Origin: Escherichia phage EJP2
Reading direction: 5' to 3' (one strand)
DNA length: 64,000 bases
Sequence record: OQ411014.1
Part shown: positions 1-64,000 of the stretch, one piece after another
How positions within the stretch are numbered: position 1 is the stretch's first letter
Layout of the letters: the number at the start of each line of letters is the position of its first letter
The notes under the pieces: model-generated
What the model saw: the letters and a program-made list of their open reading frames with translations, nothing else
The model's database searches: none
Told to the model about the DNA's origin: nothing
Translations under genes and position numbers: made by a program

Positions 1-245
1 GAGTCCGGTAGTTGTGAAGTAAGTAAACGTCCATTATCGTCGAGCATTGCAAAACGGCGATACGCTACAGAACCGTCATCAAAAGTAATTGCCCCTTCAA
101 ATGCTTCCCATCCTTTGTTATATCTAAACATACCAGCACGTTGAGTGTCATTAGTAGCTTTGCTTGGTGCTTTAGGCACTTCAAGGAATGTAGCACTATC
201 AATGACTACACCACCTTCACCTTTAATTCTATATACACTAGCCAT
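1..245 (-). CDS. Tail-fibre-like protein, N-terminal fragment; gene runs past the window start
   Basis: Minus-strand ATG at 245-243 preceded by AAGGA RBS; frame open to position 1 (MASVYRIKGEGG...RAGMFRYNKGWEAFEG...). The G-x-x-RYN...W-x-FEG motif is typical of phage tail-fibre N-termini. Not in the ORF track because it is truncated. Confidence 0.45.
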   Translation of the reverse strand, partial: MASVYRIKGEGGVVIDSATFLEVPKAPSKATNDTQRAGMFRYNKGWEAFEGAITFDDGSVAYRRFAMLDDNGRLLTSQLPD

Positions 246-276
246 TTAATTGTCCTTAGAATAGATTTATATTAAG

Positions 277-284
277 TATTTATT
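277..284 (-). promoter_or_regulatory. Late-promoter-like motif AATAAATA on minus strand (tail-fibre fragment)
   Basis: Plus-strand TATTTATT, ~32 bp upstream of start 245. Confidence 0.3.
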
Positions 285-300
285 TGATGACCCCAAAAGA

Positions 301-327
301 AAAGGCCAACCGAAGTTGACCTTTTTT
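301..327. terminator. Hairpin terminator, C(UUCG)G tetraloop on the minus-strand RNA
   Basis: GGCCAAC-CGAA-GTTGACC stem-loop (one mismatch) flanked by A-run and T-run; lies after the 210-aa gene. Confidence 0.55.
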
Positions 328-338
328 CTAATTTCAAA

Positions 339-971
339 TTATAGGATTACATCTCCCCATTTAGCTGCTAGACGAACTGCTTCATAATCTTGTGCTGCAT
401 CAATTGCAGAACAGATTTCTTGTTCAGTGTCAAACAAGCCGTCACGATACAAGGAAATTTCCAAGTATAGTGCTTTGATTTCAGCAGCAGACATTACTAC
501 ATCATTTCCTGATTTATCACGAATAGAAAGACTTTCAATGCTTGGGTCTACTAGTAATTCAATTAGCAAACCTTGAAGTTCAAGTCTACCTTCACTAGAT
601 AGGTCAAATACATTCAAATCTTTTTCGTATTCAGATGTTGCGAGATAAGAACGATGTGCTTCAACACGTTGTTTCATCTCTGCACGAACGATTGCCAAAT
701 CCATTGGCTTGTAGGTATAGGTATTAATGATTTTACCTTCTACATCATCCATCACAACTTCTTTTTTCTCAAATTCGCAGAACTCACCAGTACCGACATA
801 ATTATCTTCTTGAATCCAAAAACCGTGAGTTAGACGCCCTTCGGCGTCTAACTTGGTAATGTCTCCAATAGTATAACCAGATACTAATGAACGTTGTCCT
901 ACGGTGGAACTTGTATATTTCACGAATTCCCATTGGTCGAGTTCGTTCTTGTTAACTACTACATAAACCAT
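339..971 (-). CDS. Hypothetical protein (210 aa), downstream of the giant fibre gene; possible fibre-associated protein
   Basis: ORF with strong RBS (AAGGAGATAAATCAA-ATG); no recognisable motif. Confidence 0.5.
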   Translation of the reverse strand: MVYVVVNKNELDQWEFVKYTSSTVGQRSLVSGYTIGDITKLDAEGRLTHGFWIQEDNYVGTGEFCEFEKKEVVMDDVEGKIINTYTYKPMDLAIVRAEMKQRVEAHRSYLATSEYEKDLNVFDLSSEGRLELQGLLIELLVDPSIESLSIRDKSGNDVVMSAAEIKALYLEISLYRDGLFDTEQEICSAIDAAQDYEAVRLAAKWGDVIL

Positions 972-995
972 TTGATTTATCTCCTTTAATTGATA

Positions 996-3900
996 TTATA
1001 CGTTACGTTGTGCAATAAACACGTCAATGGTAGAACCTACACCGCTGTATACTAACTGACAGATAGATACAGAGTTTGGAGTGGTGTTAATCGCAGTATC
1101 AGCACCAATCACACTATATGGAGGTGGTAGAGTTAGCGAGTGGTTACCAGTTGCGTCTTGTGTTACATATACGAACCAAGAACCTGCATATCCTGGGGTG
1201 ATTGGTAGGTTACCAACGGTAGTATCACCTGTTAGGGTAATGTTATACACGTTAGAAGTACCATCAGGAGTCCAAGTACCAGTTGCAGAAGCAGCCGGAG
1301 CAGCTTTAACTAGGTATTTGCTAGTACTTACCGATTCAGTTACTAGGTCGCCGATATCAGCAGTTAGTGTACCAGTTACTGTTAGGTTGTTAGCATTAAT
1401 TGTACCAGTACTATCAATATCAACAGCAGTTACTTTACCAGTGAAATCGGAGGTTCCAGATACAGTAAGGCTTGTAGCAGTGATTGCACCTGTGGTTACA
1501 GCAGCTAAGGTAGAAGTACCAGTTACTGTTAGAGTATCAGTTTCTAGACCGCCAGTAATTGCAGCACCATCAGCACTAACAGTTAGTTTACCACCAGTAG
1601 TTAGTGTAGTACCTACGCTCGCCGCAGCAGAGAAAGTAGCAGTACCAGTGCTGGATAGAGTACCAGTTACTGTGGTTGCACCAGTAATTGCAGCACCATC
1701 AGCACTAACAGTTAGTTTACCACCAGTAGTTAGTGTAGTACCAACTGTTGCAGCACCAGTAACTTCAAGAGTTACACCTTTCAAGAAGGAAGTGGAAGTA
1801 ACAGATTGTGCAACTAGATCAGAAGTACTTTGGTCTAGTGTACCAATGATACGACCATTAACAGTAAAGTCACCAGTACAAACTGCGTTACCGTTAAGCT
1901 GTAGGTTGTTGTTTACAGAACCACTTGCACCGATAACAGCAGAGTCAATTGTTGCTTGACCTTTAACTTCGAGTGTAGTACCAACAGATACCGCTTGGGA
2001 AGTTGTTACAGACCGTGGAGAAATATCACGACCAGTTAAGTCGATTTGAGCAGTGATAGTACCATCAACATCCAAGTTACCTGTGATGTGGGTGTTACCA
2101 GAAATCTCAGCAATATATTCTTCTTCGTCCCATACTAGAGTACCTACGTGTAGGTTTGTGGTAGAGGTCTTCTTGAAAGAAGCGGTTGCAGTTGCAGCAC
2201 CGTTCTGTGCGATATTACCAGCAGTTACTGTTAGGTCACCAGTAGTAATTGTTGCACCGTTATCAGAAGTTACAGAACCAAATTTACCTGCACCTGAAGC
2301 AGTGATTGCACCACCTAGGGTTGTTGCACCAGTAGTTACGGTTAGACCGTTATCAGAGGTTACAGAACCAAATTTACCTGCACCAGTACTGGTTAGAGTA
2401 CCACCAACAGTTGTGTTGCCAGTTACACCTAGTGTAGTACCAACAGTTGCACCAGCAGCAGTAGAAACACTATTAACAGATAGGTCAGCACCCGCGAGGT
2501 TTAGACCACCAGCAGGAGTGAATGTACCATTAACGGTCATGTCACCAGTTGCTACCGTGTTACCTGTGATATCTAGTGATGCTAGAGTTGCTTTACCTGA
2601 AGTACTTAGAGTACTAACAGATGTTGCATCAGCAGTTACATCAGCTAGGGTAGATGCACCAGTTACATTTAGTGTAGTACCGATATTTGCACTGTTTAGA
2701 GTTGCTAGACCAGAAGTACTTACAGTACTTAGGGAAGTATTACCAGATACACCTAGGGTTGTAGTAACGCTTGCAGCGTTCGCATTGACAGTTCCTAGAG
2801 TAGATACGCCAGTTACTTCTAGAGTAGTGTTAACTTTAGCACCGTTTAGTGTTGCCAAACCAGTAGTCGTTAGTGCATCAGTAGTTACATCAGCTAGGGT
2901 AGATGCACCAGTTACATTTAGAGAACCACCAACAGTTGTGTCGTTAGTACTGGATAGTGTTAGTGCACTTAGGTTAGTTGCACTTAGGTCGAATTGACCA
3001 TCAACAGTCAAATCACCAGTTACATGAGCGTTACCGAGAGAGTTAAGAGACTTAACAGTTACATCAGTTGTGCTTAGGTCGATTGCTCCAGCAGTTAGTG
3101 TACCAGTTGCATGGAAATCACCAGTTACGTTGGTAGATTTAGCAAGTTGTACAGTAGTTCCAGCAGTTGTAAAGGAAGCAGCAGATACAGCACCAGTTGC
3201 GGATACAGATGAAGCACCAATTGCACCAGCAGTTACACCAGCAAGAGTAGTTTCACCAGTTACTGCTAGAGTACCAGAAGCAGTTACATCAGCCAGGGTT
3301 GAAGCGGCAGATACAGTTACAGCACCTAGAGTTGCTTCGTCGCTTGCTAATTTAGGGAATGTATTTGTTTTAGCAGCATCAGTAGATACAAAACTTAAAG
3401 CAGTTACATCAGCACCAGATAAGTCAACAGTACCAGATACAGCTAGGTTGCCACCGATTGTTGCACCTTCAGTAGTCGTAATAGACTTGGAAGCAATATC
3501 AACAGAAGATAGGTCAAAACCACCAACTGGGGTAAATGTCCCATTAACTGTTAGGTTTTTATCAGCAACAACATCACTTGCTAGAGTTACTGTGCCAGCA
3601 CCAAGTGGAGCAGCTTGAACAGTTGCGGATTCTACCGAAGCACCTTTAACAATACCAGTTGCAGTAATGTTTGTTGCAGAGATATCACCAATGGATTCAA
3701 TACCGCCATTAGGCTTGAAAGAACCAGTTACAGTTAAGTCTTTTGCAGCGACTGCATTACTTGCCAATGTTACTGTACCAGCACCAGCAGCAGCACCTTG
3801 AATAGATGGAACAGTTGCAGTTGCAGCACTTACATCACCAGTTGCAGCGAAAGATACAGCACTGATATCACCAGTTGCATCAATATCACCAGCATTTACA

Positions 3901-6605
3901 GTACCAGCAGTGATGGTAGTACTAGATAGAGTTGGGATGGTGCTTTGTGCAACAGTTGCAGTAATAGATTTAACATTAATATCCGCAGCACTTAGGTCGA
4001 ATGTACCGTCAACAACAAGGTTTCCACCAACGTTTACGTTACCTGTAGTGGTTACAGATGCAGCATCAACAGCAGTAGTACTTAGGTCAATTGAAGCTGG
4101 GGTTAGAACACCAGAAATAGTTACGTCATTTGCAAAAGTGGTATTACCAGTAATGCTTGGAACAACTAATGAATCAGCAGTTACTGAAGCTAATGTTGAA
4201 GCACCAGTTACGCTTAGAGATGCAGCAGATGCAGCACCGATTGCAGAAGCACCAGTTACATTTAGAGAACCACCATTAACTTCACCAGTTGCAGTGACAG
4301 AAGCAGCAGTTACAGCACCAGTTGCCGCGACAGATTCAGCAGAAACGCCAGCAGTTGCTACAACAGAGTTCGGTGCGATATCAAGACCGTCAACGTTTGC
4401 AGCAGCAGTTACACCAGTAGTAGTACCAGTTACAACTAGGTCTTTAACAGTTACAGTTTGACCATTAACAGTTACGTTACCACCAATTGTTGCACCAGCA
4501 GTTGCAGTGATTTCACCTGTTACGCCTAGAGTACCACCAACAGTTGCGTTGCCAGTTACAGCAGCGTTACCACCTACAGATAGATCAGTACCAACAGTAG
4601 TGGTGGTTACAGATTCTAGAGTATTACCATTAAGGGCAGCAGTTGCTACAACAGAGTTAGGTGTTAGGTCTTGACCACTAACATCAACAGTTAGACCAGT
4701 TACAACACCAGTAAATTCAACATCAGCAAGAATTGATTTACCATCAACTTTTAGTTGTGGTTGTGCAGTACCGATAGTACTGTTACCTTGGATGTGAACA
4801 TAATCCATAGTGGATTTGCCTAGTGCAGTTAGACCAGCAGTACCACCAACGTTACCAACAGATGCGTTCTGTAGTAGTGCTTTATCAGCTACAAGGTCAG
4901 AAGTTGCGATTTTGTATGGTTCGATGCTGGATTTGGTGTCGCTTGGGCGAGCCGGATCGTTATATGCAAATTGTAAAATACCGTGGTTACCAGATTCGCC
5001 ATCAATAACGTTTAGAGTACTAAAGTTAGCGATTGAAGTTCTTGCACCAGTTAAGTTACCAGATAGAGTTAGGTTTTGTAGAGTACTTGGACCAGAAACA
5101 TTTAGAGATGTTGCATTAATATCAGTAAATGAAAGACCAGATACTGCACCAGTAATAATCAAATCACCAACTGTGGTTTTTTGTAGTACTGTATCACCAG
5201 TTACTTCTAGTTTTGGTGTTGCTTCACCAATAGTACTGTTACCAGTAATGCTTAGGTAATCAATAGTTGCTTTACCTAGTGCTTTTAGACCAGCAGTACC
5301 TGCTACATCACCAACTTCAGCAGCTTTAAGAACAGCTTTGTCAGCTACTAGATCAGAAGTTGCCATTTTGTATGGTTCGATACTTGATTTTGTGTCATTT
5401 GGACGAAGTGTGTCATTATAAGCGAATTGTACAATGCCGTGGTTTCCAGCAGTACCGTCATCAACAGTAAAAGTACTGAAGCGTGCTACTGAAGAGTTAC
5501 CACCAGTTAGGTTGCCACTCATGTTAACGCCAGCTAGAGTTGATGCACCAGATACGTTTAGAGTTGCTACGTTTAGGTCAGTGAATGAAAGACCAGATAC
5601 TGCACCAGTAATTGTTAGGTTACGAACTGTAGTATCTTGTAGTACTGATTTACCAGTTACTTCTAGGAAGTTATCAGCAGTACCAATAGTACTGTTACCA
5701 GCAATTTTTAGGTAATCGATTTTTGCATTACCGAGAGCGTGTAGACCGTGGTCATCGCCACCACCAACAACACCAACGGTTGCTACGTCAGTTTGGATAT
5801 CGTTGGTATCAATTTCTTGAGTACTAACTTTGTACGGCTCAAGGCTAGTTTTGATATCAGAAGGACGTAGTGGGTCGTTATATGTGAACTGAACACTACC
5901 AGTTTGACCGGAAACACGATATTGGTTTACGGATACAGTACTGTTTGCACCAGTTACGTTACCTTGGATAGTAGTTGCACCTTTAATGTTTACGTTGTTA
6001 AGATCACTTAGTGTTTTAACTTCGATGTTATTGAAAGTACCAGCATCCATAGTGTAAGTGCCACTTAGAGTACCATTGATTTCCACATCACCTAGTGTTG
6101 TTTTGCCAGTTACGTCTAGAGTACTGTCAAGTACTGCTGCACCTTTAGCATGTAGGGCTTCAGTAGTTGTACTACCTAGAGCTACAGTACTAGTTGGTTC
6201 AGTAGAAAGATTGCCATTAACTTTTGCATTACCAGATACGGTTAGGCTATCAGCAGAAGTTTCTTTAAATGAAGCACTACCAGTAGTTTGAGTAATATTT
6301 GAATTAAAAGTTGCTTCGGCATCAACAGCCAAAGTACCTTTAACACTTACTGTATCAGTTAGAGCGTCACCAAGAACGGTATTACCAGATACGTTAAGAT
6401 TTCCGAGATTAGAAGTACCAGTACTTGTAATGTCAGCGAATTGAGCAGAACCCGTCACTGTGATAGCAGTGAATGTGGCATCTGCGAAAGAAACAGTGCC
6501 TTCTACAGAAAGATTTTGCTTGAATACAGCATTACCCTTCAATAGTAGGTCTTTGTCAATCGTTGCTCCACCGAGAACGCCTAGATCAGTTTTAATTGAA
6601 TACAT
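996..6605 (-). CDS. Giant fibrous repeat protein (1869 aa), T/G/A/S/V-rich; putative tail fibre or adhesin
   Basis: Long ORF with GGAGGG RBS; T4-late-like motif upstream; internal ~153-aa tandem repeats (QF-x-YND-x-x-RP-x-D-x-K-S-x-EPYK three times) and many shorter repeats; low-complexity beta-rich composition typical of fibres. Confidence 0.75.
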   Translation of the reverse strand: MYSIKTDLGVLGGATIDKDLLLKGNAVFKQNLSVEGTVSFADATFTAITVTGSAQFADITSTGTSNLGNLNVSGNTVLGDALTDTVSVKGTLAVDAEATFNSNITQTTGSASFKETSADSLTVSGNAKVNGNLSTEPTSTVALGSTTTEALHAKGAAVLDSTLDVTGKTTLGDVEINGTLSGTYTMDAGTFNNIEVKTLSDLNNVNIKGATTIQGNVTGANSTVSVNQYRVSGQTGSVQFTYNDPLRPSDIKTSLEPYKVSTQEIDTNDIQTDVATVGVVGGGDDHGLHALGNAKIDYLKIAGNSTIGTADNFLEVTGKSVLQDTTVRNLTITGAVSGLSFTDLNVATLNVSGASTLAGVNMSGNLTGGNSSVARFSTFTVDDGTAGNHGIVQFAYNDTLRPNDTKSSIEPYKMATSDLVADKAVLKAAEVGDVAGTAGLKALGKATIDYLSITGNSTIGEATPKLEVTGDTVLQKTTVGDLIITGAVSGLSFTDINATSLNVSGPSTLQNLTLSGNLTGARTSIANFSTLNVIDGESGNHGILQFAYNDPARPSDTKSSIEPYKIATSDLVADKALLQNASVGNVGGTAGLTALGKSTMDYVHIQGNSTIGTAQPQLKVDGKSILADVEFTGVVTGLTVDVSGQDLTPNSVVATAALNGNTLESVTTTTVGTDLSVGGNAAVTGNATVGGTLGVTGEITATAGATIGGNVTVNGQTVTVKDLVVTGTTTGVTAAANVDGLDIAPNSVVATAGVSAESVAATGAVTAASVTATGEVNGGSLNVTGASAIGAASAASLSVTGASTLASVTADSLVVPSITGNTTFANDVTISGVLTPASIDLSTTAVDAASVTTTGNVNVGGNLVVDGTFDLSAADINVKSITATVAQSTIPTLSSTTITAGTVNAGDIDATGDISAVSFAATGDVSAATATVPSIQGAAAGAGTVTLASNAVAAKDLTVTGSFKPNGGIESIGDISATNITATGIVKGASVESATVQAAPLGAGTVTLASDVVADKNLTVNGTFTPVGGFDLSSVDIASKSITTTEGATIGGNLAVSGTVDLSGADVTALSFVSTDAAKTNTFPKLASDEATLGAVTVSAASTLADVTASGTLAVTGETTLAGVTAGAIGASSVSATGAVSAASFTTAGTTVQLAKSTNVTGDFHATGTLTAGAIDLSTTDVTVKSLNSLGNAHVTGDLTVDGQFDLSATNLSALTLSSTNDTTVGGSLNVTGASTLADVTTDALTTTGLATLNGAKVNTTLEVTGVSTLGTVNANAASVTTTLGVSGNTSLSTVSTSGLATLNSANIGTTLNVTGASTLADVTADATSVSTLSTSGKATLASLDITGNTVATGDMTVNGTFTPAGGLNLAGADLSVNSVSTAAGATVGTTLGVTGNTTVGGTLTSTGAGKFGSVTSDNGLTVTTGATTLGGAITASGAGKFGSVTSDNGATITTGDLTVTAGNIAQNGAATATASFKKTSTTNLHVGTLVWDEEEYIAEISGNTHITGNLDVDGTITAQIDLTGRDISPRSVTTSQAVSVGTTLEVKGQATIDSAVIGASGSVNNNLQLNGNAVCTGDFTVNGRIIGTLDQSTSDLVAQSVTSTSFLKGVTLEVTGAATVGTTLTTGGKLTVSADGAAITGATTVTGTLSSTGTATFSAAASVGTTLTTGGKLTVSADGAAITGGLETDTLTVTGTSTLAAVTTGAITATSLTVSGTSDFTGKVTAVDIDSTGTINANNLTVTGTLTADIGDLVTESVSTSKYLVKAAPAASATGTWTPDGTSNVYNITLTGDTTVGNLPITPGYAGSWFVYVTQDATGNHSLTLPPPYSVIGADTAINTTPNSVSICQLVYSGVGSTIDVFIAQRNV
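4600..6000 (-). repeat. Three in-frame tandem repeats of ~459 bp (~153 aa) inside the 1869-aa fibre gene
   Basis: Protein repeats (QF-x-YND..RP.D.K.S.EPYK ... GNSTIG ... ITGAVSGLSFTD) three times; DNA landmarks at ~4911, ~5368 and ~5829. Confidence 0.75.
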
Positions 6606-6664
6606 GTAATCCCTCCATTGGATTGTTAATAAGGAACACTTTTCCTGAGCTATGTTATTTCTTA

Positions 6665-6672
6665 TATTTATA
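6665..6672 (-). promoter_or_regulatory. T4-type late promoter motif TATAAATA on minus strand (giant fibre gene)
   Basis: Plus-strand TATTTATA = minus-strand TATAAATA, ~60 bp upstream of start 6605. Confidence 0.5.
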
Positions 6673-6687
6673 CATCTTCATAATAAT

Positions 6688-6730
6688 AAAACCGGATTAG
6701 GTCGATCCTTTCCGGTTTTATTTTTTATTT
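6688..6730. terminator. Hairpin terminator after the 293-aa gene
   Basis: AAACCGGA...TCCGGTTT stem with flanking A/T runs. Confidence 0.6.
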
Positions 6731-6732
6731 TT

Positions 6733-7614
6733 TTATTTCCCACTAATTACAACTTTCCCACTAAATGGTAGATAAGATGAGAACGTTACATTACCAGCTA
6801 CGTCGATAGTACTGTCAACAGTTACAACGTTATATGGGGAACTTGATGTTGCAGAATCAACCTCATTTTCCATAATAGCCAAATACAACGGACCAATTTC
6901 TTGACCATGTGTTGATTGCGGAATTGTTAGTGAATATTTCCCAGCAGAAGAACTCCATTGAGCCTTATTGACTGGTGAACTATATGGTGCTGTCATAGTT
7001 GTTGCTCCTATAAGTTTTACTATTACATATTCTGTCGGTACTGCGTCTGTACTGATTGTCACATTACCTACTGCATCAAGTGTTACGTTCATACCAATTG
7101 TATTCCCGCCTGGATCTTGCACTTGTACAAGCAGATCTGAACCGCGTTTGTGTACGGATTCAGGTAGACTAAACACATATTGTGAACCTTGCAAAACGAA
7201 ATCACCAGGCATCGAGGTGTGTGCAGTAACATAGTCGGAATCTGTTGTTGGGGCGGGTTTCTTAAAAGGTTTCCAGATGTCCTGGTCTTTAAAGAATATT
7301 TGTACAATACTAGTACCGTCAACTTGGAAATAAGTATCTCCATTAATCCCTAATGAAACGTCAGGCTCATCAGTTCCTGATAAAGCACCACCGGAACCGC
7401 CAGCGTTGTGCTCATTAAAGTAATTCAATGTTACTAAGTGTGATGGATTTATCGGTGCACCTGCACTGACGGGAACAAGTTCAGTTCCTTGATAGTTTTG
7501 GACTTGCATTTCTGTTTTGCCAGGAGCATAATCTACTGAACTAAAACGAACTCCACCCTTACCAAGAAAGAACGTCTTCTTCATGGTTCCTTCTAAGTTA
7601 GAAAAAACTGCCAT
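6733..7614 (-). CDS. Hypothetical virion protein (293 aa)
   Basis: ORF with AAGGAG RBS, immediately downstream of the collagen-like gene in the same leftward late operon. Confidence 0.55.
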   Translation of the reverse strand: MAVFSNLEGTMKKTFFLGKGGVRFSSVDYAPGKTEMQVQNYQGTELVPVSAGAPINPSHLVTLNYFNEHNAGGSGGALSGTDEPDVSLGINGDTYFQVDGTSIVQIFFKDQDIWKPFKKPAPTTDSDYVTAHTSMPGDFVLQGSQYVFSLPESVHKRGSDLLVQVQDPGGNTIGMNVTLDAVGNVTISTDAVPTEYVIVKLIGATTMTAPYSSPVNKAQWSSSAGKYSLTIPQSTHGQEIGPLYLAIMENEVDSATSSSPYNVVTVDSTIDVAGNVTFSSYLPFSGKVVISGK

Positions 7615-7629
7615 TGTGAGTTCTCCTTA

Positions 7630-8748
7630 TTATATGTTATTTGAAATTGGCACATCTGGTAGTTGATATGCCATTTGGATAGTGACATTCATTTTACCAG
7701 TTGGACTGTTGTTAACTGATGAATCAAAAACACAAGAAAGAATTTCATCTTTATCACTTGGTTCGTGATTAACTTCGTTTACTATGTATTTACGTGCTTC
7801 TGCAATATCAAAATAATCTTTAGGTGCAATTACAGTACCGTCAATTTTTGATTGTGCTGTACCACCAAAACGAACGAACATACCATCTTCAATCATTGAG
7901 TAACCTTGAGTAACATCAATTTGAATATCAGTTACTACATAACCTTTAGGACATGTTCCAACCACTAGTACTGCGTTAGTGAATGAGTTATCAATTACGT
8001 TATGAACGATGTAAACACTATCACCATTTTTACCTGGGTCGCCTTGAATACCTTTATCACCCTGAATACCCTGCTTACCACGGAAAGGAATTGGATTACT
8101 CCATTCTTTTTGACCCGGAACACTAGCACTTTCTTTTACATAGTATAACATACCATCATCAGTGTCATATACAGTGTAATTGTATGGAAGGTTAGTAATA
8201 TCTGGAAGTTCAGTTGCTTCTAAATCGATTTTAAAAACACCCTGTTCACCTTTAGGGCCAGTCCACTGATAAGGACCACGCCAATCAGTTGTAGGTTCAT
8301 CATACATCCAAATAGAGCCAGTACTGGTATCGAAGAAAGTATACTCATCGAATAAGTTAGTTGTAGGCTTTGTAGTACCACTGGAATCAATTGTGAATGG
8401 GCGGCCTGGGTCACCTTTTTCACCTTTACCGATTTCAGTACTGTTCCATGTTACTGGTGTTACATCTACATCAGAGGTTTTAAAATAGAGGATACTCTTA
8501 TTGTTTGCTAGACTTAGATATGACCAACCCAATGGTTTTTCGGGTCTAAAAGTCATGTCTGGAATTTCAAATCCAACTTCATCTGGGTAGAAGTCTGTAC
8601 CGTTCTTACCATTCATACCAACAACGTGGCCTAAGTTTTCGATGGTGTTATCGGGGTAGGTACAAATCAAATCACCAGAGGCGTTTATCTTGAATTTTAG
8701 TCCAGCGTTATTACAGGAAGATGAAGATCCATTAAATGAAATTGTCAT
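7630..8748 (-). CDS. Collagen-like repeat-containing fibre protein (372 aa)
   Basis: Gly-X-Y triplet run (GKQGIQGDKGIQGDPGKNGDS) and another (GEKGDPGRP); late-type motif 8783-8790 upstream; RBS AAAGGA. Confidence 0.6.
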   Translation of the reverse strand: MTISFNGSSSSCNNAGLKFKINASGDLICTYPDNTIENLGHVVGMNGKNGTDFYPDEVGFEIPDMTFRPEKPLGWSYLSLANNKSILYFKTSDVDVTPVTWNSTEIGKGEKGDPGRPFTIDSSGTTKPTTNLFDEYTFFDTSTGSIWMYDEPTTDWRGPYQWTGPKGEQGVFKIDLEATELPDITNLPYNYTVYDTDDGMLYYVKESASVPGQKEWSNPIPFRGKQGIQGDKGIQGDPGKNGDSVYIVHNVIDNSFTNAVLVVGTCPKGYVVTDIQIDVTQGYSMIEDGMFVRFGGTAQSKIDGTVIAPKDYFDIAEARKYIVNEVNHEPSDKDEILSCVFDSSVNNSPTGKMNVTIQMAYQLPDVPISNNI

Positions 8749-8782
8749 ATTTATTTCCTTTTTTAAATTGCTTTATTATGAA

Positions 8783-8790
8783 TATTTATC
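8783..8790 (-). promoter_or_regulatory. Late-promoter-like motif GATAAATA on minus strand (collagen-like gene)
   Basis: Plus-strand TATTTATC, ~35 bp upstream of start 8748; divergent from the plus-strand motif at 8815. Confidence 0.4.
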
Positions 8791-8814
8791 ACTCTCTGAT
8801 TACATTCGCTGCCG

Positions 8815-8822
8815 TATAAATA
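8815..8822 (+). promoter_or_regulatory. T4-type late promoter motif TATAAATA
   Basis: Exact TATAAATA 33 bp upstream of ATG 8855; a gp55-like sigma factor is encoded in the window. Confidence 0.55.
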
Positions 8823-8854
8823 AGTAAAAGTTCATAAAAGAGGGGCTTATTAAA

Positions 8855-9352
8855 ATGGCTTTAAGATCAAAGAATTTTCTATTCAAAAGAAAGGGTAAAG
8901 ATGGCGAGTGGTATGATTTCCAAGATTCAGACTCGTGGTACGATACCAATAACGATTATCATTGGAATGAAGTTTCGTTACCACTGGCTGCTGGGGGATA
9001 CTATGGCAGTACTACAGGATTACATACAATTGCATTCACACTACGTCAATTCGTTGGTCGTATATATGTTGAAGCAACTCTGTCAAGCAACCCTGAAGAA
9101 GCGGATTGGTTCCCAATTAAGTTTACTGAATCTTGTCGGTACTATATGGAATTCACGGATACCAGAATTTACGATGAAAATCGTGACAATTTTATTGAAG
9201 AATCAGGGGCAACCGGAACATTTGCCGAAACTCTAGTTGGTAACTTCACATACCTTAGAGTCGGTATTGAACGTAATTACATTAGTATTGACCCAACCGA
9301 GTATCAGAAACGCAAAGGTGGGAAATTAGAAGAAGTTCAAATTAATTTCTAA
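8855..9352 (+). CDS. Hypothetical protein (165 aa), probable late gene
   Basis: ORF with RBS AAGAGGGG; exact TATAAATA late-type motif at 8815-8822. Confidence 0.55.
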   Translation: MALRSKNFLFKRKGKDGEWYDFQDSDSWYDTNNDYHWNEVSLPLAAGGYYGSTTGLHTIAFTLRQFVGRIYVEATLSSNPEEADWFPIKFTESCRYYMEFTDTRIYDENRDNFIEESGATGTFAETLVGNFTYLRVGIERNYISIDPTEYQKRKGGKLEEVQINF

Positions 9353-9363
9353 GGAAAAATAAA

Positions 9364-9972
9364 ATGGAAAACAAAATCGAACAACCAAGATTGTTTGTTA
9401 AAGGTCATGTGCTGATTACTGATGTTACTGACCCAGAAAACACAAAAGTAGTTTTGGATAAATCAAACGCAATCCATCCAGAAAACATGAGTCGTGCTAT
9501 TGCAAACGCTCTGGCAGCAAACGTAGATAGTGCTGGAGTAAGTTTAGGGGCTGTTTCTGAAATGCGTTTTGGTAATGGTGGTACTGTAGTGTTGAGTACT
9601 GGGCGTGTTACCTATAAATCCCCACGCGTCACTTCGTATGGTGGTTTGTATTCTGAAACTTATTCTAAAAAGATTAACCCACGTATTAATACTGGTGTTG
9701 ATGAACAATATAATAACATCACGACCGTTCACATTCCCGGACAGGCATATACTGACTTGGTATGCTTATGTACATTAGGTTTAAGTGAGCCGTCAGACCA
9801 AGCTGTTAGTTCCAGTACTTCAATGGATGGAACTTATGTATTTGATGAACTCGGTCTATATACTGACGGTACTAGTGGTTTACCACTATCACATATTATT
9901 TTCCATCCAGTTGAGAAAAGTGCAAACCGTATTCTACAAGTAAAATATACTGTGCGTGTTCAACTTCAATAA
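9364..9972 (+). CDS. Hypothetical protein (202 aa)
   Basis: ORF with AAGGAAAA RBS, tightly packed after the previous gene. Confidence 0.55.
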   Translation: MENKIEQPRLFVKGHVLITDVTDPENTKVVLDKSNAIHPENMSRAIANALAANVDSAGVSLGAVSEMRFGNGGTVVLSTGRVTYKSPRVTSYGGLYSETYSKKINPRINTGVDEQYNNITTVHIPGQAYTDLVCLCTLGLSEPSDQAVSSSTSMDGTYVFDELGLYTDGTSGLPLSHIIFHPVEKSANRILQVKYTVRVQLQ

Positions 9973-9981
9973 GGATAAGAT

Positions 9982-11079
9982 ATGATTAACTATGAAATTA
10001 AACGTGCCAATGGTAAAATATATGCATCAATCCCCAATAACGCAATATTGGGTCCGAACTCACCAAACCAAAACCCAGTACCGATCAACTTGGTCGGTCG
10101 TAATAAGGTAGGTTATGGTCAAGCATACAATGAAAACGCATTGTGGTTAGCAGAAAACTTTGCTGGTCAATATGCACCAAAGGGTAACGTAACAGGCCAA
10201 CTATGGTATAAGTATACATCTGGTACAGGGGAATTACTAGTAGCTCTTAAAGATGATGCTGCTCAACCAGTAGATTCACAAACCGAATTAGAATGGGGTG
10301 CTATCCCTGCTATTACAGTGTTTAATACTGTCCCTGATGGTACTAACTCAATTATGGGGCGTATGGTACTAACAAATAATGGCGACCGTCTGATGGTTCT
10401 CATGAAGGATAAAGAGTGGCGTGAAATTCAAACTACTCGTCCTTCTAACAAACAGTATGAACGTCTACTAGATATTAACTATGACACAGGTGAGAAATTC
10501 ATTTCTTATACACAAACTAACAGTACTAAACCAGTTGCATACTTTAACGTTGGTGGTGCTCCTATTGTTGATTCGAACGGTTATACTACCTTCCAAGATG
10601 GCGATGGTGTATTCAACTTCGGTGCGAACTATTTCTTTGAAATGAATATTATCGCCCGTCAAGTCACTAATACTGGCACTACTGTAGTTCCCCAACCTGC
10701 AAACTATAAGACTTGGCAGATTAAAGGTCAGTTTTATGTTGATAACGCTGGTAATTTCACACCTGGCGTTACTGTGGCTTCGGCTCTACCAGATCCACGT
10801 AAGGTTGCTAACCTAACACAGATTAAAGATGAAATCACTAGTACTCAAGGTACATGGGATGTTAACGTAGTAATCAACGGGGTTGATACATCAGTCCCTG
10901 GTGCAAACGGAAATACTGGGGCTGATTATGAAAACTACGTCCTAGGTTCACTAAACTCTACAAAACACTTAGGTATTCGTATTGACGGTACTGTTTCTGG
11001 TCTTGGTGCTGGTCAATCTACTCTAACACAGTGGAGTGTACTACTAAAAATCACGGGTGTTCCTCCGGTTGGTGTTTAA
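9982..11079 (+). CDS. Hypothetical structural protein (365 aa)
   Basis: ORF with AAGGA RBS; contains a fibre-like GQLWYKYTSGTGEL motif; followed by a hairpin terminator. Confidence 0.55.
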   Translation: MINYEIKRANGKIYASIPNNAILGPNSPNQNPVPINLVGRNKVGYGQAYNENALWLAENFAGQYAPKGNVTGQLWYKYTSGTGELLVALKDDAAQPVDSQTELEWGAIPAITVFNTVPDGTNSIMGRMVLTNNGDRLMVLMKDKEWREIQTTRPSNKQYERLLDINYDTGEKFISYTQTNSTKPVAYFNVGGAPIVDSNGYTTFQDGDGVFNFGANYFFEMNIIARQVTNTGTTVVPQPANYKTWQIKGQFYVDNAGNFTPGVTVASALPDPRKVANLTQIKDEITSTQGTWDVNVVINGVDTSVPGANGNTGADYENYVLGSLNSTKHLGIRIDGTVSGLGAGQSTLTQWSVLLKITGVPPVGV

Positions 11080-11087
11080 TACAAATG

Positions 11088-11112
11088 AAAAAAGGAACCC
11101 GAAGGTTCCTTT
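11088..11112. terminator. Bidirectional hairpin terminator (GGAACC-CGAA-GGTTCC)
   Basis: Perfect 6-bp stem with CGAA/UUCG loop between convergent genes (ends at 11079 and 11111), A-run 5' and T-run 3'. Confidence 0.7.
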
Positions 11113-11587
11113 AGAATATATATGGCAAGCTGTTGAAAAATGGCTTGCCATTTTTTATTGATTGCCATAGTGAGTTAAAGTCTGTTATAATATTGGTATT
11201 ATACAAAGTGCTTTTAGCTCCAGGGTGTAGTGGTTTAGGCCAGTTTCCTATCTTGACCCACGAATATCCTGCACTTTCATGGTTAAGTTCTGGTATAAAT
11301 TCACCCTGTACCACAACTATAAATGAATAATATTTAAACTTTCCATTTTTAGTACAGAATACATCGAAAGGGATTATATCTTCAATGTCCGGTACTGAAT
11401 CACCCAACTCTTCTGAGATTTCTCTATGAAGTGCTTGAATAGGAGTTTCAGTACTTTCAATCTTCCCACCAACGAAACCCCAGTTGTTTGCATATGTAGA
11501 AGTGTCTGAACGCAAGTTCAGCATCATCCTTCCAGTATTCTTCGATAAAAATATTGCTCCTACTGCTTCGTTAGTCATCTTTGTCAT
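11111..11587 (-). CDS. Nudix hydrolase (158 aa)
   Basis: Exact Nudix box GX5EX7REUXEEXGU: G-KIEST-E-TPIQALH-RE-I-S-EE-L-G-D. Confidence 0.8.
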   Translation of the reverse strand: MTKMTNEAVGAIFLSKNTGRMMLNLRSDTSTYANNWGFVGGKIESTETPIQALHREISEELGDSVPDIEDIIPFDVFCTKNGKFKYYSFIVVVQGEFIPELNHESAGYSWVKIGNWPKPLHPGAKSTLYNTNIITDFNSLWQSIKNGKPFFNSLPYIF

Positions 11588-11589
11588 CC

Positions 11590-12930
11590 TTATGTGTTTC
11601 TAAAGCCAATCCTCCAATACCCTTGTCTATATTTGTTCATAATGGCCTTGTGCCAGCCAAACTTTGTGGTATACTTATACATTCCACTATCACTTGAGTT
11701 ATAAACATAATCAGTAATACTTGCTGGAGGGATAAGTTCAATACCTTGAGAAGTTATTCGAACAATATATTCAGGTGGGATACGATTATCCTTGTAGAAA
11801 ATATCACGTTCTGATATATTTACATAATATTGCTCCGGTATAGCTCCATTTAACTCTTGACTTTCAGTGACGAAAGCAACAATTGCCAATTGACGCTTCA
11901 TTAGTGAGTTATCAACTTCAACAATAATCTTATTCGCGGTATCATCAGAACCAATACTCAGTACTGTACCTTTGATTGCGGATGTGTCTTCAATTCCTCG
12001 TTGGAATTTGATGAACATTTCCTTCTTATCGAAGCTCGGTTCCAAATATTTGAGGTATATAGGCCATGAGAAGATTTTGTTATTGGCACTCAGCTTGTTA
12101 AGAGATGAATTCACAAGTGTTAGCTCATATTTTGACGTGGATGCACCTGGCTGTGTGATTTCATCCACCAATATACACATGTTTTTCGGTGTGAAGACAT
12201 CAACAATCGGTTCAGACCAGTTAGTTAGTTCAATATCGAGTTCGTCTTTCGCGTTATGCACGTTAGTAACGATTTGACTAATGAGTTTTGGTTTTTCAAC
12301 TGTTCCTGGAAGAGAAAACCACACAGTACTTTTGAATGATAAGGTCATTATGTCCATATCAGTGTCTGTGCCTTGTGGCATAGCACGAGAACTGAACTGA
12401 CAATCAATCAATTCAACATCAGTTGCTGAAGTCCAGTCTAATGGGTTCTCCGAAAGCTGTAAAGTTATCGATGGACTGAATAAAGTTGTGATTTGTTCGA
12501 ACAATTCCATTTTATTAGTTAATGTAGTTGTCCAAATGTTCAAATCAAACACAAATGTCCACGGAACAGGGTTGTATCTGGTAATCAAGTACTGTTCATC
12601 CAGTTCTTTTGTGTACTCGTTCTGTGCAGGGGACTTATTAGTCCCCATAATCACCTGTTCAGCCACTGGTGAGCGAATAGAATTGCGTTCCATCTTCAAT
12701 GACTGTACACTTATAGTCATCATTGGAGCAGTTGGTACTGTGTTTTCTGAACCTCCACTGATAATATACGCAGCTAAACGTGAAATATCAGCGTATCTGC
12801 AAGGTACACCACGATAAACTGGTAGACCTGCATCGTCAATTGAGTGTAGTACTTTGAAATCACCAAAAACTCTTATTAAGTGTTTCAGTACTCGTCTGAA
12901 TTGACCGTCATAATAATATTCTACTTTCAT
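11590..12930 (-). CDS. Hypothetical protein (446 aa), probably virion-associated by operon context
   Basis: Long ORF in the leftward late operon, immediately upstream of the Nudix gene. Confidence 0.5.
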   Translation of the reverse strand: MKVEYYYDGQFRRVLKHLIRVFGDFKVLHSIDDAGLPVYRGVPCRYADISRLAAYIISGGSENTVPTAPMMTISVQSLKMERNSIRSPVAEQVIMGTNKSPAQNEYTKELDEQYLITRYNPVPWTFVFDLNIWTTTLTNKMELFEQITTLFSPSITLQLSENPLDWTSATDVELIDCQFSSRAMPQGTDTDMDIMTLSFKSTVWFSLPGTVEKPKLISQIVTNVHNAKDELDIELTNWSEPIVDVFTPKNMCILVDEITQPGASTSKYELTLVNSSLNKLSANNKIFSWPIYLKYLEPSFDKKEMFIKFQRGIEDTSAIKGTVLSIGSDDTANKIIVEVDNSLMKRQLAIVAFVTESQELNGAIPEQYYVNISERDIFYKDNRIPPEYIVRITSQGIELIPPASITDYVYNSSDSGMYKYTTKFGWHKAIMNKYRQGYWRIGFRNT

Positions 12931-12938
12931 GTTGTTCC

Positions 12939-14435
12939 TTATTTCTTATGAACACGGTAAACAATGTTCGGTTTAACTGCATCTTCCAACGGTACTCTGT
13001 TTGGACTATTAACAAAATCAGTTTTAGCTTTATCTGCACCAACCCACGGCTGACGACCGCCATAATCAAATATAGCCCATGATTTCTTATCGTCTGAGTA
13101 CTCCCAAAGCGTAACTGGGGTGTAATCAGTACGGTAAAAGTACTCACCATCAACTGGATTGCTTGGGAATTCAGTACCTTCACCTACAGTTCCTCTAGCT
13201 GGTGGAATCTTAGGTCTAGAGTCCGCAGAAAGAGTGATGTCGGCAGCAATACTACCTGAAGTGAATGGTACGTTGCTATGTTCATCAGGTGGAATCACCC
13301 ATGTAACACCATCATCCAGTACTTGATATAATTGTGGTTCAGCGTATAATACATAGAAGTCACCAGCGTCATTAGGTACACTTTCACCGGACTTAACGTA
13401 CGGTAAATCACAGTTCAACCATTTCTTGACATCTTTATCGTACTGATATAAAGTATATCCACTGACATCTGCTTCTTGCTCTTTAAAAAAGAAATCTCCG
13501 TCACTCGGTCTGCGAGGGAATGTGGTTCCGTACTTAACTTGGACTTCATCCCAGCTAGAATTCTCGAACTCCATCAGTACTGGATATGTTTTCTTAATGT
13601 AGAACATATTTGCTGAAGGTTTTTCAGGGAAATCATATCCACTTAAGATAACTCTTGACAGTTCCCATATATCTGATCTATCATTATATATGTGCTCATT
13701 AGTCCAGTGCATGTATGGCACTTCATCATCGGCTTGGATAATGATTTTGTTCATAATATCCATTTCGTTGTTGTAGTTACTGTTTTCACTACCACCATTA
13801 TTACCACTTGAGTTACCATTTCCGTTATTCGGATCATCTGGGTCATCTGGGAAGTTGTTATTGTCTAGGATTCCAGAATATTCAGGACTATCGGTTAGTG
13901 GTTTAACACGAAGTTTGAAAATATGGTGTTGCCATGTGACGGAGTAACCTTCGGATGTTCTAAACGCATCTTGAACGACATAGAAACGGTTCAAACCTGA
14001 ATCTTTTCCTATAACGTCAAAATCGCGTAAGTTAGGAAGTTCGATGACATCGCCTGGAATAATTTTTCTTCCCACGCGTTGCATCATTGTGTTATAATGG
14101 ATTGTAATGTCCATAGTGTTAAAGTTGAAGAAAATCCCTGGCATTTTTAAGTCAGGAGTTGCTTCTTGAATTTGGTACACTGCACTAAGTGTTATAGCTT
14201 CTAAGTTATATTCACGTTGTGCTGATTCACCGAAGATAATGTCACCGATACTAGAAATATCTAGTTGACCATCTCCGGTTTGTAGTGTACCATCATCATT
14301 AGTTGCTAATTGTTTTGGACCAACATAAGCGTACAGCCACATATCAACACCACCGATATTGTACTGTTCGGCAATGTTGCGGTCGATGAAACTATAATCA
14401 TTAGTTCGACCTTTTTTCCACATTTTGTATGCCAT
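12939..14435 (-). CDS. Hypothetical baseplate/virion protein (~499 aa)
   Basis: ORF track gives 12939..14492; the start is placed at the internal ATG (MAYKMWKK) because it has a GGAGA RBS and a late-type motif ~32 bp upstream (14467-14474). Confidence 0.5.
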   Translation of the reverse strand: MAYKMWKKGRTNDYSFIDRNIAEQYNIGGVDMWLYAYVGPKQLATNDDGTLQTGDGQLDISSIGDIIFGESAQREYNLEAITLSAVYQIQEATPDLKMPGIFFNFNTMDITIHYNTMMQRVGRKIIPGDVIELPNLRDFDVIGKDSGLNRFYVVQDAFRTSEGYSVTWQHHIFKLRVKPLTDSPEYSGILDNNNFPDDPDDPNNGNGNSSGNNGGSENSNYNNEMDIMNKIIIQADDEVPYMHWTNEHIYNDRSDIWELSRVILSGYDFPEKPSANMFYIKKTYPVLMEFENSSWDEVQVKYGTTFPRRPSDGDFFFKEQEADVSGYTLYQYDKDVKKWLNCDLPYVKSGESVPNDAGDFYVLYAEPQLYQVLDDGVTWVIPPDEHSNVPFTSGSIAADITLSADSRPKIPPARGTVGEGTEFPSNPVDGEYFYRTDYTPVTLWEYSDDKKSWAIFDYGGRQPWVGADKAKTDFVNSPNRVPLEDAVKPNIVYRVHKK

Positions 14436-14466
14436 TTTGAATCTCCAAAAAGAAATCGTATAAATG

Positions 14467-14474
14467 TATTTATT
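14467..14474 (-). promoter_or_regulatory. Late-promoter-like motif AATAAATA on minus strand (499-aa gene)
   Basis: Plus-strand TATTTATT, ~32 bp upstream of start 14435; back-to-back with the promoter at 14478. Confidence 0.35.
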
Positions 14475-14477
14475 TTT

Positions 14478-14507
14478 TTGAGACAAATGCAAAAGATGTG
14501 ATATAAT
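14478..14507 (+). promoter_or_regulatory. Sigma70-type early/middle promoter (TTGAGA-N18-TGATATAAT) for the ClpA-like gene
   Basis: -35-like TTGAGA 14478-14483, extended -10 TGATATAAT 14499-14507; one of five copies of a conserved cassette. Confidence 0.7.
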
Positions 14508-14554
14508 AGATTATGAAGCACATAAAACTACTTTTTTTTTAGGAGAGAATTATA

Positions 14555-16840
14555 ATGAGTCAAACTTTCATTCAAATCTTCACCGATACTGAAAACTTTG
14601 CACAGAGTCTTGGTCATCGTTATATGTCTATCGACCATCTTTCAGTAACCGTGCTACAAATTCCTAGCATCATTGAAGCGTTGAATGCAATGTCTCTCGA
14701 TGCGGAACAAATCCAAGAACGTGTTCACCAGTACTTGAAAAGTGCTAACATTCCAGAGATTCCACAGAGTACGATGGAAGCTATTGGTGAAGATCGTGCG
14801 GCTATGAGCATTCAAATGTCTCGTATCATGGCTGAACTAAGCAAGAAAGCTGTACTGGAACAATTGAAGACTGATGATTATACTATTGCTCCGTACTTTG
14901 TACTTTTTGAATGTTTGTCCTTCCCTAATACTGCAATTGAAGCAGTACTGGAAGAATTAGGAACAACTCGTACTGAAGTGGCTCGTTCTCTTCAGAAACA
15001 TGTTGAACAAGTTGAACCATCAGTAGAACTAACTAAAACTTTCCAAGAACCGACTAAAGAGGGTAAACGAGTGGCACAACAACCACAGTCCAAGTCTAAG
15101 GGTATTGAAGATTACACCACTAACCTGACAGAAAAAGCTCGTAATGGCAATCTTGACCCGATGATTGGTCGTACCAAGGAACTCCAGAACCTAATCGAGA
15201 TTGTTTCTCGTAAGAATAAAAAGAATGCGTGTCTGACTGGTGAACCTGGTGTTGGTAAAACTCAAATCATTGATGGTTTGGCTCAAGCAATCGCTGATGG
15301 GAATGTTCCAGAGCATTTACAAGGTATTGAGATTCTTTCTCTGAACATGGGTGCGTTTACTGCGGGTACTAAGTATCGTGGTGAGTTCGAAGAACGTGTT
15401 GATGATTTCTTGAAAGAATTGAAAACTCGTGATAACGTAATCGTATTCATTGACGAACTACATACTATCATGGGTGCAGGTTCCAACAGTTCTGGTTCTA
15501 TGGATATGAGTAATCTTATCAAACCAGCACTATCAAGTGGTGAAATCCGTGTTATCGGTGCAACTACTTACGAAGAATATCGTAAACACATTGAGAAAGA
15601 TGGTGCACTAGCACGTCGCTTCATGAAAGTTGATATTGTTGAACCTTCTTTCAGTGAAACTCGTGAAATTGTACTCGGCGTTACCAGTACTTATGAGAAG
15701 TTCCATGAAGTTTCTTTCAGTGAAGCAGCAATTGAAGCAGTACTGAACCTGTCTAACAAGTTCATGAAAAACAAGCGTTTCCCTGACAAAGCACTAGATC
15801 TTCTTGATGCAGCAGCGGCAATGAAACGTACTCGTGGTGAAGACGATAATATCGTTCAAGAATCACACATCCAAGAAGTTGTGGCACGCATTGCTAACCT
15901 GGATATTTCTGTGGTAGCATGTAACGAAAGCGAACGCATGTCTAACCTACCAAATGCACTACGTTCTCGTGTATTCGGTCAAGATGATGCAGTTGAAAAA
16001 CTGGTTGATAACGTAATGGTTGCTCGTGCAGGTCTACGTGATAGTGCGTCAGTACAGGGTGCGTTCATTTTCCAAGGGCCGTCCGGTACTGGTAAAACTG
16101 AAATCGCTAAAGCACTTGCTGATGCAATGGGTTCTGAACTAATTCGTTTCGATATGTCAGAGTTTGCTCAAGAGCATACTGTATCCAAACTAATCGGTTC
16201 CCCTCCAGGTTATGTTGGTCACGAATCCGGCAACGGTCTACTGTTAGACAAAGTAGAACAATTCCCGAACTGTGTCCTGCTTCTGGATGAAATTGAAAAG
16301 GCTCACCCTAACATTCTACTAACCTTTCTACAGGTTCTAGATGAAGGTCGTCTAACTGGCTCTCAAGGTAAAACAGTATTCTTCAATAACGTAACTGTTA
16401 TCATGACTACTAACCTAGGTGCTAAACAAGCAGAAGTTCGTGCAATCGGTGGTTCCGGTGGCGACGATGGTATGGACAAAGCACTAAAAGCGTTCCTCCG
16501 TCCAGAGTTTCTAAACCGTATCGACAGTGTTGTGAAATTCAAAGAACTATCTGCTGAGGCAATTGATTCTGTAATCACCAAGTTCATGGCTTCTCTGGAA
16601 GAAACCGTTGCACCTAAAGGTGTTACCGTGAAACTAACTACCGAAGCACGTGCATGGTTGGCTAAGAATGGTGTTCAGGTTGGTATGGGTGCACGTCCAA
16701 TGAAACGTACCATCGAAAAACACATTCGTGTCCCACTAGCTAAAGAAATGCTTTGTGGTTCTCTACAAAATGGTGGTTCAATTACGTTTGACGTGATTGA
16801 TGGAACTCTAGGTGTAAAATCCAAACGTTCTAAAAAATAA
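14555..16840 (+). CDS. ClpA-like class-I AAA+ unfoldase (761 aa)
   Basis: Clp N-domain; NBD1 Walker A GEPGVGKTQI and Walker B VIVFIDELH; NBD2 Walker A GPSGTGKTEIAKALA, Walker B VLLLDEIEKAHPNI, LIGSPPGYVGH, sensor-2 GARPMKRTIE; no ClpB-type middle domain; own sigma70-type promoter and terminator. Confidence 0.9.
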   Translation: MSQTFIQIFTDTENFAQSLGHRYMSIDHLSVTVLQIPSIIEALNAMSLDAEQIQERVHQYLKSANIPEIPQSTMEAIGEDRAAMSIQMSRIMAELSKKAVLEQLKTDDYTIAPYFVLFECLSFPNTAIEAVLEELGTTRTEVARSLQKHVEQVEPSVELTKTFQEPTKEGKRVAQQPQSKSKGIEDYTTNLTEKARNGNLDPMIGRTKELQNLIEIVSRKNKKNACLTGEPGVGKTQIIDGLAQAIADGNVPEHLQGIEILSLNMGAFTAGTKYRGEFEERVDDFLKELKTRDNVIVFIDELHTIMGAGSNSSGSMDMSNLIKPALSSGEIRVIGATTYEEYRKHIEKDGALARRFMKVDIVEPSFSETREIVLGVTSTYEKFHEVSFSEAAIEAVLNLSNKFMKNKRFPDKALDLLDAAAAMKRTRGEDDNIVQESHIQEVVARIANLDISVVACNESERMSNLPNALRSRVFGQDDAVEKLVDNVMVARAGLRDSASVQGAFIFQGPSGTGKTEIAKALADAMGSELIRFDMSEFAQEHTVSKLIGSPPGYVGHESGNGLLLDKVEQFPNCVLLLDEIEKAHPNILLTFLQVLDEGRLTGSQGKTVFFNNVTVIMTTNLGAKQAEVRAIGGSGGDDGMDKALKAFLRPEFLNRIDSVVKFKELSAEAIDSVITKFMASLEETVAPKGVTVKLTTEARAWLAKNGVQVGMGARPMKRTIEKHIRVPLAKEMLCGSLQNGGSITFDVIDGTLGVKSKRSKK

Positions 16841-16846
16841 GAAAAT

Positions 16847-16875
16847 AAAAAGGAGCCTTTCGGCTCCTTTTTTTT
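16847..16875. terminator. Bidirectional hairpin terminator after the ClpA-like gene
   Basis: AAAAAGGAGCC-TTTC-GGCTCCTTTTTTTT; also terminates the convergent 3337-aa gene. Confidence 0.75.
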
Positions 16876-19800
16876 ATTTGATTAATCCAATAAGAATTAC
16901 AGGTGCAATATCCAAACTATCAGAATAAGTACTCAATGGGATTGGTTCATAACCATCACCGTATACTGCAATTTCATTAGTGTTACCTAAATTCAATCCA
17001 GTACTGGTATACGTTACATCCTTTTCGTAATAATTCTGAACAGTACCGTTATAAGCTCGAACAACGAAGTTGTTTTTGCGAACAAGCATTTGTTCTGCAT
17101 TAGATAGGATAATATCGTCAGGTACAACACCAGGCATTGTAGCGATACCATTTTCATAGGTCATGGTGCTTGCCATCTTCGGCTGACTTACGTGAGTGAA
17201 GCTGTCAAACATTGACTTATAAACAACAGTAACAGTACTGTTAGTGTTAATATACACACCATCAACTAGTGGTTTACTATAGATCCAAGAACCATTGTTA
17301 GCAGTAGGGTTAATTTCAGCTACATCGTATTCAAATACTGAAATTTCCAACGCGTCGGTCATTTTAGTACGAACCAATTCACTTAGTACACCTTTACCGT
17401 ACACTGGTAGGTAATATCCATTATCAACCACAGTTCCATCTTCTAGTGTTTGTGTCTCATTAGTACTGTACCATACATCATAGTCATTGGTAGTTAGTTC
17501 TGGTTCATAATTACCACCAATTAAGGAAGTGTCATAGAACACATCATAATCTAGAGCATCGACTCTGTAAGAACGGTTATTAGTATAACGAGTAATTCCA
17601 CCAGCACTAAACTCTGGGTCATTGAAAGATGTAACTCTAACAATGTTGATACTAGTTGGTTTGTTCTGGTTGTAAAGTGATTCATCAGTACTGTTATAAG
17701 TACTAGTGAAAGTTAATCCACCAATAGTTACAGTATTACCAGATACCGAAGTTACTTTAAACAACTTAGGACGATTAGCATCTTTAATTGTTGCTACACT
17801 CAATACAGTTTTCCAAGAACCATCGTTAATAGCGACTGCGTAATCTGAATTGTCTGGGACAAATACAGCTACCGTTTCGCCAACAACGAAATCATTATCA
17901 CCGTCAAGTTCAACAACACCACTTACTGAAGTTACGTTCTTAATACGATATGAATATTGAATTTCATTCTTTTCCAAAATGCTTCTATTCATGTATTCAA
18001 GAGCAACATCATAACGTGGAATACTTACAAGGGCTTCTGAGCGATTATATGGGTTTTGTACGATATAACCTTCAATATTAAAGTTACCTTGATCACGTAA
18101 TTGTGTCTGTACTGAAGTATCAAATCCATATCCATCAACTGTGAATCTTAGCTGTGCCATATCACGTTTAGATGGGTTAAGTTCTGAAATGTCTACAAAT
18201 ACAGGATCGTTAGTACTGTTAGCGACACCAACAACGGAGTTAATAATAGTTTTAGTTTGTGATTCTAGAGCTAAGTTATCGAATGCGTTTTTATCATCAA
18301 AGAATACTTCTTTATTCAAGCCTGACATGATTTGTAAGAAATCACTATATAGTGGGTTCTTATCATCTTCTGGAACGTCATCAAGTGATGGTTGGCTTAG
18401 GCGAACCATATCCCCATCAGTGATATACACTTCTTCCATATATTCTTCTATGCCAACATTCGAAGGAATGCTATAATCTTTTCCTGGAGTAGTTTCACTC
18501 ATTAGGAAAACATATTTCCTAGGCATCAACACTACTGCATAAGCATCAACATCAAGATTCTCTAATACTTTCTCTGCTGCACTATACGGGTCAGTTTCAT
18601 CAGGATTATAAGTCCCTCTAAGTGCTGATAGAACGTGTACTGCATCAGTATAGAAACGATTAGATTCTGGATTATCATCAGTTTCAGGGATTACATATTT
18701 CCATGTATATAAACCGTATTCATATTCCATGTACTCTAGAATCTCAATGTGAGAGAATCCAGGGTTTGCTTCCTTAACTTGATCATAAATCAAATCATAC
18801 ATTGGTTTGCTGTAAGAGATATAACCATAGTTTTCACCATTGCTTGCACTAAATCCAAACGGCAACCTTGTGCTTGGGTTATCACTCAGTACTAGACCTT
18901 TAAATGGACAACCTACTTCAGAACCAATAGTTTCATCAGATTTGGAAGTTGTTAGCTTCAAACGGTTTGAAAGCGTGTTGTACTGAACATAGTTGCGTAC
19001 TTCACTAACCGATTCAGATTTCTCTTCTGCTTCTGCAATTACACGATTAAGTGTAGCTGTAAATTCATCAGATGCTTCAACATCATTAATTAGTGTTGCA
19101 TACATTTGGTCTAAACCATATTTCAAACCACTACTAATATTCATGTTCGGATAGTACTGCGTAATACCGTTCATGATTAATGTTTCCAACTCAGCATTAT
19201 TAATTTCAGGGAAAGTATATGCATAACGCTGGAGCATGTAGTGGGAGCCTTTTACAAGGAAGTCACCAGTATTAGATTGGTATTTCTTGTTCACGTTTTC
19301 TAGTGTTGTTATATCTGCCATATCGGAAGATGGTTTGCACTGGAAGTTGTCAAAGTCAAGAATAACATCAATCTCTTGGAAACGGCGGTTTGGTAGTACG
19401 AAGTTATTTGGTAGTGAGCCTACGATTTCCCACTTCTGACTTACATCGTTGAATTGAGCATATTCGTAATCCCAAATATCTTTTTGTGTTTTAACCCAAG
19501 CACCATCAACATAGATATAACCGTTAGGATCTAAATCGTTTAATAGACCGTTGATTTCATCTTCATCAGATGTCTTCTGCTCTATTTGTGAACGGATTTT
19601 AGTTCTGTATGGTTTCACTTCTTCAAAGTACTGTACGATTTCATTTATTAAATTACCATCAGTAGTTGATCTTTGTTGTAGTGATTGGTCTAGACCAATA
19701 ATATAAATGTAAGAGGTTTTGAATACCCAGTCCACGACTTTCTGCTCAGTGTGTACGTACTTAACCATGTCAAATACTACAGTACTTTGTACAGAGTTGA

Positions 19801-22800
19801 ATGAACCTTTGAGTAGTGCTAATGCTGCACGAACGTTTTTCTCATTATTCGTTAATGCACCATCGCTGTTGTATTGTGAGTAGTTGTTATAAAGAACATT
19901 GTTCAATTGTACAGTGCTCTTCTCACGACCAACTGCTACCCATTGAACTTGACCACGTGATTCAGTTTTTTCATATAATGTCCAGACACCATCGGCATCG
20001 GTAATACGAATCAAATCACCAATCTGGTAGTTTTTAGTGTTAGCAATTTGAATGCTTGTTTCTTCGGTATATTCTGATTCTTCATCAAAACCAACACTAT
20101 ACCAATCAGCATAATCCCAGTAGGTTGTCATATCTAATGAAGTACCAAGCTGATCAATATAGTCAGTTTGCTTAATCATAGTATGTTGACCTTCACCACG
20201 ACTCTCTAGAGTGATAGTTACCGCAGTACCAGAAGTACTTGGGCTATTCATCAAGTGAATGTAACCGTTGTCGTCGTAATGCACAAAGTACACACTAGTA
20301 CGGTTTAGTGGTGCTGGTAATGTACCATTAGTATTAACCAGTACTGCGTCATTCTCTACAAATTTGTTTTCATTTGTGGTGATAACCAATTCGTTGTTAT
20401 AAGTTAGTACTTTAAATCCAACTTCGTTCGGGTTCACAGCGTCAGTCTTCTTAAAGAAGATATCATCCATTACTACAGTGTCAGTTGTCATGTTAATATG
20501 CTTGTACACATTGTTTGCTGAATCAACAAACGTCCTACGAGCTTCTATAACGTCCATAAACCATGTTTTGTTTGCACCTAGACCCAAGTCAGTACTTGGA
20601 TAAGATAACTCAACCACGTTGCCGTTTAGGAGGGTTTCTTGAGACTCCAAAGAGTTCCATAGAGAATTCCAAATAGCTGGGTTGAAGTTGTATTCTTCAC
20701 CTTCTTTACAAAGTTGATACTGTTCATGTTTAATAACATCATCATTATTTTCTTTGTAAGAAACAGTCAATATACTCTTATCATCGTTAATGTCGTGCTG
20801 CATATTAGATAGAATAAAAGAATTCTCATCTACTGGGGAGAACCAAGGAACTCCGAGTACTGAAGGATCAGCAATAATGCGAGCAATCTCATTACAAGAT
20901 TTGGTACGATGCTTAACATGTGGAGTATAGATTGTATCTTTAACCCAGAAGTAATACATTGGCACATAAGTGTTAGTACTAGCATCATATTCAACAAAAT
21001 AAGAATAGTTTTCAGTAACTGCTGTACCGGATGGTAGGTAAGTGGTCTGGCCTTTATTTTGTTTTTGTTGTTCAGTGCAATACTGATCCCAGTTATATGG
21101 TTCTACTGGCGATTTAACCCATTCGTACACATCAATACTACCATGTGGAAGGATTTTACCCCAATTATAACGCTTATATTCTAGAGTCTTATTTACATCG
21201 ACGTTCCCATTAGCATCAAGGATTGGACGAGTATAATCCATGAAGAATGCAGAAGAAGTATCCCACCAAACTTCACCAACTTTATCAGAACCCCAAGCTA
21301 GTAATGTTTCACCATCACTATTGTAGGTTGCTGGGTCACGAGTAGAGGTATATGAAACGTTTGACATTGCCACACCAGGGATAATACCATTGATTGGGTC
21401 ATATGTGTTAATATACATCTCAACAACGTTAGTCATGGAGTTGTAGGTACTTGGGCGGTCGAACAACGAACTGTTAGGTGCTAAGTACTCATATTTTTTC
21501 TGAACGTATGCATCTTTCGCTGCTTTAGTACTGAAACGTGGAACGTATTTGTACATTACAGGTTCTGCACCACTGAAATCAAAATCTACAGTACTGTCGA
21601 ATGCAACAACTATAGTATTTGCAGTAACACCATAGAATTGTGTTTCTTCACGTAGGAAATCAGGCATATAACCGGACTCATCAACGAAGAAGTAAGTATC
21701 ACCATTACTTAGTGTAGATGAAGAACTTAATTCTAGTGTTACTTTCTGTGCTGCGTATTGGTCATCAGTAATAATTGGAGTAATTTTCTTCAAAGTGATA
21801 TTGGTTTTAACAATATCATAGATATTCCAGTTATCATTAGAATCCTGAAGAACCCATACAGACGATGGTAGTGTATTGTAATCGGAAGTATACTTAGAAC
21901 GGTCTTCATAAGCAGTTTGTAGGTCTAGAGTAGTGAATGACACTTCATCTAGAGTTACAGGGCCGATATTTGGCAACTGAATGTTGTCAGATGCACCTTT
22001 ACGCATTGGGAAAGAGAACAAACCATGTGGACGAGTAATCCAACGTGGGTCTACACCTGTTTTACCAAAATAAACGATGTTATTTGCAGTACTGTCCACA
22101 GTTGCATTCTGGTCGAATGTAACCAATTGTGGTTGTTGAGCAAATTCGTTGTTAATTAGTTGGAACTGTAGGTTCTTTTTGCCATATACGTTGCCATATT
22201 CACCGATTTTGAAAGCCCACTCTTGTAGTGCTTTGTAACCTTCGGTATTATAGGTTTTTGATACACGTAGAACACGTTCGAGTACTTGATTAGTACCTTT
22301 GTCACGGATGAAGCCTTTATAGAAATCAACGCGGGCTGGTTCTGATGTGATCATTTCGTTTAAGTAACTTCTGGACTGGTATCCAATTAAATGATTCGCT
22401 AGGGAACGCAATTGAACATCAGATACTGGATTTTCAGTGTCATAATAGTGTCTAAAGTCATCTACTAGTTTTTCAAAGTCAGGTAGTGTGCCAGTTTCGA
22501 GGATAATAAAGCCAGGTGCTTCCAAACGACCATTCCATGAGCCAGTTACATAACCGTACATACGAATCAATTCTTGAATTGAACCATAAGTTGGAATATA
22601 GATGTTATCACCAAAAATAGTTTTATCATCAAACACGATAGCATGTTCATAAGCGATTAAGCTCAAACGAATAAGAGCAATACGCTTGTTGTATTCTTCT
22701 AAACTACGAACAGTGATGATGTTACCGATACGTGCAGTTTCAATTTCATACGGACGAATACCTGTATTATTATCATCTAGTAGAGTCCATAGACCACCAC

Positions 22801-25800
22801 TATATTGTGCAACTGATTCAACAGAACCAAAAGACGCACCGAATTTAACACTTTTAGTACTTGGAGAACAAGAAATATATTCACCACGAGCTAGAGCAGT
22901 CTGACTCCAGTTCAAATAATCCTTCGCAATTTGATTCCAGTTTAGAGTGTTGCCGTTCTCGTCAGTTTCTTCGAAAATAAACCCAACACGTTCCAAATAT
23001 TCACCATAAGCACACAAGAAAGTGTAAACTTCTTGGAAAGAATTCAGTACTGTACCGTATTCAATACTTTGAACTTTATCAGTGTACTCATTGTAATGAA
23101 CTACTGTACGATTACCTTCACGAATAGTAACACGCTTACCATTACGGTTAGGAGTTAAGTATTTGAAGGATGCACCAACTAGATCATAACCAGTAATCTG
23201 ATATCCAGTGCCGTTCCATGTGATATCAACAGCACTCATTGATTCTTCACGGATGGAAGAGCTACGAACTAGACCGATATGTTGGTTTTCTTGAGAAATT
23301 AGACCGAATGTATCAGAATAAAAACTCAATTGGTCTTCTTTACTGAATCCACCAAGTTTATGACCCACATTAATATGTGAACTACGTAAAACGTCACCGT
23401 ACTTAGTAGTAATATCCATTTGTTTGTACTGTAGGTGATCAGTTATGAACATTTGGTATCCTAGGATACGGCTATTGTTCTCATTGTTCACTAGTGTAGT
23501 ACTGTTTAGGTTCAAACGTTGGTTGGTTTCACCAAATAGGAACTGTTCTTTACCACGATAAACTGTTTTAAGAGTACTACCACGAGTATCATAGAAATAG
23601 TTTGCAAACTGTGCTGGTTTAGCACGATATAGTAGTAGAGCTTCATCATATGGGAACATTGCAGTGTTGCGGTAAGTGAATTCAATATCACCCATGTCAC
23701 CATAAGACCACGGTTCTGCACGATGATCAAGGGAACCAGCCACTAAACCTAGAACTTCTGGAGCAATCAGTTCAAATGTGCGAATTTCTTCACCATCTGC
23801 TGTGAAATTACCAGTACCTTTAATAACGAATGGCTGTTTACCAAAACGTTTGTATTTTGCATAAGTTCCTTTGTTCTTACCATATAGAATTGTACCAGTA
23901 CTAGCGTCACCTTTAATACTACCAACATCCCATAGACCACTTGGTACTAATTGGTTGTTTTCATCAATAACTTCAGCTTCATACACGTATACAACTTCAG
24001 TTGGGTCTTCACCAATACGAATTTTGGTTGGTTCATATTCTTGGTTCCACCAAGATGGGCGTTGAGCAAAACCTAACATTTCCCACGGGTGGGTTGCTGG
24101 GCGATATGTACCGAACATGTCACTATAAATTGCTCTCCATGAGCCACGTGCTGGAATATCGGTAACAACGCCATCAACAACATAAGTTGTTCCTTTGTAG
24201 TTCCAAGTTAACCAGTTATTTGCATCATAATCATGTGTACTGTTATCAATACCGTTAGTTGCGATGAAGTTAGTGTAACCACGTAGTAGAAGTGTTTGCT
24301 TCTCGTCACGAGTATAGTCAGTTTCAGTAAAATAAGGAGTCGGGAATAGATCACTCTGAACAAGTTCAGGTACATAATCAATATCTTTGAAATCATTATC
24401 AATACTGTTGAAAATACGGTTTTCTAGTTCGTAAATCACATCATCCATACGACCTACACCATTCAGTACTTTATACGCCTTGGTAATTGTACCAGTATGG
24501 CTTACGTTATAACAACCTAGGTCACGACCAGCATACATATAAGTCGCTTTCTGTGGAGCGTACGCTTTTAGAATACCAATAAACTGTGGAGTCGGTGGAA
24601 TGAAGGCACGAATGTTAGAACTGGAACTACCCATCGCATCAATGAAGAATGGGAAAGTATTATTCTTACCAACGTTAATATTATTAAGAATTGCGTCAAC
24701 AATATTAGATGCACTGTTGGAAGTGAATGCAGATGGATCTTCATTGTACATATTAACCATTTGAGTATTGAATTTGTTCATGAAACGGAAGTATTCAGAT
24801 TGCATAAATTCAATTGCAGCAAATAGGTCAATATTTTCATTCGCTGTGTTAATCATTAGTGGAAGCATAGATGCTTCGTTCTGGATAATCTTAGTACCGA
24901 CAGAGTTATCAACTAGACCTTTAGCAAGACGTTCTTCGTAGTCGTTAAAATCATTTACTGTACCAGTAGTGATGTTACGTTGAATAATTTCTTGGAAATG
25001 TGGTGTATATAGACTTTGATCAATATAAGTGATAAAATCATTATACGGGTTGTTCTGTAGGTTGATTGGAATTTCATAAGAACCCAAGTTAGTATCTGGT
25101 GTTTGTACAGGACTGTAAGTTCTGATTTCAACAATGCTATCATCGGTTAGTTTGATAGAACTATCTAGAGTTATAGATTCAACAAGACCATTTTTATCCA
25201 ATTTAGTACTGAACTTTGTGGTTTCTTCTGTACCAACACGCACATAAAGTACATCTGTGCTTGATGATAGGTTGACACGTTGAGCTAGTTCAAATGTGTG
25301 GTTAAAAAGTTCAGATGGAACGTAGTCATTACCAGCTTCACGATGCCAGTCCATAAAAGTACTGTTATCTGCTTTGTAATATTTGAATGTTGCATCAATA
25401 TCCATTACATAAGCGTACATATTTTCAATTGGATTTTGGAAATTATTCATCTCTTGTACAGTACTGAATACATTGTACATAGAGGTTTTGGTCATAGCAG
25501 GAACTTGACGAACATACTGTTTGGTAAATTCATCGCTACGATCCCAGTCTGATTTTAGATTTACTGAACCGTCAGAACCAATTACGTTATAGTAATACAA
25601 ACCAGAAATTTCAGTAGTTGCTCCAACTTTATCATAATCATAACGAGTACTCTGAATGAAGTTCTCGAAAACATAATAGTTGTAAGAGTTCAATTCAACG
25701 TTAGTGTTATAGATTTTATTGTAGTTGTAGTCAAAGTTAACTTTAAGGCCAAATAGTGGGGAACCTTTAAAAGAACTACTTGGGTAAATTTGAGGATCGT

Positions 25801-26887
25801 TTAGTTTAGTCCCGTTGCGATCATACAATTGGAACAATGGGGTACTGTTAATACCTGATTTAACTTGTGTACGAATCCATGCTGAACCATTCCAGTACAT
25901 AGAAGTGTTTTCATAAACTTGACCAGATTTAATTAGAACAACGTCACCACGCAAAGGTTCACCCGTTGGGCGTAGCTCAGATTCTTCATCTTCATCAAGA
26001 GCAAGACCATATACACGAGTGCCAGCTTCGGTTTGTTTAATGTAAACTTTATAGATTCTGTTATTTTCACCGCTGTTACCGATACTAGTGAATAGAATAC
26101 GGTCACCAGCTTTAAGAATAAAACCATCAACACGAATTTCATCAGAAACTGATTTCTGTACAATATCTTCTGGTTTGATGGAGTCTGATAGGTACGTGAC
26201 TACACCACGGAAAGTAGTTCCGTAATTCATTAGTTCGATGTTTTTGTTATATTCAATGATTGGTGCTTGAGCATGAGTGAAGCGTTCATCTTGAGTCATG
26301 TCATCAGTTAGTACTGTGCCGTCTGGTAATTCTTGACCTACAGTAAACCAATAGTTTTGTAGTGACCATGTGTTACCGTTATCAGCACCACGTTCCATAA
26401 CGATATAATCCGGTGCAATACCAAATTCGTTATTATTGTCCCAAACATAAGAACTGTAGTTCATCATTTTATTTGGGTTGATTGGTGGAGTCCATGAATA
26501 AAACTTACCATCAAATAGGCGTGACTGGTTATCAGTTAAGGAACCATAATGGGACATATATCCTACTAGGTCTTCATAGAACTGCATAGAGCGAACGCTT
26601 GTGTCGGTATTACGAGACACATAAACTGGTGATAGTTGGTAGTCTTGGCGTTGTTGAGAACTTTCTTTGATGAAAATCTTTCCAGCCGCTGACGGAGTAC
26701 CACGGTCACCTATATACCCGTCAACAATTTCTTGTTCGGCAGGGTTGAACCATTGCTGGATTACATCATCACAAAAAGTTTGGATCTGTTCTAGACCTTG
26801 CATCCACTCAGGCAATCTTTTAATGAATAGCTTTTTTTGTACAGCATCTGCCGCTAGGGTTGGCTGGAACTTAAATTCATTCGACAT
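16874..26887 (-). CDS. Giant virion structural protein (~3337 aa), probable baseplate or tail-fibre component
   Basis: Uninterrupted ~10-kb ORF. Track start is 26908; the third ATG (MSNEF) at 26887 has a GGAGAAT RBS and an exact late motif at 26923-26930. Lies next to the gp6-like gene. Confidence 0.7.
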   Translation of the reverse strand: MSNEFKFQPTLAADAVQKKLFIKRLPEWMQGLEQIQTFCDDVIQQWFNPAEQEIVDGYIGDRGTPSAAGKIFIKESSQQRQDYQLSPVYVSRNTDTSVRSMQFYEDLVGYMSHYGSLTDNQSRLFDGKFYSWTPPINPNKMMNYSSYVWDNNNEFGIAPDYIVMERGADNGNTWSLQNYWFTVGQELPDGTVLTDDMTQDERFTHAQAPIIEYNKNIELMNYGTTFRGVVTYLSDSIKPEDIVQKSVSDEIRVDGFILKAGDRILFTSIGNSGENNRIYKVYIKQTEAGTRVYGLALDEDEESELRPTGEPLRGDVVLIKSGQVYENTSMYWNGSAWIRTQVKSGINSTPLFQLYDRNGTKLNDPQIYPSSSFKGSPLFGLKVNFDYNYNKIYNTNVELNSYNYYVFENFIQSTRYDYDKVGATTEISGLYYYNVIGSDGSVNLKSDWDRSDEFTKQYVRQVPAMTKTSMYNVFSTVQEMNNFQNPIENMYAYVMDIDATFKYYKADNSTFMDWHREAGNDYVPSELFNHTFELAQRVNLSSSTDVLYVRVGTEETTKFSTKLDKNGLVESITLDSSIKLTDDSIVEIRTYSPVQTPDTNLGSYEIPINLQNNPYNDFITYIDQSLYTPHFQEIIQRNITTGTVNDFNDYEERLAKGLVDNSVGTKIIQNEASMLPLMINTANENIDLFAAIEFMQSEYFRFMNKFNTQMVNMYNEDPSAFTSNSASNIVDAILNNINVGKNNTFPFFIDAMGSSSSNIRAFIPPTPQFIGILKAYAPQKATYMYAGRDLGCYNVSHTGTITKAYKVLNGVGRMDDVIYELENRIFNSIDNDFKDIDYVPELVQSDLFPTPYFTETDYTRDEKQTLLLRGYTNFIATNGIDNSTHDYDANNWLTWNYKGTTYVVDGVVTDIPARGSWRAIYSDMFGTYRPATHPWEMLGFAQRPSWWNQEYEPTKIRIGEDPTEVVYVYEAEVIDENNQLVPSGLWDVGSIKGDASTGTILYGKNKGTYAKYKRFGKQPFVIKGTGNFTADGEEIRTFELIAPEVLGLVAGSLDHRAEPWSYGDMGDIEFTYRNTAMFPYDEALLLYRAKPAQFANYFYDTRGSTLKTVYRGKEQFLFGETNQRLNLNSTTLVNNENNSRILGYQMFITDHLQYKQMDITTKYGDVLRSSHINVGHKLGGFSKEDQLSFYSDTFGLISQENQHIGLVRSSSIREESMSAVDITWNGTGYQITGYDLVGASFKYLTPNRNGKRVTIREGNRTVVHYNEYTDKVQSIEYGTVLNSFQEVYTFLCAYGEYLERVGFIFEETDENGNTLNWNQIAKDYLNWSQTALARGEYISCSPSTKSVKFGASFGSVESVAQYSGGLWTLLDDNNTGIRPYEIETARIGNIITVRSLEEYNKRIALIRLSLIAYEHAIVFDDKTIFGDNIYIPTYGSIQELIRMYGYVTGSWNGRLEAPGFIILETGTLPDFEKLVDDFRHYYDTENPVSDVQLRSLANHLIGYQSRSYLNEMITSEPARVDFYKGFIRDKGTNQVLERVLRVSKTYNTEGYKALQEWAFKIGEYGNVYGKKNLQFQLINNEFAQQPQLVTFDQNATVDSTANNIVYFGKTGVDPRWITRPHGLFSFPMRKGASDNIQLPNIGPVTLDEVSFTTLDLQTAYEDRSKYTSDYNTLPSSVWVLQDSNDNWNIYDIVKTNITLKKITPIITDDQYAAQKVTLELSSSSTLSNGDTYFFVDESGYMPDFLREETQFYGVTANTIVVAFDSTVDFDFSGAEPVMYKYVPRFSTKAAKDAYVQKKYEYLAPNSSLFDRPSTYNSMTNVVEMYINTYDPINGIIPGVAMSNVSYTSTRDPATYNSDGETLLAWGSDKVGEVWWDTSSAFFMDYTRPILDANGNVDVNKTLEYKRYNWGKILPHGSIDVYEWVKSPVEPYNWDQYCTEQQKQNKGQTTYLPSGTAVTENYSYFVEYDASTNTYVPMYYFWVKDTIYTPHVKHRTKSCNEIARIIADPSVLGVPWFSPVDENSFILSNMQHDINDDKSILTVSYKENNDDVIKHEQYQLCKEGEEYNFNPAIWNSLWNSLESQETLLNGNVVELSYPSTDLGLGANKTWFMDVIEARRTFVDSANNVYKHINMTTDTVVMDDIFFKKTDAVNPNEVGFKVLTYNNELVITTNENKFVENDAVLVNTNGTLPAPLNRTSVYFVHYDDNGYIHLMNSPSTSGTAVTITLESRGEGQHTMIKQTDYIDQLGTSLDMTTYWDYADWYSVGFDEESEYTEETSIQIANTKNYQIGDLIRITDADGVWTLYEKTESRGQVQWVAVGREKSTVQLNNVLYNNYSQYNSDGALTNNEKNVRAALALLKGSFNSVQSTVVFDMVKYVHTEQKVVDWVFKTSYIYIIGLDQSLQQRSTTDGNLINEIVQYFEEVKPYRTKIRSQIEQKTSDEDEINGLLNDLDPNGYIYVDGAWVKTQKDIWDYEYAQFNDVSQKWEIVGSLPNNFVLPNRRFQEIDVILDFDNFQCKPSSDMADITTLENVNKKYQSNTGDFLVKGSHYMLQRYAYTFPEINNAELETLIMNGITQYYPNMNISSGLKYGLDQMYATLINDVEASDEFTATLNRVIAEAEEKSESVSEVRNYVQYNTLSNRLKLTTSKSDETIGSEVGCPFKGLVLSDNPSTRLPFGFSASNGENYGYISYSKPMYDLIYDQVKEANPGFSHIEILEYMEYEYGLYTWKYVIPETDDNPESNRFYTDAVHVLSALRGTYNPDETDPYSAAEKVLENLDVDAYAVVLMPRKYVFLMSETTPGKDYSIPSNVGIEEYMEEVYITDGDMVRLSQPSLDDVPEDDKNPLYSDFLQIMSGLNKEVFFDDKNAFDNLALESQTKTIINSVVGVANSTNDPVFVDISELNPSKRDMAQLRFTVDGYGFDTSVQTQLRDQGNFNIEGYIVQNPYNRSEALVSIPRYDVALEYMNRSILEKNEIQYSYRIKNVTSVSGVVELDGDNDFVVGETVAVFVPDNSDYAVAINDGSWKTVLSVATIKDANRPKLFKVTSVSGNTVTIGGLTFTSTYNSTDESLYNQNKPTSINIVRVTSFNDPEFSAGGITRYTNNRSYRVDALDYDVFYDTSLIGGNYEPELTTNDYDVWYSTNETQTLEDGTVVDNGYYLPVYGKGVLSELVRTKMTDALEISVFEYDVAEINPTANNGSWIYSKPLVDGVYINTNSTVTVVYKSMFDSFTHVSQPKMASTMTYENGIATMPGVVPDDIILSNAEQMLVRKNNFVVRAYNGTVQNYYEKDVTYTSTGLNLGNTNEIAVYGDGYEPIPLSTYSDSLDIAPVILIGLIK

Positions 26888-26922
26888 TTTATTCTCCATA
26901 AAATTCATTTCTTCATTTGTTT

Positions 26923-26930
26923 TATTTATA
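26923..26930 (-). promoter_or_regulatory. T4-type late promoter motif TATAAATA on minus strand (3337-aa gene)
   Basis: Plus-strand TATTTATA, ~36 bp upstream of start 26887. Confidence 0.5.
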
Positions 26931-26938
26931 AAAGAAAT

Positions 26939-26960
26939 AAAGGCGACCGAAGTCGCCTTT
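26939..26960 (-). terminator. Hairpin with UUCG tetraloop after the gp6-like gene
   Basis: GGCGAC-CGAA-GTCGCC with T-rich tract on the minus strand. Confidence 0.55.
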
Positions 26961-26964
26961 AATG

Positions 26965-29900
26965 TTAGTTACCAATATTAATGTTACTCTTAGCCAAAGA
27001 ACTGACTATCTGAACGTTATCTACCGTTGCAGTACTGATAAACAACTGGTCAGGTCTACAAGGTATTTCAAACAATTCACCGAACTTACTATTGGGGTCT
27101 TGTGGAACGATCACAACTGCTGCCACATCAGTAGCCATACTTACTTGAATGTAAGTACTCAATTCTGTGAAGTAGAATGTCTCACCAAAGTCCCAGTTCT
27201 GAACATCGAAGTAATTACGAGTCAACTCGACAACTTTCTGACGAATTTCATCATTACTCAATGTGGTAGTAGGTAGTTTAACGATTTTTAAATCTGCACG
27301 ATAATCTTCATCTGCACTTGCACCAAATAGTTTTAAGAACTCAGCACTATGCCAAATGGAACTATCACTAATTACCATTTTACCCTCAACTTCAGTAAAC
27401 ATGTCTTGTAATTCAACTGATGTTGGTGGTTTAGGGAATTCACCAACTGCACCATTCTTAATCCAGATATTAACTGAATCATAATAGTTAGTAGTTAGAA
27501 CATACATATCAATTAAGTTTGTACGGCTTGGGTCGATACGGTTATCATCTGGAGCATAATGTTTCCATTGGAAATTTATACCGGTACGTGCACCAGTCCT
27601 GACAGTGTATTCATTACTCACATCAACATAACCATAATAAGACAATTTTAGCTTCTCGTCTTTATCATCTTGACCTTCATTCTGTGTTGCACGATAGAAT
27701 GCGAGTTCAGGACTGATAGTACTAGTGTCAGTTGGTAGCATCAGGTTGGAAATGAAATTATCAAGACGTTCGTTGTTGTTACCAACTGTTTGTTGAATGA
27801 AATGATATTCACCATCGTACTGATATGCAATCAAATACCCTGAACCATGATTATACAAATCACTAAAAGAATTGCTTCTTATTTGAACATTTCGCAAGAA
27901 CTCTTTTCTACGATACGCATTCACTTCTGCGTTTGCTTGTGCAGTGGTGTAAGTCCATGATGTATCAAGAATAGTATATGAATCATCATCTTCCAACATA
28001 TCAATAGTAAAATCATCGTTCTCATGGAATATCAACACACCACCATATTTTTGAAGGTCAGTACCGGACAATGTTGGAACTAAGCTACTGTACAAATCTG
28101 GTTCAAGAGGAATACCGTTGCTATCAGTGTTTTTACTAGTTATGATAACACGAGAACCATCAAGATATCCATTCTCTTGTTGAATAGTATCGTAGATTTG
28201 GAAATCAATATTCTGACTGTAACCCAAGTTACTTGTGTAAGATGCGTTATTGTTTAGGATTGCAATCTTGTCAGACTGAACAGTACCAGTACTGATATCA
28301 CTAATCTTCTTGGATGAAACAAAGTAGAATTTAACTTTAGAACCACCAACAAAAATGTACTCAACACCATTACTAACAAATTCCCATGATTCCGCAGTGT
28401 ATTGAACGTTCACTAGAATTGGATATGTAATACCATTATATAGAATTGTTGAACCACTGTATGTTCCTTCAATTGGAATCCATGTATGGGATGATGTGTC
28501 ATAGATGATAACGAAATCAGTCTTCTTATCAATGGCTGCTGCAATTTGTTGAACTTCAGAAGTATTGAACTTAACACGATATGGTTCAATATAAGAATCA
28601 ATAGTCATTGCTGCATCTACTGGTGTAGACAATACATAATAACCATCATCCAGTACTGATACGATAGAAGTCCAAACGGAGTTACCAGTAGTACCTTCCA
28701 TCTTAATCAACGTACCAACTTCATAGGTTTCAATCGGTACACCACTCTGTAGGAATTGACCATAAGTATTGTTCGTATAAGATGAGTTGTGCTCTGGAGT
28801 CCATATTTGGTTAAACGTAACAACGATTGTGTTGCTGTCCCATTGTTGATAATATTGAATAACAGAGTTCTCCCCAAGCAATGGTTGAATATTATCTATC
28901 ACAATACTTTCATTGCTTTTTGGTGATGGTAGAAGAAGAGTGTTACTCTTATTCACGTTCTCTTTATACATTGCACCATCATCACTAAACACATCAGTGT
29001 TTTGATATTTCCCAGTAGGGTCATTGATATCAATGAATCTGGACATACCGCTATAGATACGGTTTAGTGCTTTTCCTTTAATTACTGCGTTACCTAGCAT
29101 TAGTGGTGCGATATTATAATCTTCACCAGTAACGAAACGGTCTTGGGTGTAATACATTTGTGGAGCACGGTCTTTAATCTGTTCGATGGTTTCAGCACTC
29201 TGTGCTAGTCTGGATTCACGTTGTAGTGTGAATTTGACATCCAATGAACTATTTTCATAATCAGTTTGTGACTTAGTACGGTAAACATACTTAACACTTT
29301 TATTCTGAATTGAACTGGTCTTGATAGTGTATGATTTACCATTACTAACACGATACCATACACGGTATGTACCACGAGGAACAGTACCTGAACGTGCATC
29401 TGGATACTTAATTGTGATTTGGTCACGGTCACGAGTAGTTACAGAATAAATTGTTTTCTTTTGACGATCAACTGAGTTATATGCAATACTTTCCATTGAT
29501 GGAACTTGTGTCCATTTGGTTCTTACTATACCATCTTCGTTGATTTCTTGAACCCATACATCAGTTTGGTTTATATTGTCAACGTTCACATCCTGTAAAC
29601 GGTTTTCAATTCGAGTATCATACTGATAATCACTATAAGACAATGAACCTTGTTTAAAGTAAACAAAGAAGCCTGTATCTGGTGAACTAAAACCATTACC
29701 ATCATTTGAATAGATAATGTACTTCTGGTCTTGTGGTTCTGGCATACGTTCAGAAACACCAACAGTACTGATATCTGGGTTAACAACTTCGAACGTTACT
29801 GTTTCGCCGTTGATGTTTGCACTAAATGGCATATTAGGAGCACTCATAGGTAGAGTGTTCATGCGATACAATTGAGTGTTAATACCATTAATCATAATCT

Positions 29901-30426
29901 TCTTAACTGGATTACCAAATTGGTTAGTACTGATGAATGAACTATTCATAACTAGAATAAAGTTCTCGTACCAGTTAGGATCTGCTGGGTCATTCCATTG
30001 AATCGTACGGCCTTTAAGAGATTGGTTGTAGCTGTTTAGTACGTCTTGGTTTGTTTTAATTTCAGTAATTTTGGCTACTGCACGACCTGGATAAGCACGC
30101 TTAGGTGAATACGAAATCATCTTAGCAAGTTTCAGTACTGAAGCTCTGCGTTCTGCGGTATCTAGGAAGTTTTCACGAGTGTTCATGTCCATACGGAATG
30201 CCAAGTTCTGCCCTAGCATACTAATGGTGTCGAGAATGAAGATGAATTCGTCGTTTTCAATCCAGTCGTTGAACTGATCTGGATAAGTGATTCGTAGATA
30301 CTCTACCATACTTTCACGAATCGTATCAAAGTCAAAAGCGGTAAGGTTGATCTTATAAAAACTCTCATACACCTGCTTCCAGTCCTCGGCAGTGTATAAG
30401 TTGGACTGTCTTTTTTGTTGTGCCAT
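26965..30426 (-). CDS. 6: Baseplate wedge protein, gp6-like (~1153 aa)
   Basis: N-terminal region INLTAFDFDTIRESMVEYLRITYPDQF resembles the T4 gp6 N-terminus (..DYDFEGSRLNVLCDLLAYNTLYIQQF); sits directly after the gp25-like gene as in T4-like baseplate clusters. Start moved to MAQQKRQ (AAGGA RBS). Confidence 0.55.
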   Translation of the reverse strand: MAQQKRQSNLYTAEDWKQVYESFYKINLTAFDFDTIRESMVEYLRITYPDQFNDWIENDEFIFILDTISMLGQNLAFRMDMNTRENFLDTAERRASVLKLAKMISYSPKRAYPGRAVAKITEIKTNQDVLNSYNQSLKGRTIQWNDPADPNWYENFILVMNSSFISTNQFGNPVKKIMINGINTQLYRMNTLPMSAPNMPFSANINGETVTFEVVNPDISTVGVSERMPEPQDQKYIIYSNDGNGFSSPDTGFFVYFKQGSLSYSDYQYDTRIENRLQDVNVDNINQTDVWVQEINEDGIVRTKWTQVPSMESIAYNSVDRQKKTIYSVTTRDRDQITIKYPDARSGTVPRGTYRVWYRVSNGKSYTIKTSSIQNKSVKYVYRTKSQTDYENSSLDVKFTLQRESRLAQSAETIEQIKDRAPQMYYTQDRFVTGEDYNIAPLMLGNAVIKGKALNRIYSGMSRFIDINDPTGKYQNTDVFSDDGAMYKENVNKSNTLLLPSPKSNESIVIDNIQPLLGENSVIQYYQQWDSNTIVVTFNQIWTPEHNSSYTNNTYGQFLQSGVPIETYEVGTLIKMEGTTGNSVWTSIVSVLDDGYYVLSTPVDAAMTIDSYIEPYRVKFNTSEVQQIAAAIDKKTDFVIIYDTSSHTWIPIEGTYSGSTILYNGITYPILVNVQYTAESWEFVSNGVEYIFVGGSKVKFYFVSSKKISDISTGTVQSDKIAILNNNASYTSNLGYSQNIDFQIYDTIQQENGYLDGSRVIITSKNTDSNGIPLEPDLYSSLVPTLSGTDLQKYGGVLIFHENDDFTIDMLEDDDSYTILDTSWTYTTAQANAEVNAYRRKEFLRNVQIRSNSFSDLYNHGSGYLIAYQYDGEYHFIQQTVGNNNERLDNFISNLMLPTDTSTISPELAFYRATQNEGQDDKDEKLKLSYYGYVDVSNEYTVRTGARTGINFQWKHYAPDDNRIDPSRTNLIDMYVLTTNYYDSVNIWIKNGAVGEFPKPPTSVELQDMFTEVEGKMVISDSSIWHSAEFLKLFGASADEDYRADLKIVKLPTTTLSNDEIRQKVVELTRNYFDVQNWDFGETFYFTELSTYIQVSMATDVAAVVIVPQDPNSKFGELFEIPCRPDQLFISTATVDNVQIVSSLAKSNINIGN

Positions 30427-30492
30427 AATTAATCCTTGCGTTCTAATATGAGTTATATATCTTACGTTTTCTATGCACACGTATTATGAATT

Positions 30493-30500
30493 TATTTATC
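30493..30500 (-). promoter_or_regulatory. Late-promoter-like motif GATAAATA on minus strand (gp6-like gene)
   Basis: Plus-strand TATTTATC, ~67 bp upstream of start 30426. Confidence 0.35.
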
Positions 30501-30506
30501 CAAAAA

Positions 30507-30530
30507 GAAAGACACCCGAAGGTGTCTTAG
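30507..30530 (-). terminator. Hairpin with UUCG tetraloop after the gp25-like gene
   Basis: GACACC-CGAA-GGTGTC followed on the minus strand by TCTTTCTTTTT. Confidence 0.6.
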
Positions 30531-30533
30531 AAA

Positions 30534-30926
30534 TTATGCGGCATTTGAAACAATTGCCATCTTTTCGTTCGCTTCTCTGTCGAACTGTATGAATAGAGTT
30601 TCTTCGGTGTCGAGTTCCACATAGTAAAGGAACAAGTTAACACGAAAACCTCTATCAGTACTTAGGACTTCAACATATTGGAGTGAAACTCTAGGGTCAC
30701 CAGCAACAATGCGACGAGCATCCGCTTCTAATAGATTTTTATTACTATAAATGTCCAATTCAAATAATAAATCCCACCCTACAAATCCATATTGTGCATC
30801 CATAGCACGTTCACCTTTTCTGGTGTTGAAGTGGTTTAATAGATCGCGTTTGACTAGCTCCACATCATAAAGAACTTCAGTTCTTCCCACCTGTGGGGAT
30901 GCAAACCCCTTGTATATCACTGCCAT
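30534..30926 (-). CDS. 25: Baseplate wedge protein, gp25-like (130 aa)
   Basis: Size and motif (YDVELVKRDLLNHFNTRKGERAMDAQYG) match the gp25/GPW family. Confidence 0.65.
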   Translation of the reverse strand: MAVIYKGFASPQVGRTEVLYDVELVKRDLLNHFNTRKGERAMDAQYGFVGWDLLFELDIYSNKNLLEADARRIVAGDPRVSLQYVEVLSTDRGFRVNLFLYYVELDTEETLFIQFDREANEKMAIVSNAA

Positions 30927-30941
30927 ATTATTTTATCCTTA

Positions 30942-31430
30942 TTATTGGGATTCTACAATACGAGCTAATTTCTCTGCACGTGAAGTAGTTTGCTTATACC
31001 AAGTACTATCACGCATTTGACGTCCAGCTTCTTTATAATCACCCGCACCCATAGCAGCTAATGCTTTTTTGAAACCTAGAACACGACGTTTACCCATTTG
31101 AAAACACATTTGCCACAATACACGCTGGAGATCAATACCACCTTTCATACCGAATTGCTCATAAATCTCTTTTGCGTCATTAAATGCAACAGTTGCGTCT
31201 TTAATTAGTAGTGCATCGCCTTCTGACTCAGTTAAACCATTAGGAAATGTTTCGCCATTTACTAGCAAGTGACCATAACCAATAGTTGGTAAACCTAGAC
31301 TGTCTTTATATACATGAAACCGCCCGTTTTTAAAATATCCCTTCTTAGTTTGATAAGCGATAGTACCTTCATGCTCACGTACTTCTTTGTGGAAGATACT
31401 ATCGTCATTTTTTAAAACCCAATTGCTCAT
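30942..31430 (-). CDS. T4-lysozyme-like GH24 endolysin (162 aa)
   Basis: EHEG...YKDSLGLPTIGYGHLL and C-terminal MRDSTWYKQT align to T4 lysozyme with the catalytic Glu/Asp/Thr positions conserved; paralog of the C-terminal domain of the adjacent spike gene. Confidence 0.85.
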   Translation of the reverse strand: MSNWVLKNDDSIFHKEVREHEGTIAYQTKKGYFKNGRFHVYKDSLGLPTIGYGHLLVNGETFPNGLTESEGDALLIKDATVAFNDAKEIYEQFGMKGGIDLQRVLWQMCFQMGKRRVLGFKKALAAMGAGDYKEAGRQMRDSTWYKQTTSRAEKLARIVESQ

Positions 31431-31463
31431 AATTTACCCTCTGTTATGTTAGTGGTAAATTAT

Positions 31464-34157
31464 TTATGCACATGCCTCGATTCTGCGTGCTAATTCCTCA
31501 ACACGTCTACGAGTTTGTCTATACCAAGTACTGTCACGCATTTCATGGGCTGCTAATTTGTAATTGCCTGCTGCTAGTGCTTTTAAGAAATTGGTAAACC
31601 CACGAACGCCACCACCACGTGTTTTACTACCAGCACCAAGCTGGAATACCATCTCTGTCAGTACTATCTGTGCCATATAAGGTGTTTGCATCTTATATTC
31701 AGCATAAATTTGACATGCAGAGTTTACGGATGAAACCAAATCTTTTTTAAGAATAGTTTCAGCTTCAGCTTCTGTAATACCATTAGGGAAACCACCATCT
31801 GCTCTAGTTAGGAAGTGACCATAACCAATTGTCAGACCATGAGCATCAACATAAGGCCAGAATCTACCATTACGGAAGGTTCCAACTGATGTTTGGTATC
31901 CAATGTTACCTTCAAACTCTTTAATATCCGAAACAAGCTGGTTATCACTCGGTTGTACCTTCCAACCAATCTTGGATTTGTCAATAGAACTCAAATCAAC
32001 ACGTGAAGCAGGTGGCTCATTGGTTGCATTACTAGTTGAGCGTCGTTTCGCTGTTGTTCTTCGTGGGATACGTTTAGAACCACGTTGTGCATATCCAGTA
32101 CCGATACCACTTACCTTGCGAATGACAACCAAATCAGTACTGTCAACCGAACTTTGACTATCTGTAATTGGTGGAGCGTTCTTATTCGATACTTCACCCT
32201 TAGTTAGTGACTTGCCAGCGGCATCTTCACCTTGTCCAGTGACTGTTGTGTAGAATAATCCAGGGTCAACTGTACCACTAAAGCCAAATAAGTTTGCAGA
32301 ACGGGTTCTGACCTCAAAATTGAGCACTCCATTAACTGTACCAATTACTGCACCCTTTTGTACCATATCTTTATTGTACAAATTAGTACTGATACCGTAG
32401 AATATACTCTTATAACCACTCTTATGTGTAATTACTAAACCATTCTTACCTACAGTTGTGATTAATCCACCATCAGGGGCAACTACATCACCTTTGGCTT
32501 GAATAATCCAACCATTTCTGTTAGTTTGTGTTCCCTTATCAGTAGGTACTTGTTTACCCCAATAACCGAACTCACGAATAACACCACTCACAGGCATTAC
32601 CATCTGTAATCCTTCAAATGTTTGTGGATATGTCATTTCTGATGGAGATTGTGTTAAATCTTGTGTCATTACTTCACCAACTTCTTCAGTAGTGTTTATG
32701 AACTGAACTGCTTCTGTTTCCTGAACTGGAACAGTTTGAACTTCAACATCATTTGCTGGTTCTGGCTGTACTGGGTCAGTTGTTGAGCTTCTACCACCAC
32801 CATTTACTGGAGGATTCATTGCATCACTATGGTTTTCTGCATCAGTGAACTGTGAGTGATAGTGGATGTGGTCATTAAGGCCAACACTAGGAGTTTTGAA
32901 GTTTGGAGCCATAAATTCTGCACTTCCGTGGTTACCAGATGAATCAACTGTTAGTGTTTGTCCACCCCCACTAATATTAACTGTGGTTCCACCAATCAAG
33001 TTAGCAGATGTTTCACCTTTAATGGAAACAGTTGTTCCAGCAGTCATGTCCGTATTAGATCCACTCTGCATACGCAAAGATGCAGCAGTAACTAGACGTA
33101 AATCTGCTCCAACGTTAACAACTACCTGACCAGATACTTTAGTATCTAAAGAACCAAGCAATTCTAACTTAGTAGCTCCTGCTACACGCCAGTTCATATC
33201 TTTACCTACATCAAAGTTAACAGAACCTGTTGCATTGAAGTTAATGTCTTGACCAGAACGAATATTCACGTTCTTGTCACAATATAAATCAATATCACCA
33301 TCAGCAGTAAATTTAATACGAGCAGTACCATCGCGGTTAATCAAAAGAACGTCACCACTTGCTTCACTCAATAGTAATTGAGCACCACTACGAGTTCTTA
33401 GTACAATGCCTTCGTTTTTACGACCACCAACGGTTGTATCATTGACTGGGTTACTAAATTGGGTATCCTGATAACCATCTGGGTCATCAGCCCATGTAGG
33501 AGCATTCAATTCAGCATCTGTGTAGCCATCATCCAGAATAAAACTGTTTCCACGAGGTGAAGACATACCATAAACAGTACTGGTAGTTTGTCTAGTGGAA
33601 CTTCTGTTAGCAACACCTGCTTCTTCATCATATAGTAAGTTTTGTTTCTTCAATCCTTCAATCATTGGGACGTTTGGGTACTTTTCTTCACGATTTGTTT
33701 GAATTGTGTTACGATCATAGTCAGTTACTGGTACTGGCATGTCATGACCACTATTAGGCATCACTTCGGTTGCCATACCAGGAACCATTGTGTTCATACG
33801 CTCATCATATAGACATGCAAACCAATAAGCATCGAAAATACGACCTTGCTTAAAGCATACGGCAACTGTACAACCAACATCCGGTGGTACAGCCCAGAAT
33901 CCGTATCCTTTTGGGTACTGTTGATATGAGTTAGCTCCAGGAACACCCGGAGTTCTTCCTGCGAATGGGGCAAGATATCTTGCCTCAATCCATGAATCTT
34001 TAGAATCTCTGTCACTCTGAGAACCTTCAATCCAAACCTTTAGTTTCCCACTATGAGTTGGGTCACGGTTATCCATTACTGTAGCTAATTGGATAAATCT
34101 GGGGTCAAAACGTGCTAGTTGGTTTTCAGCGAACTGTTTACTGTTATTGGTCGCCAT
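31464..34157 (-). CDS. Baseplate hub spike, gp5-like, with OB-fold, beta-helix (HIHYH), degenerate M23/LytM-like domain and C-terminal T4-lysozyme-like domain
   Basis: N-terminal gp5/VgrG-type OB motif (ATVMDNRDPTHSGKLKVWIEG...WIEARYLAPFAG); beta-helix repeats with HIHYH; M23-like block (32307-32600) with zinc-ligand positions substituted; C-terminal domain (31464-31964) aligns to T4 lysozyme with catalytic residues intact. Start placed at MATNNSK (AAGGA RBS); track start is 34196. Confidence 0.8.
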   Translation of the reverse strand: MATNNSKQFAENQLARFDPRFIQLATVMDNRDPTHSGKLKVWIEGSQSDRDSKDSWIEARYLAPFAGRTPGVPGANSYQQYPKGYGFWAVPPDVGCTVAVCFKQGRIFDAYWFACLYDERMNTMVPGMATEVMPNSGHDMPVPVTDYDRNTIQTNREEKYPNVPMIEGLKKQNLLYDEEAGVANRSSTRQTTSTVYGMSSPRGNSFILDDGYTDAELNAPTWADDPDGYQDTQFSNPVNDTTVGGRKNEGIVLRTRSGAQLLLSEASGDVLLINRDGTARIKFTADGDIDLYCDKNVNIRSGQDINFNATGSVNFDVGKDMNWRVAGATKLELLGSLDTKVSGQVVVNVGADLRLVTAASLRMQSGSNTDMTAGTTVSIKGETSANLIGGTTVNISGGGQTLTVDSSGNHGSAEFMAPNFKTPSVGLNDHIHYHSQFTDAENHSDAMNPPVNGGGRSSTTDPVQPEPANDVEVQTVPVQETEAVQFINTTEEVGEVMTQDLTQSPSEMTYPQTFEGLQMVMPVSGVIREFGYWGKQVPTDKGTQTNRNGWIIQAKGDVVAPDGGLITTVGKNGLVITHKSGYKSIFYGISTNLYNKDMVQKGAVIGTVNGVLNFEVRTRSANLFGFSGTVDPGLFYTTVTGQGEDAAGKSLTKGEVSNKNAPPITDSQSSVDSTDLVVIRKVSGIGTGYAQRGSKRIPRRTTAKRRSTSNATNEPPASRVDLSSIDKSKIGWKVQPSDNQLVSDIKEFEGNIGYQTSVGTFRNGRFWPYVDAHGLTIGYGHFLTRADGGFPNGITEAEAETILKKDLVSSVNSACQIYAEYKMQTPYMAQIVLTEMVFQLGAGSKTRGGGVRGFTNFLKALAAGNYKLAAHEMRDSTWYRQTRRRVEELARRIEACA

Positions 34158-36489
34158 TGCTTGCTGTTCCTTCATCATAATCAGTAGTTTGGTCACGACG
34201 ACGTAGTGAACGGATCACTAATCCACCAGTTAATTGCTGGGTGAACTTACCAGAACCATCAAATTCACTCACAACACTGTTTACACGGTAAATTGTTTGC
34301 GTGAAGATGGTTGGTGTGTCGATTTCCAAAATACCTGTGTTGTTACTAATAGCAACAACGGGTTTAATATTCAATAGTAGATATGCTTCACTGTCAATGT
34401 AGTTTGCGAAGTGAATATCGTCATCACCGACAGCCATTTCTTGGTCATTTACAACTCTATCAAGGTATTGTAGGTAAGAGTAGTCACTCCATCCCAACCA
34501 GTACGGATCACCAATAACCTTCATGTCCAATTTACCTAAGAATGCACGGTTATAGTAGTTGTCACGCATCAAACGACGATCCATTTCGTATTCAGTACTG
34601 TTATCGTTTACAGAACCACTGGTTGCTGTTACGATGTTTGTTGGTTCCAACGGAATTGACTTAACTTGTCCATTATCAGAGCCAATACCTTCAGTACCTG
34701 CATAAGTTAGGTCATATTCATCACGATAGTCTTCAATATATTCATTTACACGAGCGTGAACGTCCAAACGTGTCTCAAGTTGTTCCTTGACACCTTCAAT
34801 TGATAAACCTAGTTTATCAGAAGCGGCTGCGGTTGCATCACGTATGAATTGTTGCTCTTCATCTGATAGTGCACGACCTTCACGCTCATCTTTCTCCAAC
34901 TGAACCTTCTTTGACCACATTGCAGTTACGTTTGTGGTTACTGACGTATCATATCGAACATCATCGAGTACTAATATTTCAGCATTGTGAGTACCTAAAC
35001 GGTTGTCGAAGTCGATTTGTGTTGTTGGGTTACGTGTTACTGCTAAGTTGAATCCTTGGTCGAATTTAATATCCAGATTAAGAATTTCTTGGTTAAGACC
35101 TGTAAACTGATAGTCATAACGTTTAATATTCAATTTAGGAGTATTGTCATTTGGGTCTGCGAATTTATCTGCATTCTCAAAGAAGTATTCAATGTTGAAT
35201 TTGTCTTGCTTTAAGTCATCTTCACTAGTTACATCACCAATTTTATATTTTACAATATAGAAATCGTTTTTATAGACTGATGTATTACGAATATTATCAA
35301 ATCCGACATAACGACGAACTGGAATGATATTCACGAACTGACGTTTGCGGTCAGTACTTTCATGTAGAGGAACACAACAGTCCAGTACATCATCTATTGC
35401 ACGAGAGAATGGCACGTTAGCAGCCCAAGAGAAGTTCTTAGCACCTTGTTGACCATTCTTAGTATTACCAACTTCAGTACTTTGTTTAGCATCATAGTTG
35501 ATAGTCATAGTTGCTAGTTCAGAAGGAACATGAATAGTAAAGAATTCATTGTTTGCAAATTCTGGATATTTAAATGTTAAATAACCATACTGTTCTTCTG
35601 CTTGTTCATTTAGTTTATCCTGAATGCTTTGAAGAAAGTCACCAAAGGTTGCTGATGTGCATGTATATGGTTCTAGCATTGTCCAGTCTTTGTTATCAAC
35701 CAATGCAGTACGGTTTGCCACTAAATTCATGTCGTACTTAACAGTACCACCAGATTCAGTTGCACGACCTTTAATATCGTTAATCCTCACACACCATTTA
35801 CGGTTCAATCCAGTTATAGTTTCTGGTTTACCAGTATTTTGGTCATATCCAACGAAGTTCAATTCTAATACCATTGGCACGTCCATGAATTTTTGATATC
35901 CAAGACGGTTAGACATTACAACTATCTCATCCCATAAACTCATACCTGAGTCTTCTGAAATTTCAATAGTACATTCGTTGAATGAGAAGTTTGAAGTACT
36001 GGCTGGTGTCGCTGGTGCTACACTTTTGATTTTTACGTTAGTAATTGAATATCTTCCAGTTACCCCAGATTGTGCTATAATATATTTTGTAATTTGTTGG
36101 TTCGGTGATGACCAAAACAACGCATATTCTTCGGGTTCCATACTGTACAAAGAAAAGTTCCAAGTTACATTATGATACTTCAAAAGAATATTTTCATATG
36201 GTAGTACTATGTCGTTTAGGTTCCAGTCATTCTTAACTGACAAGTCATCAGTACTTCTAGCGTTAGTATTCTTTGGTCTTTCATCATTCGGTTTAGCACT
36301 AAATGGGTTAGAAATATTTGGCATTGCACCTTTAACCACATTAGTGACTTCTCCTTTGACAGTACTTTTTACTTTATCGATTGAAGGAATCTTACCTTTA
36401 ATTTCGGCAACTTTCTCTTGAGCAACTTCAACTGGTCTGTTGAGTTGGTCAACTGTAGCTGTAACGATTCCTTGTACATTATTTGCCAT
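34144..36489 (-). CDS. Hypothetical baseplate-associated protein (781 aa)
   Basis: Long ORF immediately upstream of, and overlapping, the gp5-like gene; RBS AAAGGA. Confidence 0.5.
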   Translation of the reverse strand: MANNVQGIVTATVDQLNRPVEVAQEKVAEIKGKIPSIDKVKSTVKGEVTNVVKGAMPNISNPFSAKPNDERPKNTNARSTDDLSVKNDWNLNDIVLPYENILLKYHNVTWNFSLYSMEPEEYALFWSSPNQQITKYIIAQSGVTGRYSITNVKIKSVAPATPASTSNFSFNECTIEISEDSGMSLWDEIVVMSNRLGYQKFMDVPMVLELNFVGYDQNTGKPETITGLNRKWCVRINDIKGRATESGGTVKYDMNLVANRTALVDNKDWTMLEPYTCTSATFGDFLQSIQDKLNEQAEEQYGYLTFKYPEFANNEFFTIHVPSELATMTINYDAKQSTEVGNTKNGQQGAKNFSWAANVPFSRAIDDVLDCCVPLHESTDRKRQFVNIIPVRRYVGFDNIRNTSVYKNDFYIVKYKIGDVTSEDDLKQDKFNIEYFFENADKFADPNDNTPKLNIKRYDYQFTGLNQEILNLDIKFDQGFNLAVTRNPTTQIDFDNRLGTHNAEILVLDDVRYDTSVTTNVTAMWSKKVQLEKDEREGRALSDEEQQFIRDATAAASDKLGLSIEGVKEQLETRLDVHARVNEYIEDYRDEYDLTYAGTEGIGSDNGQVKSIPLEPTNIVTATSGSVNDNSTEYEMDRRLMRDNYYNRAFLGKLDMKVIGDPYWLGWSDYSYLQYLDRVVNDQEMAVGDDDIHFANYIDSEAYLLLNIKPVVAISNNTGILEIDTPTIFTQTIYRVNSVVSEFDGSGKFTQQLTGGLVIRSLRRRDQTTDYDEGTASNGDQ

Positions 36490-36503
36490 GTTGATTTATC
36501 CTT

Positions 36504-36815
36504 TTATTTTACGTTACGTGATCCACTCAAGTAGCTTTGGACTCGCTGGACTGTAGGTATACGAATTGTCTTTCCAGCTTGAAAATCATAGATTGGGTCT
36601 TCTAGTGATGGATTTAATAATGAAAAGATGTATAATAGTCTTTCATTACCATATAGTTCAGCAGCAAGTCTCCACGGCTGACAGTCATACTTCGATGGGA
36701 TGACATAATCTACATCAGAGTCTGCTGGTAGCAGACCGCGTGGAAGATTGTAATCCAGATACCACGTTTGTTTAACTTTTGAGTACGGTGAGTACTGGCT
36801 ATATTTAGAGGCCAT
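36504..36815 (-). CDS. Hypothetical protein (103 aa)
   Basis: Small ORF in the operon; its start overlaps the stop of the upstream gene. Confidence 0.45.
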   Translation of the reverse strand: MASKYSQYSPYSKVKQTWYLDYNLPRGLLPADSDVDYVIPSKYDCQPWRLAAELYGNERLLYIFSLLNPSLEDPIYDFQAGKTIRIPTVQRVQSYLSGSRNVK

Positions 36816-37546
36816 TAGATGAACCCTCCTTTGCGTAATAGTTTACCTGTTTTATAGTCATTTAGGTTGAACTTCTTTGTCATAAAATCAGATGTTGGTT
36901 GTTCTTCCATCTGAAGAGTTACAGATACTTTCTGTGGAACCCAGACTTCATTCTCTGCGTTCATGAATCCAGTACTTCTAAGTTGTTGGAAGAAAGCACG
37001 AGTACCTTTATCGGTAAAATCGTACGTATCAGAGCTTGTATTCACTGGCACTTGTATGTATGATACGTCATTAGCTAAGTTAATGGTGTAGCTTTTAAGT
37101 ATCACAGGAATATCATTGTACATGTACCGACCATAACCACTTAGTAATAGGATTGGTGGTGGTGCACCAACGACTGCACGGTTTTCAACTTGGTTAGCTG
37201 CTGCTTTTCGACCGAAGTCCATCAACGAGACGGAACGAATGAAATGTAAGCAACTCAACAAGTACATACCTTCTGCTGCTGTATTGGCATAGAAGTCACC
37301 TTGGATGGTGAAGTTCGTGTTGGAAGTACATTTATAGTTGTTGTATGAACTATTAGAATGAACTGGTTGTTCTGTTTCATAGTTCACTTGTCTACTTTCT
37401 GAGATAATAGGGGTATAGTTCCATACCATACCGTTAGTTGAACGTAGAAACGATAGTATTGTAGGATTCTTTGTGTCACCCAAGTCTCCGTACACGTAAT
37501 CACGTGCGGCATCCTTCGGGCGTAAACGGATTCTGCGGTCAATCAT
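36815..37546 (-). CDS. Hypothetical baseplate/tail protein (~244 aa)
   Basis: Start placed at MIDRRIRL with GGAGA RBS and a late-type motif (37577-37584) ~31 bp upstream; track start is 37570. Confidence 0.5.
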   Translation of the reverse strand: MIDRRIRLRPKDAARDYVYGDLGDTKNPTILSFLRSTNGMVWNYTPIISESRQVNYETEQPVHSNSSYNNYKCTSNTNFTIQGDFYANTAAEGMYLLSCLHFIRSVSLMDFGRKAAANQVENRAVVGAPPPILLLSGYGRYMYNDIPVILKSYTINLANDVSYIQVPVNTSSDTYDFTDKGTRAFFQQLRSTGFMNAENEVWVPQKVSVTLQMEEQPTSDFMTKKFNLNDYKTGKLLRKGGFI

Positions 37547-37576
37547 TTTTATTCTCCAAAAATTTGTCATTTGATG

Positions 37577-37584
37577 TATTTATG
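37577..37584 (-). promoter_or_regulatory. Late-promoter-like motif CATAAATA on minus strand (244-aa gene)
   Basis: Plus-strand TATTTATG, ~31 bp upstream of start 37546; back-to-back with the promoter at 37586. Confidence 0.35.
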
Positions 37585-37585
37585 A

Positions 37586-37615
37586 TTGAGACAACCAGAA
37601 AAAATGTGATATAAT
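37586..37615 (+). promoter_or_regulatory. Sigma70-type early/middle promoter for the gp55/gp47/gp46 operon
   Basis: TTGAGA 37586-37591, TGATATAAT 37607-37615; same architecture as 14478-14507. Confidence 0.7.
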
Positions 37616-37668
37616 AGAGTGGTAGGACACGGATAGTCCTCTGAGATGTAAAACATGGAGACAATATA

Positions 37669-38532
37669 ATGATAAACACTAAGCCGAAGCGTAAGAAGTA
37701 TTTGAATAACGCTGACTTACTAAGAGAGATACACATAAGTAAAATGTCGTATTGCTATCTGCTAGATCGTGCTTATAGTATGTATGACTACATAGTTTTT
37801 GATGAATCCGAAATCACTGAAGAAATCTTAGAAAAGGCTTCAGCGGCTCGAATCAAACGACTAAACAATGAAGCGATTGACAAGATTCGCGTAAAAGATG
37901 GACTATCAGCTAAGAAAGCGAAAGAACAAGCTGAAAGTTTAGGTGTAGTATTGAGTACTGTACCACAAGATGAAGTAGTGATTCGTGTAATCACCGATGA
38001 ACATATCCCTTTCGATGCTTCCAACAAGAAAGGTGAGAAGTTCCGAGTAAACTTTGAACCATTCAAACACTACATCGTTGATGATTGTGGAGAGATAGTT
38101 GAAGTTGGTCGGTCACATTGGCGTGGTGATTTAGAAAACGGTGAGTTCTCAATGGACCACGGTCGAATTACAAATGAACTCGGTAAAATGTTTATCAAAC
38201 TTGCTGAACAGATTTCACACAAGACTAACTATAGACGTTATACGTACTTGGATGAAATGATGGGCGATGCTCGTGTTCAACTAGTCAAGAATGCTCTTCT
38301 CTTCAAAGAAAGTATTCTGTACAAAAAAGTGAAACCTGCTGTGCAGTTGAATCCCTTTTCATATTATACATCGTTTGTTAACAACGCGTTTCGTTCAGTA
38401 CTGAATGCTGAAAAGAATGTACGTAACATCCGTGATGATTTGTTGGAATTGAATGGCTTTAACCCAAGTCATACTCGTCAACTAGAAATCGAAATTCAAA
38501 TGCAAGAAAGGAAAAACAATGGCACTATTTGA
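37669..38532 (+). CDS. 55: Late-transcription sigma factor, gp55-like (287 aa, with a ~100-aa insertion relative to T4 gp55)
   Basis: N-terminal TKPK..Y.NN.DLL motif and C-terminal region (LAEQIS..NYRRYTYLDEMMGDA...NPFSYYTSFVNNAFRSVLNAEKN) align to T4 gp55; sigma70-type promoter at 37586-37615. Confidence 0.75.
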   Translation: MINTKPKRKKYLNNADLLREIHISKMSYCYLLDRAYSMYDYIVFDESEITEEILEKASAARIKRLNNEAIDKIRVKDGLSAKKAKEQAESLGVVLSTVPQDEVVIRVITDEHIPFDASNKKGEKFRVNFEPFKHYIVDDCGEIVEVGRSHWRGDLENGEFSMDHGRITNELGKMFIKLAEQISHKTNYRRYTYLDEMMGDARVQLVKNALLFKESILYKKVKPAVQLNPFSYYTSFVNNAFRSVLNAEKNVRNIRDDLLELNGFNPSHTRQLEIEIQMQERKNNGTI

Positions 38533-39553
38533 TAAAGCAGTTACTTTTACAGATATTCATCTTGGTCTAAAGAACAACAGTAAAGAACACAACGAAGATT
38601 GTTTGAACTTCGTGAAGTTCATGATTGCTGAAGCGAAGAAACAAAATATACGTACTTGCATCTTTATGGGAGATTTCTTCCATAATAGAAGCAACGTAAA
38701 CATAAGTACTTTGAACTATGGTTTGGAAGTTATGAAACTTCTAAACGAGAACTTCGATAAAGTATATTTTCTTGTCGGGAACCACGATATGTACCACAAG
38801 AACAAACGTGACATTACCAGTATCAATATGGCACAGGCGTTCGAGAACATACATTTCGTGAATGAGATGGAAACTATTGATGATTGCACTTTCATTCCTT
38901 TTATGATTGATGACGAATACACAAAGTTACCATCTCTACGAAGCAAATACGTTTTTGGTCACTTAGAATTACCTGGATACCTCTTGAATAAAATGGTCGA
39001 AATGCCTAACCACGGTAAAGAGACTCAAGAGTCATTCAATGGTTGTGAATACGTCTTTAGTGGACACTTCCATAAACGACAATCTAAAATTACACCAAGC
39101 GGTACTAAGGTACTGTACACTGGAAACTGTTTTCCACATGACTTTTCTGATACATGGGATGATGCACGTGGTATTATGATTCTTGAACACGGTAAAGACC
39201 CATATTTTGTTGCTTGGGATAAAGCACCGAAGTATAGAACCTTTACTTTGTCTGAACTTCTGTCTGACCCATCATATTACGTCCAAGATGATGTAATTGC
39301 TAAAGTTCAAATTGATATTCCTGTTACTATGGATGAGATTAGTTACATTCGTGAACTATTCAGTACTATTCATAATATCAGAGAGTTCAACGTAGTAACG
39401 AACAAGAAAGCAGTGATGGATGATGTTGAGAAGATGGTGGATTCATCTGAAGGGACTGAAACAGTCGATGAGATTGTACTACGTCAAATCAGTGAAATTG
39501 ATTCACCAATATTCGACAAGAATCTACTAATGCAAATTTACACATCACTATAA
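38519..39553 (+). CDS. 47: Recombination/repair nuclease subunit, gp47-like (Mre11/SbcD family)
   Basis: Calcineurin-like phosphoesterase motifs (TDIHLG, GDFFHNR, GNHDMY, GHxH) and T4 gp47-like size; followed by the Rad50-like gene as in T4. Confidence 0.8.
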   Translation: MALFDKAVTFTDIHLGLKNNSKEHNEDCLNFVKFMIAEAKKQNIRTCIFMGDFFHNRSNVNISTLNYGLEVMKLLNENFDKVYFLVGNHDMYHKNKRDITSINMAQAFENIHFVNEMETIDDCTFIPFMIDDEYTKLPSLRSKYVFGHLELPGYLLNKMVEMPNHGKETQESFNGCEYVFSGHFHKRQSKITPSGTKVLYTGNCFPHDFSDTWDDARGIMILEHGKDPYFVAWDKAPKYRTFTLSELLSDPSYYVQDDVIAKVQIDIPVTMDEISYIRELFSTIHNIREFNVVTNKKAVMDDVEKMVDSSEGTETVDEIVLRQISEIDSPIFDKNLLMQIYTSL

Positions 39554-39568
39554 TCAAGGAGAGCACGG

Positions 39569-41713
39569 ATGCTTACAATCAAGAATATTACAATGAGAAA
39601 CTTTTTCTCCTTTGGGAATGCACCACAGACTGTAGTACTGGATAGTACTGATATATCCTTAGTTCTGGGTCAGAACAATGATGTACTTCTCGATGGAGCA
39701 GACAATTCCGGTCGTCGTAATGGGGTGGGTAAATCTGCCCTCATTCAAGGCATCGTATATGGTCTGTATGGTAAAAGTATCGGTAATGATATCAAGATTT
39801 CTAACTTGGTGAATAAAATCAACACTAAGAACTGTGAAGTATTCTTAGAGTTCAGTAAAGATGGTGTTGATTATCGAGTTGAGCGTGGGCGTAGCCCAAC
39901 GTATTTCAACTTCATCACCATGAATCAGGATAAAGCTGATGATGAATCTCGTGGTGAGAAGAAAGATACCCAAGAAGATCTAATTGAAGTTCTTGGTATC
40001 TCGCAACAATTGTTTGAACACATTGTAGTACTGAATGCTAACGTTGAGCCGTTCTTGTCATTGCCTGTTATCAAACAGCGTGATATGATTGAAGAACTTC
40101 TTGGTATTACTCAACTAACCGAGAAAGCTGAACTACTAAAGGACATGCATAAAGAATCGAAACGTCAAGCTGAACAAGAAAAGTTCAAGATTGAAACTAT
40201 TACTGCTTCGAACGAGCGTATCCAGCAGAGTATTTCTATTCTCCAGGATCAAGCCGCTGCGTTTGAGAAAGCTAAGTCTGAAAAGATTGATAGTATCCAA
40301 TCTAAGCTGGTGGATTTTGAGGGAGTTGATTTTGCTAACTTATTTGAAGTTGCGACTAAGAATGAGATGGCTAAACAATGTAATGCAGACAGAGCAGTTC
40401 TTGAAGGTCGAGTGAATACACTTGCTCAGAAATATCAAGACTACGATGCACAGTTAGTTGCAAATAAAGAGTTGATTCAACAAAGCATCCAAGAATTGAA
40501 CACTATTGACATTGTTCAGGAATTGAGTAACCACAATGAATTATCTTCGTGGTTAGAATTGGAGAAGATTCTAAAAGAATCATTGAGTACTAAGAAATTC
40601 AAGGAACAACAGATCAGTACTGCTGAACGTAACTTGAATATGCTAAAAAGTACTTTAGCAAAAGAAGAAAGTTCACTCCAAGATGTTCTTGATAACAAAT
40701 GTTCTCTATGTAAGGGTAATCTAGACCATGATGAAAATCATAAAACTCTAAAAGAGAAAGTACTAAGTTCGATTCAATCACTAAAGGAAGAGATTTCAGT
40801 TGTGGAATTGCAGATTAGTGCAACCGTAGCAGAAATTGATGCTTTGGAGATATTTGACTTGCCAGCTAAACCAGTTACAGTGTATCCTACATTGTCTGGT
40901 GCACAACTTCATGAACATAAACTAGCTGAATTAGTAAAACAGTTAGATGAAGTACAGGTCAATATCTATGAAGAAGAGTTACAGAATTCATATGCTAAGT
41001 TAGCAGAGACACCAGTACTGGAAGTACTAGATTGGTATAGTGTTCAAGAAGTTACTGAATTGAATTTCATGTTCGATGGACTAAAGTCTGATTTAGAACG
41101 AGAAATGAAGTCTGAGAATCACTTCGTATCTCAAATTGAGACACTAAAAACTACATCTCTACAAGCTGTATCGTATGATGAGTTCAATGAGTTCGATAAG
41201 TTGGCTAATCACCAAGAATTCTTGGCTAAATTGCTAATCAATAAGGACTCTTATGTTCGTAAACGTATCATTGAACAGAATATCTCGTTCTTGAATACAC
41301 GTTTACAGTACTATATCGATGCTGTTGGTTCATCTCATCAGGTAGTATTCATGAATGACCTAAGTGTTGATATTACATTGAATGACCAGACCTATGACTT
41401 CAAACAATTGTCTCGTGGTGAGCGTACTAGGGTTAACATTGCGTTATCCTTAGCATTCCGTGATACCTATGAGTCTCTATACCAAGCAATTAACCTCATT
41501 TGTATTGATGAGATGATTGATGTTGGTCTTGATAGTTCTGGTGTAATGAAAACGTGGACAATATTCCAAGATCTTGCAGCTATTCGTAACAAGAACGTAT
41601 TTGTCATCTCTCATAGAGAGGAATTACTCAGTAAAACTGACAAGATACTCAAGATTACGAAAGAAGCTGGATTTAGTTCAGTTGCTTATACAACATTGGA
41701 TGATTTTTTCTAA
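39569..41713 (+). CDS. 46: Recombination ATPase subunit, gp46-like (Rad50/SbcC family)
   Basis: N-terminal Walker A (GVGKSALIQGIVYGLYGK), long coiled-coil middle, C-terminal ABC signature/D-loop region (QLSRGERTRVNIALSLAF...ICIDEM). Confidence 0.8.
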   Translation: MLTIKNITMRNFFSFGNAPQTVVLDSTDISLVLGQNNDVLLDGADNSGRRNGVGKSALIQGIVYGLYGKSIGNDIKISNLVNKINTKNCEVFLEFSKDGVDYRVERGRSPTYFNFITMNQDKADDESRGEKKDTQEDLIEVLGISQQLFEHIVVLNANVEPFLSLPVIKQRDMIEELLGITQLTEKAELLKDMHKESKRQAEQEKFKIETITASNERIQQSISILQDQAAAFEKAKSEKIDSIQSKLVDFEGVDFANLFEVATKNEMAKQCNADRAVLEGRVNTLAQKYQDYDAQLVANKELIQQSIQELNTIDIVQELSNHNELSSWLELEKILKESLSTKKFKEQQISTAERNLNMLKSTLAKEESSLQDVLDNKCSLCKGNLDHDENHKTLKEKVLSSIQSLKEEISVVELQISATVAEIDALEIFDLPAKPVTVYPTLSGAQLHEHKLAELVKQLDEVQVNIYEEELQNSYAKLAETPVLEVLDWYSVQEVTELNFMFDGLKSDLEREMKSENHFVSQIETLKTTSLQAVSYDEFNEFDKLANHQEFLAKLLINKDSYVRKRIIEQNISFLNTRLQYYIDAVGSSHQVVFMNDLSVDITLNDQTYDFKQLSRGERTRVNIALSLAFRDTYESLYQAINLICIDEMIDVGLDSSGVMKTWTIFQDLAAIRNKNVFVISHREELLSKTDKILKITKEAGFSSVAYTTLDDFF

Positions 41714-41716
41714 CAG

Positions 41717-41742
41717 AAAGGGAGCTTTATGCTCCCTTTTTT
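41717..41742. terminator. Bidirectional terminator between the gp46-like and endoVII-like genes
   Basis: AAAGGGAGC-TTTAT-GCTCCCTTTTTT. Confidence 0.7.
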
Positions 41743-42218
41743 ATTAATCTCATATCTAACTTACCTTCCTTGATGAGTGTCCTCGCTTGGTTGGCTCTTT
41801 TCTTAACATTAGTCTCTGGTTCAGTACCTAATGAACTCAGTACTTCACATTGCTGCTTTGCTGGTAGTGCTTTAAACTTCTTCACATCCACTGTAAGAGC
41901 CGTATGGTGAATAACTTGCTCTTCTGGTGGTATATTGTTATGATGCTCTAGATAGTCTGCTAGATTGCGTAGAACTTCGTATAATGGCTTATCAGTCAAG
42001 TGCCTTACACACCTATTAAATGAGTTCTGTACGCGTCCCTCCCAGCCGTTAACCTCATTCTGTAGTACTCCCCTACAGTGCTGGTTATCTTGGTGGTAGT
42101 GGTCTAATACGGGCTTTGTGATGGGTATTTGAAGGATAGGATCAATACCACCTTGTGCCTTTAGTAGTTCCTTACGATATTTTGCTGCATCGTCAGGGTT
42201 TTTAAGTCTTCTTTTCAT
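41727..42218 (-). CDS. Endonuclease VII-like His-Me finger nuclease (163 aa)
   Basis: LDHYHQDNQHCRGVLQNEVNGWEG...FNR resembles the T4 endo VII core HLDHDHELNGPKAGKVRGLLCNLCNAAEG..FNR. Confidence 0.5.
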   Translation of the reverse strand: MKRRLKNPDDAAKYRKELLKAQGGIDPILQIPITKPVLDHYHQDNQHCRGVLQNEVNGWEGRVQNSFNRCVRHLTDKPLYEVLRNLADYLEHHNNIPPEEQVIHHTALTVDVKKFKALPAKQQCEVLSSLGTEPETNVKKRANQARTLIKEGKLDMRLIKKGA

Positions 42219-42263
42219 ATCTACACCTTTTGGACAATGATTCTAGTTACTTTATTTAGTTTA

Positions 42264-42464
42264 AGTACTATCATTGTCATCCACCAGCATTCAGTACTTC
42301 TATTATGCATGTTCTGTGTATACAGGAATCACAAAAGTACTAATGACCTTTCTGAAATCCTTGCAGTACTAAGGATGTCCAAAACTCTTGGAGAATGTAC
42401 TTAGTTGCAGTACATAGAGAAGAGTACTATGCTCACGTAATGAAATTATTTTCGAAAAAGTACT
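42264..42464. repeat. Cluster of six AGTACT(A) palindromic hexamers in non-coding DNA
   Basis: AGTACT at 42264, 42293, 42336, 42365, 42423 and 42459; five are AGTACTA; between the endoVII-like start and the promoter at 42471. Confidence 0.6.
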
Positions 42465-42470
42465 AGAAAA

Positions 42471-42500
42471 ATGAGATGCAAACATAAAATGTGATATAAT
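42471..42500 (+). promoter_or_regulatory. Sigma70-type promoter firing rightward into the ORF-free locus
   Basis: ATGAGA 42471-42476, TGATATAAT 42492-42500; no ORF with RBS downstream for ~700 bp. Confidence 0.65.
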
Positions 42501-43040
42501 ATAAGTACAAGTTCATAAGGTCAGTTTTTACTGATACAGATTAAACCCAATTCACTCGAAAATGTAGAGGATGGATGAGTAGACTTATGACTACGTAGTG
42601 CAAAAGAAACCCGTTAGGAGATGGCATAGTTTGTACCACCCACGGCAATGTGGCACTTTAAATGAACGCGATAAGCAGACAGACGTTCACTAGATAGACA
42701 TATAAGGCTACCTTACCACACTTGCTAAGGGAGTTCAGTTCAGAACTTGTTTTGAGCTTGAACAGCATTAAGATTCGATTGTATGGATTTTAATGTATGC
42801 GTACTAAGACTACGACCGTTGCACATGACCGTGATAGAGAGAAACAGAGCAACCCGCTTTCGTTCTGACTTGTTCAGAAATTCACGATACAATAATTCCG
42901 ATGCTATCAGCGTCAAGCAATATTTCAGATCCTTAATTGGGTCTTTTTTATTGTCTTCATTCCCCTGCGGGGGGATGAAATTGCCTCAACAAATCTCGTC
43001 AAGTATTAAAGTATTAATTAGTTCTTAATAATTAAATTAT

Positions 43041-43105
43041 TAAATGAATTGAGATTCATTAGAGTGAAACGAAGTGAACGATAAATGAATTGAAGATTCT
43101 TAGAC
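43041..43105. repeat. AT-rich direct repeats (iteron-like) in the ORF-free locus
   Basis: TAAATGAATTGAGATTCATTAGAG (43041-43064) and TAAATGAATTGAAGATTCTTAGAC (43082-43105), a third AATGAATT near 43164 and tandem AGTATTAA x2 at ~42998-43013, within a very AT-rich stretch 42990-43180. Confidence 0.55.
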
Positions 43106-43179
43106 AATCGAAGATTGGCTAATCAAATACTTTCTCCTAAAGAATGATTCAATAATAATTCTTAATGAATTTTAAATAC

Positions 43180-43205
43180 AAAAAAAACCAGCAACAATGT
43201 GCTGG
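43180..43205 (-). terminator. Minus-strand terminator after the 83-aa gene
   Basis: CCAGCA-ACAATG-TGCTGG hairpin preceded on plus by AAAAAAAA (U-run on the minus-strand RNA). Confidence 0.6.
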
Positions 43206-43457
43206 CTATTGATTCATTTTCTTCATTCTTTTGTTATACGACTTCACCATTAAATCCCTTGTCTGTACTGGCATATTCAGTAATGACTCATAGGAAGTGT
43301 TCTCTATAGCAACAGCAGCATCCATCAATGACACCTGAATGTCATTGACATTAAACTCCATATCACTTAGAATCTCTTTTATTTCTTCCGGTTCACTAAT
43401 GAGAAGTCTAGTCCGAAAAAATGGGATGGGTCGTATTTTAGTCCAGTCAATTCCCAC
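43206..43457 (-). CDS. Small hypothetical protein; start uncertain (83 aa from first ATG, ~51 aa from MEFNV)
   Basis: The longest ORF overlaps the upstream 288-aa gene by 79 nt in a different frame; the internal start at 43361 removes the overlap. Confidence 0.3.
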   Translation of the reverse strand: MGIDWTKIRPIPFFRTRLLISEPEEIKEILSDMEFNVNDIQVSLMDAAVAIENTSYESLLNMPVQTRDLMVKSYNKRMKKMNQ

Positions 43458-44245
43458 TGATGATTACAGTTACTACATTCAACATCCATAGTATGACTGA
43501 TACCTACATCAAATACACTATCAGACTTTTCACTAATGATTTTGAGATCATTCTTGTTCAAAGTACCAAGCCATTCAGAAATAAATTCTGGTTCAGTTAC
43601 TTCTTCATCATTAGGAGTGACTATCTTCGCAATACTACTGCAAATCATATCATAGTTCAGTTGAGTCATTTTCTCAAAAATGTCACTGAAAATTTCCATT
43701 CTTTCTTTCTCTTCCAAATCAGCACTCATATCAATAACACGAGAACGACTTTGTTGAGCAAACATACGCTCACCAAAAGCAGAATGCTCTTCCCATGTAT
43801 GTGGTCTAAAGTATACTGTTAGTCCATTTTCCATTAGTACTACAGGCTCTTCAGTAAATGAAGTAGTAGTATTGAGTAGATAGTTCAAATCACGACTAAA
43901 TCCACCCACATGTTCACACTCTGGACATGTAACATTGATATCATATGATTCATCTTTAGTAGCTAATTTAATAGCAATAAGTAGTTGCTCTACGTCGTTT
44001 ACATAGAGTTTAGAAGCATCAAGTACTGAAGGGACACAGTTCTCAATTACTTTAGCAATGGCATCACCACCAATTAGTGCATCAGCAGTATTAAGTAGAA
44101 TTTCATCACGTGCAGAACGAGCACATACACCACACTTAGTATTACTTACTACACCTTCAGGGTACTTGATTACATCGTTTGAAACTAGTTTAGTGAACAG
44201 TACTTCAATTTTACTGTACTGTGACAAAGGGTTCATCTTGCTCAT
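43379..44245 (-). CDS. Hypothetical Cys-rich protein (288 aa) with three CxxC motifs, possible hub or assembly protein
   Basis: ORF diverging from the tape-measure-like gene; CGVC, CPEC, CSNC motifs. Confidence 0.5.
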   Translation of the reverse strand: MSKMNPLSQYSKIEVLFTKLVSNDVIKYPEGVVSNTKCGVCARSARDEILLNTADALIGGDAIAKVIENCVPSVLDASKLYVNDVEQLLIAIKLATKDESYDINVTCPECEHVGGFSRDLNYLLNTTTSFTEEPVVLMENGLTVYFRPHTWEEHSAFGERMFAQQSRSRVIDMSADLEEKERMEIFSDIFEKMTQLNYDMICSSIAKIVTPNDEEVTEPEFISEWLGTLNKNDLKIISEKSDSVFDVGISHTMDVECSNCNHQWELTGLKYDPSHFFGLDFSLVNRKK

Positions 44246-44258
44246 ATATACTCCATAT

Positions 44259-44266
44259 CATAAATA
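44259..44266 (+). promoter_or_regulatory. Late-promoter-like motif CATAAATA (tape-measure-like gene)
   Basis: 7/8 match, 33 bp upstream of ATG 44299. Confidence 0.35.
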
Positions 44267-44298
44267 GTTTTAATATAATTATTTATTAAGGATAGGAT

Positions 44299-46491
44299 AT
44301 GGCAATTTCACAGAGTGATTACTTATTGCAAGAGATGTTGAATAAATCATCCAGTGCAAATGATAATCTTAGTGCTATGCGTGATTTGCTCATAGAACTG
44401 AATAAAAACGTTAAAAAAGGGTCAAGTAACTCACCTGGGAGTGGTGGTGGCGGTGGTTCTGGTGGTGGCGGCAGCGGCAGTTCTGATAGTAATGGAGCAG
44501 ATCCGAAGAAGTACTCAAACATGTTTAAACAGATGTTCGGTAATATGAGAGGGGCCGGAAACACCATACTTGGAAACAACGGAAATGCTGCTAACGTAAT
44601 GGGTTCACTAGGAACTACAGCAACTGGCCTTGCATCGTCATTAGGTAGGGCAATTCCAGTAGTTGGTGGGGTAACTCAAGCATTTACATTATTAGTAGAC
44701 GCTGGAATGGCAGTTTACAACTATATGAATGCTCAGTTGGAGATGTATAATGAGTTAAACAGTTCAGGTTTGACACTTGCAACTGGTATGAGTACGCTAG
44801 AACGTGCTTCTGCTAAGAGTTTGATGAGTAATGCAGAATTTGGTGAAGCATTGAAACGAAACTCTGACGTTTTAGCAGCTATGGAAGGTCAATATGGTCA
44901 TGGTGTTGAAGGTTTTGGTAATTTATTGAATACAGTTCAGAAATTGCAATCAGTTAACGGTCTATATGGTGTTTCTCAACAACAATTAGCTGATATGGCA
45001 GCAAGAAACTTCAAATATCAGAAATTATATGGCACACAAGAGTCATTACGCTCTGCTGCACAGGCTCAAAGTACTGATCTCTTTGTTCGTCAGATGACTT
45101 CATTGAGTAAGAGTGTTGGTAAGAGTGTTGACCAACTATTAGGTAATTTTGAGAACCTAACTGACAGTTTTGACAGTCAAACAAACGCCCGTTCATTGGA
45201 ACGTTTCTGGGGTCTATCAACAGACCAAGCGGCTGATGTAAACAAGGCAATGAACACTGTTTATGCTAGTTTAGGTGAAGTTGGTGTTAAGTTGCAAGCA
45301 GCAAACACTATGAAAATGTCCCAACAGCCATTGACTGAAGAATTTAATAACTTTTTTACACAAATGTTAACCGATAGAATGCGTGAAATACAACGTGCTG
45401 GTGTAAAAGATCCGAAACAAATACAGAAATATCTATCTGACTATATAAAATCTCATCAAAAGCAATTGCAGCTTGAAATTGATGCACAATATGATGCAAA
45501 AAATATACCAGCAGCAAAATTCCTTGAAGATTTGCGTAATTCAATGCAAATGTTGAACGAAAATACTTCTGATGTTAGTCCAGTAATGGAAGAATTTACA
45601 AATAGATTCAATACATGGCTACAAGACTCAGTAACTGGACCATTTAAAACTATGTGGGCTGATACACGTGATAGTGCATTGCGTTATTTGATGGATACAT
45701 ATGATTCAGTTGACAGTATATTCATGATGCCAGCACAAATGATGAAAGATTTGTTATCATATATAACTGAAGGTATGGGAGGAATGGGAACTCTGTTCTT
45801 AGGACTACCAGGACAACTGATGGATATAATTACAACAAACTTTGGTCCTGTTAAGGAAGCATTTGGTAAATTCATGGGTGATTTGATGGATATCCCAGGT
45901 CGATTGGGTGAATTCCTATGGGGAATGCTCACTGGTGATGGTTTATCTAAGAGTGCTGAGGGTCTTCAGAAGACAATTAATAGTCTATTTGGTCATATTA
46001 CTGAGATGTTTGACGGTATTATGGATTTAGAATTCAATTATGATGACATGAAAGAGAAAGTACTGGGTGTTTTCCAATCAATGAAGGATAAATTATCTGG
46101 AATTTGGGATAGTGCTAAGTCATGGATTATGGGTGACGACAAAAAAACACCAGAACCTAGTAAAAAATCCAAAACTGAAAAACTTTCAGAGAAAAATAAG
46201 ACAGAAACTAAAGCACCAACGCCTCCACCTACTAGTGTTGAGAAGAAACATCAAACAGCACAGGTAACGGAACCTCCACAATATACAAAACCTGAGAAAA
46301 TTGAGAAGGTAGAGAAGGAAGTAGCACCAGTAATGGATGTTGCTAACAATCAAGCGACGCTAGAAGAGAGCATTTTAAAAACACTAAATAATCTCATGAG
46401 TGTTGCAGAACAAACTAACCAAATCAATAATAACGCTGGCATGTATCTACGTCAAATCGCAGAAAACACCGCTGGTGCACAGAATGTATAA
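44299..46491 (+). CDS. Putative tail tape-measure / tail-length determinator (730 aa)
   Basis: Helical, Q/A/M/L-rich with Gly-rich linker (GSGGGGGSGGGGSGSS) and GxxxG-rich segment typical of tape-measure proteins; lies upstream of the portal gene; late-type motif at 44259-44266. Confidence 0.4.
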   Translation: MAISQSDYLLQEMLNKSSSANDNLSAMRDLLIELNKNVKKGSSNSPGSGGGGGSGGGGSGSSDSNGADPKKYSNMFKQMFGNMRGAGNTILGNNGNAANVMGSLGTTATGLASSLGRAIPVVGGVTQAFTLLVDAGMAVYNYMNAQLEMYNELNSSGLTLATGMSTLERASAKSLMSNAEFGEALKRNSDVLAAMEGQYGHGVEGFGNLLNTVQKLQSVNGLYGVSQQQLADMAARNFKYQKLYGTQESLRSAAQAQSTDLFVRQMTSLSKSVGKSVDQLLGNFENLTDSFDSQTNARSLERFWGLSTDQAADVNKAMNTVYASLGEVGVKLQAANTMKMSQQPLTEEFNNFFTQMLTDRMREIQRAGVKDPKQIQKYLSDYIKSHQKQLQLEIDAQYDAKNIPAAKFLEDLRNSMQMLNENTSDVSPVMEEFTNRFNTWLQDSVTGPFKTMWADTRDSALRYLMDTYDSVDSIFMMPAQMMKDLLSYITEGMGGMGTLFLGLPGQLMDIITTNFGPVKEAFGKFMGDLMDIPGRLGEFLWGMLTGDGLSKSAEGLQKTINSLFGHITEMFDGIMDLEFNYDDMKEKVLGVFQSMKDKLSGIWDSAKSWIMGDDKKTPEPSKKSKTEKLSEKNKTETKAPTPPPTSVEKKHQTAQVTEPPQYTKPEKIEKVEKEVAPVMDVANNQATLEESILKTLNNLMSVAEQTNQINNNAGMYLRQIAENTAGAQNV

Positions 46492-46506
46492 TAATGGAGA
46501 TCTCCG

Positions 46507-48261
46507 ATGAGTAGTTGGAAACGACATATGACCACCGCCCGTTCTAAAGTTTCAACAACCAAACAGGAACAGGCAAAAAACAAATCAGGATTGGAAACAT
46601 CAGGTTCTAAATCTAACTTTGCTTCATATCTCCCAGTGGTATACACTGGGTTACCAAACCGTACTGATAGATATCGTCAGTACGATCAAATGGACCAAGA
46701 CCCTGAAATCCGAACCGCATTAAACATCATTGCTGACTTTTGTACTCAAAGTACTGAAGATTTTGGCCTACCATTTAAGATTAAGTATAGAGATAACATT
46801 GGTGATACTGAAGTTACTACTCTTGAAGACCGTCTTGAATCATGGGCTGACCAGAATGATTTTAAAACCAGAATGTATGAAATTGTTCGTGGTCTATTAA
46901 AGTATGGCGACCAATTCTTTATCCGTGACCCAGAAACATTTGACTGGTACTGGGTAAACCCAATGAACGTAGAGCAGGTATTCGTAAACGAAGCTACTGG
47001 TAAGAACCCAGTTGTTTATTATATCCGTGACGTATCATTGAACCTACATGATAAAGTATTTTCTAACTTACAAATTGGTTTTGACCGTATGACATATCCT
47101 GGTGCAGTACCGAACGGTATGAACACTAACAGTAATATGTTTAGTAACAGTTCTGGTGGTGGATATGGTAACAGTGCAAACAGTGCTGACCCATTCAACA
47201 CAAATGGACGTATGGATATTATCCCAGTTGCCGCAGAACACGTTATTCACTTAACATTAAATACTGGACAAGATGGTGTATGGCCTTTCGGTACTAGTAT
47301 CTTAGAAGATGTGTTTAAAGTTTATAAACAAAAAGAACTTCTTGAAGATAGTATCATTATCTATCGTGTACAACGTGCTCCAGAACGTCGTGTATTTAAA
47401 ATTGACGTTGGTGATATGCAAATACCACAAGCAATGGCACACGTAGAGCGTATCAAGAATGAAATCCACCAGCGTCGTATACCTTCCAATAAAGGTGGCA
47501 GTACTTCATTAATGGATGCAGCGTATAACCCACTTAGTATTCTAGAAGACTACTTCTTCCCACAAACATCTGAAGGTCGTGGTTCATCTGTTGAAACTCT
47601 TCCTGGTGGTGATAACCTAGGTCAGATTGATGACTTGCGTTACTTCAATGATAAATTGATTCGTGGCTTACAGATTCCATCTTCTTATCTACCAATGGGG
47701 CCAAGTTCTGATGGTGGCGTTTCCTTATTTGGTGACGGTGCTACTCAAGCTATGGCAAGTGAATTACGCTTTAACAACCAATGTATGCGTTATCAACGTT
47801 TGGTTGCACGTGTATTTGATAAAGAATTCAAACGTTATATGATTTACAATGGTTATACTATTAGTGATTCTTCGTTTGAAGTGATTTTCAATCCACCAAT
47901 CAACCTAGCGTCTTATCGTCGTGCTGAACTTGATGCTCGTCTAATTAACACTTATCTACCACTAAATGACATTCCATACATTGCGAAACAAACCATTCTT
48001 AATAAGATGGGCTTTGACCAAGGTGAAATTGTCAAGAACGAACAGCTATGGATTCAAGAAAATCCAGATGCATTTGACGGTACTGGTGCTAATCCAGATG
48101 GTGAAGAAGAAGCAGGTCTTGCGTCAGTAGGTATTAATGCACCAAACGATGCTGGTACTGATTTAGGTATTGATGATGATGGAAATCTAGAAAGTGCCGA
48201 TGCGAAGTTCCAGGACATGCAAGCGGATTTTAACCCTAATACATTAGGCGATTCTTTCTAA
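46507..48261 (+). CDS. 20: Portal vertex protein, gp20-like (584 aa)
   Basis: Core region IIIYRVQRAPERRVFKIDVGDM...ETLPGGDNLGQIDDLRYF aligns to T4 gp20 ([22 protein letters not shown]...DTLPGADNTGNMEDIRWF). Confidence 0.85.
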   Translation: MSSWKRHMTTARSKVSTTKQEQAKNKSGLETSGSKSNFASYLPVVYTGLPNRTDRYRQYDQMDQDPEIRTALNIIADFCTQSTEDFGLPFKIKYRDNIGDTEVTTLEDRLESWADQNDFKTRMYEIVRGLLKYGDQFFIRDPETFDWYWVNPMNVEQVFVNEATGKNPVVYYIRDVSLNLHDKVFSNLQIGFDRMTYPGAVPNGMNTNSNMFSNSSGGGYGNSANSADPFNTNGRMDIIPVAAEHVIHLTLNTGQDGVWPFGTSILEDVFKVYKQKELLEDSIIIYRVQRAPERRVFKIDVGDMQIPQAMAHVERIKNEIHQRRIPSNKGGSTSLMDAAYNPLSILEDYFFPQTSEGRGSSVETLPGGDNLGQIDDLRYFNDKLIRGLQIPSSYLPMGPSSDGGVSLFGDGATQAMASELRFNNQCMRYQRLVARVFDKEFKRYMIYNGYTISDSSFEVIFNPPINLASYRRAELDARLINTYLPLNDIPYIAKQTILNKMGFDQGEIVKNEQLWIQENPDAFDGTGANPDGEEEAGLASVGINAPNDAGTDLGIDDDGNLESADAKFQDMQADFNPNTLGDSF

Positions 48262-48262
48262 G

Positions 48263-48270
48263 AATAAATA
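48263..48270 (+). promoter_or_regulatory. Late-promoter-like motif AATAAATA (upstream of the 76-aa gene)
   Basis: 7/8 match, ~57 bp upstream of ATG 48327; weakest of the plus-strand set. Confidence 0.25.
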
Positions 48271-48285
48271 ACTATGATTAGATAA

Positions 48286-48307
48286 TTCACCCCTTCAGTG
48301 GGGTGAA
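48286..48307 (+). terminator. Hairpin after the portal gene (weak T-tract)
   Basis: TTCACCCC-TTCAG-TGGGGTGAA; only a short T-run, so possibly an attenuator or RNA-stability element. Confidence 0.4.
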
Positions 48308-48326
48308 TAACATTTAGGAGTGAACA

Positions 48327-48557
48327 ATGTTAGATGAAATCTTTGAATCAAGAGACGATTCTATGTACGACCCTGAAGATGATCAGACTGTTTATAAACT
48401 AACTGATACCAGAAAACCTAAATTGACGCTTCAGATTTTAAATAATCTAAGAAAATATCGTGAATTTAAGAAGAATGAAGAGGCACGTCGTGCTTCTGTT
48501 GTATCTGTTGTGTATGCAACACCATCTGAACCATCCGGTGGAAGTGGAATGATGTAA
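48327..48557 (+). CDS. Small prohead-associated protein (76 aa), gp67-like by position
   Basis: Small ORF between the portal and acidic core genes, as in the T4 20-67-68-21-22-23 order; followed by a strong terminator. Confidence 0.4.
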   Translation: MLDEIFESRDDSMYDPEDDQTVYKLTDTRKPKLTLQILNNLRKYREFKKNEEARRASVVSVVYATPSEPSGGSGMM

Positions 48558-48590
48558 AAGAGCGATTTTAAACCCCTTTTAAAAATCGCT
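48554..48590 (+). terminator. Rho-independent terminator after the 76-aa gene
   Basis: AGCGATTTTAAA-CCCCTTTT-AAAAATCGCT followed by TTTTTTT. Confidence 0.65.
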
Positions 48591-48596
48591 TTTTTT

Positions 48597-48604
48597 AAAA
48601 AGTA
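48597..48604 (+). promoter_or_regulatory. T4-type late promoter motif TATAAATA (acidic core protein)
   Basis: Exact TATAAATA ~52 bp upstream of ATG 48656; extended TATAAATAATCACATACTGAAA resembles the motif upstream of the capsid gene. Confidence 0.55.
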
Positions 48605-48655
48605 TAAATAATCACATACTGAAATATAAAATTTTGTATATCTTTGGAGGATATC

Positions 48656-49525
48656 ATGGCAAACAAAAAATTACTACAAGAAGCTATTCAGGCTTTTGCA
48701 AATGGTGAACACGCTGTTGCTGATAAAAAACTACGTAAATATTTTATCGAAACCGCTCAAGAAATTAACAAGAAACTAGAAGAAGAAATGGAAGCGGAAG
48801 AGTGTGAAGAAATCTCTGAAGCGGAAGAAGTAGAAGACTGTGAAGAAGTCGTTGCTGAAGACATTCATTCTGGTCAATCAGAAGATCTAACTGGTGAAAT
48901 TCAATATGCACTAGGTGAAGCTGAAGACGAAGAAGTTGAAGCTGGCGAAGAAGAAATTGGTATCGACGGTGACGAAGAAGTTGCTGGCGAAGAAGAAGTT
49001 GAAGTTGAGTCTGGTGACCTACCAACTCAAGACCAATGGGCTTCCATTAAAGATGCAATTGATTCTCTAAGCAAGCGTTTCGATGAAATCGAAGGCGAAG
49101 GCGACATTGACCTAGATGTTGAAGGTGATGATGTTGGTGATGAAGAAGAAATTTCCGATTTCGAAATTGACGATGCAGGTGAAGAAGAATTTGGTGATGT
49201 ACAGTTCGGTGATGAGAAATTTGGCGAATCTTACAAAATGAAACCAGTTTCTAAACCAGGTAACGATGCAGCTAAATCTAAATCTCCAGTTGCACCAAAC
49301 GCTAAATCTCCAGTAGACGGCGTTGACCCAGTTAAGATCAAAGATGGTAACGTTGTTACTAACGATGGCGAACTTCTAAAAAATAAAGATGCTGACACTG
49401 CTAAAGTGGAAGACATGAACAACGTTATGGATAATGCTAAAGGTCTAATGAAAGACGTTAAGAAACCAGCTAATAAAGCTGACAAATCTAAGTCTGTAGT
49501 TCCATCAAAAGCACCAAAGTTCTAA
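48656..49525 (+). CDS. Highly acidic prohead core / internal protein (~290 aa)
   Basis: Asp/Glu-rich with EEVE/GEEE repeats; start placed at MANKKLL (GGAGGA RBS); exact TATAAATA at 48597-48604. Confidence 0.55.
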   Translation: MANKKLLQEAIQAFANGEHAVADKKLRKYFIETAQEINKKLEEEMEAEECEEISEAEEVEDCEEVVAEDIHSGQSEDLTGEIQYALGEAEDEEVEAGEEEIGIDGDEEVAGEEEVEVESGDLPTQDQWASIKDAIDSLSKRFDEIEGEGDIDLDVEGDDVGDEEEISDFEIDDAGEEEFGDVQFGDEKFGESYKMKPVSKPGNDAAKSKSPVAPNAKSPVDGVDPVKIKDGNVVTNDGELLKNKDADTAKVEDMNNVMDNAKGLMKDVKKPANKADKSKSVVPSKAPKF

Positions 49526-49526
49526 T

Positions 49527-49534
49527 CATAAATA
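49527..49534 (+). promoter_or_regulatory. Late-promoter-like motif CATAAATA (prohead protease)
   Basis: 7/8 match, 26 bp upstream of ATG 49560. Confidence 0.35.
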
Positions 49535-49559
49535 ATATAAAGAAAGGAGATCATTAATT

Positions 49560-50183
49560 ATGAACATGATAAGAGAGTGGTCTTCATTCAGTGATTCGAA
49601 CATTGTACTTGAATATCAAGAAAACAAATTAGGCGGTAAGGATTGCTACCTTCGTGGTATTGCAATCCAAGCCGATAAACGAAACCTGAACGAACGTATC
49701 TACCCACTAAATGAAATTGCTCATGCTGTTGAAGTTATGCAACAACGTCTGCAACGTGGTGAGAGCATTCTTGTTGAATGTGACCACCCAGAAACACTAA
49801 CTATTAACTTAGACCGAGTTGCAGCCAAAATTACGAAAGTATGGATGGAAGGTCACAATGGTATGGCAGAAATTAAACTTCTACCAACCTCACATGGCAA
49901 AAACATTCGGGCTATGCTCGAAGCAGGTGTAAAATTGGGTGTAAGCTCACGTGGTTCTGGTAACGTTGACCATAACGGTATCGTATCAGATTTCGAAATT
50001 GTTACTATTGATATTGTTGCTCAACCAAGTGCTCCAGATGCTTATCCAGAAGCAGTATTTGAGTCTCTAAACTATAAGTACGGTTCACCTGCTAACGGAA
50101 GAAAATCTATCGTTGAAAACAAGAAAGTTCCTACTTCAGTAGAAAACGAAATTCACGATTTTTTCAAGAAATTAAAAGGTTAA
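49560..50183 (+). CDS. Prohead core protease, gp21-like (207 aa)
   Basis: Size, position before scaffold and capsid genes, and motifs (YLRGIAIQADKRNLNERIYP...GVSSRGSG) consistent with the T4 gp21 protease family; recalled from memory. Confidence 0.6.
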   Translation: MNMIREWSSFSDSNIVLEYQENKLGGKDCYLRGIAIQADKRNLNERIYPLNEIAHAVEVMQQRLQRGESILVECDHPETLTINLDRVAAKITKVWMEGHNGMAEIKLLPTSHGKNIRAMLEAGVKLGVSSRGSGNVDHNGIVSDFEIVTIDIVAQPSAPDAYPEAVFESLNYKYGSPANGRKSIVENKKVPTSVENEIHDFFKKLKG

Positions 50184-50194
50184 AAAAAATTTTT

Positions 50195-50202
50195 TATAAA
50201 TA
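50195..50202 (+). promoter_or_regulatory. T4-type late promoter motif TATAAATA (scaffold gene)
   Basis: Exact TATAAATA ~54 bp upstream of ATG 50256. Confidence 0.55.
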
Positions 50203-50255
50203 TTTGTACATCAAAAGTGCTAATATTTAAAAAGTACTTTAAAGGAGAACAAACA

Positions 50256-51371
50256 ATGTCGAAATTAGATAAGTTTCTAAACGAATCTAGTCTTTCTGAT
50301 GAGGCTAAAGCACTTATCCAGGAAGCATGGAATGAAGAAAAAGCTATTGTAGCTGCCGAAATGCGTGAAGAAATGAAAGGACGTTACCAAGAAGATTTAG
50401 GTCGCTTAACTGAAGGTCTAAATACAATGATGACTGGTGTCATCAACGAAGAAATGAAAACCGTATATGATGAACGTAAACGTCTATCAGAAGATCGTGT
50501 TACTCTTCGTAAAACCCTTGGCAACTTTTCACAATTTGCAAACGGTGTGCTAGCTGAAGAAGTTAAAGGTATGCGTACTGAACGTATCCAAGTTCAAGAA
50601 AGTCTAGACAAGTTCATCGGTTTTAGTAATAAAATCCTAGCTGAAGAACTAAAAGACTTCCATACAGAAAAAACCCAACTAGTTGAAGCACGCGTTAAAC
50701 TAATCGCTGAAGGTCATAAGCAAATTGCTGAAGCCCGTCAGAACTTTGTAAAACGTGCCGCTGAATCCGCTGCTGTTTATATCGCAGAAACCACTCACAA
50801 AAATCTATCGTCTCTTAAAGATGATCTTCGTGAAGCTAAACAAAATATGTTTGGTCGTAAAATTTTCGAAGCGTTTGCGAATGAGTTCCACAATAAACAA
50901 TATAGCGAAAATTCAATTCTACGTCAGTTGACCGAATCTGTGAAACAACATGAAAGCGAAGTGATGGATATGAAGGTCGCTCTTCAAGAATCCAAACAAG
51001 TAGCTGCTGATGCACAACGTAAGATGCGTATCATGGAAGATACTCAAGCTCGTGCAGCAATCATGTCTGAACTGGTTAAGCCTCTTAACCCACAGCAAAA
51101 ACAAATTATGGAATCACTACTTCAAACTTCCCCTACTGCGAAGCTAAAAGACGATTTCAACAAGTATCATAAATCTGTACTGAAAGGTACACTAAATGAG
51201 TCTGCTGCAAAAGGCCGCCCAGCAGTTGATAATAAGGCAAACAAACAAACTCTAGCTGAAGGTAAAGTTATTACCGGAAATCGAGCAGCGATTGTTGAAA
51301 ATGAAATGGACAGTACTGATATGGCGTTCCTCAAAGAAATCGAACACCTTGCAGGAATGACCAAAAAATAA
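50256..51371 (+). CDS. Prohead scaffold protein, gp22-like (coiled-coil, ~371 aa)
   Basis: Charged helical protein immediately upstream of the major capsid gene; exact TATAAATA at 50195-50202; start placed at the ATG with AAGGAGA RBS. Confidence 0.55.
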   Translation: MSKLDKFLNESSLSDEAKALIQEAWNEEKAIVAAEMREEMKGRYQEDLGRLTEGLNTMMTGVINEEMKTVYDERKRLSEDRVTLRKTLGNFSQFANGVLAEEVKGMRTERIQVQESLDKFIGFSNKILAEELKDFHTEKTQLVEARVKLIAEGHKQIAEARQNFVKRAAESAAVYIAETTHKNLSSLKDDLREAKQNMFGRKIFEAFANEFHNKQYSENSILRQLTESVKQHESEVMDMKVALQESKQVAADAQRKMRIMEDTQARAAIMSELVKPLNPQQKQIMESLLQTSPTAKLKDDFNKYHKSVLKGTLNESAAKGRPAVDNKANKQTLAEGKVITGNRAAIVENEMDSTDMAFLKEIEHLAGMTKK

Positions 51372-51399
51372 TTATTTTATAAAGCTAATCTTTTTCAGT

Positions 51400-51407
51400 G
51401 ATAAATA
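51400..51407 (+). promoter_or_regulatory. Late-promoter-like motif GATAAATA (major capsid gene)
   Basis: 7/8 match to TATAAATA, 48 bp upstream of ATG 51455; shares downstream ACATACTGAAA with the 48597 motif. Confidence 0.4.
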
Positions 51408-51454
51408 ATAACATACTGAAAAGCGAAATAAACCATCTTTTAAGGAGATATAAA

Positions 51455-52630
51455 ATGTCACAACTATTAACTGAATCTAAATGGGCACAAGTTAAGAGCA
51501 AACTAACCGAAGGTCTAAAAGACAACCGTAAACTAGTAATGGAATCTGTTCTAGAAAACCATCGTAAAGTAATGCTAAACGAAAACGCTTCTGGCGGTGC
51601 AACTTCTGCTGGTAACATTGCTACCCTAAACAAAGTAATTCTACCAATCATGCGTCGTGTAATGCCAACCGTTATCGCTAACGAAATCATCGGTGTTCAA
51701 CCAATGTCTGGCCCAGTTGGTCAAATCCATACCCTACGTGTTCAATATGCTGATAACGCACCAGGCGTTGTAGCTGGTGAAGAAATGCTATCCCCATACA
51801 AAATCGCTAAGTCCTATACTGGTGATGTGAATGGCGATAACGAAAATCCACGTGCTGCTCCTACTAGTCAACTAGAAGGTACTATGGGTCGTCGCGTTAA
51901 CATCCGTATCCTACGTGAAACCGTTGAAGCGAAATCTCGTCGTCTATCCGCTCGTTGGACTGTTGAATCTGCACAAGATGCACAATCTCAACACGGTATC
52001 GATATCGAAGCTGAACTAATGGCTGCTATCGCTCAAGAAGTTACTACTGAAATCGACCAAGAGCTACTACACAAACTACGTGCTCTACCTGGTGCTGCTG
52101 CTGTAACTTATGACCAATCCAAAGTTACTGGTGTTGCTACTTTCGTTGGTGATGAACATGCTGCTCTAGCTACTCTAATCAACCGTCAAGCGAACGAAGT
52201 TGCTCGTCGTACCAAACGTGGTGCTGCAAACTGGGCTGTTGTTTCCCCAACCGCACTAACCATTCTACAGTCTGCAACTACTTCTAGCTTTGCTCGTACC
52301 ACCGAAGGTACTTTCGAAGCACCAACTAACGTTAAGTTTGTTGGCGTACTAAACAGTACTATGCGTATCTATGTTGATACCTATGCAGATGACAGTACTG
52401 ATGTACTAATCGGTTACAAAGGTAATGCTGAAACTGATGCTGGCGTGTTCTACTGCCCGTACATCCCACTAATGGCTTCCGGTACTGTAATGGACCCTAA
52501 CACTGGGGAACTCGTAACAACATTCTTAACCAGATATGGCTACGTACAGTTGACCGACAGTACCAGTTCTCTTGGTAACGCGGCTGACTACTACAGCAAA
52601 ATTGCTATCCGCAACGTAACCTTCATGTAA
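51455..52630 (+). CDS. 23: Major capsid protein, gp23-like (~391 aa)
   Basis: Three blocks align to T4 gp23: ILPIMRRVMPTVIANEIIGVQPMSGPVGQIHTLRVQY; VNIRILRETVEAKSRRLSARWTVESAQD; MRIYVDTYADDSTDVLIGYKGNAETDAGVFYCPYIPL. Start at ATG 51455 with GGAGAT RBS. Confidence 0.9.
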   Translation: MSQLLTESKWAQVKSKLTEGLKDNRKLVMESVLENHRKVMLNENASGGATSAGNIATLNKVILPIMRRVMPTVIANEIIGVQPMSGPVGQIHTLRVQYADNAPGVVAGEEMLSPYKIAKSYTGDVNGDNENPRAAPTSQLEGTMGRRVNIRILRETVEAKSRRLSARWTVESAQDAQSQHGIDIEAELMAAIAQEVTTEIDQELLHKLRALPGAAAVTYDQSKVTGVATFVGDEHAALATLINRQANEVARRTKRGAANWAVVSPTALTILQSATTSSFARTTEGTFEAPTNVKFVGVLNSTMRIYVDTYADDSTDVLIGYKGNAETDAGVFYCPYIPLMASGTVMDPNTGELVTTFLTRYGYVQLTDSTSSLGNAADYYSKIAIRNVTFM

Positions 52631-52646
52631 TATGTTTTAAAACCTT

Positions 52647-52679
52647 AAAAGGGACTCTTGACGAGTCCCTTTTCTTTTA
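52647..52679 (+). terminator. Rho-independent terminator after the major capsid gene
   Basis: AAAGGGACTC-TTGAC-GAGTCCCTTTT then CTTTTATT. Confidence 0.75.
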
Positions 52680-52686
52680 TTATAAT
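52658..52686 (+). promoter_or_regulatory. Near-consensus sigma70 promoter (TTGACG-N17-TATAAT) for the homing-endonuclease-like gene
   Basis: TTGACG 52658-52663 lies inside the capsid-gene terminator stem; TATAAT 52681-52686. Confidence 0.5.
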
Positions 52687-52728
52687 CACACGTATACAAA
52701 GAAACCCCAACTGAAGAGAATTAAAAAA

Positions 52729-53823
52729 ATGCCTAAATCATCAATGACTCAACAAGAATTCGAAACTAAAATGACCGAGAAGTATGGTAAAGTAGATTTC
52801 AGTACTATGACGTTTAAGTTGAGTAAAACTACAATCAATTGTCCTAAGTGTGGAAACGCAAATACCAAATCTGCAATCCGACACATTGAATGTACTTGTG
52901 CAAACTGTTTTTCCAATATGTCACAACGTTCTAGTAATGAAATTTTCATCGAAAAAGTAGAAAACAAATTCGGAGCAGGTAAGTTCAAATTCGACAAACT
53001 AAATTATCATAACGCCAAAACTCCGGTTGAATTGTTCTGCACTGAACATAATGCATATTTCACCATTGTCCCAAATAAAATGCTCACTGGACATGGTTGT
53101 AATGTATGTAATAAAAATGAAGCACATACTACTGAAAGTTTCATTACAATTGCGAAAAAGAATTATGGCACTACCACGTTTGACTTCACTAATACAGTGT
53201 ATGTTAACCGCCAAACTAAAGTATCAATCCATTGTAACGAAGGTAATCACGAATGGTTAGTTAACCCAGCAACTATAATCGCCGGAATAAACCAATGTGG
53301 TGTCTGTAAACGCAAATCTGGTATGACAACGGAACGTTTTATTAGTGATGCAAACTCTGTACATGATAATGCATACACATATGAGAACACTGTTTATAAA
53401 AGAAGTGAATGTGTCGTAGATATCACATGTCCAAAGCATGGAAACTTTACACAATCACCAAAGTCACACCTTCGTGGTCGTGGATGTCCAAAGTGTGGTA
53501 AGTATGGTTATCAACAAACACAGCCAGGTTACTTCTATATTCAGAAGTTGACGAATGAGAACAAAACTGTGTATAAGTACGGAATCACTGGTGACATGAA
53601 ACGTCGCGTCCAAGAACAATCCCGTGATTCTGTATTTGAACACGAAGTGCTTGTTGAAATGTACTTTGAAGACGGAAAGAAACCAATGGCATTAGAATCA
53701 CTGTTGAAGAACTATATTGAGAGTGGAGTCACCAGTACTGAAGAATTGCCATCAGGATTTTCGGAAACCTTTGATGAGAAGTACTTAGATGAAGTACTAT
53801 CCATAGTAAATAACTTTAGGTAA
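52729..53823 (+). CDS. Homing-endonuclease-like protein: N-terminal zinc-ribbon repeats plus C-terminal T5orf172 (GIY-YIG-related) domain
   Basis: Four repeats of C..C / HG-F...P..H-x-G-x-GCP-x-C type; C-terminal GYFYIQKL...VYKYGITGDMKRRVQE block; own near-consensus sigma70 promoter at 52658-52686. Confidence 0.6.
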   Translation: MPKSSMTQQEFETKMTEKYGKVDFSTMTFKLSKTTINCPKCGNANTKSAIRHIECTCANCFSNMSQRSSNEIFIEKVENKFGAGKFKFDKLNYHNAKTPVELFCTEHNAYFTIVPNKMLTGHGCNVCNKNEAHTTESFITIAKKNYGTTTFDFTNTVYVNRQTKVSIHCNEGNHEWLVNPATIIAGINQCGVCKRKSGMTTERFISDANSVHDNAYTYENTVYKRSECVVDITCPKHGNFTQSPKSHLRGRGCPKCGKYGYQQTQPGYFYIQKLTNENKTVYKYGITGDMKRRVQEQSRDSVFEHEVLVEMYFEDGKKPMALESLLKNYIESGVTSTEELPSGFSETFDEKYLDEVLSIVNNFR

Positions 53824-53843
53824 TAACAGAAGGACAAGAATTC

Positions 53844-54236
53844 ATGGATGAAAACACAATAGTAACGGTATATCGATTCGGAAAGGAAGTTTACCTAAAG
53901 AACAGTACTGGAAACTTTGAATCTCTCATTGAAGGATACCCATTAGTAGCATATAATGCAGATACAGAAGAGCTATACCAGTATCAGGATGCACATAGAT
54001 ACAGTAAAGGTAGTTTTGTGCAGGATATGCTACAGATTGACGGCACTGAGATGAGTTATAAGATGTACTTAGACGTCTACAAGGCTGAAATGAACAAGAA
54101 ACACATCTCTGCACCAGTACTGGCAGAGATTTACGAAAATCAACACCAAAATCCGCACTTAACTGATGATTTGAAGCCAGTTAATGCGTTTGACAAGCTA
54201 AGTAAGCTCGGATTGAACTTCAAAATCAGTAGATAA
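53844..54236 (+). CDS. Hypothetical protein (130 aa)
   Basis: ORF with GGACAAGAA RBS-like sequence between the two endonuclease-like genes. Confidence 0.45.
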   Translation: MDENTIVTVYRFGKEVYLKNSTGNFESLIEGYPLVAYNADTEELYQYQDAHRYSKGSFVQDMLQIDGTEMSYKMYLDVYKAEMNKKHISAPVLAEIYENQHQNPHLTDDLKPVNAFDKLSKLGLNFKISR

Positions 54237-54239
54237 ATA
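54232..54239 (+). promoter_or_regulatory. Late-promoter-like motif GATAAATA (T5orf172 gene)
   Basis: 7/8 match, 38 bp upstream of ATG 54277. Confidence 0.3.
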
Positions 54240-54276
54240 ATCCCAGAGTACAATTCAGTACTATGGGAGAGATTAA

Positions 54277-54582
54277 ATGCAAATATGTTACGTAATCACC
54301 AATAAAGCATGGCCTGAGTGGGTAAAAATTGGATTCACATCTAAATCAGAGATGAAATCCAGACTAAGTACATACCAGACGGGTTCACCATTTAGAGATT
54401 ATGAAGTATATCATGAAGTACTATTTGATGATGCGAAATCCGCTGAAAAAGAAGTACATAAGCGTTTAAAACAAATGAATGCAACTAGATCACCAGGGAC
54501 TGAGTGGTTTAAAATGAGTAAAAAAATAGCAGCCAATATGATTGATTCAGTTCTAGATGATATAGAGAACGACTTGCTATAA
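54277..54582 (+). CDS. Stand-alone T5orf172-domain protein (101 aa), homing-endonuclease-like
   Basis: ICYVITNKAWPEWVKIGFT...RLSTYQTGSPF...EKEVHKRL...GTEWF matches the T5orf172 pattern; GGGAGA RBS. Confidence 0.6.
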   Translation: MQICYVITNKAWPEWVKIGFTSKSEMKSRLSTYQTGSPFRDYEVYHEVLFDDAKSAEKEVHKRLKQMNATRSPGTEWFKMSKKIAANMIDSVLDDIENDLL

Positions 54583-54585
54583 ATA
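54578..54585 (+). promoter_or_regulatory. T4-type late promoter motif TATAAATA (tail fibre gene)
   Basis: Exact TATAAATA 38 bp upstream of ATG 54623. Confidence 0.55.
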
Positions 54586-54593
54586 TCAATATA

Positions 54594-54622
54594 TTGACAT
54601 ACGATAAAAAGGATTTTATAAT
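54594..54622 (+). promoter_or_regulatory. Perfect consensus sigma70 promoter (TTGACA-N17-TATAAT) abutting the tail-fibre start codon
   Basis: TTGACA 54594-54599, TATAAT 54617-54622, ATG at 54623; the predicted start site would fall inside the ORF, so function is uncertain. Confidence 0.35.
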
Positions 54623-56332
54623 ATGAGTATTAGTTTTAACCATCCTTCCAACATTGTAACGAGTACGAGTACTCTTGAGATTACAGCATTGGGTGGAACA
54701 GCTAGTAATCCTAAACCAATACGTTTGAATGCATCATCGTTGATTGTTCCGGTTAAACCTCTTCCAGCAGGTGAAATGGGTGCATTAGTATTCGACAATT
54801 CAACCCATACTATGAAGTATCATGACGGTACTAGTTGGGTAGAACTATTGGCTAAAGATGTAATACTACAACCAATCATTAATGATATTGCAACCATTAA
54901 TACTAAATTAGGAACTAAAGTAGATAGTGTTACTTACTCATCTAGTGCCATCCCAAGTGCATCTGTGAGTGGTACAACATTAAACATTATCTTCCCAACT
55001 GGTAGTACTGGCGGTACTGGCCCAACAGGGTTGTATACTTCCCTTAAACCTGGTACAATAACCCACTATGCATTAACATCAGGTCAAAACGCAGCATCTA
55101 TTCGTGAACAGATGTCTGGTGTTTCCGGTGGTCAATCAGGCCGCAACGGAACTTCAGGATCTCCATACAAAACTTCCGATGGTTGGTGTTTCGCTGATGG
55201 ATTATACTGGACATGGGCTGGTGAAAATGGTACAGTAACAAAACAGGTTCCGAACTTAAACCAAGATGCTTATTTGAAACCAATGACTGTTTCTGGTGTA
55301 ACACAAATCGCATCTGTTATTGCTGGTTCAGCACAAATTGGTCAAACTGCATTATCTATTGCTCAATTGCCACCACACAGCTTCACTGTGAGTGGACAAA
55401 CAAGCACAGCGGGTGAGCACATCCACTCCCAACAACTTAGAGGTAATGACCGTTCAGGACACACTGCAATCACTTCTTCTGCTGATGCAGGTATCCCAAC
55501 AGTAATTACTAACGTTAACGCTGCTGGTAATCACATCCATACATTCTCTGGTTCATCCAATACTATTGGTTCTGGTCAGGGTCATGGACATACAATTTCA
55601 AATATTGATGTTAACCACTTTACTGTTGCTGTTTTATATAACATCGCAGAAGGTTCAGTTGCATTGAGTGAGAAAGTTGCAAGTACTAAGTACGTACTGA
55701 AAGCTGGAGACGTAATGACTGGTTCACTTACTATTGCCAACGCATCAATTCTTCGTGGTGATGACGCTTCTCTAGTCCAGTACTTCAGATATGCAAACAA
55801 CACAGAACGTGCAGCAATTTATCATTCATCTTCTAACAACACATTACGTTTACGTAGTAGTGGTGGCACAGAAGTAACGATTGCCAATAACGGTACTTTG
55901 TTCGCTAGTGCATTAACAGGTTCGTCTGGTAACATCAGCGGTACTTTAACAGCTAGTACTATTAGTGCAACTAACGGTACTTTCAGCGGTACTTTAACTG
56001 TTAACTATACCAATACATCTTCATTGAACGTAACAAGTCAATCTGCTGTAGTTGGTGGTAAGAACATTGTTCGCTCCATTAACGGTACTGGTGCTGATGG
56101 AAACGGTAACGTAACACTAACTCTAGGTGCTATCCAAAATATTAAACTTGGGCCACGCCGCCAAACTCCAAAAATGAAAGATGCTTCTTGGACGCATGTC
56201 GAAGCAGGTGGTTTATTGGATGGTGCTTGGATTTCTGTCAACGGTAGTTCAGGAACACACTTAGAAAGATTGAGTTATAGAATGGTTTCTGTTATGGTTA
56301 ACGGCGTATGGAAAACAATTGACGTTGAATAA
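54623..56332 (+). CDS. Tail fibre protein with His-rich tip (569 aa)
   Basis: N-terminal fibre motif (GALVFDNSTHTMKYHDGTSWVEL); His-rich HxH segment (HIHSQ...GNHIHTF...GQGHGHT) like metal-binding tips of T4-type fibres; exact TATAAATA at 54578-54585; followed by a chaperone-like gene. Confidence 0.7.
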   Translation: MSISFNHPSNIVTSTSTLEITALGGTASNPKPIRLNASSLIVPVKPLPAGEMGALVFDNSTHTMKYHDGTSWVELLAKDVILQPIINDIATINTKLGTKVDSVTYSSSAIPSASVSGTTLNIIFPTGSTGGTGPTGLYTSLKPGTITHYALTSGQNAASIREQMSGVSGGQSGRNGTSGSPYKTSDGWCFADGLYWTWAGENGTVTKQVPNLNQDAYLKPMTVSGVTQIASVIAGSAQIGQTALSIAQLPPHSFTVSGQTSTAGEHIHSQQLRGNDRSGHTAITSSADAGIPTVITNVNAAGNHIHTFSGSSNTIGSGQGHGHTISNIDVNHFTVAVLYNIAEGSVALSEKVASTKYVLKAGDVMTGSLTIANASILRGDDASLVQYFRYANNTERAAIYHSSSNNTLRLRSSGGTEVTIANNGTLFASALTGSSGNISGTLTASTISATNGTFSGTLTVNYTNTSSLNVTSQSAVVGGKNIVRSINGTGADGNGNVTLTLGAIQNIKLGPRRQTPKMKDASWTHVEAGGLLDGAWISVNGSSGTHLERLSYRMVSVMVNGVWKTIDVE

Positions 56333-56347
56333 TAATAGGAATATAGT

Positions 56348-56860
56348 ATGCTTAATCTGAAAAATTTCAAAAAGTACAAACCGGAAGGTATCATTGACGG
56401 TTTTATGTATCTTATATCAGAAGATGGGTTAGATTGGTATGAGGCACGTGAAATGTTCCAAGAAGATACAGTGAAGATTTTGTATGAGAATGACGGCACT
56501 ATTGTATGTGCCGACTACACGGCACTATTCATGCCCCCATTAGATTGTAGTATTGCTGAAATATACTATGACGGAAACTTGAATGATTTGTATGGGATGG
56601 TTTTCGATGGTGAAAAAGTAGTACCATACGATGAACCAAACTCTGAACGGATTGAGCGTTTAAAATCTGAGCAAAAGAATCTTAAAGTATCTGCAATCAA
56701 CGAACTGAATAACTTAAAAATGGCAATCGACCTTGATGTAGCAACCGAAGATGAAAAGAAACTCTTCCCAGTACTGAAGAGTTACATCATGAAACTATCC
56801 ACTTTCACTGATGATGATTTCACTGATAAACTGTTTGAATTTCCAGTTAAACCAGTTTAA
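56348..56860 (+). CDS. Tail fibre assembly chaperone, Tfa-like (170 aa)
   Basis: Immediately downstream of the fibre gene; C-terminal region (AINELNNLKMAIDLDVATEDEKKLFPVLKSYIMKL...FPVKPV) resembles the conserved Tfa C-terminus. Confidence 0.55.
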   Translation: MLNLKNFKKYKPEGIIDGFMYLISEDGLDWYEAREMFQEDTVKILYENDGTIVCADYTALFMPPLDCSIAEIYYDGNLNDLYGMVFDGEKVVPYDEPNSERIERLKSEQKNLKVSAINELNNLKMAIDLDVATEDEKKLFPVLKSYIMKLSTFTDDDFTDKLFEFPVKPV

Positions 56861-56869
56861 CAAAAAAAT

Positions 56870-56899
56870 ATGAGACAAATCGAAAACGTCTGATATAAT
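56870..56899 (+). promoter_or_regulatory. Sigma70-type promoter upstream of the 99-aa gene and DNA polymerase
   Basis: ATGAGA 56870-56875, TGATATAAT 56891-56899; followed by a 7-bp inverted repeat (GTCATCT...AGATGAC) around 56903-56927. Confidence 0.65.
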
Positions 56900-56956
56900 A
56901 GAGTCATCTGACATGGTGTTAGATGACTTTTCTAAAATCCAAATGGAGAAAACATA

Positions 56957-57256
56957 ATGGCTAAGAAACTCGAAAACAAAGTTGAACTACACGATCTAAA
57001 CGATGAACAACGTAAACGTCTAGGTGACGGCTTGACAAATGCTGTAGTTCAGCTAACATACCATAAGAGTGTAAAAGAGTCTTACAAAGAGTTTATCAAC
57101 AGCCTAGCTGATGAACTTGGTATTGATGCTGGAACTATTCGTGCAGCAGCAGCCCGTATGGAAAAAGGTGATTTCTTCGAGAAGGTTCGTAAGCAAGATG
57201 AAATCGAAACTATGCTACAAATCACTGGTAATCTACCAGCAGAAGATGACGAGTAA
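56957..57256 (+). CDS. Hypothetical early protein (99 aa)
   Basis: ORF downstream of sigma70-type promoter 56870-56899; GGAGAAAA RBS; terminator follows. Confidence 0.5.
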   Translation: MAKKLENKVELHDLNDEQRKRLGDGLTNAVVQLTYHKSVKESYKEFINSLADELGIDAGTIRAAAARMEKGDFFEKVRKQDEIETMLQITGNLPAEDDE

Positions 57257-57270
57257 TAACAAGTAACTAT

Positions 57271-57300
57271 AAGCCTCCAAATGATTGGGGGCTTTTATTT
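57271..57300 (+). terminator. Terminator after the 99-aa gene
   Basis: AGCCTCC-AAATGATT-GGGGGCTTTTATTTT (one G-U pair). Confidence 0.55.
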
Positions 57301-57338
57301 TGCATTAAGTTTATCGTTTATTTTATAAGGAGATAAGT

Positions 57339-60300
57339 ATGTACGTAGATGGATATATGGAACGTAAGCGTGGTTCAGAAGTTCTTCACGTAGCTGAACG
57401 TGTCAATGGTAAACGTGTACTACGAGAACTAGATCCAGTGTACGAGTACTATGTTGAGTCACCGTACGGTACACAAAAGACAATTCACGGAACTATGGCT
57501 GAGAAGTTTGAGTTCAGTACATATCGTGATATGAAAGCATCCCTAGAGCGTCACGCCGGATGCAAAATCTTTGAATCTGACTGTAACGTCACCTTCAAAA
57601 CACTAGCTAAACGTTATATGGGTAAAGCATCACCAGACCTGAACGTATTGTTCTTCGATATCGAGACAGACTTTCATGAAAAGTTTGGTTATGCACCAAC
57701 ACATGATCCATTCAACCGTGTAACTGCAATTTCTCTGTATCAAAGTTGGACTGGTTGTGATTATGTTCTAACACTACCACCTGCAAGTATGAGTCTTATC
57801 CAGGCACAAGAAATTGTGAATGAACTCAACGCAGAGACTAATGATGAAAACAGTAAAGTAATTCTTTACACTGACGAAAAAGAGATGTTCATCGAATTCT
57901 TCTCTCTAATGCAGGACGCAGATGTATTGTCCGGCTGGAACAGTGAGTTCTATGATATTCCTTACATGATCAACCGTACTAAGAAGCTATTCAATGAAGC
58001 AATGTTGGCTCATTGGTGTCTTTGGAACAAAAAACCTGTTTCCCGTGAAGCTGATAACTTTGGTAAAGTTGTTGTTACATATGACCTAGTAGGTCGTGTA
58101 CACCTTGACTACTTAGCACTTTACAAGAAACACGCCGGACAAGTTGAACAGTCCTATCGTCTAGATGATATTGCTGAGAAAGTAACTGGCGAAAACAAAG
58201 TTGCATACGATGGTTCTTTGAACAAACTATACAACGAAGATTACAAAATGTTCTTACGATATTCTAAGCAGGATAGTATCCTACTGAAGAAAATTGATGA
58301 GAAGATGGACTTCATCAGTCTACATAACCGACTAGCTCATAAAGAATGTGTACTAATCAGTACTACAATGGGTTCGGTAGCACTAATCGACACATCTATC
58401 ATCAACAAAGCACACAAACGTGGTGAAGTAGTTTTTGATAAGAAGAATCAGGACGAAGTTGAAGTTGATGATCGTTATGATTTTATGGGTGACGATAATG
58501 ATGATGGTGAAGAAGAGAAAGTAGCAGCAAAAGCAGCGGGTGCATGGGTACAAGATCCAGTACTGGGTTTAGTTGACTTCTTAGGATGTACTGACTTTAA
58601 CAGTCTATATCCAACAGTTCTTCGTTCACTAGGTATGAGTACTGAATGTATTATCGGGCAATTGCGTCATGATTATACTGAAGCACACCTTGAGAAACGT
58701 GTTGCAGACCAACGTGCTAAATCTAAATCCAAAGCATTTGAACCGGATTGGACAGCAGCATGGCATGGTTTGTTTGCTAGTATTGAGTTCACAATGGTTC
58801 GTGAGAAATCACAAAGCCTAATCAATGTTGATTTGGAAGATGGTAGTACTTTCCAAGCAACTGGTGAACAACTATATGAACTAATCTTTGCTGAAGATAG
58901 TACTATTGTTCTTTCCGCTAACGGAACACTATTTGATAAAACCAAAAATGGTGTAATCCCAGAGATCCTTACTGAATGGTACTCTGAGCGTAAATGTCAG
59001 CAGAAGATGGTCATCGATTATAAACACATGTACAGTGACGGTTGGGAATTGCCTTCATCTTCTCTTGACAAGATTGAAGCTGCTATGCAAAACTACACAG
59101 CAGGTACAGAATTTTACCGTACTAACTTACATGATGATGACCCAGTATATCTCCTACGTATTGCACTAACTAATGCAAACTATGAAGATGTAGCTAAACT
59201 TGTGGTTGAGAACGGTCTAGTACTGAAAGATGGTCGTCTATTCTGTAAGAAAGAAGATAAAGACTACTTCAAGAAACAAAGTGCGTTCTGGAAACAGAAC
59301 CAGCAGATTCGTAAGATTCTTCTGAACTCCCTCTATGGTGCACTACTAAACAAAGGTTCTCGTTTCTTTGATAAGCGTCTAGGTCAGTCTGTAACCCTAA
59401 CAGGTCGTAGTATGACTAAACACATGGCATCTCGTATCAATGAGATTGTTACTGGTGAATACAACCACGAAGGTGGATGTGTAATCTATGGTGATACCGA
59501 CTCCGTATATTTCAGTGTTGCTCACTATATGAAAGAACAAGGTTTTGAATTCAACCTAAACCGTACTGAAGTAGTTGATTTGTATGTCAAGATTGGTGAT
59601 GAAATGGGTGAAAACTTCTATGAATTCATGAATGATAGCTTCAACACTGGTATTGAGAAAGGTAAATTGGTTGGTGCAGATCTTGAGATGGTTGGTTCAC
59701 GCGGACTATTCCTGAAGAAGAAGCGTTATGCTATTCTGAAGTACTGGGAAGATGGTTTCCGTAAAGATGAAAATGGTGAAGTTGGTGAAATCAAAGCGAT
59801 GGGATTGGAAATCAAACGTTCCGATACACCTAAGTACATCCAGAACTTCCTACAAAGTACTTTGATTGCACTACTTGTTGGTGAATCCGAAGATGAACTT
59901 CGTGCTCGTGTTCGTGAATTCAAATGTACATTCAAGGATAAACCATCACATGAGAAAGGTGCTCCACGTACAGTGAAGAAGTACACTCATCACGAGGAAG
60001 AGTATCAGAAAACTGGTAAATGTTCCGTATCACACGTTCTAGCTGCAATTCAGTGGAACAAACTATGTGGAATTTACGAAGATAAAACTGTACCAGAAGC
60101 AACTGACGGTACTAAAGTAATCGTCTGTGATCTAAAGCCAAACCCTACAGGTATTCTGAAAATTGGTTATCCAATTGACTGTGTTGAATATCTACCTGAA
60201 TGGTTCCTTGACTTACCATTTGATGATGATAAAATGGAACAATCAATTCTAACCAAGAAACTAAACAACATCTTTGGTATTCTTGATATGGATATTGGTA

Positions 60301-60350
60301 TCAATGAGAAGAGTACACTAGCACTTGACAGTGGTTTCTTCGAGTGGTAA
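57339..60350 (+). CDS. 43: Family-B DNA polymerase, gp43-like (1003 aa)
   Basis: Exo I motif FFDIETD; polymerase motif C YGDTDSVYF; motif A-like region; size typical of T4-type polymerase; RBS AAGGAGA. Confidence 0.9.
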   Translation: MYVDGYMERKRGSEVLHVAERVNGKRVLRELDPVYEYYVESPYGTQKTIHGTMAEKFEFSTYRDMKASLERHAGCKIFESDCNVTFKTLAKRYMGKASPDLNVLFFDIETDFHEKFGYAPTHDPFNRVTAISLYQSWTGCDYVLTLPPASMSLIQAQEIVNELNAETNDENSKVILYTDEKEMFIEFFSLMQDADVLSGWNSEFYDIPYMINRTKKLFNEAMLAHWCLWNKKPVSREADNFGKVVVTYDLVGRVHLDYLALYKKHAGQVEQSYRLDDIAEKVTGENKVAYDGSLNKLYNEDYKMFLRYSKQDSILLKKIDEKMDFISLHNRLAHKECVLISTTMGSVALIDTSIINKAHKRGEVVFDKKNQDEVEVDDRYDFMGDDNDDGEEEKVAAKAAGAWVQDPVLGLVDFLGCTDFNSLYPTVLRSLGMSTECIIGQLRHDYTEAHLEKRVADQRAKSKSKAFEPDWTAAWHGLFASIEFTMVREKSQSLINVDLEDGSTFQATGEQLYELIFAEDSTIVLSANGTLFDKTKNGVIPEILTEWYSERKCQQKMVIDYKHMYSDGWELPSSSLDKIEAAMQNYTAGTEFYRTNLHDDDPVYLLRIALTNANYEDVAKLVVENGLVLKDGRLFCKKEDKDYFKKQSAFWKQNQQIRKILLNSLYGALLNKGSRFFDKRLGQSVTLTGRSMTKHMASRINEIVTGEYNHEGGCVIYGDTDSVYFSVAHYMKEQGFEFNLNRTEVVDLYVKIGDEMGENFYEFMNDSFNTGIEKGKLVGADLEMVGSRGLFLKKKRYAILKYWEDGFRKDENGEVGEIKAMGLEIKRSDTPKYIQNFLQSTLIALLVGESEDELRARVREFKCTFKDKPSHEKGAPRTVKKYTHHEEEYQKTGKCSVSHVLAAIQWNKLCGIYEDKTVPEATDGTKVIVCDLKPNPTGILKIGYPIDCVEYLPEWFLDLPFDDDKMEQSILTKKLNNIFGILDMDIGINEKSTLALDSGFFEW

Positions 60351-60361
60351 TATAAATGAAT

Positions 60362-60381
60362 GAACCCCAGAAATGGGGTTC
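60362..60381 (+). terminator. Hairpin after the DNA polymerase gene (no T-run)
   Basis: GAACCCC-AGAAAT-GGGGTTC; lacks a U-tract, so more likely a stability or processing hairpin. Confidence 0.3.
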
Positions 60382-60395
60382 GATAAGGATAAAAT

Positions 60396-60812
60396 ATGAA
60401 AAATATTTATGAACGTATTGGTGAAGCAATTCTACAAGGTACTAACAGCCTGTTCTTGGTATGTGACAGTACTGAAGTAGCGTTAGTCAAACGCAAATAC
60501 AATTCCATTGGTACAACCAATCTAAACGGTATTGTATACACCGTATTTGACTTACAGGACGAAGTATCTAATACAGACTCTGACGATTTATCAGAAATGT
60601 ACCGTATTCTTCCTGTATCGCCTTCTACGCAGCCAAACATTACACCTAGTCACAATCATTGGTATAGTCCAAATAACCCGTGGAACGACCCGTGGAATGA
60701 TTGGAATCGAATGAACCCTCTCACTACACCAGTAACACATCCATTCTGGGACAAATTTGGTACATGGTCTAGTACTACTGACTATGATGTGACTTACAAA
60801 GTAAAGAAATAA
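60396..60812 (+). CDS. Hypothetical protein (138 aa)
   Basis: ORF after the polymerase gene, with RBS-like AAGGATAAAATATG. Confidence 0.45.
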   Translation: MKNIYERIGEAILQGTNSLFLVCDSTEVALVKRKYNSIGTTNLNGIVYTVFDLQDEVSNTDSDDLSEMYRILPVSPSTQPNITPSHNHWYSPNNPWNDPWNDWNRMNPLTTPVTHPFWDKFGTWSSTTDYDVTYKVKK

Positions 60813-60824
60813 AAGTTCAAAAAA

Positions 60825-60854
60825 ATGAGACGTATCTATTTTCTGTGATATAAT
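60825..60854 (+). promoter_or_regulatory. Sigma70-type promoter upstream of the putative clamp gene
   Basis: ATGAGA 60825-60830, TGATATAAT 60846-60854. Confidence 0.65.
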
Positions 60855-60906
60855 AGATACGTAAATTGATGATGTTACCATAAACAAATATTTTGGAGAT
60901 ATAATA

Positions 60907-61638
60907 ATGGATCTACGCAATGTACTACGTGACCTAGTAAACACCACTTCCGGTATCGATTTCACCTGTATCGCAGTTTCTAATGAAGACCGTGGTGAAG
61001 GTCAACGTGTGTATATGGAATCTTATACAGAAGACAAAACCCTAGTAATGCGTGCTTTCACTAAAGAGAACGTACCAGACTTCGAAGGTCGTTTTGGTCT
61101 AACCAACCTCGGAACTCTTCAAGGTCTAATGAACCTCAAAACCTTCAGTACTGAAGGAACTACTATCACAGTAAACCAGAAAGCTGGTAAGGTTCAAAGT
61201 CTAGGTTTTGCTTCTGAAGATGCAAGTACTGTATTCGTTGTACAGTCCGAGAAATTCATTCCAGCACAACCACGCTTCACTGAGAAAGATTATGCAGTAA
61301 CAGTTGTCCCAACTGCTGCTAAAGTTCAAGAACTAAAGAGCTTCTCTGGTGTGTTCAAGGCAATCAGTGCACTAGCTACTCCATACACTGAAGACGGCAA
61401 TATGTTCTTCCACGTTGGTGAAAAGAACAAGAATAACCACACTGGTGCGATTCAGTTCTCTAAAGCTGAAGGTGATTTGAAACTACAATACGGTTATGCA
61501 ATTGACCGCATTCTTCAAACCCTAGGTCGTGTATCCAATGCAGAATCTGCTTCACTGTCTGTAAGTGCAACTGGTATTCTGAAAGTTACAATTGATACTG
61601 GTCTTGTTGTTTATCAGTTCTTTGTACACGGTTGCTAA
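60907..61638 (+). CDS. Putative sliding clamp, gp45-like (243 aa)
   Basis: Size, acidic character, position after the polymerase, and weak N-terminal resemblance to T4 gp45; own sigma70-type promoter 60825-60854. Identity tentative. Confidence 0.35.
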   Translation: MDLRNVLRDLVNTTSGIDFTCIAVSNEDRGEGQRVYMESYTEDKTLVMRAFTKENVPDFEGRFGLTNLGTLQGLMNLKTFSTEGTTITVNQKAGKVQSLGFASEDASTVFVVQSEKFIPAQPRFTEKDYAVTVVPTAAKVQELKSFSGVFKAISALATPYTEDGNMFFHVGEKNKNNHTGAIQFSKAEGDLKLQYGYAIDRILQTLGRVSNAESASLSVSATGILKVTIDTGLVVYQFFVHGC

Positions 61639-61646
61639 TATTTGAT

Positions 61647-61674
61647 GGGAGATGAATAATCTCCCAATTTTTTA
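61647..61674 (+). terminator. Rho-independent terminator after the putative clamp gene
   Basis: GGGAGAT-GAATAA-TCTCCCA then ATTTTTTATT. Confidence 0.65.
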
Positions 61675-61688
61675 TTCAGGAGAATACA

Positions 61689-62309
61689 ATGGCAGTCCCA
61701 CGTTTTATTGCTGACCCACATTTGGGGCATCGTAACATTCATAAGTACAGAACAGTATTTGAAAGTCAAAAACATAACGATTTGTATTTCATTCGTGTTC
61801 TTCAAGAATGTAGTACTAAACGTGATAGTATGTTCTTTCTAGGTGATGTAGTATTTGATGAGTACTATCTTGGTGCAATCAAAGAACTTCCTGGTAAGAA
61901 AATTCTTATTCCAGGAAACCATTGTACTGAATATATCCCAATGAAGAAGCTGGTGGATGTGTATGATGAAGTACATGCTTTATTGAAATATAAAGAGTTC
62001 TGGCTCTCACATGCCCCACTTCATCCTGACGAATTGCGTGGGAAACGAAACATTCATGGTCATGTACATACTGCATCAGTACCTGACACAAAGTACTTAA
62101 ACGTATCAGTTGATAGTACTTTTATGAATTATCTACCACGTACACTAACAGAAGTACGAACTGCTTTTGGAGAGCAACAAAGTACTTCACAGCATTACCG
62201 AGGAATTGATGATGCAGATGCATTATCAGTTATTACCTCAAATCCAATTTCCAAGAGTGCATACTATTGGGCGTTGGAAGAATCACGGAAGATTACAATT
62301 ATTTTATAA
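61689..62309 (+). CDS. Calcineurin-like metallophosphoesterase (206 aa)
   Basis: Motifs DPHLGH, GDVVFD, GNHC, HGHVH in canonical order. Confidence 0.7.
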   Translation: MAVPRFIADPHLGHRNIHKYRTVFESQKHNDLYFIRVLQECSTKRDSMFFLGDVVFDEYYLGAIKELPGKKILIPGNHCTEYIPMKKLVDVYDEVHALLKYKEFWLSHAPLHPDELRGKRNIHGHVHTASVPDTKYLNVSVDSTFMNYLPRTLTEVRTAFGEQQSTSQHYRGIDDADALSVITSNPISKSAYYWALEESRKITIIL

Positions 62310-62319
62310 GGAATAAAAA

Positions 62320-62520
62320 ATGCCACTATATACATTTCGCTGCACAGATGAGAAGTGCAACCACTCTGAAGACAAAATTGTAAAGATTGCAGATCGTGAG
62401 AATCCACGGCCTTGTACTAAATGCAATGGTGAAATGCGTCATGAGGCATTTACTGCAGGGGATAAAGGTGCTAACCTATATTTCCGTGGTAACTGGTTCG
62501 CAACAACAGGGAGATACTAA
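62320..62520 (+). CDS. Small zinc-ribbon protein (66 aa)
   Basis: CTDEKCNH...CTKCNG: two CxxC pairs. Confidence 0.5.
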   Translation: MPLYTFRCTDEKCNHSEDKIVKIADRENPRPCTKCNGEMRHEAFTAGDKGANLYFRGNWFATTGRY

Positions 62521-62521
62521 T

Positions 62522-62818
62522 ATGACTAAACTACGAGCAAACACGGATTACGTTATCGTTGAACTAGTAGGTACTAAGAGCAACGTTACCGAAGCAGGTA
62601 TTATCATGTCCAACGTTGAACAACCAACTCTAGGTCGAGTCATCAGTGTTGGAGCAGGTAAATACTTACCTAATGGTGAACGTCAAGAACATAACATCAT
62701 CGATGGTGATATTGTTATTTTCGGTAAGTCATCACTCAACCAACCAATCCAGATTGATGAAGATAATGTATACTACGTCATGAAGGTTGATGAAGTATTT
62801 GGAACCTATAATGTCTAA
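62522..62818 (+). CDS. GroES-like co-chaperonin (Cpn10, ~98 aa)
   Basis: Aligns along its length to bacterial GroES, including the mobile-loop region (GTKSNVTEAGIIMSNVEQPTLGRVISVGAG) and IDGDIVIFGK. Start at ATG 62522 with GGGAGA RBS; track ORF starts at 62387. Confidence 0.75.
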   Translation: MTKLRANTDYVIVELVGTKSNVTEAGIIMSNVEQPTLGRVISVGAGKYLPNGERQEHNIIDGDIVIFGKSSLNQPIQIDEDNVYYVMKVDEVFGTYNV

Positions 62819-63530
62819 AAAACTACCATTTTGGATAATCCCCGCTCACTGGGGGTTGTCCGGTAAAGCAAAGAAAATTGCTCAAATCAACTATTACAGT
62901 ACTGATCAGTACCAAGCAGATTATGAATGTGCAGAACATATCTATTTGACTGAATATGAAATTGATTCAGCACGTAATGATATTGCGTTGCGTCATAGTA
63001 AGATTCAGAATCTGGAATACAGACTAAACAAACTATCCATTGATGAAAAGCACGGTCGAATCACTGAAAACGAACAAAAGAACAAAGCACTTGACATTCG
63101 TTTGGAAGAGAAAGATATTAGTGAAAAGGATTATGACCGTGAAAAACTTGAACTCCTTCCTGATGGTGAAGAGAAGAGTATTGGAACTATTGAGTACTTG
63201 TTCAAGTACCATGAAATTACTGAACGTGAATATAGCAAAGAACTATATACGTTGCGTAAAGAGCCGTGGATGGATTTCGATTTAGAATTGAATCAAGAAA
63301 CGAATGAGATTGAGTTATCATTTGACTATAATGAATTCTTCTGGAAGAAGTTGAAACATGATGGTCATCCAGGTAATGATGAATATGAAATCATCGAAAA
63401 CTTCATTCGTGATTGGGGACGTAAGATGGCATCAGATGAATACGTAGATGATTACGATTCTAAACTGATGAATGAGAATACTGAACCAGATCTTACTGGA
63501 CTACCGGAAGGTTATCGAGTTTATAAATGA
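62811..63530 (+). CDS. Hypothetical protein (~239 aa)
   Basis: ORF whose ATG overlaps the GroES-like stop codon; no recognisable motif. Confidence 0.45.
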   Translation: MSKKLPFWIIPAHWGLSGKAKKIAQINYYSTDQYQADYECAEHIYLTEYEIDSARNDIALRHSKIQNLEYRLNKLSIDEKHGRITENEQKNKALDIRLEEKDISEKDYDREKLELLPDGEEKSIGTIEYLFKYHEITEREYSKELYTLRKEPWMDFDLELNQETNEIELSFDYNEFFWKKLKHDGHPGNDEYEIIENFIRDWGRKMASDEYVDDYDSKLMNENTEPDLTGLPEGYRVYK

Positions 63531-63534
63531 CAAG

Positions 63535-63567
63535 AAAAAAGGAGAACATTGCGTTCTCCTTTTTTTT
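63535..63567. terminator. Bidirectional terminator between convergent genes
   Basis: AAAAAAGGAGAAC-ATTGC-GTTCTCCTTTTTTTT. Confidence 0.75.
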
Positions 63568-63583
63568 ATACTATACTGAAAAA

Positions 63584-63955
63584 TTAATCAAGAATAGCAG
63601 GAATCTGCTTGTGAATCTTGATTGCGAAGTTACCTGCTTGAGCAGGAGTCGCAGATGATTCCAATTTAACTTCACCACCAGTACTGGTCATGAATGGAAC
63701 ACCTGTTAGGTCATCAATTAGTAGACGGCCTTGGTCGATTGCAGTAGTTGGTACGCCTTGGAAAGTAGTAGCGTCACGGTCAAATACGTCAGCACGTTCG
63801 ATTAGGAAAGTGAGAGCACTTGCACCAGTAACGGAAGCAGCACCAGAGATACCATTTGGAGCGTTTTTCCAACCAACAACATCAGCAGCTTGTGCAATGA
63901 GGGAGGTGGATAGAATTACCGCACGTTGTTGAACAACGTCGATAACACGCTTCAT
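63584..63955 (-). CDS. Hypothetical protein (123 aa)
   Basis: Complete minus-strand ORF (in-frame stop upstream at 63989-63991); ends at a bidirectional terminator. Confidence 0.45.
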   Translation of the reverse strand: MKRVIDVVQQRAVILSTSLIAQAADVVGWKNAPNGISGAASVTGASALTFLIERADVFDRDATTFQGVPTTAIDQGRLLIDDLTGVPFMTSTGGEVKLESSATPAQAGNFAIKIHKQIPAILD

Positions 63956-64000
63956 ATTTGTTTGAGCAGCGAAAGCAGCAGTGTAGTCAACTTCTACGGT

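What the first reader, a model, noticed from the sequence alone, without database searches (positions are those of the whole stretch)
31464..34157. gp5-like baseplate spike with rearranged domain order and two cell-wall-hydrolase-type domains, one a degenerate LytM
T4 gp5 is OB-fold, lysozyme, then C-terminal beta-helix needle. Here the order is OB-fold, beta-helix with HIHYH, an M23/LytM-like domain (32307-32600), then a C-terminal T4-lysozyme-like domain (31464-31964). The M23 block aligns in shape (FGYWG...GDVVAPDGGLI...GLVITHKSGYKSIFYGIS...VIGTVNG...LNFEV) but the zinc-ligand histidines of the HxxxD and HxH motifs appear substituted, as in non-catalytic LytM regulators such as EnvC/NlpD. 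About 450 residues lie beyond the beta-helix tip, which implies either proteolytic processing (as T4 gp5 is cleaved) or a different puncturing geometry. One speculation is that a degenerate LytM domain recruits or activates host amidases during entry.
Basis: partly seen in the sequence, partly recalled or inferred. Interest (0 to 1): 0.65.

Follow-up and report, generated by a model that had tools for sequence, protein, structure and literature searches.

The report
Jumbo-phage tail spike with lysozyme cargo
This gene encodes the central tail spike of a RaK2-like giant phage: a needle carrying a catalytically dead LytM (M23) domain and an intact lysozyme behind its tip. The layout is already published for related phages, so only the "dead LytM" detail is new.

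Summary
ORF 31464..34157(-) (897 aa) reads OB-fold, beta-helix, invariant HxH apex, M23/LytM-fold domain, GH24 lysozyme.

- **Dead active site:** all five M23 zinc/catalytic positions are substituted (R547, I551, G588, V611, N613). No sequence among the query and 94 homologs keeps more than one.
- **Live lysozyme:** the GH24 Glu/Asp are kept in 94 of 95.
- **One correction:** cargo-less homologs align to about residue 505-520. The spike module therefore runs well past the HxH, and the cargo is about 390 residues, not 450.

It is not new. It matches PHROG 13211 full-length and is 75% identical to the Erwinia phage Hallingskeid protein. The RaK2 paper (2013) described the unusual order. The CBB paper (2017) noted the central M23 domain and found the protein in virions. 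No paper I read calls the M23 domain inactive.

Most likely it works like an evolved VgrG, carrying a muramidase plus a non-catalytic LytM adaptor into the periplasm. Host-amidase activation remains untested speculation.

The parts
31464..34157 (-). Whole CDS of the central baseplate spike (897 aa plus stop). [quoted passage not shown]
   Evidence: ORF. PHROG 13211 full-length match, 1478.7 bits. 75% identical to the Erwinia phage Hallingskeid protein, 60-63% to PBECO4, G17 and other Rak2-like jumbo-phage proteins and 60% to the GAP32 protein (P0036). Gene order identical to Hallingskeid.
33768..34157 (-). N-terminal gp5/VgrG-type OB-fold domain (about residues 1-130).
   Evidence: Pfam Phage_base_V at 24-71, 25.1 bits against cut-off 23.8. 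It is among the best-conserved parts of the family (0.68 mean identity; only the adjacent 131-245 segment is higher, 0.71).
32883..33767 (-). Middle region and intertwined beta-helix (about residues 131-425).
   Evidence: DUF2345 repeats at 279-326, below cut-off in the query and above it in homolog P0098 (31.4 bits, cut-off 30.7). In the AF2 monomer, blocks of residues about 251-420 have pLDDT 81-91, yet residues about 300-392 show no intrachain strands. That is what an inter-chain triple helix would give (inference). CBB_240 HHpred matched P. aeruginosa VgrG.
32856..32870 (-). HIHYH motif (H430-H434), a P2 gpV-type apex histidine-cage (HxH) motif.
   Evidence: H430 and H432 are invariant in 95/95. 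The HxH iron cage of P2 gpV is described in bioRxiv 10.1101/2023.02.25.529910.
32643..32855 (-). Post-apex segment of the spike module (residues 435 to about 505), with conserved PPxxGGG and PANDV motifs, a predicted strand (479-487) and a predicted helix (491-501).
   Evidence: Cargo-less homologs (569-590 aa) align with the family profile up to position 499-527. Block pLDDT is 67-84 over about residues 431-500 and collapses at 503-511. Motifs seen.
32193..32600 (-). Degenerate LytM (M23-fold) domain, about residues 520-655. It lacks all zinc-binding and catalytic residues.
31953..32192 (-). Second linker (about residues 656-735). It holds the conserved IGSGYxQRGSxxxPRR motif and a basic disordered stretch.
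   Evidence: pLDDT 39-41 at residues 701-720, and a predicted strand at 677-684. G693 and P698 are invariant. Alignment shown.
31467..31952 (-). C-terminal GH24 (T4/P22-type) lysozyme domain, with the catalytic Glu and Asp conserved and Thr present in the query.
30942..31430 (-). Stand-alone 162-aa GH24 lysozyme immediately downstream, a paralog of the spike's C-terminal domain.
   Evidence: 45% identity, E 3e-46. Pfam Phage_lysozyme. The same tandem arrangement is annotated in Hallingskeid, RaK2 and CBB. It was not confirmed as a virion protein in CBB.

Best explanation
This is the central membrane-piercing spike of the contractile tail of a RaK2-like (PBECO4/GAP32/CBB-type) jumbo myovirus.

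**Needle.** Residues 1 to about 505 form it: an OB-fold that docks on the hub, an intertwined trimeric beta-helix, and a P2 gpV-type HxH apex with a short conserved post-apex segment.

**Cargo.** A disordered hinge at about residues 503-511 tethers a cell-wall cargo of about 390 residues. It consists of a LytM/M23-fold domain that has lost every zinc ligand and catalytic histidine, then a second linker, then an intact GH24 muramidase.

**Proposed mechanism (inferred).**
- As with an 'evolved' T6SS VgrG, tail contraction drives the spike through the outer membrane and carries the three cargo copies into the periplasm.
- There the GH24 domain cuts glycan strands locally so that the tube can pass.
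- The dead LytM domain cannot cut peptide cross-links. It acts as a non-catalytic binding module, using the former substrate groove either to hold peptidoglycan stems or to bind a protein partner, and so positions or regulates the muramidase.

**Shown here:** domain identities, loss of the M23 active site, an intact GH24 catalytic Glu/Asp pair (Thr present in the query), modularity of the cargo, and family membership.

**Inferred:** trimer geometry, delivery into the periplasm, and the role of the LytM domain.
For: - **Identity and family.** Full-length PHROG 13211 match. 75% to about 60% identity to annotated baseplate hub/tail lysozyme proteins of Rak2-like jumbo phages. It sits between gp53-like and gp25/gp6-like baseplate genes. 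Homologs CBB_240 and phAPEC6 gp241 were detected in virions by mass spectrometry.
- **Needle.** Phage_base_V is above cut-off and DUF2345 repeats are present. The HxH is invariant.
- **M23 fold.**
- **Dead active site in the query and all 94 homologs.**
- **The domain is still constrained.** Mean identity is 0.58, like GH24 (0.55) and above the linkers (0.44-0.45). Invariant residues include W550, R617 and D631-P632-G633.
- **GH24 active site conserved.**
- **Cargo is modular.**
  - Cargo-less spikes end at about profile position 500-527.
  - Other relatives carry GH108, M15_4, SLT or Hydrolase_2 C-terminally.
  - AF2 confidence collapses exactly at the junction, residues 503-511.
- **Precedents.** Evolved VgrGs carry C-terminal lysozyme-like or peptidase effectors (PMC9927483, PMC6899460). 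P2 gpV is translocated into the periplasm (section heading listed).
Against: - No trimer model or coordinates were available, so where the cargo sits is unknown: at the tip, or folded back along the helix as in T4 gp5.
- Work on P2 gpV indicates that spike diameter limits infection efficiency (abstract). A bulky cargo at the tip could therefore be a handicap unless it is flexible or removed.
- RaK2 gp078 was not detected by mass spectrometry, and no peptide map shows that the C-terminal part stays in virions.
- Known degenerate LytM domains (EnvC, NlpD, DipM, SpoIIQ, Csd2) act mostly by protein-protein contacts. A peptidoglycan-binding role therefore has little precedent, and no partner was identified here.
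Confidence: 0.7

Rival explanations
1. EnvC mimic. Once in the periplasm, the dead LytM domain binds the interaction helix of the host amidases AmiA/AmiB/AmiC in its groove, relieves their autoinhibition, and makes the host's own amidases open the wall at the entry site.
Against: - There is no direct evidence.
- Sequence similarity to E. coli EnvC is weak: 12.9 bits, covering only the C-terminal half.
- The residues at the degenerate positions differ. By eye from the EnvC sequence, EnvC has W/V/Y/S/Y where the spike has R/I/G/V/N.
- Only three copies per virion would act stoichiometrically on dispersed enzymes.
- By source names, the family also occurs in Vibrio, Xanthomonas and Erwinia phages.
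- From my own knowledge, T4-type lysozymes prefer peptide-bearing MurNAc, so stripping stems would not obviously help the adjacent GH24.
Confidence: 0.1
2. Cis-regulator. The dead LytM domain binds the spike's own GH24 domain, or the neighbouring stand-alone lysozyme. It keeps the enzyme latent in the virion, or stimulates it after release, as DipM's LytM domain controls lytic transglycosylases.
For: The top Foldseek hit, 7qrl, is titled 'LytM domain of DipM, a coordinator of a complex net of autolysins'. The LytM and GH24 domains are linked in nearly all full-length family members, and a paralogous lysozyme gene is conserved next door. From my own knowledge, T4 gp5 lysozyme is likewise held inactive in the assembled spike.
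Against: No contact information could be extracted, because only pLDDT and secondary structure were returned. The linker between the two domains contains a disordered stretch of about 20 residues, which argues against a fixed interface.
Confidence: 0.2
3. Assembly or structural element. The LytM-fold domain docks the cargo onto another baseplate or hub protein or onto the beta-helix, or it is a scaffold removed by proteolysis during maturation. In that case it has no role in wall degradation.
For: SpoIIQ and Csd2 show that dead LytM domains can serve as pure protein-protein interfaces (hits). Conserved motifs in both linkers (PPxxGGG, IGSGYxQRGSxxxPRR) could be docking or cleavage sites. RaK2 gp078 escaped mass-spectrometric detection.
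Against: Cargo-less homologs have the same needle module, and their locus shows no separately encoded LytM or GH24 within 7 kb. The needle therefore appears not to need this domain. phAPEC6 gp241 is listed at its full predicted mass (95.9 kDa) among virion proteins, but without peptide positions.
Confidence: 0.2
4. The M23-like domain is still a peptidase and uses non-canonical residues.
For: Some residues are invariant or nearly so (W550, H578, E615, R617, D631).
Against: H578, E615 and R617 match residues of ordinary M23 sequences (idH, FE, R) that lie outside the five zinc/catalytic positions (alignments), so they are plausibly inherited fold residues. All five zinc/catalytic positions are substituted and variable across the family.
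Confidence: 0.03

Closest known systems
Baseplate hub/tail lysozyme of Rak2-like jumbo phages (RaK2 gp078, CBB_240, GAP32, phAPEC6 gp241, Hallingskeid CDS0423; PHROG 13211)
   Same: Same family over the full length, with the same domain order and the same neighbouring genes, including the extra lysozyme. Identity is 75% to Hallingskeid and about 60% to the others. The unusual order was published in 2013 and the central M23 domain in 2017.
   Different: It is a new sequence, with no megablast match in phage records. The papers read here call the middle domain an M23 peptidase or 'no match', and none states that it lacks the active site.
Phage T4 gp5
   Same: Central spike with an OB-fold, a triple beta-helix and a T4-type lysozyme domain. 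The lysozyme domains are homologous.
   Different: In T4 the lysozyme lies between the OB-fold and the helix, and a separate tip protein caps the needle. Here the lysozyme is C-terminal to the helix and apex, an additional dead LytM domain is present, and the apex is fused (HxH).
Evolved T6SS VgrG spikes with C-terminal cell-wall effectors (V. cholerae VgrG3-type pesticin/lysozyme-like; P. aeruginosa VgrG2b)
   Same: OB-fold and beta-helix spike with an enzymatic cargo fused after the helix and delivered to the target periplasm (PMC9927483, PMC6899460). VgrG-type repeats (DUF2345) are detected.
   Different: This is a phage virion protein, not a secretion-system component. It has no gp27-like domain fused at the N-terminus, carries two cargo domains of which one is inactive, and has no immunity protein.
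P2 gpV / phi92 gp138 spikes
   Same: Invariant HxH motif at the end of the beta-helix, matching the iron-binding histidine cage of the apex domain.
   Different: From my own knowledge, those spikes end shortly after the apex. Here about 460 more residues follow.
Degenerate LytM factors (EnvC, NlpD, DipM, SpoIIQ, Csd2, PrgK LytM)
   Same: M23 fold with lost zinc ligands. They are the closest structural matches.
   Different: Those are bacterial envelope proteins with known partners. No partner is known here. Sequence identity is only 18-25%, and different residues occupy the degenerate positions.
Virion-associated M23 enzymes of other phages (phi29 gp13 lysozyme+M23, lactococcal Tal, M23 domains in tape-measure and internal proteins)
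   Same: An M23-fold domain in tail or ejection proteins, sometimes combined with a lysozyme (BFVD hits). phi29 gp13 and Tal are cited from my own knowledge.
   Different: Those M23 domains are generally regarded as active endopeptidases (own knowledge; not checked here). This one is dead throughout its family.

Membership tests
PHROG 13211 / Rak2-like baseplate hub and tail lysozyme | Full-length similarity to the family profile. | tested here: met
   1478.7 bits, residues 3-896 against profile positions 2-886 of 887. 94 homologs at 34-100% identity.
gp5/VgrG central spike | N-terminal OB-fold (Phage_base_V). | tested here: met
   25.1 bits against cut-off 23.8.
gp5/VgrG central spike | Trimeric intertwined beta-helix. 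| tested here: inconclusive
   DUF2345 is below cut-off in the query (22.4 against 30.7) and above it in homolog P0098. The monomer model is extended and confident but shows no intrachain sheets. No trimer prediction was possible.
gp5/VgrG central spike | Encoded among baseplate genes and present in virions. | tested here: met
   Flanked by gp53-like, gp25-like and gp6-like genes. Virion presence comes from mass spectrometry of the homologs CBB_240 and phAPEC6 gp241, not of this phage.
T4 gp5 architecture | Order OB-fold, lysozyme, beta-helix. | tested here: not met
   The order here is OB-fold, beta-helix, apex, LytM, lysozyme.
P2 gpV-type apex | Conserved HxH motif at the end of the helix. 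| tested here: met
   H430 and H432 invariant in 95/95.
P2 gpV-type apex | Metal ion held by six histidines of the trimer. | not testable with these tools
   Needs a structure or metal analysis.
Peptidase M23 (fold) | LytM/M23 beta-sheet fold. | tested here: met
Peptidase M23 (active enzyme) | HxxxD and HxH zinc ligands plus the catalytic His. | tested here: not met
   R547, I551, G588, V611 and N613 occupy those positions. At most 1 of 5 canonical residues is kept in any of the 95 sequences.
Degenerate LytM activators (EnvC/NlpD type) | M23 fold without zinc ligands. | tested here: met
Degenerate LytM activators (EnvC/NlpD type) | Groove binds and activates a cell-wall amidase. | not testable with these tools
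   No coordinates were returned and no binding assay is possible. The paper listing EnvC groove residues (PMC3923381) was not available.
GH24 lysozyme | Family profile above cut-off and T4-lysozyme fold. | tested here: met
GH24 lysozyme | Catalytic Glu, Asp and Thr. | tested here: met
   E749 and D771 are each kept in 94/95; the T776 column is T in 64/95. Correspondence to T4 E11/D20/T26 was read from the sequence motifs FEG...YxD..G.TIGYGH, with a 13-residue insertion.

The most novel reading that the evidence does not exclude
The catalytically dead LytM domain on the spike is a viral mimic of EnvC/NlpD. Delivered into the periplasm at the tip of the tail, it would switch on the host's autoinhibited amidases (or other autolysins) at the point of entry, so that the phage opens the wall partly with the host's own enzymes.
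Probability: 0.1. Interest if true: 0.75.

Novelty: new member of a known kind. Interest (0 to 1): 0.3.

Why it matters
Mostly it does not change the picture. This is an annotated, published type of jumbo-phage spike, and its rearranged order and M23-like middle domain are already in the literature.

Two modest points are worth keeping:
- **The M23 domain is dead yet conserved.** This holds across the query and all 94 homologs examined. Annotations such as 'peptidase' or 'amidase' for it are therefore probably wrong, and it is a clean candidate for a virus-borne non-catalytic LytM adaptor.
- **The needle and its cargo are separable modules.** The same needle module occurs without cargo, or with GH108, M15, SLT or SleB-type cargo. 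These phage spikes therefore behave like evolved VgrGs with exchangeable cell-wall effectors. That is useful for annotating spikes and for engineering spike-borne enzymes.

Tried and rejected
- **Megablast of the gene against phage records:** no match. Only protein-level similarity exists.
- **Active M23 domains in related spikes:** I looked for a relative with an active M23 domain in the same position. Among the best 150 of 1668 library matches to the LytM profile, only family members have the spike N-terminus. The nearest outsiders are multi-repeat, largely degenerate M23-like proteins.
- **Separately encoded cargo next to a cargo-less spike (P0096 locus):** none within 7 kb.
- **Motif shared with the phiKp24 tail-tube protein (8bfk):** E=0.52 and no other copy in the window, so I treated it as probable chance.
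- **Mass-spectrometry peptide positions, to test processing:** phAPEC6 has no supplements held as text, and the CBB supplements give only presence or absence.
- **Residue-level comparison with the EnvC groove:** the structure-function paper was not available, model coordinates are not exposed, and the profile aligns only the C-terminal half of the EnvC LytM domain.
- **NCBIfam:** nothing useful.
- **The 781-aa upstream protein:** no Pfam, NCBIfam or PDB match.
Full report
**What is there.** The minus-strand ORF 31464..34157 encodes 897 aa from an ATG that has an AAGGA 10 nt upstream. A longer GTG start at 34196 and a 903-aa call in a 100%-identical database protein are alternatives. It lies in a baseplate gene block:
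- a gp53-like 103-aa gene;
- an unassigned 781-aa virion protein;
- this gene;
- a 162-aa GH24 lysozyme;
- a gp25-like gene;
- a gp6-like 1171-aa gene;
- a 3344-aa virion protein.

[quoted passage not shown] By tblastn it is 75% identical to the Erwinia phage Hallingskeid protein. It is 60-63% identical to those of PBECO4, G17 and other ~350-kb Rak2-like jumbo phages, and 60% to the GAP32 protein (P0036). Gene order matches Hallingskeid exactly. No nucleotide-level match exists, so the phage is new but the gene family is not.

**Checking the domains.** Pfam gives four hits:

| Domain | Residues | Bits | Cut-off |
|---|---|---|---|
| Phage_base_V (OB-fold) | 24-71 | 25.1 | 23.8 |
| DUF2345 (VgrG beta-helix repeats) | 279-326 | 22.4 | 30.7 |
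| Peptidase_M23 | 552-609 | 21.8 | 28.7 |
| Phage_lysozyme (GH24) | 768-892 | 33.2 | 22.3 |

I tested the weak M23 signal in three independent ways.
- A profile of residues 495-655 from 41 family members hits solved M23 proteins: LasA 2.5e-7, SpoIIQ 7e-7, pseudoalterin 4e-6 and DipM 3e-5.
- An AlphaFold2 model of that segment is confident (mean pLDDT 90.3). Foldseek against the PDB counts 47 hits with E<=0.001. Of the 50 rows listed, all but two weak ones (3our_B, 2mp0_B) are M23/LytM proteins. They are led by the DipM LytM domain and include Csd2, PrgK LytM, SpoIIQ and EnvC.

The fold assignment is therefore solid and well beyond chance.

**Is the LytM domain degenerate?** I aligned the family profile to canonical M23 sequences that carry HxGxD, YxH and HxH, and to LasA, SpoIIQ and DipM. 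That places R547 at the first zinc histidine and I551 at the aspartate. G588 falls at the catalytic histidine, and V611 and N613 fall at the HxH pair. In the 95-sequence family alignment (the query plus 94 homologs, down to 34% identity) these columns are variable. No sequence retains more than one canonical residue.

The domain is nevertheless under constraint. Its mean identity to the query is 0.58. That is like GH24 (0.55) and the beta-helix (0.53), and above the two linkers (0.44-0.45). Invariant residues include P522, G525, W550, R617 and D631-P632-G633-x-F635.

The GH24 domain keeps its catalytic Glu and Asp (E749 and D771, each 94/95). The query has Thr at T776, a column that is T in 64 of 95. 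The same motifs occur in the neighbouring 162-aa lysozyme, which is 45% identical.

**Where the spike ends and the cargo begins.** H430 and H432 of HIHYH are invariant. This matches the HxH histidine cage of the P2 gpV apex (bioRxiv 10.1101/2023.02.25.529910).

Distant homologs of 569-590 aa have no LytM or lysozyme, yet they align with the family profile up to position 499-527. AlphaFold confidence collapses at residues 503-511. The needle module thus includes about 70 conserved residues after the HxH, and the appended cargo is about 390 residues rather than 450.

Other distant spike homologs carry GH108, Peptidase_M15_4, SLT or Hydrolase_2 domains C-terminally on the same scaffold. The locus of one cargo-less spike encodes no LytM or GH24 within 7 kb. 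The cargo is therefore an exchangeable, optional module.

**How it most likely works.** The architecture parallels evolved T6SS VgrG spikes. Those carry lysozyme-like or peptidase effectors fused after the beta-helix and deliver them into the target periplasm (PMC9927483, PMC6899460). P2 gpV is likewise reported to be translocated to the periplasm (section heading).

I infer three steps:
- contraction pushes the needle and its three tethered cargo copies across the outer membrane;
- the GH24 domain then cuts glycan strands;
- the dead LytM domain serves as a binding module.

Whether that module binds peptidoglycan stems, the phage's own lysozyme, a baseplate protein or host autolysins cannot be decided here. 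The tools returned no coordinates or inter-domain confidence.

The EnvC-mimic idea rests on fold similarity and on the known mechanism of EnvC, where the amidase interaction helix docks in the LytM groove (PMC10268282). Against it, similarity to E. coli EnvC is weak and different residues fill the degenerate positions. I give it about 10%.

**Comparison with the literature.**
- The RaK2 genome paper (PMC3622015, 2013) described gp078 (886 aa) as having 'a very unusual domain composition'. It reported a beta-helix flanked by unmatched regions and a C-terminal lysozyme.
- The CBB paper (PMC5259590, 2017) noted the N-terminal gp5 OB domain and the C-terminal lysozyme, and wrote that 'CBB_250' (in context CBB_240) may carry a centrally located M23 domain (pfam01551, E 6.5e-4) also identifiable in other Rak2-like phages. 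Its supplement lists an HHpred match to a P. aeruginosa T6SS spike, and the protein was detected in virions.
- phAPEC6 gp241 was also found in virions.
- None of the papers I read states that the M23 domain has lost its active site. A full-text search for 'degenerate LytM' together with 'phage' and 'tail' found nothing relevant.

**Verdict.** However, the feature is a new member of a known, published family. The incremental findings are:
- family-wide loss of the M23 active site with retained conservation;
- a corrected boundary between needle and cargo;
- modular, VgrG-like cargo exchange among related spikes.

Interest is modest (0.3). The amidase-hijack reading would be interesting if true but is unsupported.

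Noticed in passing
window 32598-32669 (-), residues 497-520: The segment VMTQDLTQSPSEMTYPQTFEGLQMV, just before the LytM domain, resembles residues 208-232 of the phiKp24 tail-tube protein gp119 (PDB 8bfk). The phmmer E-value is only 0.52, and there is no second copy in the window.
   Followed up: partly
window 32052-32099 (-), residues about 687-702, and 31998-32057 (-), residues 701-720: A strongly conserved motif, IGSGYxQRGSxxxPRR (G693 and P698 invariant), is followed by a basic disordered stretch between the LytM and lysozyme domains. It could be a docking or cleavage site; its function is unknown.
   Followed up: partly
window 32748-32822 (-), residues 446-470: Conserved PPxxGGG and PxPANDV motifs lie directly after the HxH apex. 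From memory, the glycine run recalls the autoproteolysis site of lactococcal Tal proteins. Not tested.
   Followed up: no
window 30942-31430 (-): A stand-alone 162-aa GH24 lysozyme is 45% identical to the spike's C-terminal domain. Both share a 13-residue insertion between the catalytic Glu and Asp. The tandem pair is conserved in Hallingskeid, RaK2 and CBB, and the small protein was not confirmed in CBB virions.
   Followed up: partly
window 34144-36489 (-): A 781-aa virion protein (PHROG 11190) lies between the gp53-like gene and the spike and overlaps the spike start by 14 nt. It has no Pfam, NCBIfam or PDB sequence match. By position it is a candidate for the gp27-like hub.
   Followed up: partly
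window 16874-26908 (-): A giant 3344-aa virion structural protein (PHROG 10938) sits next to the gp6-like baseplate wedge gene.
   Followed up: no
proteins P0122-P0134 and P0179 (library hits): The best non-family matches to the LytM profile are proteins with two to four M23-like repeats, and the repeats whose alignments were read (P0129, P0179) lack the canonical histidines. P0179 combines an N-terminal GH24 domain with two dead M23-like domains. Their origin is unknown.
   Followed up: partly
window 14555-16840 (+): A 761-aa protein (PHROG 4871, 'ATP-dependent protease', with many weaker AAA/ATPase-family matches) is encoded between tail and virion genes. The syntenic 732-aa gene in the related locus L001 carries AAA and ClpB_D2-small Pfam domains.
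   Followed up: no

Follow-up and report, generated by a model that had tools for sequence, protein, structure and literature searches.

A previously undescribed multi-copy family of large structured RNAs in jumbo phages, with a probable stand-alone gene in Escherichia phage EJP2

Jumbo phages of the Rak2/121Q/GAP32 group carry a previously undescribed family of large structured RNAs, which matches neither Rfam 15 nor the literature searched. In the window analysed here, i.e., the whole stretch of 64,000 nt from Escherichia phage EJP2, positions 42471-43124 of the plus strand probably constitute, judging by conservation and covariation, an independent gene whose product is a large, structured non-coding RNA (about 440-620 nt). 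The conserved unit is formed by a promoter (42471-42500) and a predicted transcript of about 620 nt on the plus strand (about 42507-43124), and it belongs to what, from the comparison of genomes, is an ancient set of paralogs, 4-5 per roughly 350-kb genome, across the group. The initial annotation had offered two readings of this locus, a replication origin or a promoter driving a structured RNA, and it is the second that conservation and covariation strongly support.

The locus, its promoter and its distribution

The main features of the locus are the following:

42219-42470, no strand: spacer specific to the lineage, from the endonuclease VII start codon to the RNA promoter, outside the conserved element
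42471-42500, plus strand: promoter with a -35-like TGAGAT and an extended -10 TG-A-TATAAT, inferred start near 42507
42507-43124, plus strand: predicted gene of the large structured non-coding RNA, from conservation and covariation, its ends placed by promoter, terminator and limits of conservation
42927-42949, plus strand: intrinsic-terminator-like hairpin AGAUCC-UUAAUU-GGGUCU followed by U6 (helix 17, 5/5 pairs covarying)
43186-43207, minus strand: bidirectional hairpin CCAGCA..UGCUGG with a U8 tail on the minus strand, conserved in orthologous loci

The first claim made for this region, that 42219-43205 is the only long stretch of the window without a credible ORF, is borne out by an ORF survey of the window. 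No ORF of at least 80 aa occurs over 42219-42782, and the 81-aa ORF at 42783-43028 is spurious, to judge from its position within the conserved RNA. The sole other gap of at least 300 nt away from the window ends (48262-48643) contains a 76-aa ORF with a Shine-Dalgarno-like AGGAG upstream, and therefore 42219-43205 is the only long non-coding stretch.

The promoter (ATGAGA-18-TATAAT with an upstream TG, 10/12 matches) had been described as one of five conserved sigma70-type promoters, and a promoter scan agrees: five plus-strand sites in the window have the form TGAGA(C/T)-N13-TGATATAAT, with TGATATAAT starting at 14499, 37607, 42492, 56891 and 60846. TGnTATAAT is invariant in 17/17 aligned copies, and the window promoter is of the same class as the "divergent RpoD-like" promoters of phage CBB, which lie mostly upstream of DNA-synthesis genes (PMC5259590). 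Host RNA polymerase would start at TGAGAT-N13-TGATATAAT near 42507; the transcript would measure about 440 nt with termination at 42927-42949, or about 620 nt, ending in GGCUAAUC, with read-through to 43124. The stem-loop at 42927-42944, with a 6-bp stem including three G-C pairs followed by TTTTTT, has the make-up of an intrinsic terminator, and to it belongs the T-run that had been noticed before the hairpin at 42958-42977. It is a possible attenuator yielding the short isoform of about 440 nt, and is absent from the cluster-1 and L017 paralogs. Downstream, the hairpin at 43186-43207 is the predicted terminator of the convergent baseplate-hub operon, whose hub protein matches PF12322 at 1.5e-25, and it may also stop read-through of the RNA. 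In several copies, a same-strand ORF begins only 10-40 nt past the last conserved block, so that a longer transcript may begin with the RNA.

The RNA unit is conserved with 58-90% identity in more than 60 jumbo phages (Asteriusvirus, Mimasvirus, Eneladusvirus, Alcyoneusvirus and unclassified Erwinia, Salmonella and Klebsiella phages), and its core with 68-90% identity in 61 phage records, at 4-5 places in each. Full-length copies including the promoter were confirmed by nhmmer; the copy of Alcyoneusvirus is divergent (E = 4e-44), and further divergent copies are found in metagenome contigs. Among 100,044 bacterial and archaeal species genomes no homolog was found, the 37 pattern matches being at chance level. 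Every complete genome checked has 4-5 syntenic, same-strand, widely and evenly spaced paralogs, which divide it into segments of about 55-110 kb. In Yen9-04, for example, the copies lie at 24.5, 93.3, 174.2, 260.3 and 334.7 kb, and the chance of a minimum gap of at least 69 kb on a line is estimated at about 5e-4, a figure to be read as effectively one evolutionary observation because all of these genomes are syntenic. The cluster-1 copy is always upstream of hyp, DNA methyltransferase and cytidyltransferase genes (121Q, GAP32, Kaldavass, XbC2). The family as a whole has no consistent neighbour gene; the flanks differ between copies and mostly hold genes without assigned function. DNA methyltransferases recur downstream of only some copies. 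Within the window, blastn (word size 7) and nhmmer --max give only 42503-43002 and no second copy.

Conservation stops at the upstream spacer. All six AGTACT(A) palindromes attributed to 42264-42464 were found (at 42264, 42293, 42336, 42365, 42423 and 42459), where the window-wide rate predicts 0.68 (Poisson P about 8e-5 per 250 nt). The motif is itself 8-fold over-represented in the window, with 175 occurrences where base composition predicts about 21, and nine fall in another 1-kb bin. Segment 42219-42490 has no blastn homolog among 50,697 phage records and is missing from the closest relative; the Hallingskeid alignment begins only at 42484, and in fENko-Kae01 a 957-nt ORF (DUF723 and treble-clef zinc finger) occupies the site of the spacer. 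The array was consequently rejected as a conserved element, being in a segment without homologs and made of a motif over-represented genome-wide. Conservation in related phages, which had been suggested as a check, thus holds for the RNA unit with its promoter and not for the AGTACT segment.

Covariation and architecture of the RNA

Homologs were searched by profile HMM (nhmmer) and aligned (alignment A2, 707 columns), and the curated structure, with 77 pairs including four pseudoknot or tertiary helices, was scored on 39 distinct sequences. In these, the modelled partners pair in 98.4% of cases, vs. 35-45% when the partners are slid; both sides have changed in 48/77 pairs, vs. 9-17 in the slid controls, and the covariation score is 0.462, vs. 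0.05-0.07. The observed value was reached by 0/500 shuffles on four of five measures and by 58/500 for "further pair types", a control that overstates significance because the sequences are phylogenetically related; the slid-partner control is free of this weakness. RNAalifold on the 39 sequences gave 69 pairs, with compensatory changes in 37. In short, pairs are kept by compensatory change well above controls, which is the general criterion for a structured non-coding RNA. The minimum free energy of 42507-43124 as RNA is -158.3 kcal/mol (z = -3.24). As regards the strand, two positions have an invariant G·U pair in 39/39 sequences; the opposite strand would have A·C mismatches there, which argues that the plus strand is the RNA. 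Comparative analysis resolves at least 18 helices, among them the four of pseudoknot or tertiary type and those of a separate 3' hairpin domain, as well as many unpaired nucleotides that are invariant. The predicted elements, all on the plus strand, are:

42520-42535, plus: 5' hairpin GUCAGU/ACUGAU with loop UUUU (alignment A2)
42547-42574, plus: two-step hairpin CCA/UGG and CUC/GAG (helices 1 and 2) with the near-invariant loop CGAAAAUGUAG
42597-42657, plus: domain closed by AGUGC/GCACU, 42597-42601 with 42653-42657 (helix 4)
42648-42701, plus: tertiary or pseudoknot helix 6, AUG (42648-42650) with CAU (42699-42701)
42663-42725, plus: hairpin UGAAC/GUUCA, 42663-42667 with 42685-42689, and its loop contact (helices 7 and 8)
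42770-42893, plus: hairpin 42770-42777 with 42784-42791 and its loop pseudoknot (helix 11)
42818-42861, plus: H-type pseudoknot within the most conserved core (helices 13 and 15)
42830-42886, plus: helix CGUGA/UCACG, 42830-42834 with 42882-42886, enclosing a variable hairpin, 42864-42867 with 42875-42878
42900-42914, plus: hairpin GAUGC-UAUCA-GCGUC, first copy of a repeated AUC..CGUCA motif
42958-43003, plus: G/C hairpin CAUUCCCC-UGCG-GGGGGAUG, then highly conserved ACAAAUCUCGUCA (helix 18)
43046-43099, plus: long 3'-domain hairpin, outer GAAUU/GAUUC (43046-43050 with 43095-43099), inner AUUCAUU/AAUGAAU (43054-43060 with 43084-43090)
43105-43124, plus: terminal hairpin CAAUC-GAA-GAUUG (43105-43117), then GGCUAAUC, the last conserved block

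In the 5' half, the first hairpin has in homologs a fully different yet self-complementary stem (GGUACGAAAGUACU, GAGGCGAAAGCCUC, CAAGG..CCUUG), often with a GNRA cap, and helices 1 and 2 have changed on both sides in 5/6 pairs (e.g., CUG/CAG vs. CCA/UGG). Helix 4 occurs as AGUGC/GCACU, UGAGC/GCUCA and ACAGC/GCUGU and helix 6 as AUG/CAU, AUA/UAU and ACA/UGU, both 100% paired, while the inner helix 5 (42611-42614 with 42642-42645) is a nearly invariant CCGU/ACGG, varying only by G·U at two pairs. In helix 7, 5/5 pairs covary with up to four pair types; its hairpin loop offers GC (42675-42676) to GC (42724-42725) in helix 8, where 2/2 pairs covary, and the invariant UAAGGGA(G) follows directly at 42726-42733.

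The best-supported pseudoknot, by its covariation, is helix 11, in which the loop AUUGUA (42778-42783) pairs with UACAAU (42888-42893); it is 99.6% paired, 5/6 pairs covary, and its variants are UUGUAU/AUACAA, UCGAAU/AUUCGA and UCAUGU/ACAUGA, with CUUGAAU/AUUCAAG in the Alcyoneusvirus copy. Covariation does not discriminate between pairing within and between molecules, and helix 11 is possibly an intermolecular kissing contact. In the core pseudoknot, the partner of GUUGC (42818-42822) is GCAAC (42849-42853), a loop segment of the hairpin GAGAG/CUUUC (42837-42841 with 42857-42861), and the variants are GUUGC/GCAAC, GUUAC/GUAAC and GUUGU/ACAAC, as well as GGACG/CGUUC in KP13-7. Helices 14 and 16 covary in 3/5 and 4/4 pairs, respectively, with long inserts or GNRA caps in homologs. 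The hairpin at 42900-42914 has moderate support (GAUGC/GCGUC vs. GACGA/UCGUC in A2) and a different register in 121Q-type copies. The GC-rich hairpin that had been pointed out at 42958-42977 is present as CATTCCCC-TGCG-GGGGGATG; as helix 18, its only variation is C to U, which leaves G·U pairs and again points to the plus strand. A local helix of GAUGA (42974-42978) with UCGUC (42996-43000), nearly invariant, is modelled as possible by RNAalifold on alignment A3.

Two long-range pairings were discarded. A closing helix (UGA/UCA or GAUGAG/CUCGUC, 42575 with 42996) was left out of the model because both of its sides are invariant or uncompensated. The other would have joined the 5' end of the RNA to the variable stretch that follows UAAGGGAGUU; the window has an 8-bp match (ACAAGUUC/GAACUUGU), but the best complementarity in the 39 sequences is 6.46 vs. 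6.59 in the mismatched control.

The 3' domain follows an AT-rich linker (43001-43045). The very AT-rich segment with direct repeats of about 24 bp of the initial annotation is in part confirmed: the segment and its repeats exist, the latter as 16-17-nt units (AAATGAATTGAGATTC, 43042-43057; AAATGAATTGAAGATTC, 43083-43099), but these contain the complementary arms of the long hairpin and are covarying RNA hairpin arms rather than iterons. In homologs, other stems stand at the same place (GUUGUUUCAGUAC/GUACAGAACAAC; GUAAAUCUC/GAGAUUUAC), and the apical loop holds the conserved ACGAAGUGA. The terminal hairpin has seven stem variants, all paired (CAAUC/GAUUG, CAUUC/GAAUG, CAUAC/GUAUG, CUAAC/GUUAG, CUACC/GGUAG, CGUCC/GGAUG with one G·U, and ACAUC/GAUGU).

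The Rfam search that had been proposed for known structured RNAs matched no family. The 4227 covariance models of Rfam 15, among them RNase P, tmRNA, 6S, group I/II introns, GOLLD, ROOL, HEARO, OLE, raiA, hammerhead and pRNA, gave no match at gathering threshold in the whole window, noise at permissive E-values (up to 10) over 42100-43300 (best 25 bits vs. a gathering threshold of 43, a eukaryotic miRNA), and nothing inside the RNA at 11 homologous loci. ARAGORN found no tRNA or tmRNA gene in the window or in 28 copy-bearing loci. Two resemblances were followed and rejected. A GAUGAG-stem-CGAA(G) at 42575-42597 was compared with the hammerhead core (CUGANGA ... GAAA, with C3 and U4), but the C3/U4 equivalents vary, some copies having GUUGAG or AAUGAG, and the Rfam hammerhead models do not match. 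The motifs AGACUAC and ACAGA..ACCCG..CUU resemble parts of the group I intron and RNase P, a likeness treated as coincidence, with no model match and with the pairings required by these families absent. Full-text literature searches found no published description of the jumbo-phage RNA.

Possible roles in trans and in cis

The molecule would work as a folded RNA, and not as DNA repeats or as a message. Our tentative preference, held with somewhat less than even confidence, is for an RNA acting in trans within an RNP, as scaffold or partner of a protein from the phage or the host, or for a self-assembling RNA, in either case with paralogs that would specialise through paralog-specific peripheral elements. 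We regard as rather doubtful the further proposal of a new large-RNA class that is itself active, as a natural ribozyme or as a self-assembling particle made of RNA alone, and is deployed as 4-5 specialised paralogs, which is suggested because a multi-pseudoknot core, invariant unpaired nucleotides, GNRA-capped peripheral helices and 6-7-bp loop-strand pairing are typical of such RNAs. This loop-strand pairing could equally be intermolecular.

The main alternative to a trans-acting RNA, in total somewhat less probable than it, is a cis-acting role at the RNA's own locus, in replication priming or in transcription processivity; the fixed, even, one-strand retention of every paralog would fit such a role at least as well. 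In the first version, each copy would be an origin whose transcript primes the leading strand in cis via a persistent RNA-DNA hybrid, forming near the 3' part of the RNA (U6, a G6 run and the AT-rich linker). This is an unlikely reading, although several observations suit it. The 4-5 copies per genome, on one strand and very evenly spaced, agree with a position-dependent role, as does the synteny of the paralogs across genera, and a folded pre-primer RNA of about 550 nt, RNA II of ColE1, can be required for origin function. The window copy lies at a strand-switch region, the promoter class precedes mostly DNA-synthesis genes in CBB, and T4 has at least five early origins, two of which are a promoter plus a downstream R-loop-forming element (PMC3016281). 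However, most other copies are inside co-directional gene arrays, and the even spacing counts as a single evolutionary observation. T4 origins, moreover, are about 100 bp long, have no motif in common and form R-loops without requiring a particular sequence (PMC3016281), whereas here conservation extends over 450-620 nt, invariant loops and pseudoknots included.

The T4-like R-loop origin of the initial annotation, composed of the AGTACTA array, the promoter and AT-rich iterons, lacks support in detail: the array is unconserved, the iterons are hairpin arms, and there is neither an unwinding element nor a skew inflection. The promoter, with a non-canonical -35 (TGAGAT/TGAAACG class) and an extended -10, is present and invariant, and may be of the phage-specific, middle-mode kind of the T4 origins. 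Behind it come about 490 nt that are conserved and structured, with a G+C of 0.389, the AT-rich part beginning only at about 43001, and thus the locus differs from a T4-type minimal origin (about 100 bp, with an A+T-rich unwinding element right after the promoter). No GC-skew inflection was seen at the locus beyond the gene-orientation effect, skew being a weak indicator in T4-like phages. An iteron-type origin (T4 oriE, plasmid RK6 gamma type) was rejected on the different stems, rather than repeated units, of the homologs. On the whole, the present analysis neither bears out a role in replication, as origin or primer, nor dismisses it.

Slightly less probable still is a cis-acting transcription element, acting on its own polymerase (processive antitermination like that of HK022 put) or as a 5' leader which is processed and governs expression of the long downstream gene arrays on its strand. 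Each copy has its own promoter immediately upstream, most paralogs are followed, within 10-40 nt of the end of conservation, by an ORF on the same strand, and the copies divide the genome into segments of about 55-110 kb. The element also contains terminator-like hairpins with U-runs, at 42927-42949 and, in cluster-1 copies, just past the start site; conserved sequence continues past them, which implies read-through. Against this, the window copy and all of its orthologs face convergent next genes and the bidirectional terminator, with no same-strand target, the downstream genes differ among paralogs, and known antitermination RNAs have 30-120 nt, not 600.

A purely DNA-level element without functional RNA, i.e., a cluster of protein-binding sites made of AGTACT palindromes, direct repeats and cruciform-forming inverted repeats, is very improbable. 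AGTACT is 8-fold over-represented clade-wide and clustered at the locus, and several hairpins are DNA palindromes that could bind dimeric proteins too, but the AGTACT segment is not conserved, the pseudoknot and long-range pairs covary across 50-110 nt in a manner unexplained by DNA-binding sites, the invariant G·U pairs are strand-specific, and the promoter is invariant and correctly placed in each aligned copy. Finally, that the region holds several small protein-coding genes, as annotated in some relatives (ORFs of 30-96 codons in 7t3, Hallingskeid, ph0011, fENko-Kae01 and, as gene 516, 121Q) and as the 81-aa ORF of the window might suggest, can practically be dismissed: the called ORFs shift position and strand from genome to genome, the homolog alignment has no substitution 3-periodicity (chi-square P = 0.15) and thus no conserved reading frame with codon-periodic substitution, indels between close orthologs (1, 2, 4, 5, 7, 8, 11 and 14 nt) are mostly not multiples of three and break the frame, each frame has 10-22 stop codons, and the substitutions are base-pair compensatory in pattern.

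Significance and relation to known RNAs

Large, intricately folded RNAs are rare, and most known classes fall into two kinds, core machines of ancient origin (rRNA, RNase P, group I/II introns and tmRNA) and "ornate" RNAs still awaiting explanation, e.g., OLE, GOLLD, ROOL and raiA. The RNA described here is unannotated, or mis-annotated as tiny ORFs, in culturable and easily grown coliphages and their relatives (121Q, PBECO4, phAPEC6, GAP32, CBB, Serratia BF, Yersinia fHe-Yen9-04 and Klebsiella Rak2-like phages) so that genetics, RNA-seq, structure probing and cryo-EM can be applied to it directly. A set of 4-5 ancient, evenly spaced, same-strand paralogs is unusual in itself and offers a clean contrast between a trans-acting RNP, ribozyme or assembly and position-dependent replication or long-range transcription in a 350-kb genome; a position-dependent role, if true, would bear on how jumbo phages start and organise replication. 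In practical terms, more than 60 GenBank phage records could be corrected at 4-5 loci each.

Among phage RNAs, phi29 pRNA and HK022 put RNA are likewise phage-encoded and act through structure, the former multimerising via loop-loop pairing and the latter acting in cis on RNA polymerase; unlike the RNA described here, they are of 70-175 nt, single-copy and unrelated in sequence, with no Rfam match at this locus. The distantly related jumbo phage PA5oct, of the same broad group, has in its ORF-free regions the RNA-seq-defined "lncRNAs" ncRNA001-004, of 236-619 nt, two of which each reach about 5% of phage reads (PMC7318152); the family profile found no match in PA5oct 7,000-24,000 (ncRNA001 and ncRNA002) with nhmmer --max. 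With T4 oriF (uvsY) and oriG (gene 34), the locus shares a promoter that would drive an untranslated transcript, several loci per genome and perhaps a phage-specific promoter class with a sigma-70 type -10, and it differs from them in its 450-620 nt of conserved sequence, its covarying pseudoknots and the lack of an unwinding element after the promoter. ColE1 RNA II is similar in having about 550 nt that must fold correctly.

The closest likeness in form is to ROOL and GOLLD, which also have 500 nt or more, many helices and pseudoknots, are phage-borne and have their own transcription unit. Unlike them, the jumbo-phage RNA gives no covariance-model match even at permissive E-values, is present in 4-5 diverged paralogs per genome and has no tRNA genes by 28 loci, whereas ROOL and GOLLD are often near tRNA genes and come from different host groups. 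ROOL and GOLLD are reported to form RNA-only homo-oligomeric assemblies (bioRxiv 10.1101/2024.12.08.627333). Such an assembly is conceivable here because covariation is blind to the difference between intra- and intermolecular pairs, and, by analogy, the jumbo-phage RNA could self-assemble as ROOL and GOLLD do.

The ORF-free locus and its relatives in jumbo phages

The window is DNA of a jumbo myophage belonging to the Rak2/121Q/GAP32 group, and in it the initial annotation had singled out 42219-43205 as the sole long stretch lacking a credible ORF, a candidate replication origin or structured non-coding RNA; this observation is confirmed. No ORF of at least 80 aa covers 42219-42782. The claim holds because an 81-aa ORF at 42783-43028 lies within conserved non-coding sequence and because the sole other gap of at least 300 nt away from the window ends (48262-48643, the second longest without an ORF of at least 80 aa) is ordinary, carrying a 76-aa ORF (48327-48557) preceded by a Shine-Dalgarno-like AGGAG, with flanking inverted repeats.

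Genes bounding the RNA locus
41727-42218, minus strand: endonuclease VII gene, whose start bounds the locus on one side
43206-44245, minus strand: small ORF and T4-type baseplate hub gene (hub PF12322, E = 1.5e-25), the other boundary

The earlier proposal had been made to depend on conservation in related phages and, by blastn against 50,697 phage records, the RNA region is kept in 61 jumbo phages, the AGTACT-rich segment preceding it not. Matches start no earlier than 42484-42556 and end at the query 3' end or within the AT-rich stretch; across these records the RNA core (42534-43000) shows 68-90% identity, the nearest record being Erwinia phage Hallingskeid. Each record has 4-5 separate matching places, and the top hit sits in another gene context in Serratia phage BF, Erwinia phage Kaldavass and Xanthomonas phage XbC2. 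The paralogs, recovered by two IMG/VR pattern scans and confirmed with a profile HMM, are full-length, promoter included.

Copies of the RNA gene
121Q: four, at ~90.3, 192.7, 247.4 and 326.6 kb
Yersinia phage fHe-Yen9-04: five, at 24.5, 93.3, 174.2, 260.3 and 334.7 kb
GAP32, CBB and BF: four to five, at equivalent positions
Window: a single copy

Every copy shares one strand within its record, and identity to the window copy ranges over 58-70% among the paralogs. Each retains its own gene neighbourhood in different genera, as does the copy upstream of hyp, DNA methyltransferase and cytidyltransferase genes (cluster-1) in 121Q, GAP32, Kaldavass and XbC2, which argues that the duplications are older than these genera. 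Paralog order is identical in different genera and spacing is strikingly even, 55-112 kb apart; in fHe-Yen9-04 the gaps are 69, 81, 86 and 74 kb, the probability of a minimum gap that large being estimated at ~5e-4 on a line and ~0.02 on a circle, with the syntenic genomes counting as one evolutionary observation.

A divergent homolog is found in the Alcyoneusvirus Klebsiella phage KP13-7 (E = 4e-44) and others in metagenome contigs, with none found in bacteria and archaea (100,044 species, one genome each). In KP13-7 the RNA gene directly follows a gene for an RpoS-like sigma factor encoded by the phage (L235:222-1118 and 1208-1669), and the RNA promoter, TTGAACA-17-TGATATAAT, is close to the sigma-70 consensus. 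DNA adenine methyltransferase genes (N6_N4_Mtase, Dam) occur one to two genes downstream of two different paralogs (coordinates within the homologous loci: L046:4252-5058, L192:1837-2376, L050:3786-4307 and L052:3843-4385), a neighbourhood that may be coincidence.

Fold, extent and classification of the RNA

Protein coding was rejected: no codon periodicity is seen in the substitutions (P = 0.15), indels between orthologs break the frame, and each frame contains 10-22 stops. GenBank nevertheless has hypothetical ORFs of 30-96 codons over the RNA, one to four per record on either strand (7t3, Hallingskeid, ph0011, fENko-Kae01 and, as gene 516, 121Q); they differ between records in position and strand and are very probably false gene calls.

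The structured RNA alternative is strongly supported. In an alignment of 39 distinct copies (A2), RNAalifold gave 69 pairs, of which 37 show compensatory changes; four further helices, crossing the nested structure, came from a search for column pairs that covary.

Crossing helices supported by covariation (plus strand)
42778-42783 with 42888-42893: loop AUUGUA with UACAAU
42818-42822 with 42849-42853: GUUGC with GCAAC, within the GAGAG/CUUUC loop
42648-42650 with 42699-42701: AUG with CAU
42675-42676 with 42724-42725: GC with GC

The curated model comprises 77 pairs in 18 helices and was compared with controls in which partners were slid by 1-3 columns: standard pairs form in 98.4% of cells (slid, 35-45%), 48 pairs are changed on both sides (slid, 9-17) and the covariation score is 0.462 (slid, 0.05-0.07). 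On four of five measures the observed value was not attained by any of 500 shuffles, while on the fifth, "further pair types", 58 of them attained it; the window sequence itself folds better than shuffles (z = -3.24). Two positions are G·U in 39/39 sequences and several pairs alternate between C-G and U-G; since these become mismatches on the opposite strand, the plus strand is the RNA.

The conserved element is longer than initially thought, as conservation goes on past the G/C hairpin (42958-42977, present as described), first through ACAAAUCUCGUCA, then across an AT-rich, variable linker, and reaches a 3' domain.

Elements of the 3' domain (plus strand)
43046-43050 with 43095-43099: outer stem of a long hairpin
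43054-43060 with 43084-43090: inner stem, with an apical loop holding conserved ACGAAGUGA
43105-43117: terminal hairpin CAAUC-GAA-GAUUG
ending at 43124: closing block GGCUAAUC

Pairing in the terminal hairpin is kept in all seven sequence variants, once via G·U. The AT-rich stretch and its repeats, two of 16-17 nt, are real, but the iteron reading fails: each reported "24-bp direct repeat" contains one inner-stem arm plus part of the outer stem. The T-run noted before the G/C hairpin corresponds to a hairpin followed by U6 (42927-42949), covarying at 5/5 pairs and missing from one paralog group; because conserved structure continues beyond it, we infer that some transcription, at least, has to continue past it, and the RNA ends given here are predicted.

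In cluster-1 paralogs (L014, L015, L025, L031, L032, L041) a strong hairpin and U6 lie directly 3' of their own -10 box, within the first 40 nt after the promoter (annotated in GAP32, 35113-35142, as a rho-independent terminator); these paralogs lack the internal terminator-like hairpin of the others and carry a TGTATAAT box after the 3' domain, just ahead of the downstream genes. A recurrent hairpin module, ~GAUC..UUUUUACAAUAUAGAUCCGUC, which the window copy lacks, has been inserted at one or the other of two variable sites of the RNA, depending on the paralog (A2 columns ~355-395, e.g. L011, L012, L021; ~540-570, e.g. L002, L010, L018, L013), and a motif AUC..CGUC(A) recurs at 42906-42915 and 42993-43001; such elements could be modular protein-binding sites or tertiary contacts.

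The covariance-model search suggested initially identified no known family: Rfam 15 gave no match at the gathering threshold in the whole window, and permissive scans of the locus and 11 homologs gave only noise. No tRNA or tmRNA genes were found, either across the window or in the neighbourhood of 28 copies. A GAUGAG...CGAA motif resembles the hammerhead, but the conserved C3 and U4 are absent, and two RNAs that RNA-seq revealed in the jumbo phage PA5oct, ncRNA001 and ncRNA002 (PMC7318152), share no homology with the family. No comparison feasible computationally placed it in a known family, and no description was found in the full-text literature searched; the CBB genome paper describes a "divergent RpoD-like" promoter class (-35 TGAAACG), mostly upstream of DNA-synthesis genes, and does not mention the RNA. 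The locus encodes a member of a previously undescribed large multi-pseudoknot RNA family specific to Rak2/121Q/GAP32-type jumbo phages. We regard it as categorically new as an RNA class, while the newness of its biology hangs on mechanism. Large structured RNAs are seldom newly found, and the coliphages carrying this one are easy to culture, which makes experiments straightforward.

The promoter and the segment upstream

The reported promoter (42471-42500; ATGAGA-18-TATAAT, TG upstream) is present, and five plus-strand sites in the window, this one included, match TGAGA(C/T)-N13-TGATATAAT. All six AGTACT sites are also present; their segment (42219-42490), however, has no blastn match in the 50,697 phage records.

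Interval from endonuclease VII start to RNA promoter
Window 42219-42470: unique 250-nt AGTACT-rich segment
fENko-Kae01 (Klebsiella phage), L005:508-1464: 957-nt ORF, 318 aa, DUF723 and treble-clef zinc-finger domains, homing-endonuclease-like
Hallingskeid (closest relative), L001:2461-3033: no insertion, promoter directly adjoining the endonuclease VII gene

The unmatched segment and these differing contents mark a variable insertion point, a hot spot, with the AGTACT array outside the conserved element. AGTACT is the top over-represented palindrome of the whole window (175 vs ~21 expected), and no 6-mer family is more over-represented than (C)AGTACT(G). Related jumbo phages (L018, L022, L023, L026, L028, L031) show a 5-12-fold enrichment of AGTACT and PA5oct none; therefore the cluster is local enrichment of a clade-wide motif and no special array. 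AAGCTT, AGCGCT, AGGCCT and CAGCTG do not occur in the 64 kb; together with the AGTACT excess, this may indicate avoidance of restriction sites as well as a clade-wide site of binding or modification.

Mode of action and known systems

Comparison shows a conserved promoter, a conserved plus-strand fold with multiple pseudoknots, 4-5 ancient, syntenic, same-strand and widely spaced paralogs, and restriction to jumbo phages. Host RNA polymerase would transcribe the gene from ~42507, and the folded RNA would itself be the functional product. The architecture, with nested and crossing helices, numerous unpaired but invariant nucleotides, and peripheral helices capped by GNRA or bearing inserts, is that of RNAs acting via tertiary structure, such as RNP scaffolds, ribozymes or self-assembling RNAs; a trans-acting role of one of these kinds is tentatively proposed, at somewhat less than even confidence.

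The fixed, even, co-oriented copy positions are no less compatible with a role in cis, for which two readings are plausible, each at low probability. One is an origin-primer RNA, which would join the principle of T4 R-loop origins to that of ColE1 RNA II; the other, slightly more doubtful, is a transcription element working on long downstream gene arrays. The genes downstream of the window copy are convergent and the RNA is followed by a bidirectional terminator, which speaks against a leader or antitermination role for this copy. The T4-like origin assembled from AGTACT repeats and iterons finds no support: the array is non-conserved, the repeats are hairpin arms, and GC skew gives no specific signal at the locus. 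T4 origins, moreover, span ~100 bp, share no common motif and have their unwinding element directly after the promoter (PMC3016281), and the EJP2 RNA locus differs from them in each of these features.

Follow-up and report, generated by a model that had tools for sequence, protein, structure and literature searches.

What is the function of a highly acidic protein encoded between the portal and the prohead protease genes of a jumbo phage, and what becomes of it during head assembly? This question is raised by an open reading frame of Escherichia phage EJP2 (sequence record OQ411014.1), found in a stretch of 64,000 nucleotides (hereafter the window) that derives from a RaK2-like jumbo phage. 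The reading frame was confirmed and extends from an ATG at 48656 to a stop codon ending at 49525 on the plus strand, on which all the features described below are located, and encodes 289 amino acids (31.6 kDa). We favor, with a probability of roughly 0.55, a prohead-core protein that is cut by the head protease and whose basic C-terminal part is kept in the head.

Genomic context and expression signals

The acidic gene is preceded by a gene encoding a T4-type portal protein (46507..48261; PF07230, E = 7.8e-111) and by an open reading frame of 76 codons, orf76 (48327..48557; profile match to phrog_13986), a conserved partner that separates the portal gene from the acidic gene and whose homologue in PA5oct, gp333, is annotated as a structural protein detected by mass spectrometry. 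Downstream are found genes for an S77 prohead protease of the gp21 type (49560..50183; PF03420, E = 4e-20; phrog_207, E = 7e-57), presumed to be the processing enzyme, for a 371-residue protein in the scaffold position (50256..51371; phrog_10922), which relatives annotate as scaffolding protein, and for a gp23-type major capsid protein (51455..52630; PF07068, E = 6.6e-91). Based on an alignment with the cleavage site of T4 gp23, maturation of this major capsid protein is predicted at MLNE↓NASGG, and for that of phage 121Q a gel mobility of 42 and then 37 kDa has been described (PMC5646251). The order portal, orf76, acidic gene, S77 protease, scaffold and major capsid protein is similar to the 20-67-68-21-22-23 order of T4, and the synteny from portal to protease is also observed in CBB, in the distant phage PA5oct and in metagenomic contigs. 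The prohead-core position that a preliminary description of this DNA had attributed to the gene is in accordance with these results, the slot being that of T4 genes 67/68.

A Shine-Dalgarno sequence, GGAGG, is read directly at 48646..48650, and homologues of the acidic protein likewise begin with MAN. The -10 element of T4-type late promoters, TATAAATA, is matched at 48603..48610, 46 nt 5' of the ATG; all six copies of this element in the window are intergenic and located 15-60 nt 5' of a start codon on the same strand, and the genomes of RaK2-like phages include a gene for a late sigma factor resembling gp55 (PMC5259590). The position of the promoter motif suggests that the acidic gene is expressed late. 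Directly 5' of the same motif, in the interval between orf76 and the acidic gene, RNA folding revealed a terminator-like hairpin with a U-run (48556..48598), with an energy of -12.5 kcal/mol (z = -4.6) that was equaled by none of 200 shuffled sequences.

A conserved family of virion proteins

The protein matches the family phrog_15696, annotated as "virion structural protein", over its full length (residues 1-288 against positions 1-270 of the 271 in the profile, E = 1.9e-85), and a set of 132 homologues was gathered at E <= 1e-3. Amino acid identity to homologues in the phage database is 41-69% (tblastn) and metagenomic proteins reach up to 100%. The members from RaK2 (gp091), CBB (CBB_254), GAP32 (GAP32_247), 121Q (gp600) and phAPEC6 (gp228) display identical synteny and the same architecture, and differ from the EJP2 protein in the lengths of the acidic tracts, while the closest cultured relative, Erwinia phage Hallingskeid, shares 83% nucleotide identity over the module and 69% amino acid identity in the acidic protein. 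At a larger distance, PA5oct gp332 (Arenbergviridae) and about 90 metagenomic clusters, the latter of low identity (scoring E = 1e-4 to 1e-12 with the family profile), have the length, N-terminal module, central helix and acidic tracts found in EJP2, and also a hydrophobic-x-E↓S/A motif, a duplicated basic motif and the same gene order. PA5oct gp332 is 39% identical to a related metagenomic protein, P0141, and for another distant member, P0225, a tblastn search of the phage database gave no match. Sequence-profile searches with the acidic protein returned nothing in Pfam, NCBIfam or PDB, and no chain of solved structure fits the family profile; weak Pfam matches to DUF1771, RegB and Spc42p (E = 0.002-0.2) were regarded as noise from coiled helices. 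The acidic protein is largely an ordinary member of a family already catalogued as a virion protein.

Domain architecture of the acidic protein

The protein is composed of an N-terminal helical module, three polyacidic tracts arranged around a central helix, and, at the C-terminal end, a basic stretch some 98 residues long, and the same length and architecture are found in 111 clusters at 50% identity. The N-terminal module (residues 1-44; 48656..48787), charge-neutral and of gp67-like form according to alignment, AF2 and hhalign, is the block of highest conservation in the family alignment, and AF2 places N-terminal helices at residues 2-15 and 19-59 (pLDDT 74-86). It is followed by a polyacidic region (residues 45-191; 48788..49228), in which charge, AF2 and alignment delimit three variable and disordered tracts (residues 45-67, 89-121 and 148-176; pLDDT <50) between conserved segments, and for which the median net charge in the family is -56 to -60. 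Within this region, alignment and AF2 identify a central amphipathic helix with the pattern P..DQW.SIKDA...L...FDEI.G (residues 122-147; 49019..49096), a conserved block with a length standard deviation of 0.2 residues, modeled as helical at residues 125-147 with pLDDT 79-90. The AF2 model as a whole (mean pLDDT 56, pTM 0.21) contains three helices only, the acidic tracts being disordered.

The C-terminal part (residues 192-289; 49229..49522), defined by its charge and by the CBB peptides described below, carries a net charge of +5 to +7, has a pI of 9.5 over residues 198-289 and a family median of +6/+7. This polarity, about -56 to -60 and then +6/+7, is kept in the family despite the varying lengths of the tracts. 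The basic last 98 residues, together with a duplication that they contain, had been overlooked in the preliminary description. The duplication is a 66-nt direct repeat, with copies at 49237..49302 (MKPVSKPGNDAAKSKSPVAPNA) and 49447..49512 (MKDVKKPANKADKSKSVVPSKA), which encodes MK.V.KP.N.A.KSKS.V.P and is real; in PA5oct gp332 it takes the form of a near-perfect repeat of about 30 amino acids, whereas in EJP2 the copies have diverged (71% nucleotide identity).

Acidity, DNA repetition and length variation

The high acidity reported in the preliminary description is evident from the composition of the protein, with 51 E and 34 D among its 289 residues and a pI of 4.1; residues 45-197 hold 64 D/E versus 6 K/R, for a net charge of -58. 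The same description held that EEVE, GEEE and DDVGDEEE segments are repeated and encoded by GAAGAAG-type DNA repeats. In fact, EEVE and GEEE occur three times each but DDVGDEEE only once, and the DNA is GAAGAAG-rich because glutamate is encoded by 48 GAA and 3 GAG codons. Tandem Repeats Finder (TRF) returned three weak arrays only, the best with a period of 21, 2.1 copies and a score of 60; the repeat families found by a repeat search in the reading frame are 64-81% identical within families; and, upon shuffling of the codon order in the acidic region, repeated 9-, 12- and 15-mers were barely above expectation (p = 0.11, 0.05 and 0.11, respectively), as was the longest exact repeat, of 15 nt (p = 0.10). 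A true tandem repeat array was rejected on the basis of the weak TRF arrays and the near-expectation shuffles, and, taking into account the diverged families, the repetition in the DNA is mainly a by-product of composition, GAA-rich low complexity accounting for most of the "repeats".

A variable copy number of the acidic blocks had also been anticipated, and a comparison across relatives proposed. Length does vary among 121 RaK2-like homologues and the indels are limited to the three acidic tracts, the standard deviation being 5-9 residues in these versus 0.2-2.3 in the conserved segments. At the nucleotide level, a (GAA)3 run encoding E112-E114 (48989..48997) is (GAA)2 in near-identical contigs, this being the sole indel over 3.87 kb at 99.6% identity (4 independent contigs). 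Variation in tract length and a single GAA-unit indel are therefore observed, but discrete repeat units are not, and copy-number variation is an overstatement of what is a change in the length of low-complexity tracts.

Comparison with the core proteins of T4

The notion that acidic proteins of this kind are core proteins in T4 holds for gp67, which consists of a helix and a polyacidic tail. Mutations in T4 genes 67/68 lead to aberrant heads. In the T4 core, gp67 is found in about 340 copies and gp68 in about 240, and both are degraded by gp21 (PMC9958956); gp67 is cut by gp21 at L/I-X-E, with gp67-derived material staying in heads (PMC7697877, PMC9958956, PMC9026906). As in EJP2, gp67 of T4 (PIP, PF17634) and gp67-like proteins are encoded between portal and protease and are formed by a helical module followed by a polyacidic part. 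In contrast, gp67 proteins have 53-117 residues, adjoin the portal and have neither a central helix nor a basic domain at the C-terminus, a small-protein layout from which the EJP2 protein departs through its 289 residues, its extra central helix, its basic C-terminal domain and the presence of orf76 between the portal and the gene. HMM searches for gp67 (PF17634, phrog_1064) gave no match at E <= 10, either with the protein or with its N-terminal 70 residues alone, and T4 gp67 itself, used as a control, scored 1.8e-48; likewise, gp68 (phrog_1049) was not matched even at E <= 10. Alignments with hhalign to the single T4 gp67 or gp68 sequences were not significant (P = 0.61 for gp68), and the N-terminal module gave a weak match to T4-type gp67 (P = 0.0011, probability 20%). 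The T4 gp67 homologues among the best 120 listed are all >90% identical, too uniform for a profile, and the gp67-like profile was built from upstream open reading frames of 69 environmental T4-like loci. The match to 21 diverse gp67-like proteins (P = 0.0046, probability 7.6%, 37 columns) is weak and register-consistent, and it scores better than each of 60 column shuffles, the best of which reached 0.1, and than the reversed control (0.21). Taken as sequence comparisons, these alignments point to a weak resemblance of the N-terminal module to gp67-like proteins.

A similar comparison can be made with T4 gp68, a dispensable protein of the core that is broken down by gp21 (PMC9958956) and which is encoded directly 5' of the protease and has an acidic N-terminal half and a basic C-terminal tail. 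The EJP2 protein shares this position and charge polarity, which constitutes a resemblance and not evidence of homology. However, gp68 is net positive, and its Arg/Lys-rich tail bears a ...KKALKRRKALGLS signature that is absent in the EJP2 protein. Homology to gp68 was rejected, as hhalign gave P = 0.27 and a probability of nil with an 8-member gp68-like alignment. The acidic protein is the positional, and probably also the functional, counterpart of gp67/gp68.

Candidate protease site and virion mass spectrometry

Where the acidic part gives way to the basic one, a family motif, F189-G190-E191↓S192 (49220..49231), is predicted to be a cleavage site of the prohead protease. Of 214 family members, 212 carry V, L, M, F or I at P3, 213 carry E at P1, and 194 have S, A or G at P1'. 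The sequence that follows the conserved Glu reads SYKMKPV in EJP2 and SFQMKKV in CBB. The motif agrees with the L/I-X-E specificity of T4 gp21 (PMC9026906) and with the LTE↓A site of T4 gp23, with the caveat that hydrophobic-x-E is a short motif and the protein is Glu-rich, and from this agreement the head protease may be expected to cleave at E191. A second hydrophobic-x-E site, KLLQE9↓A, is present and is kept in 61% of the family.

Mass spectrometry of purified virions has revealed homologues of the protein in RaK2 (gp091, 5 peptides), CBB (CBB_254, 3 peptides) and phAPEC6 (gp228, 5 peptides), and PA5oct gp332 was detected in PA5oct virions. Absence from virions, which would have spoken against the preliminary description, is thus not what is seen in these four phages, and the homologues suggest that the EJP2 protein is likewise a virion component. 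In three of the virion proteomes the sequence coverage of the homologues was 15-17%, like that of residual protease and scaffold. In the raw mass spectrometry table of CBB, 17 of 17 peptide rows of CBB_254 belong to three peptides on the C-terminal side of the E191-type motif, and zero matches were found for three well-sized tryptic peptides of the N-terminal and central helices; the lack of peptides from the acidic region is partly due to the scarcity of K/R in it. The C-terminal peptides were recovered from gel slices 02, 03, 07 and 08, and slice 08 holds mostly proteins of 22-34 kDa versus the ~10.5 kDa predicted for a piece that spans residue 192 to the C-terminus. Consequently, the species in CBB virions may exceed the prediction or migrate anomalously, the order of the slices against mass not being clean and limiting the sizing. 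Retention of the basic C-terminal part is thus partly supported by the mass spectrometry of a homologue.

An alternative that we consider unlikely is that of an internal head or ejection protein which is kept essentially intact or loses only a short N-terminal targeting segment as do IPI-III of T4, and which, instead of being a transient core protein, is a stoichiometric component of the DNA-embedded inner-body rod of RaK2-like phages. The inner-body proteins of phiKZ are likewise head-internal in jumbo phages, differ in composition from the EJP2 protein and, as Thomas et al. reportedly described in 2012, are processed after Glu by a gp21-like protease. In favor of this alternative, bubblegrams of 121Q and phAPEC6 reveal an inner body resembling that of phiKZ, 91 x 18 nm in size in the latter phage. 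The authors of the phAPEC6 study found no sequence similarity of the phiKZ inner-body proteins to any phAPEC6 protein. The presence of homologues in virions of four phages also favors an intact protein, the recovery of CBB peptides together with 22-34 kDa proteins would fit a large species, and the KLLQE9↓A site resembles the capsid-targeting sequence of T4, which has about 10 residues and is removed by the protease (PMC7697877). Nevertheless, N-terminal peptides past residue 9 are absent in CBB virions, which argues against simple removal of such a sequence, and no tryptic peptide of the N-terminal module or central helix was seen despite their ideal size. The low coverage in the three proteomes also counts against an intact protein, and packing a polyanion of net charge about -55 among the DNA would be electrostatically unfavorable.

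It is improbable that the protein assists assembly as a chaperone or accessory of the scaffold and is fully lost from mature heads, the detections reflecting contaminating proheads or incompletely matured particles. The protease and the scaffold, which are also expected to be lost, are indeed covered to a similarly low extent in these preparations, but the homologues were detected in four independent preparations and laboratories, and the CBB peptides occur in at least four, and up to seven, gel slices, always from the C-terminal part, a pattern not to be expected if unprocessed proheads were the contaminant.

Proposed role in the prohead

A role as an external capsid decoration protein or fiber anchor appears very improbable. 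RaK2-like virions, described as "hairy", bear unusual fibers and unassigned capsid decoration densities, and the annotation of the family merely as "structural" would allow for such a role, but the AF2 model is for the most part disordered and lacks any globular or Ig-like domain, the family profile matches no solved-structure chain, the protease-type motif is conserved, and the gene is located between portal and protease, away from the decoration and fiber genes. Hardly credible is a DNA-mimic anti-restriction protein, an Ocr/ArdA-like polyanionic decoy delivered with the genome, since, extreme acidity and possible co-injection upon packaging notwithstanding, known mimics are folded and rigid while the acidic parts here are disordered and length-variable, Pfam and NCBIfam gave no match, the gene has a late promoter motif within a head-morphogenesis module, and the acidic part is the portion not seen in virions.

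For the preferred reading of a protease-cut prohead-core protein, in which we infer the location in the core, the cutting by the protease and what becomes of the resulting pieces, the following sequence of events is proposed. During prohead assembly, the N-terminal module and the central helix would dock the acidic protein in the scaffolding core, where the three disordered tracts, whose net charge of about -55 is conserved though sequence and length drift, may serve as a space-filling polyanion. The adjacent S77 protease would then cut hydrophobic-x-Glu sites, above all E191↓S192, and the polyanion, once cut, would be repelled by the incoming DNA and exit the head, by analogy with the core proteins of T4. 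The freed basic part of about 98 residues, with its duplicated MK..KP..KSKS..P motif, would stay in the DNA-filled head.

In RaK2-like jumbo phages, a head with T=28 symmetry encloses about 350 kb of DNA together with an inner-body rod (PMC7247149, PMC5646251). We may speculate, though we regard it as rather doubtful, that in RaK2- and PA5oct-like phages the protein is a fusion-like "two-in-one", in which a gp67-type core-targeting polyacidic propeptide is joined to a basic domain that, after cleavage, becomes a DNA-associated constituent of the inner-body rod. The signature of the family is a near-invariant protease-type site that parts a length-drifting polyacidic propeptide from a basic domain predicted to be retained. 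If the proposed role is confirmed, a conserved gene so far annotated as "hypothetical" or "structural" would acquire a role, the family would provide a candidate constituent of the head interior, possibly of the inner body, and the core logic of T4 gp67/gp68 would be extended to giant phages.

Genomic context of the acidic gene

The window is part of a RaK2-like jumbo myovirus, whose head module shares 83% nucleotide identity with Erwinia phage Hallingskeid and 77-80% with Salmonella phage Munch, Serratia phage BF and 121Q/PBECO4-type Escherichia phages. After a baseplate hub gene on the minus strand come the genes for a 730-aa tape-measure-like virion protein (44299-46491, +), a T4-type portal, a 76-aa ORF (orf76; 48327-48557, +), the acidic protein (48656-49525, +), a Peptidase_S77 prohead protease, a 371-aa scaffold-position protein (50256-51371, +), a gp23-type MCP and a homing-endonuclease-like ORF (52729-53823, +), an order shared by CBB and by PA5oct, a far more distant phage. 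The corresponding order in T4 is 20-67-68-21-22-23-segD, and the location of the acidic gene between portal/orf76 and protease parallels it, in keeping with the prohead core position assigned in the preliminary description.

Several neighbors deserve mention. Given its location between baseplate hub and portal, the 730-aa protein (phrog_14121, Gly/Ser-rich near its N-terminus, weak tape-measure matches) could serve either as a tape measure or as a protein of the head interior; in CBB virions the homologue, CBB_251, is abundant (29 peptides, 50% coverage). The conserved orf76 (phrog_13986; motif DTRKPKLT..LN.LRK.RE) is 35% identical to PA5oct gp333, annotated as an MS-detected structural protein, and its homologue is not among the reported virion proteins of RaK2, CBB or phAPEC6. 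The scaffold-position protein (phrog_10922) occupies the gp22 slot but has no match to the Pfam T4_CASP family or the T4 gp22 PHROG. The ORF directly 3' of the MCP gene (phrog_681/559, weak T5orf172/zinc-finger matches) takes the place of segD in T4 and of a Hef-like endonuclease in PA5oct.

Downstream of orf76 lies a stable hairpin plus U-run (z = -4.6), and TATAAATA is found 46 nt 5' of the acidic-gene ATG. All six copies in the window, at 6665-6672(-), 8815-8822(+), 26923-26930(-), 48603-48610(+), 50195-50202(+) and 54578-54585(+), are intergenic, falling in the non-coding 6.7% of the sequence 15-60 nt before same-strand start codons; their total count is not above shuffle expectation. This placement, together with the gp55-like sigma factor encoded by RaK2-like phages (PMC5259590), fits the view that these motifs are probably T4-type late promoters. 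A copy also precedes each of two giant ORFs of 3344 and 1869 aa (16874-26908 and 996-6605, both -); very large virion proteins, such as the 382-kDa protein of phAPEC6, occur in RaK2-like phages.

Charge architecture and family

The acidic ORF opens at ATG 48656, with GGAGG 5 nt upstream, and its stop codon closes at 49525; in the family alignment, homologues start with MAN and do not use the alternative TTG at 48644. As stated in the preliminary description, the product is highly acidic (289 aa, pI 4.1, 51 Glu and 34 Asp), with EEVE and GEEE found three times each and DDVGDEEE once. Its charge is distributed in three zones: residues 1-44 are neutral, residues 45-197 carry a net charge of -58 (64 D/E versus 6 K/R), and residues 198-289 are basic (pI 9.5). 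An AlphaFold2 model built on the family alignment has helices at 2-15, 19-59 and 125-147 (pLDDT 74-90), the remainder being predicted as disordered (mean pLDDT of the model 56). Conservation in the alignment is strong in the N-terminal module and extends to a short block around Y84-E88, the central helix (P..DQW.SIKDA...L..FDEI.G), the block FGDEK.GES(Y/F)KMK and the basic tail.

A full-length match (E = 1.9e-85) assigns the protein to phrog_15696, "virion structural protein". A search of a 5.8-billion-protein set returned 132 homologues, and a family profile search of 1.84 billion representatives found 111 clusters, nearly all of 240-340 aa and matched from residue 1; distant clusters, of which the PA5oct group is one branch, retain the same layout. 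Absence from virions, which the preliminary description held to be incompatible with its reading, is not what is observed, since MS identified homologues in purified virions of four phages: RaK2 gp091 (5 peptides, 16.7% coverage; PMC3622015 supplement), CBB_254 of CBB (3 peptides, 15.5%; PMC5259590), phAPEC6 gp228 (5 peptides, 16.7%; PMC7247149) and PA5oct gp332 (annotated "ESI-MS/MS", peptide count and coverage not given). The first three reports assign them no function.

Repeats and length variation

The preliminary description had also pointed to GAAGAAG-type DNA repeats and to a number of acidic blocks that may vary by slippage. The DNA is indeed rich in GAAGAAG because 94% of the Glu codons are GAA (48 GAA, 3 GAG; 80% in neighboring genes), and a true array finds little support: TRF gave weak arrays only (the top one a 21-mer, 2.1 copies, score 60), families returned by find_repeats are 64-81% identical, and codon-order shuffling of the acidic region yields repeated 9-, 12- and 15-mers in nearly equal numbers (p = 0.11, 0.05 and 0.11) and a longest exact repeat of similar length (p = 0.10). 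The "repeat" is thus essentially low-complexity sequence. The single clear duplication, absent from the preliminary description, is in the basic tail, where 49237-49302 and 49447-49512 (71% identical) each encode MK.V.KP.N.A.KSKS.V.P; PA5oct gp332 carries the same duplication, nearly perfect there.

Over 3.87 kb, four metagenomic contigs share 99.6% identity with the window and show one indel, (GAA)3 to (GAA)2 at 48989-48997. Length differences among 121 RaK2-like homologues are restricted to three acidic tracts (sd 5-9 aa), the helices and conserved blocks keeping a constant size (sd 0.2-2.3 aa). Net charge is nonetheless kept near -56 in the acidic part and +6 in the tail; 93 distant members display the same tract-limited variation and held charge. 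Taken together, the GAA-unit indel, the tract-confined variation and the held charge support triplet-scale slippage and indel drift under charge constraint, and not the gain or loss of discrete blocks.

Relation to T4 gp67 and gp68

T4 gp67, an N-terminal helix followed by a polyacidic tail, and gp68, with an acidic N-terminus and a strongly basic C-terminus, are prohead-core proteins present in ~340 and ~240 copies and degraded by gp21 (PMC9958956), in agreement with the core role that the preliminary description gave to acidic T4 proteins; internal contents of T4 heads include gp67-derived material (PMC7697877). The acidic protein does not match Pfam GP67, phrog_1064 or phrog_1049, even at E <= 10, and single-sequence hhalign against gp67 and gp68 was negative. 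A gp67-like set was assembled from portal-to-protease ORFs of 69 environmental T4-like loci and of Syn9, KVP40-like, Vi1-like and other phages, in which the portal-adjoining gene typically encodes 53-117 aa, an MDDLIDMI..D(E/D)S.. helix being followed by a polyacidic tail, and the product aligns coherently with T4 gp67. Many cyanophage-/pelagiphage-type contigs carry such a protein of ~75 aa (MDDLIDMI..DES..) beside the portal and, in the gp68 slot, an uncharged, apparently beta-rich protein of ~89 or 180 aa; other T4-like contigs encode just one acidic protein, of 91-117 aa.

Compared profile to profile, this set and the family's N-terminal module aligned N-terminus on N-terminus (P = 0.0046 over 37 columns, with an HH probability of only 7.6%), outperforming all 60 column shuffles (best 0.1) and the reversed profile (0.21); T4-type gp67 alone gave P = 0.0011 and an HH probability of 20%. 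Since family models do not match and this similarity is weak, we describe the acidic protein as gp67-like in organization and position, homology being possible but unproven. Identification as a gp68 homologue was rejected (no phrog_1049 match; gp68-like profile P = 0.27); the slot directly 5' of the protease gene and the charge polarity are shared with gp68.

Proposed processing and fate in the head

T4 gp21 cleaves after L/I-X-E (PMC9026906). The gp23 site LTE/A aligns with MLNE/NASGG in the MCP of the window, a predicted maturation site consistent with the 121Q MCP being processed from 42 to 37 kDa (PMC5646251); the MCP ORF is listed from GTG 51398 to 52630 (+), and a start at ATG 51455 would give 391 aa, the 121Q MCP length. 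The acidic protein has conserved hydrophobic-x-E sites at E9, E32, E43, E68, E88, E144 and E191. The last, at the acidic/basic border, is the most conserved feature of the entire family: of 214 members, 213 have E at P1, 212 have V/L/M/F/I at P3 and 194 have S/A/G at P1'.

We hypothesize, with a probability of roughly 0.55 for the whole proposal, that the acidic protein is expressed late and that its helical modules let it co-assemble into the scaffolding core, where its disordered polyanionic tracts fill space. The S77 protease would then cut at hydrophobic-x-E sites, the polyanionic tracts would be lost as DNA enters, and the basic C-terminal ~98 residues, freed at E191/S192, would be retained in the head. 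Retention of the C-terminal part alone predicts the pattern seen in the CBB supplementary peptide table, where the homologue (ORF CBB+3_026) has 17 rows, corresponding to SPVDGVKPVTIK (7), DGTVDATDDKFENSDALDAK (6) and VEDHNNVMDNGK (4), all C-terminal to the E191-type motif, and none for the well-sized tryptic peptides LLQEAIQAFANGDNEVADK and YFVEQAQEINK (N-terminal module) or TAFDALER (central helix). The acidic tracts, having no K/R, are invisible to tryptic MS in any case.

The main rival reading, in which a larger form stays on inside the head or in its inner body, appears less likely. A phiKZ-like inner body is present in 121Q and phAPEC6 (PMC5646251, PMC7247149), and the CBB peptides came from gel slices 02, 03, 07 and 08, the last mostly containing proteins of 22-34 kDa, above the ~10.5 kDa expected for the C-terminal fragment; slice order and mass are not cleanly related in this gel. 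That a propeptide-delivered basic domain forms part of the inner body seems improbable. Contamination as the source of the MS detection, a capsid decoration protein and a DNA mimic are all unlikely.

Cleavage and retention of the basic part stay our preferred reading. The family was already catalogued and already virion-associated, the window providing one more member; rather than a discovery, what the analysis adds is its conserved charge architecture, a near-invariant protease-type site, a C-terminal-only peptide pattern in published raw data of CBB, and a weak link to gp67.
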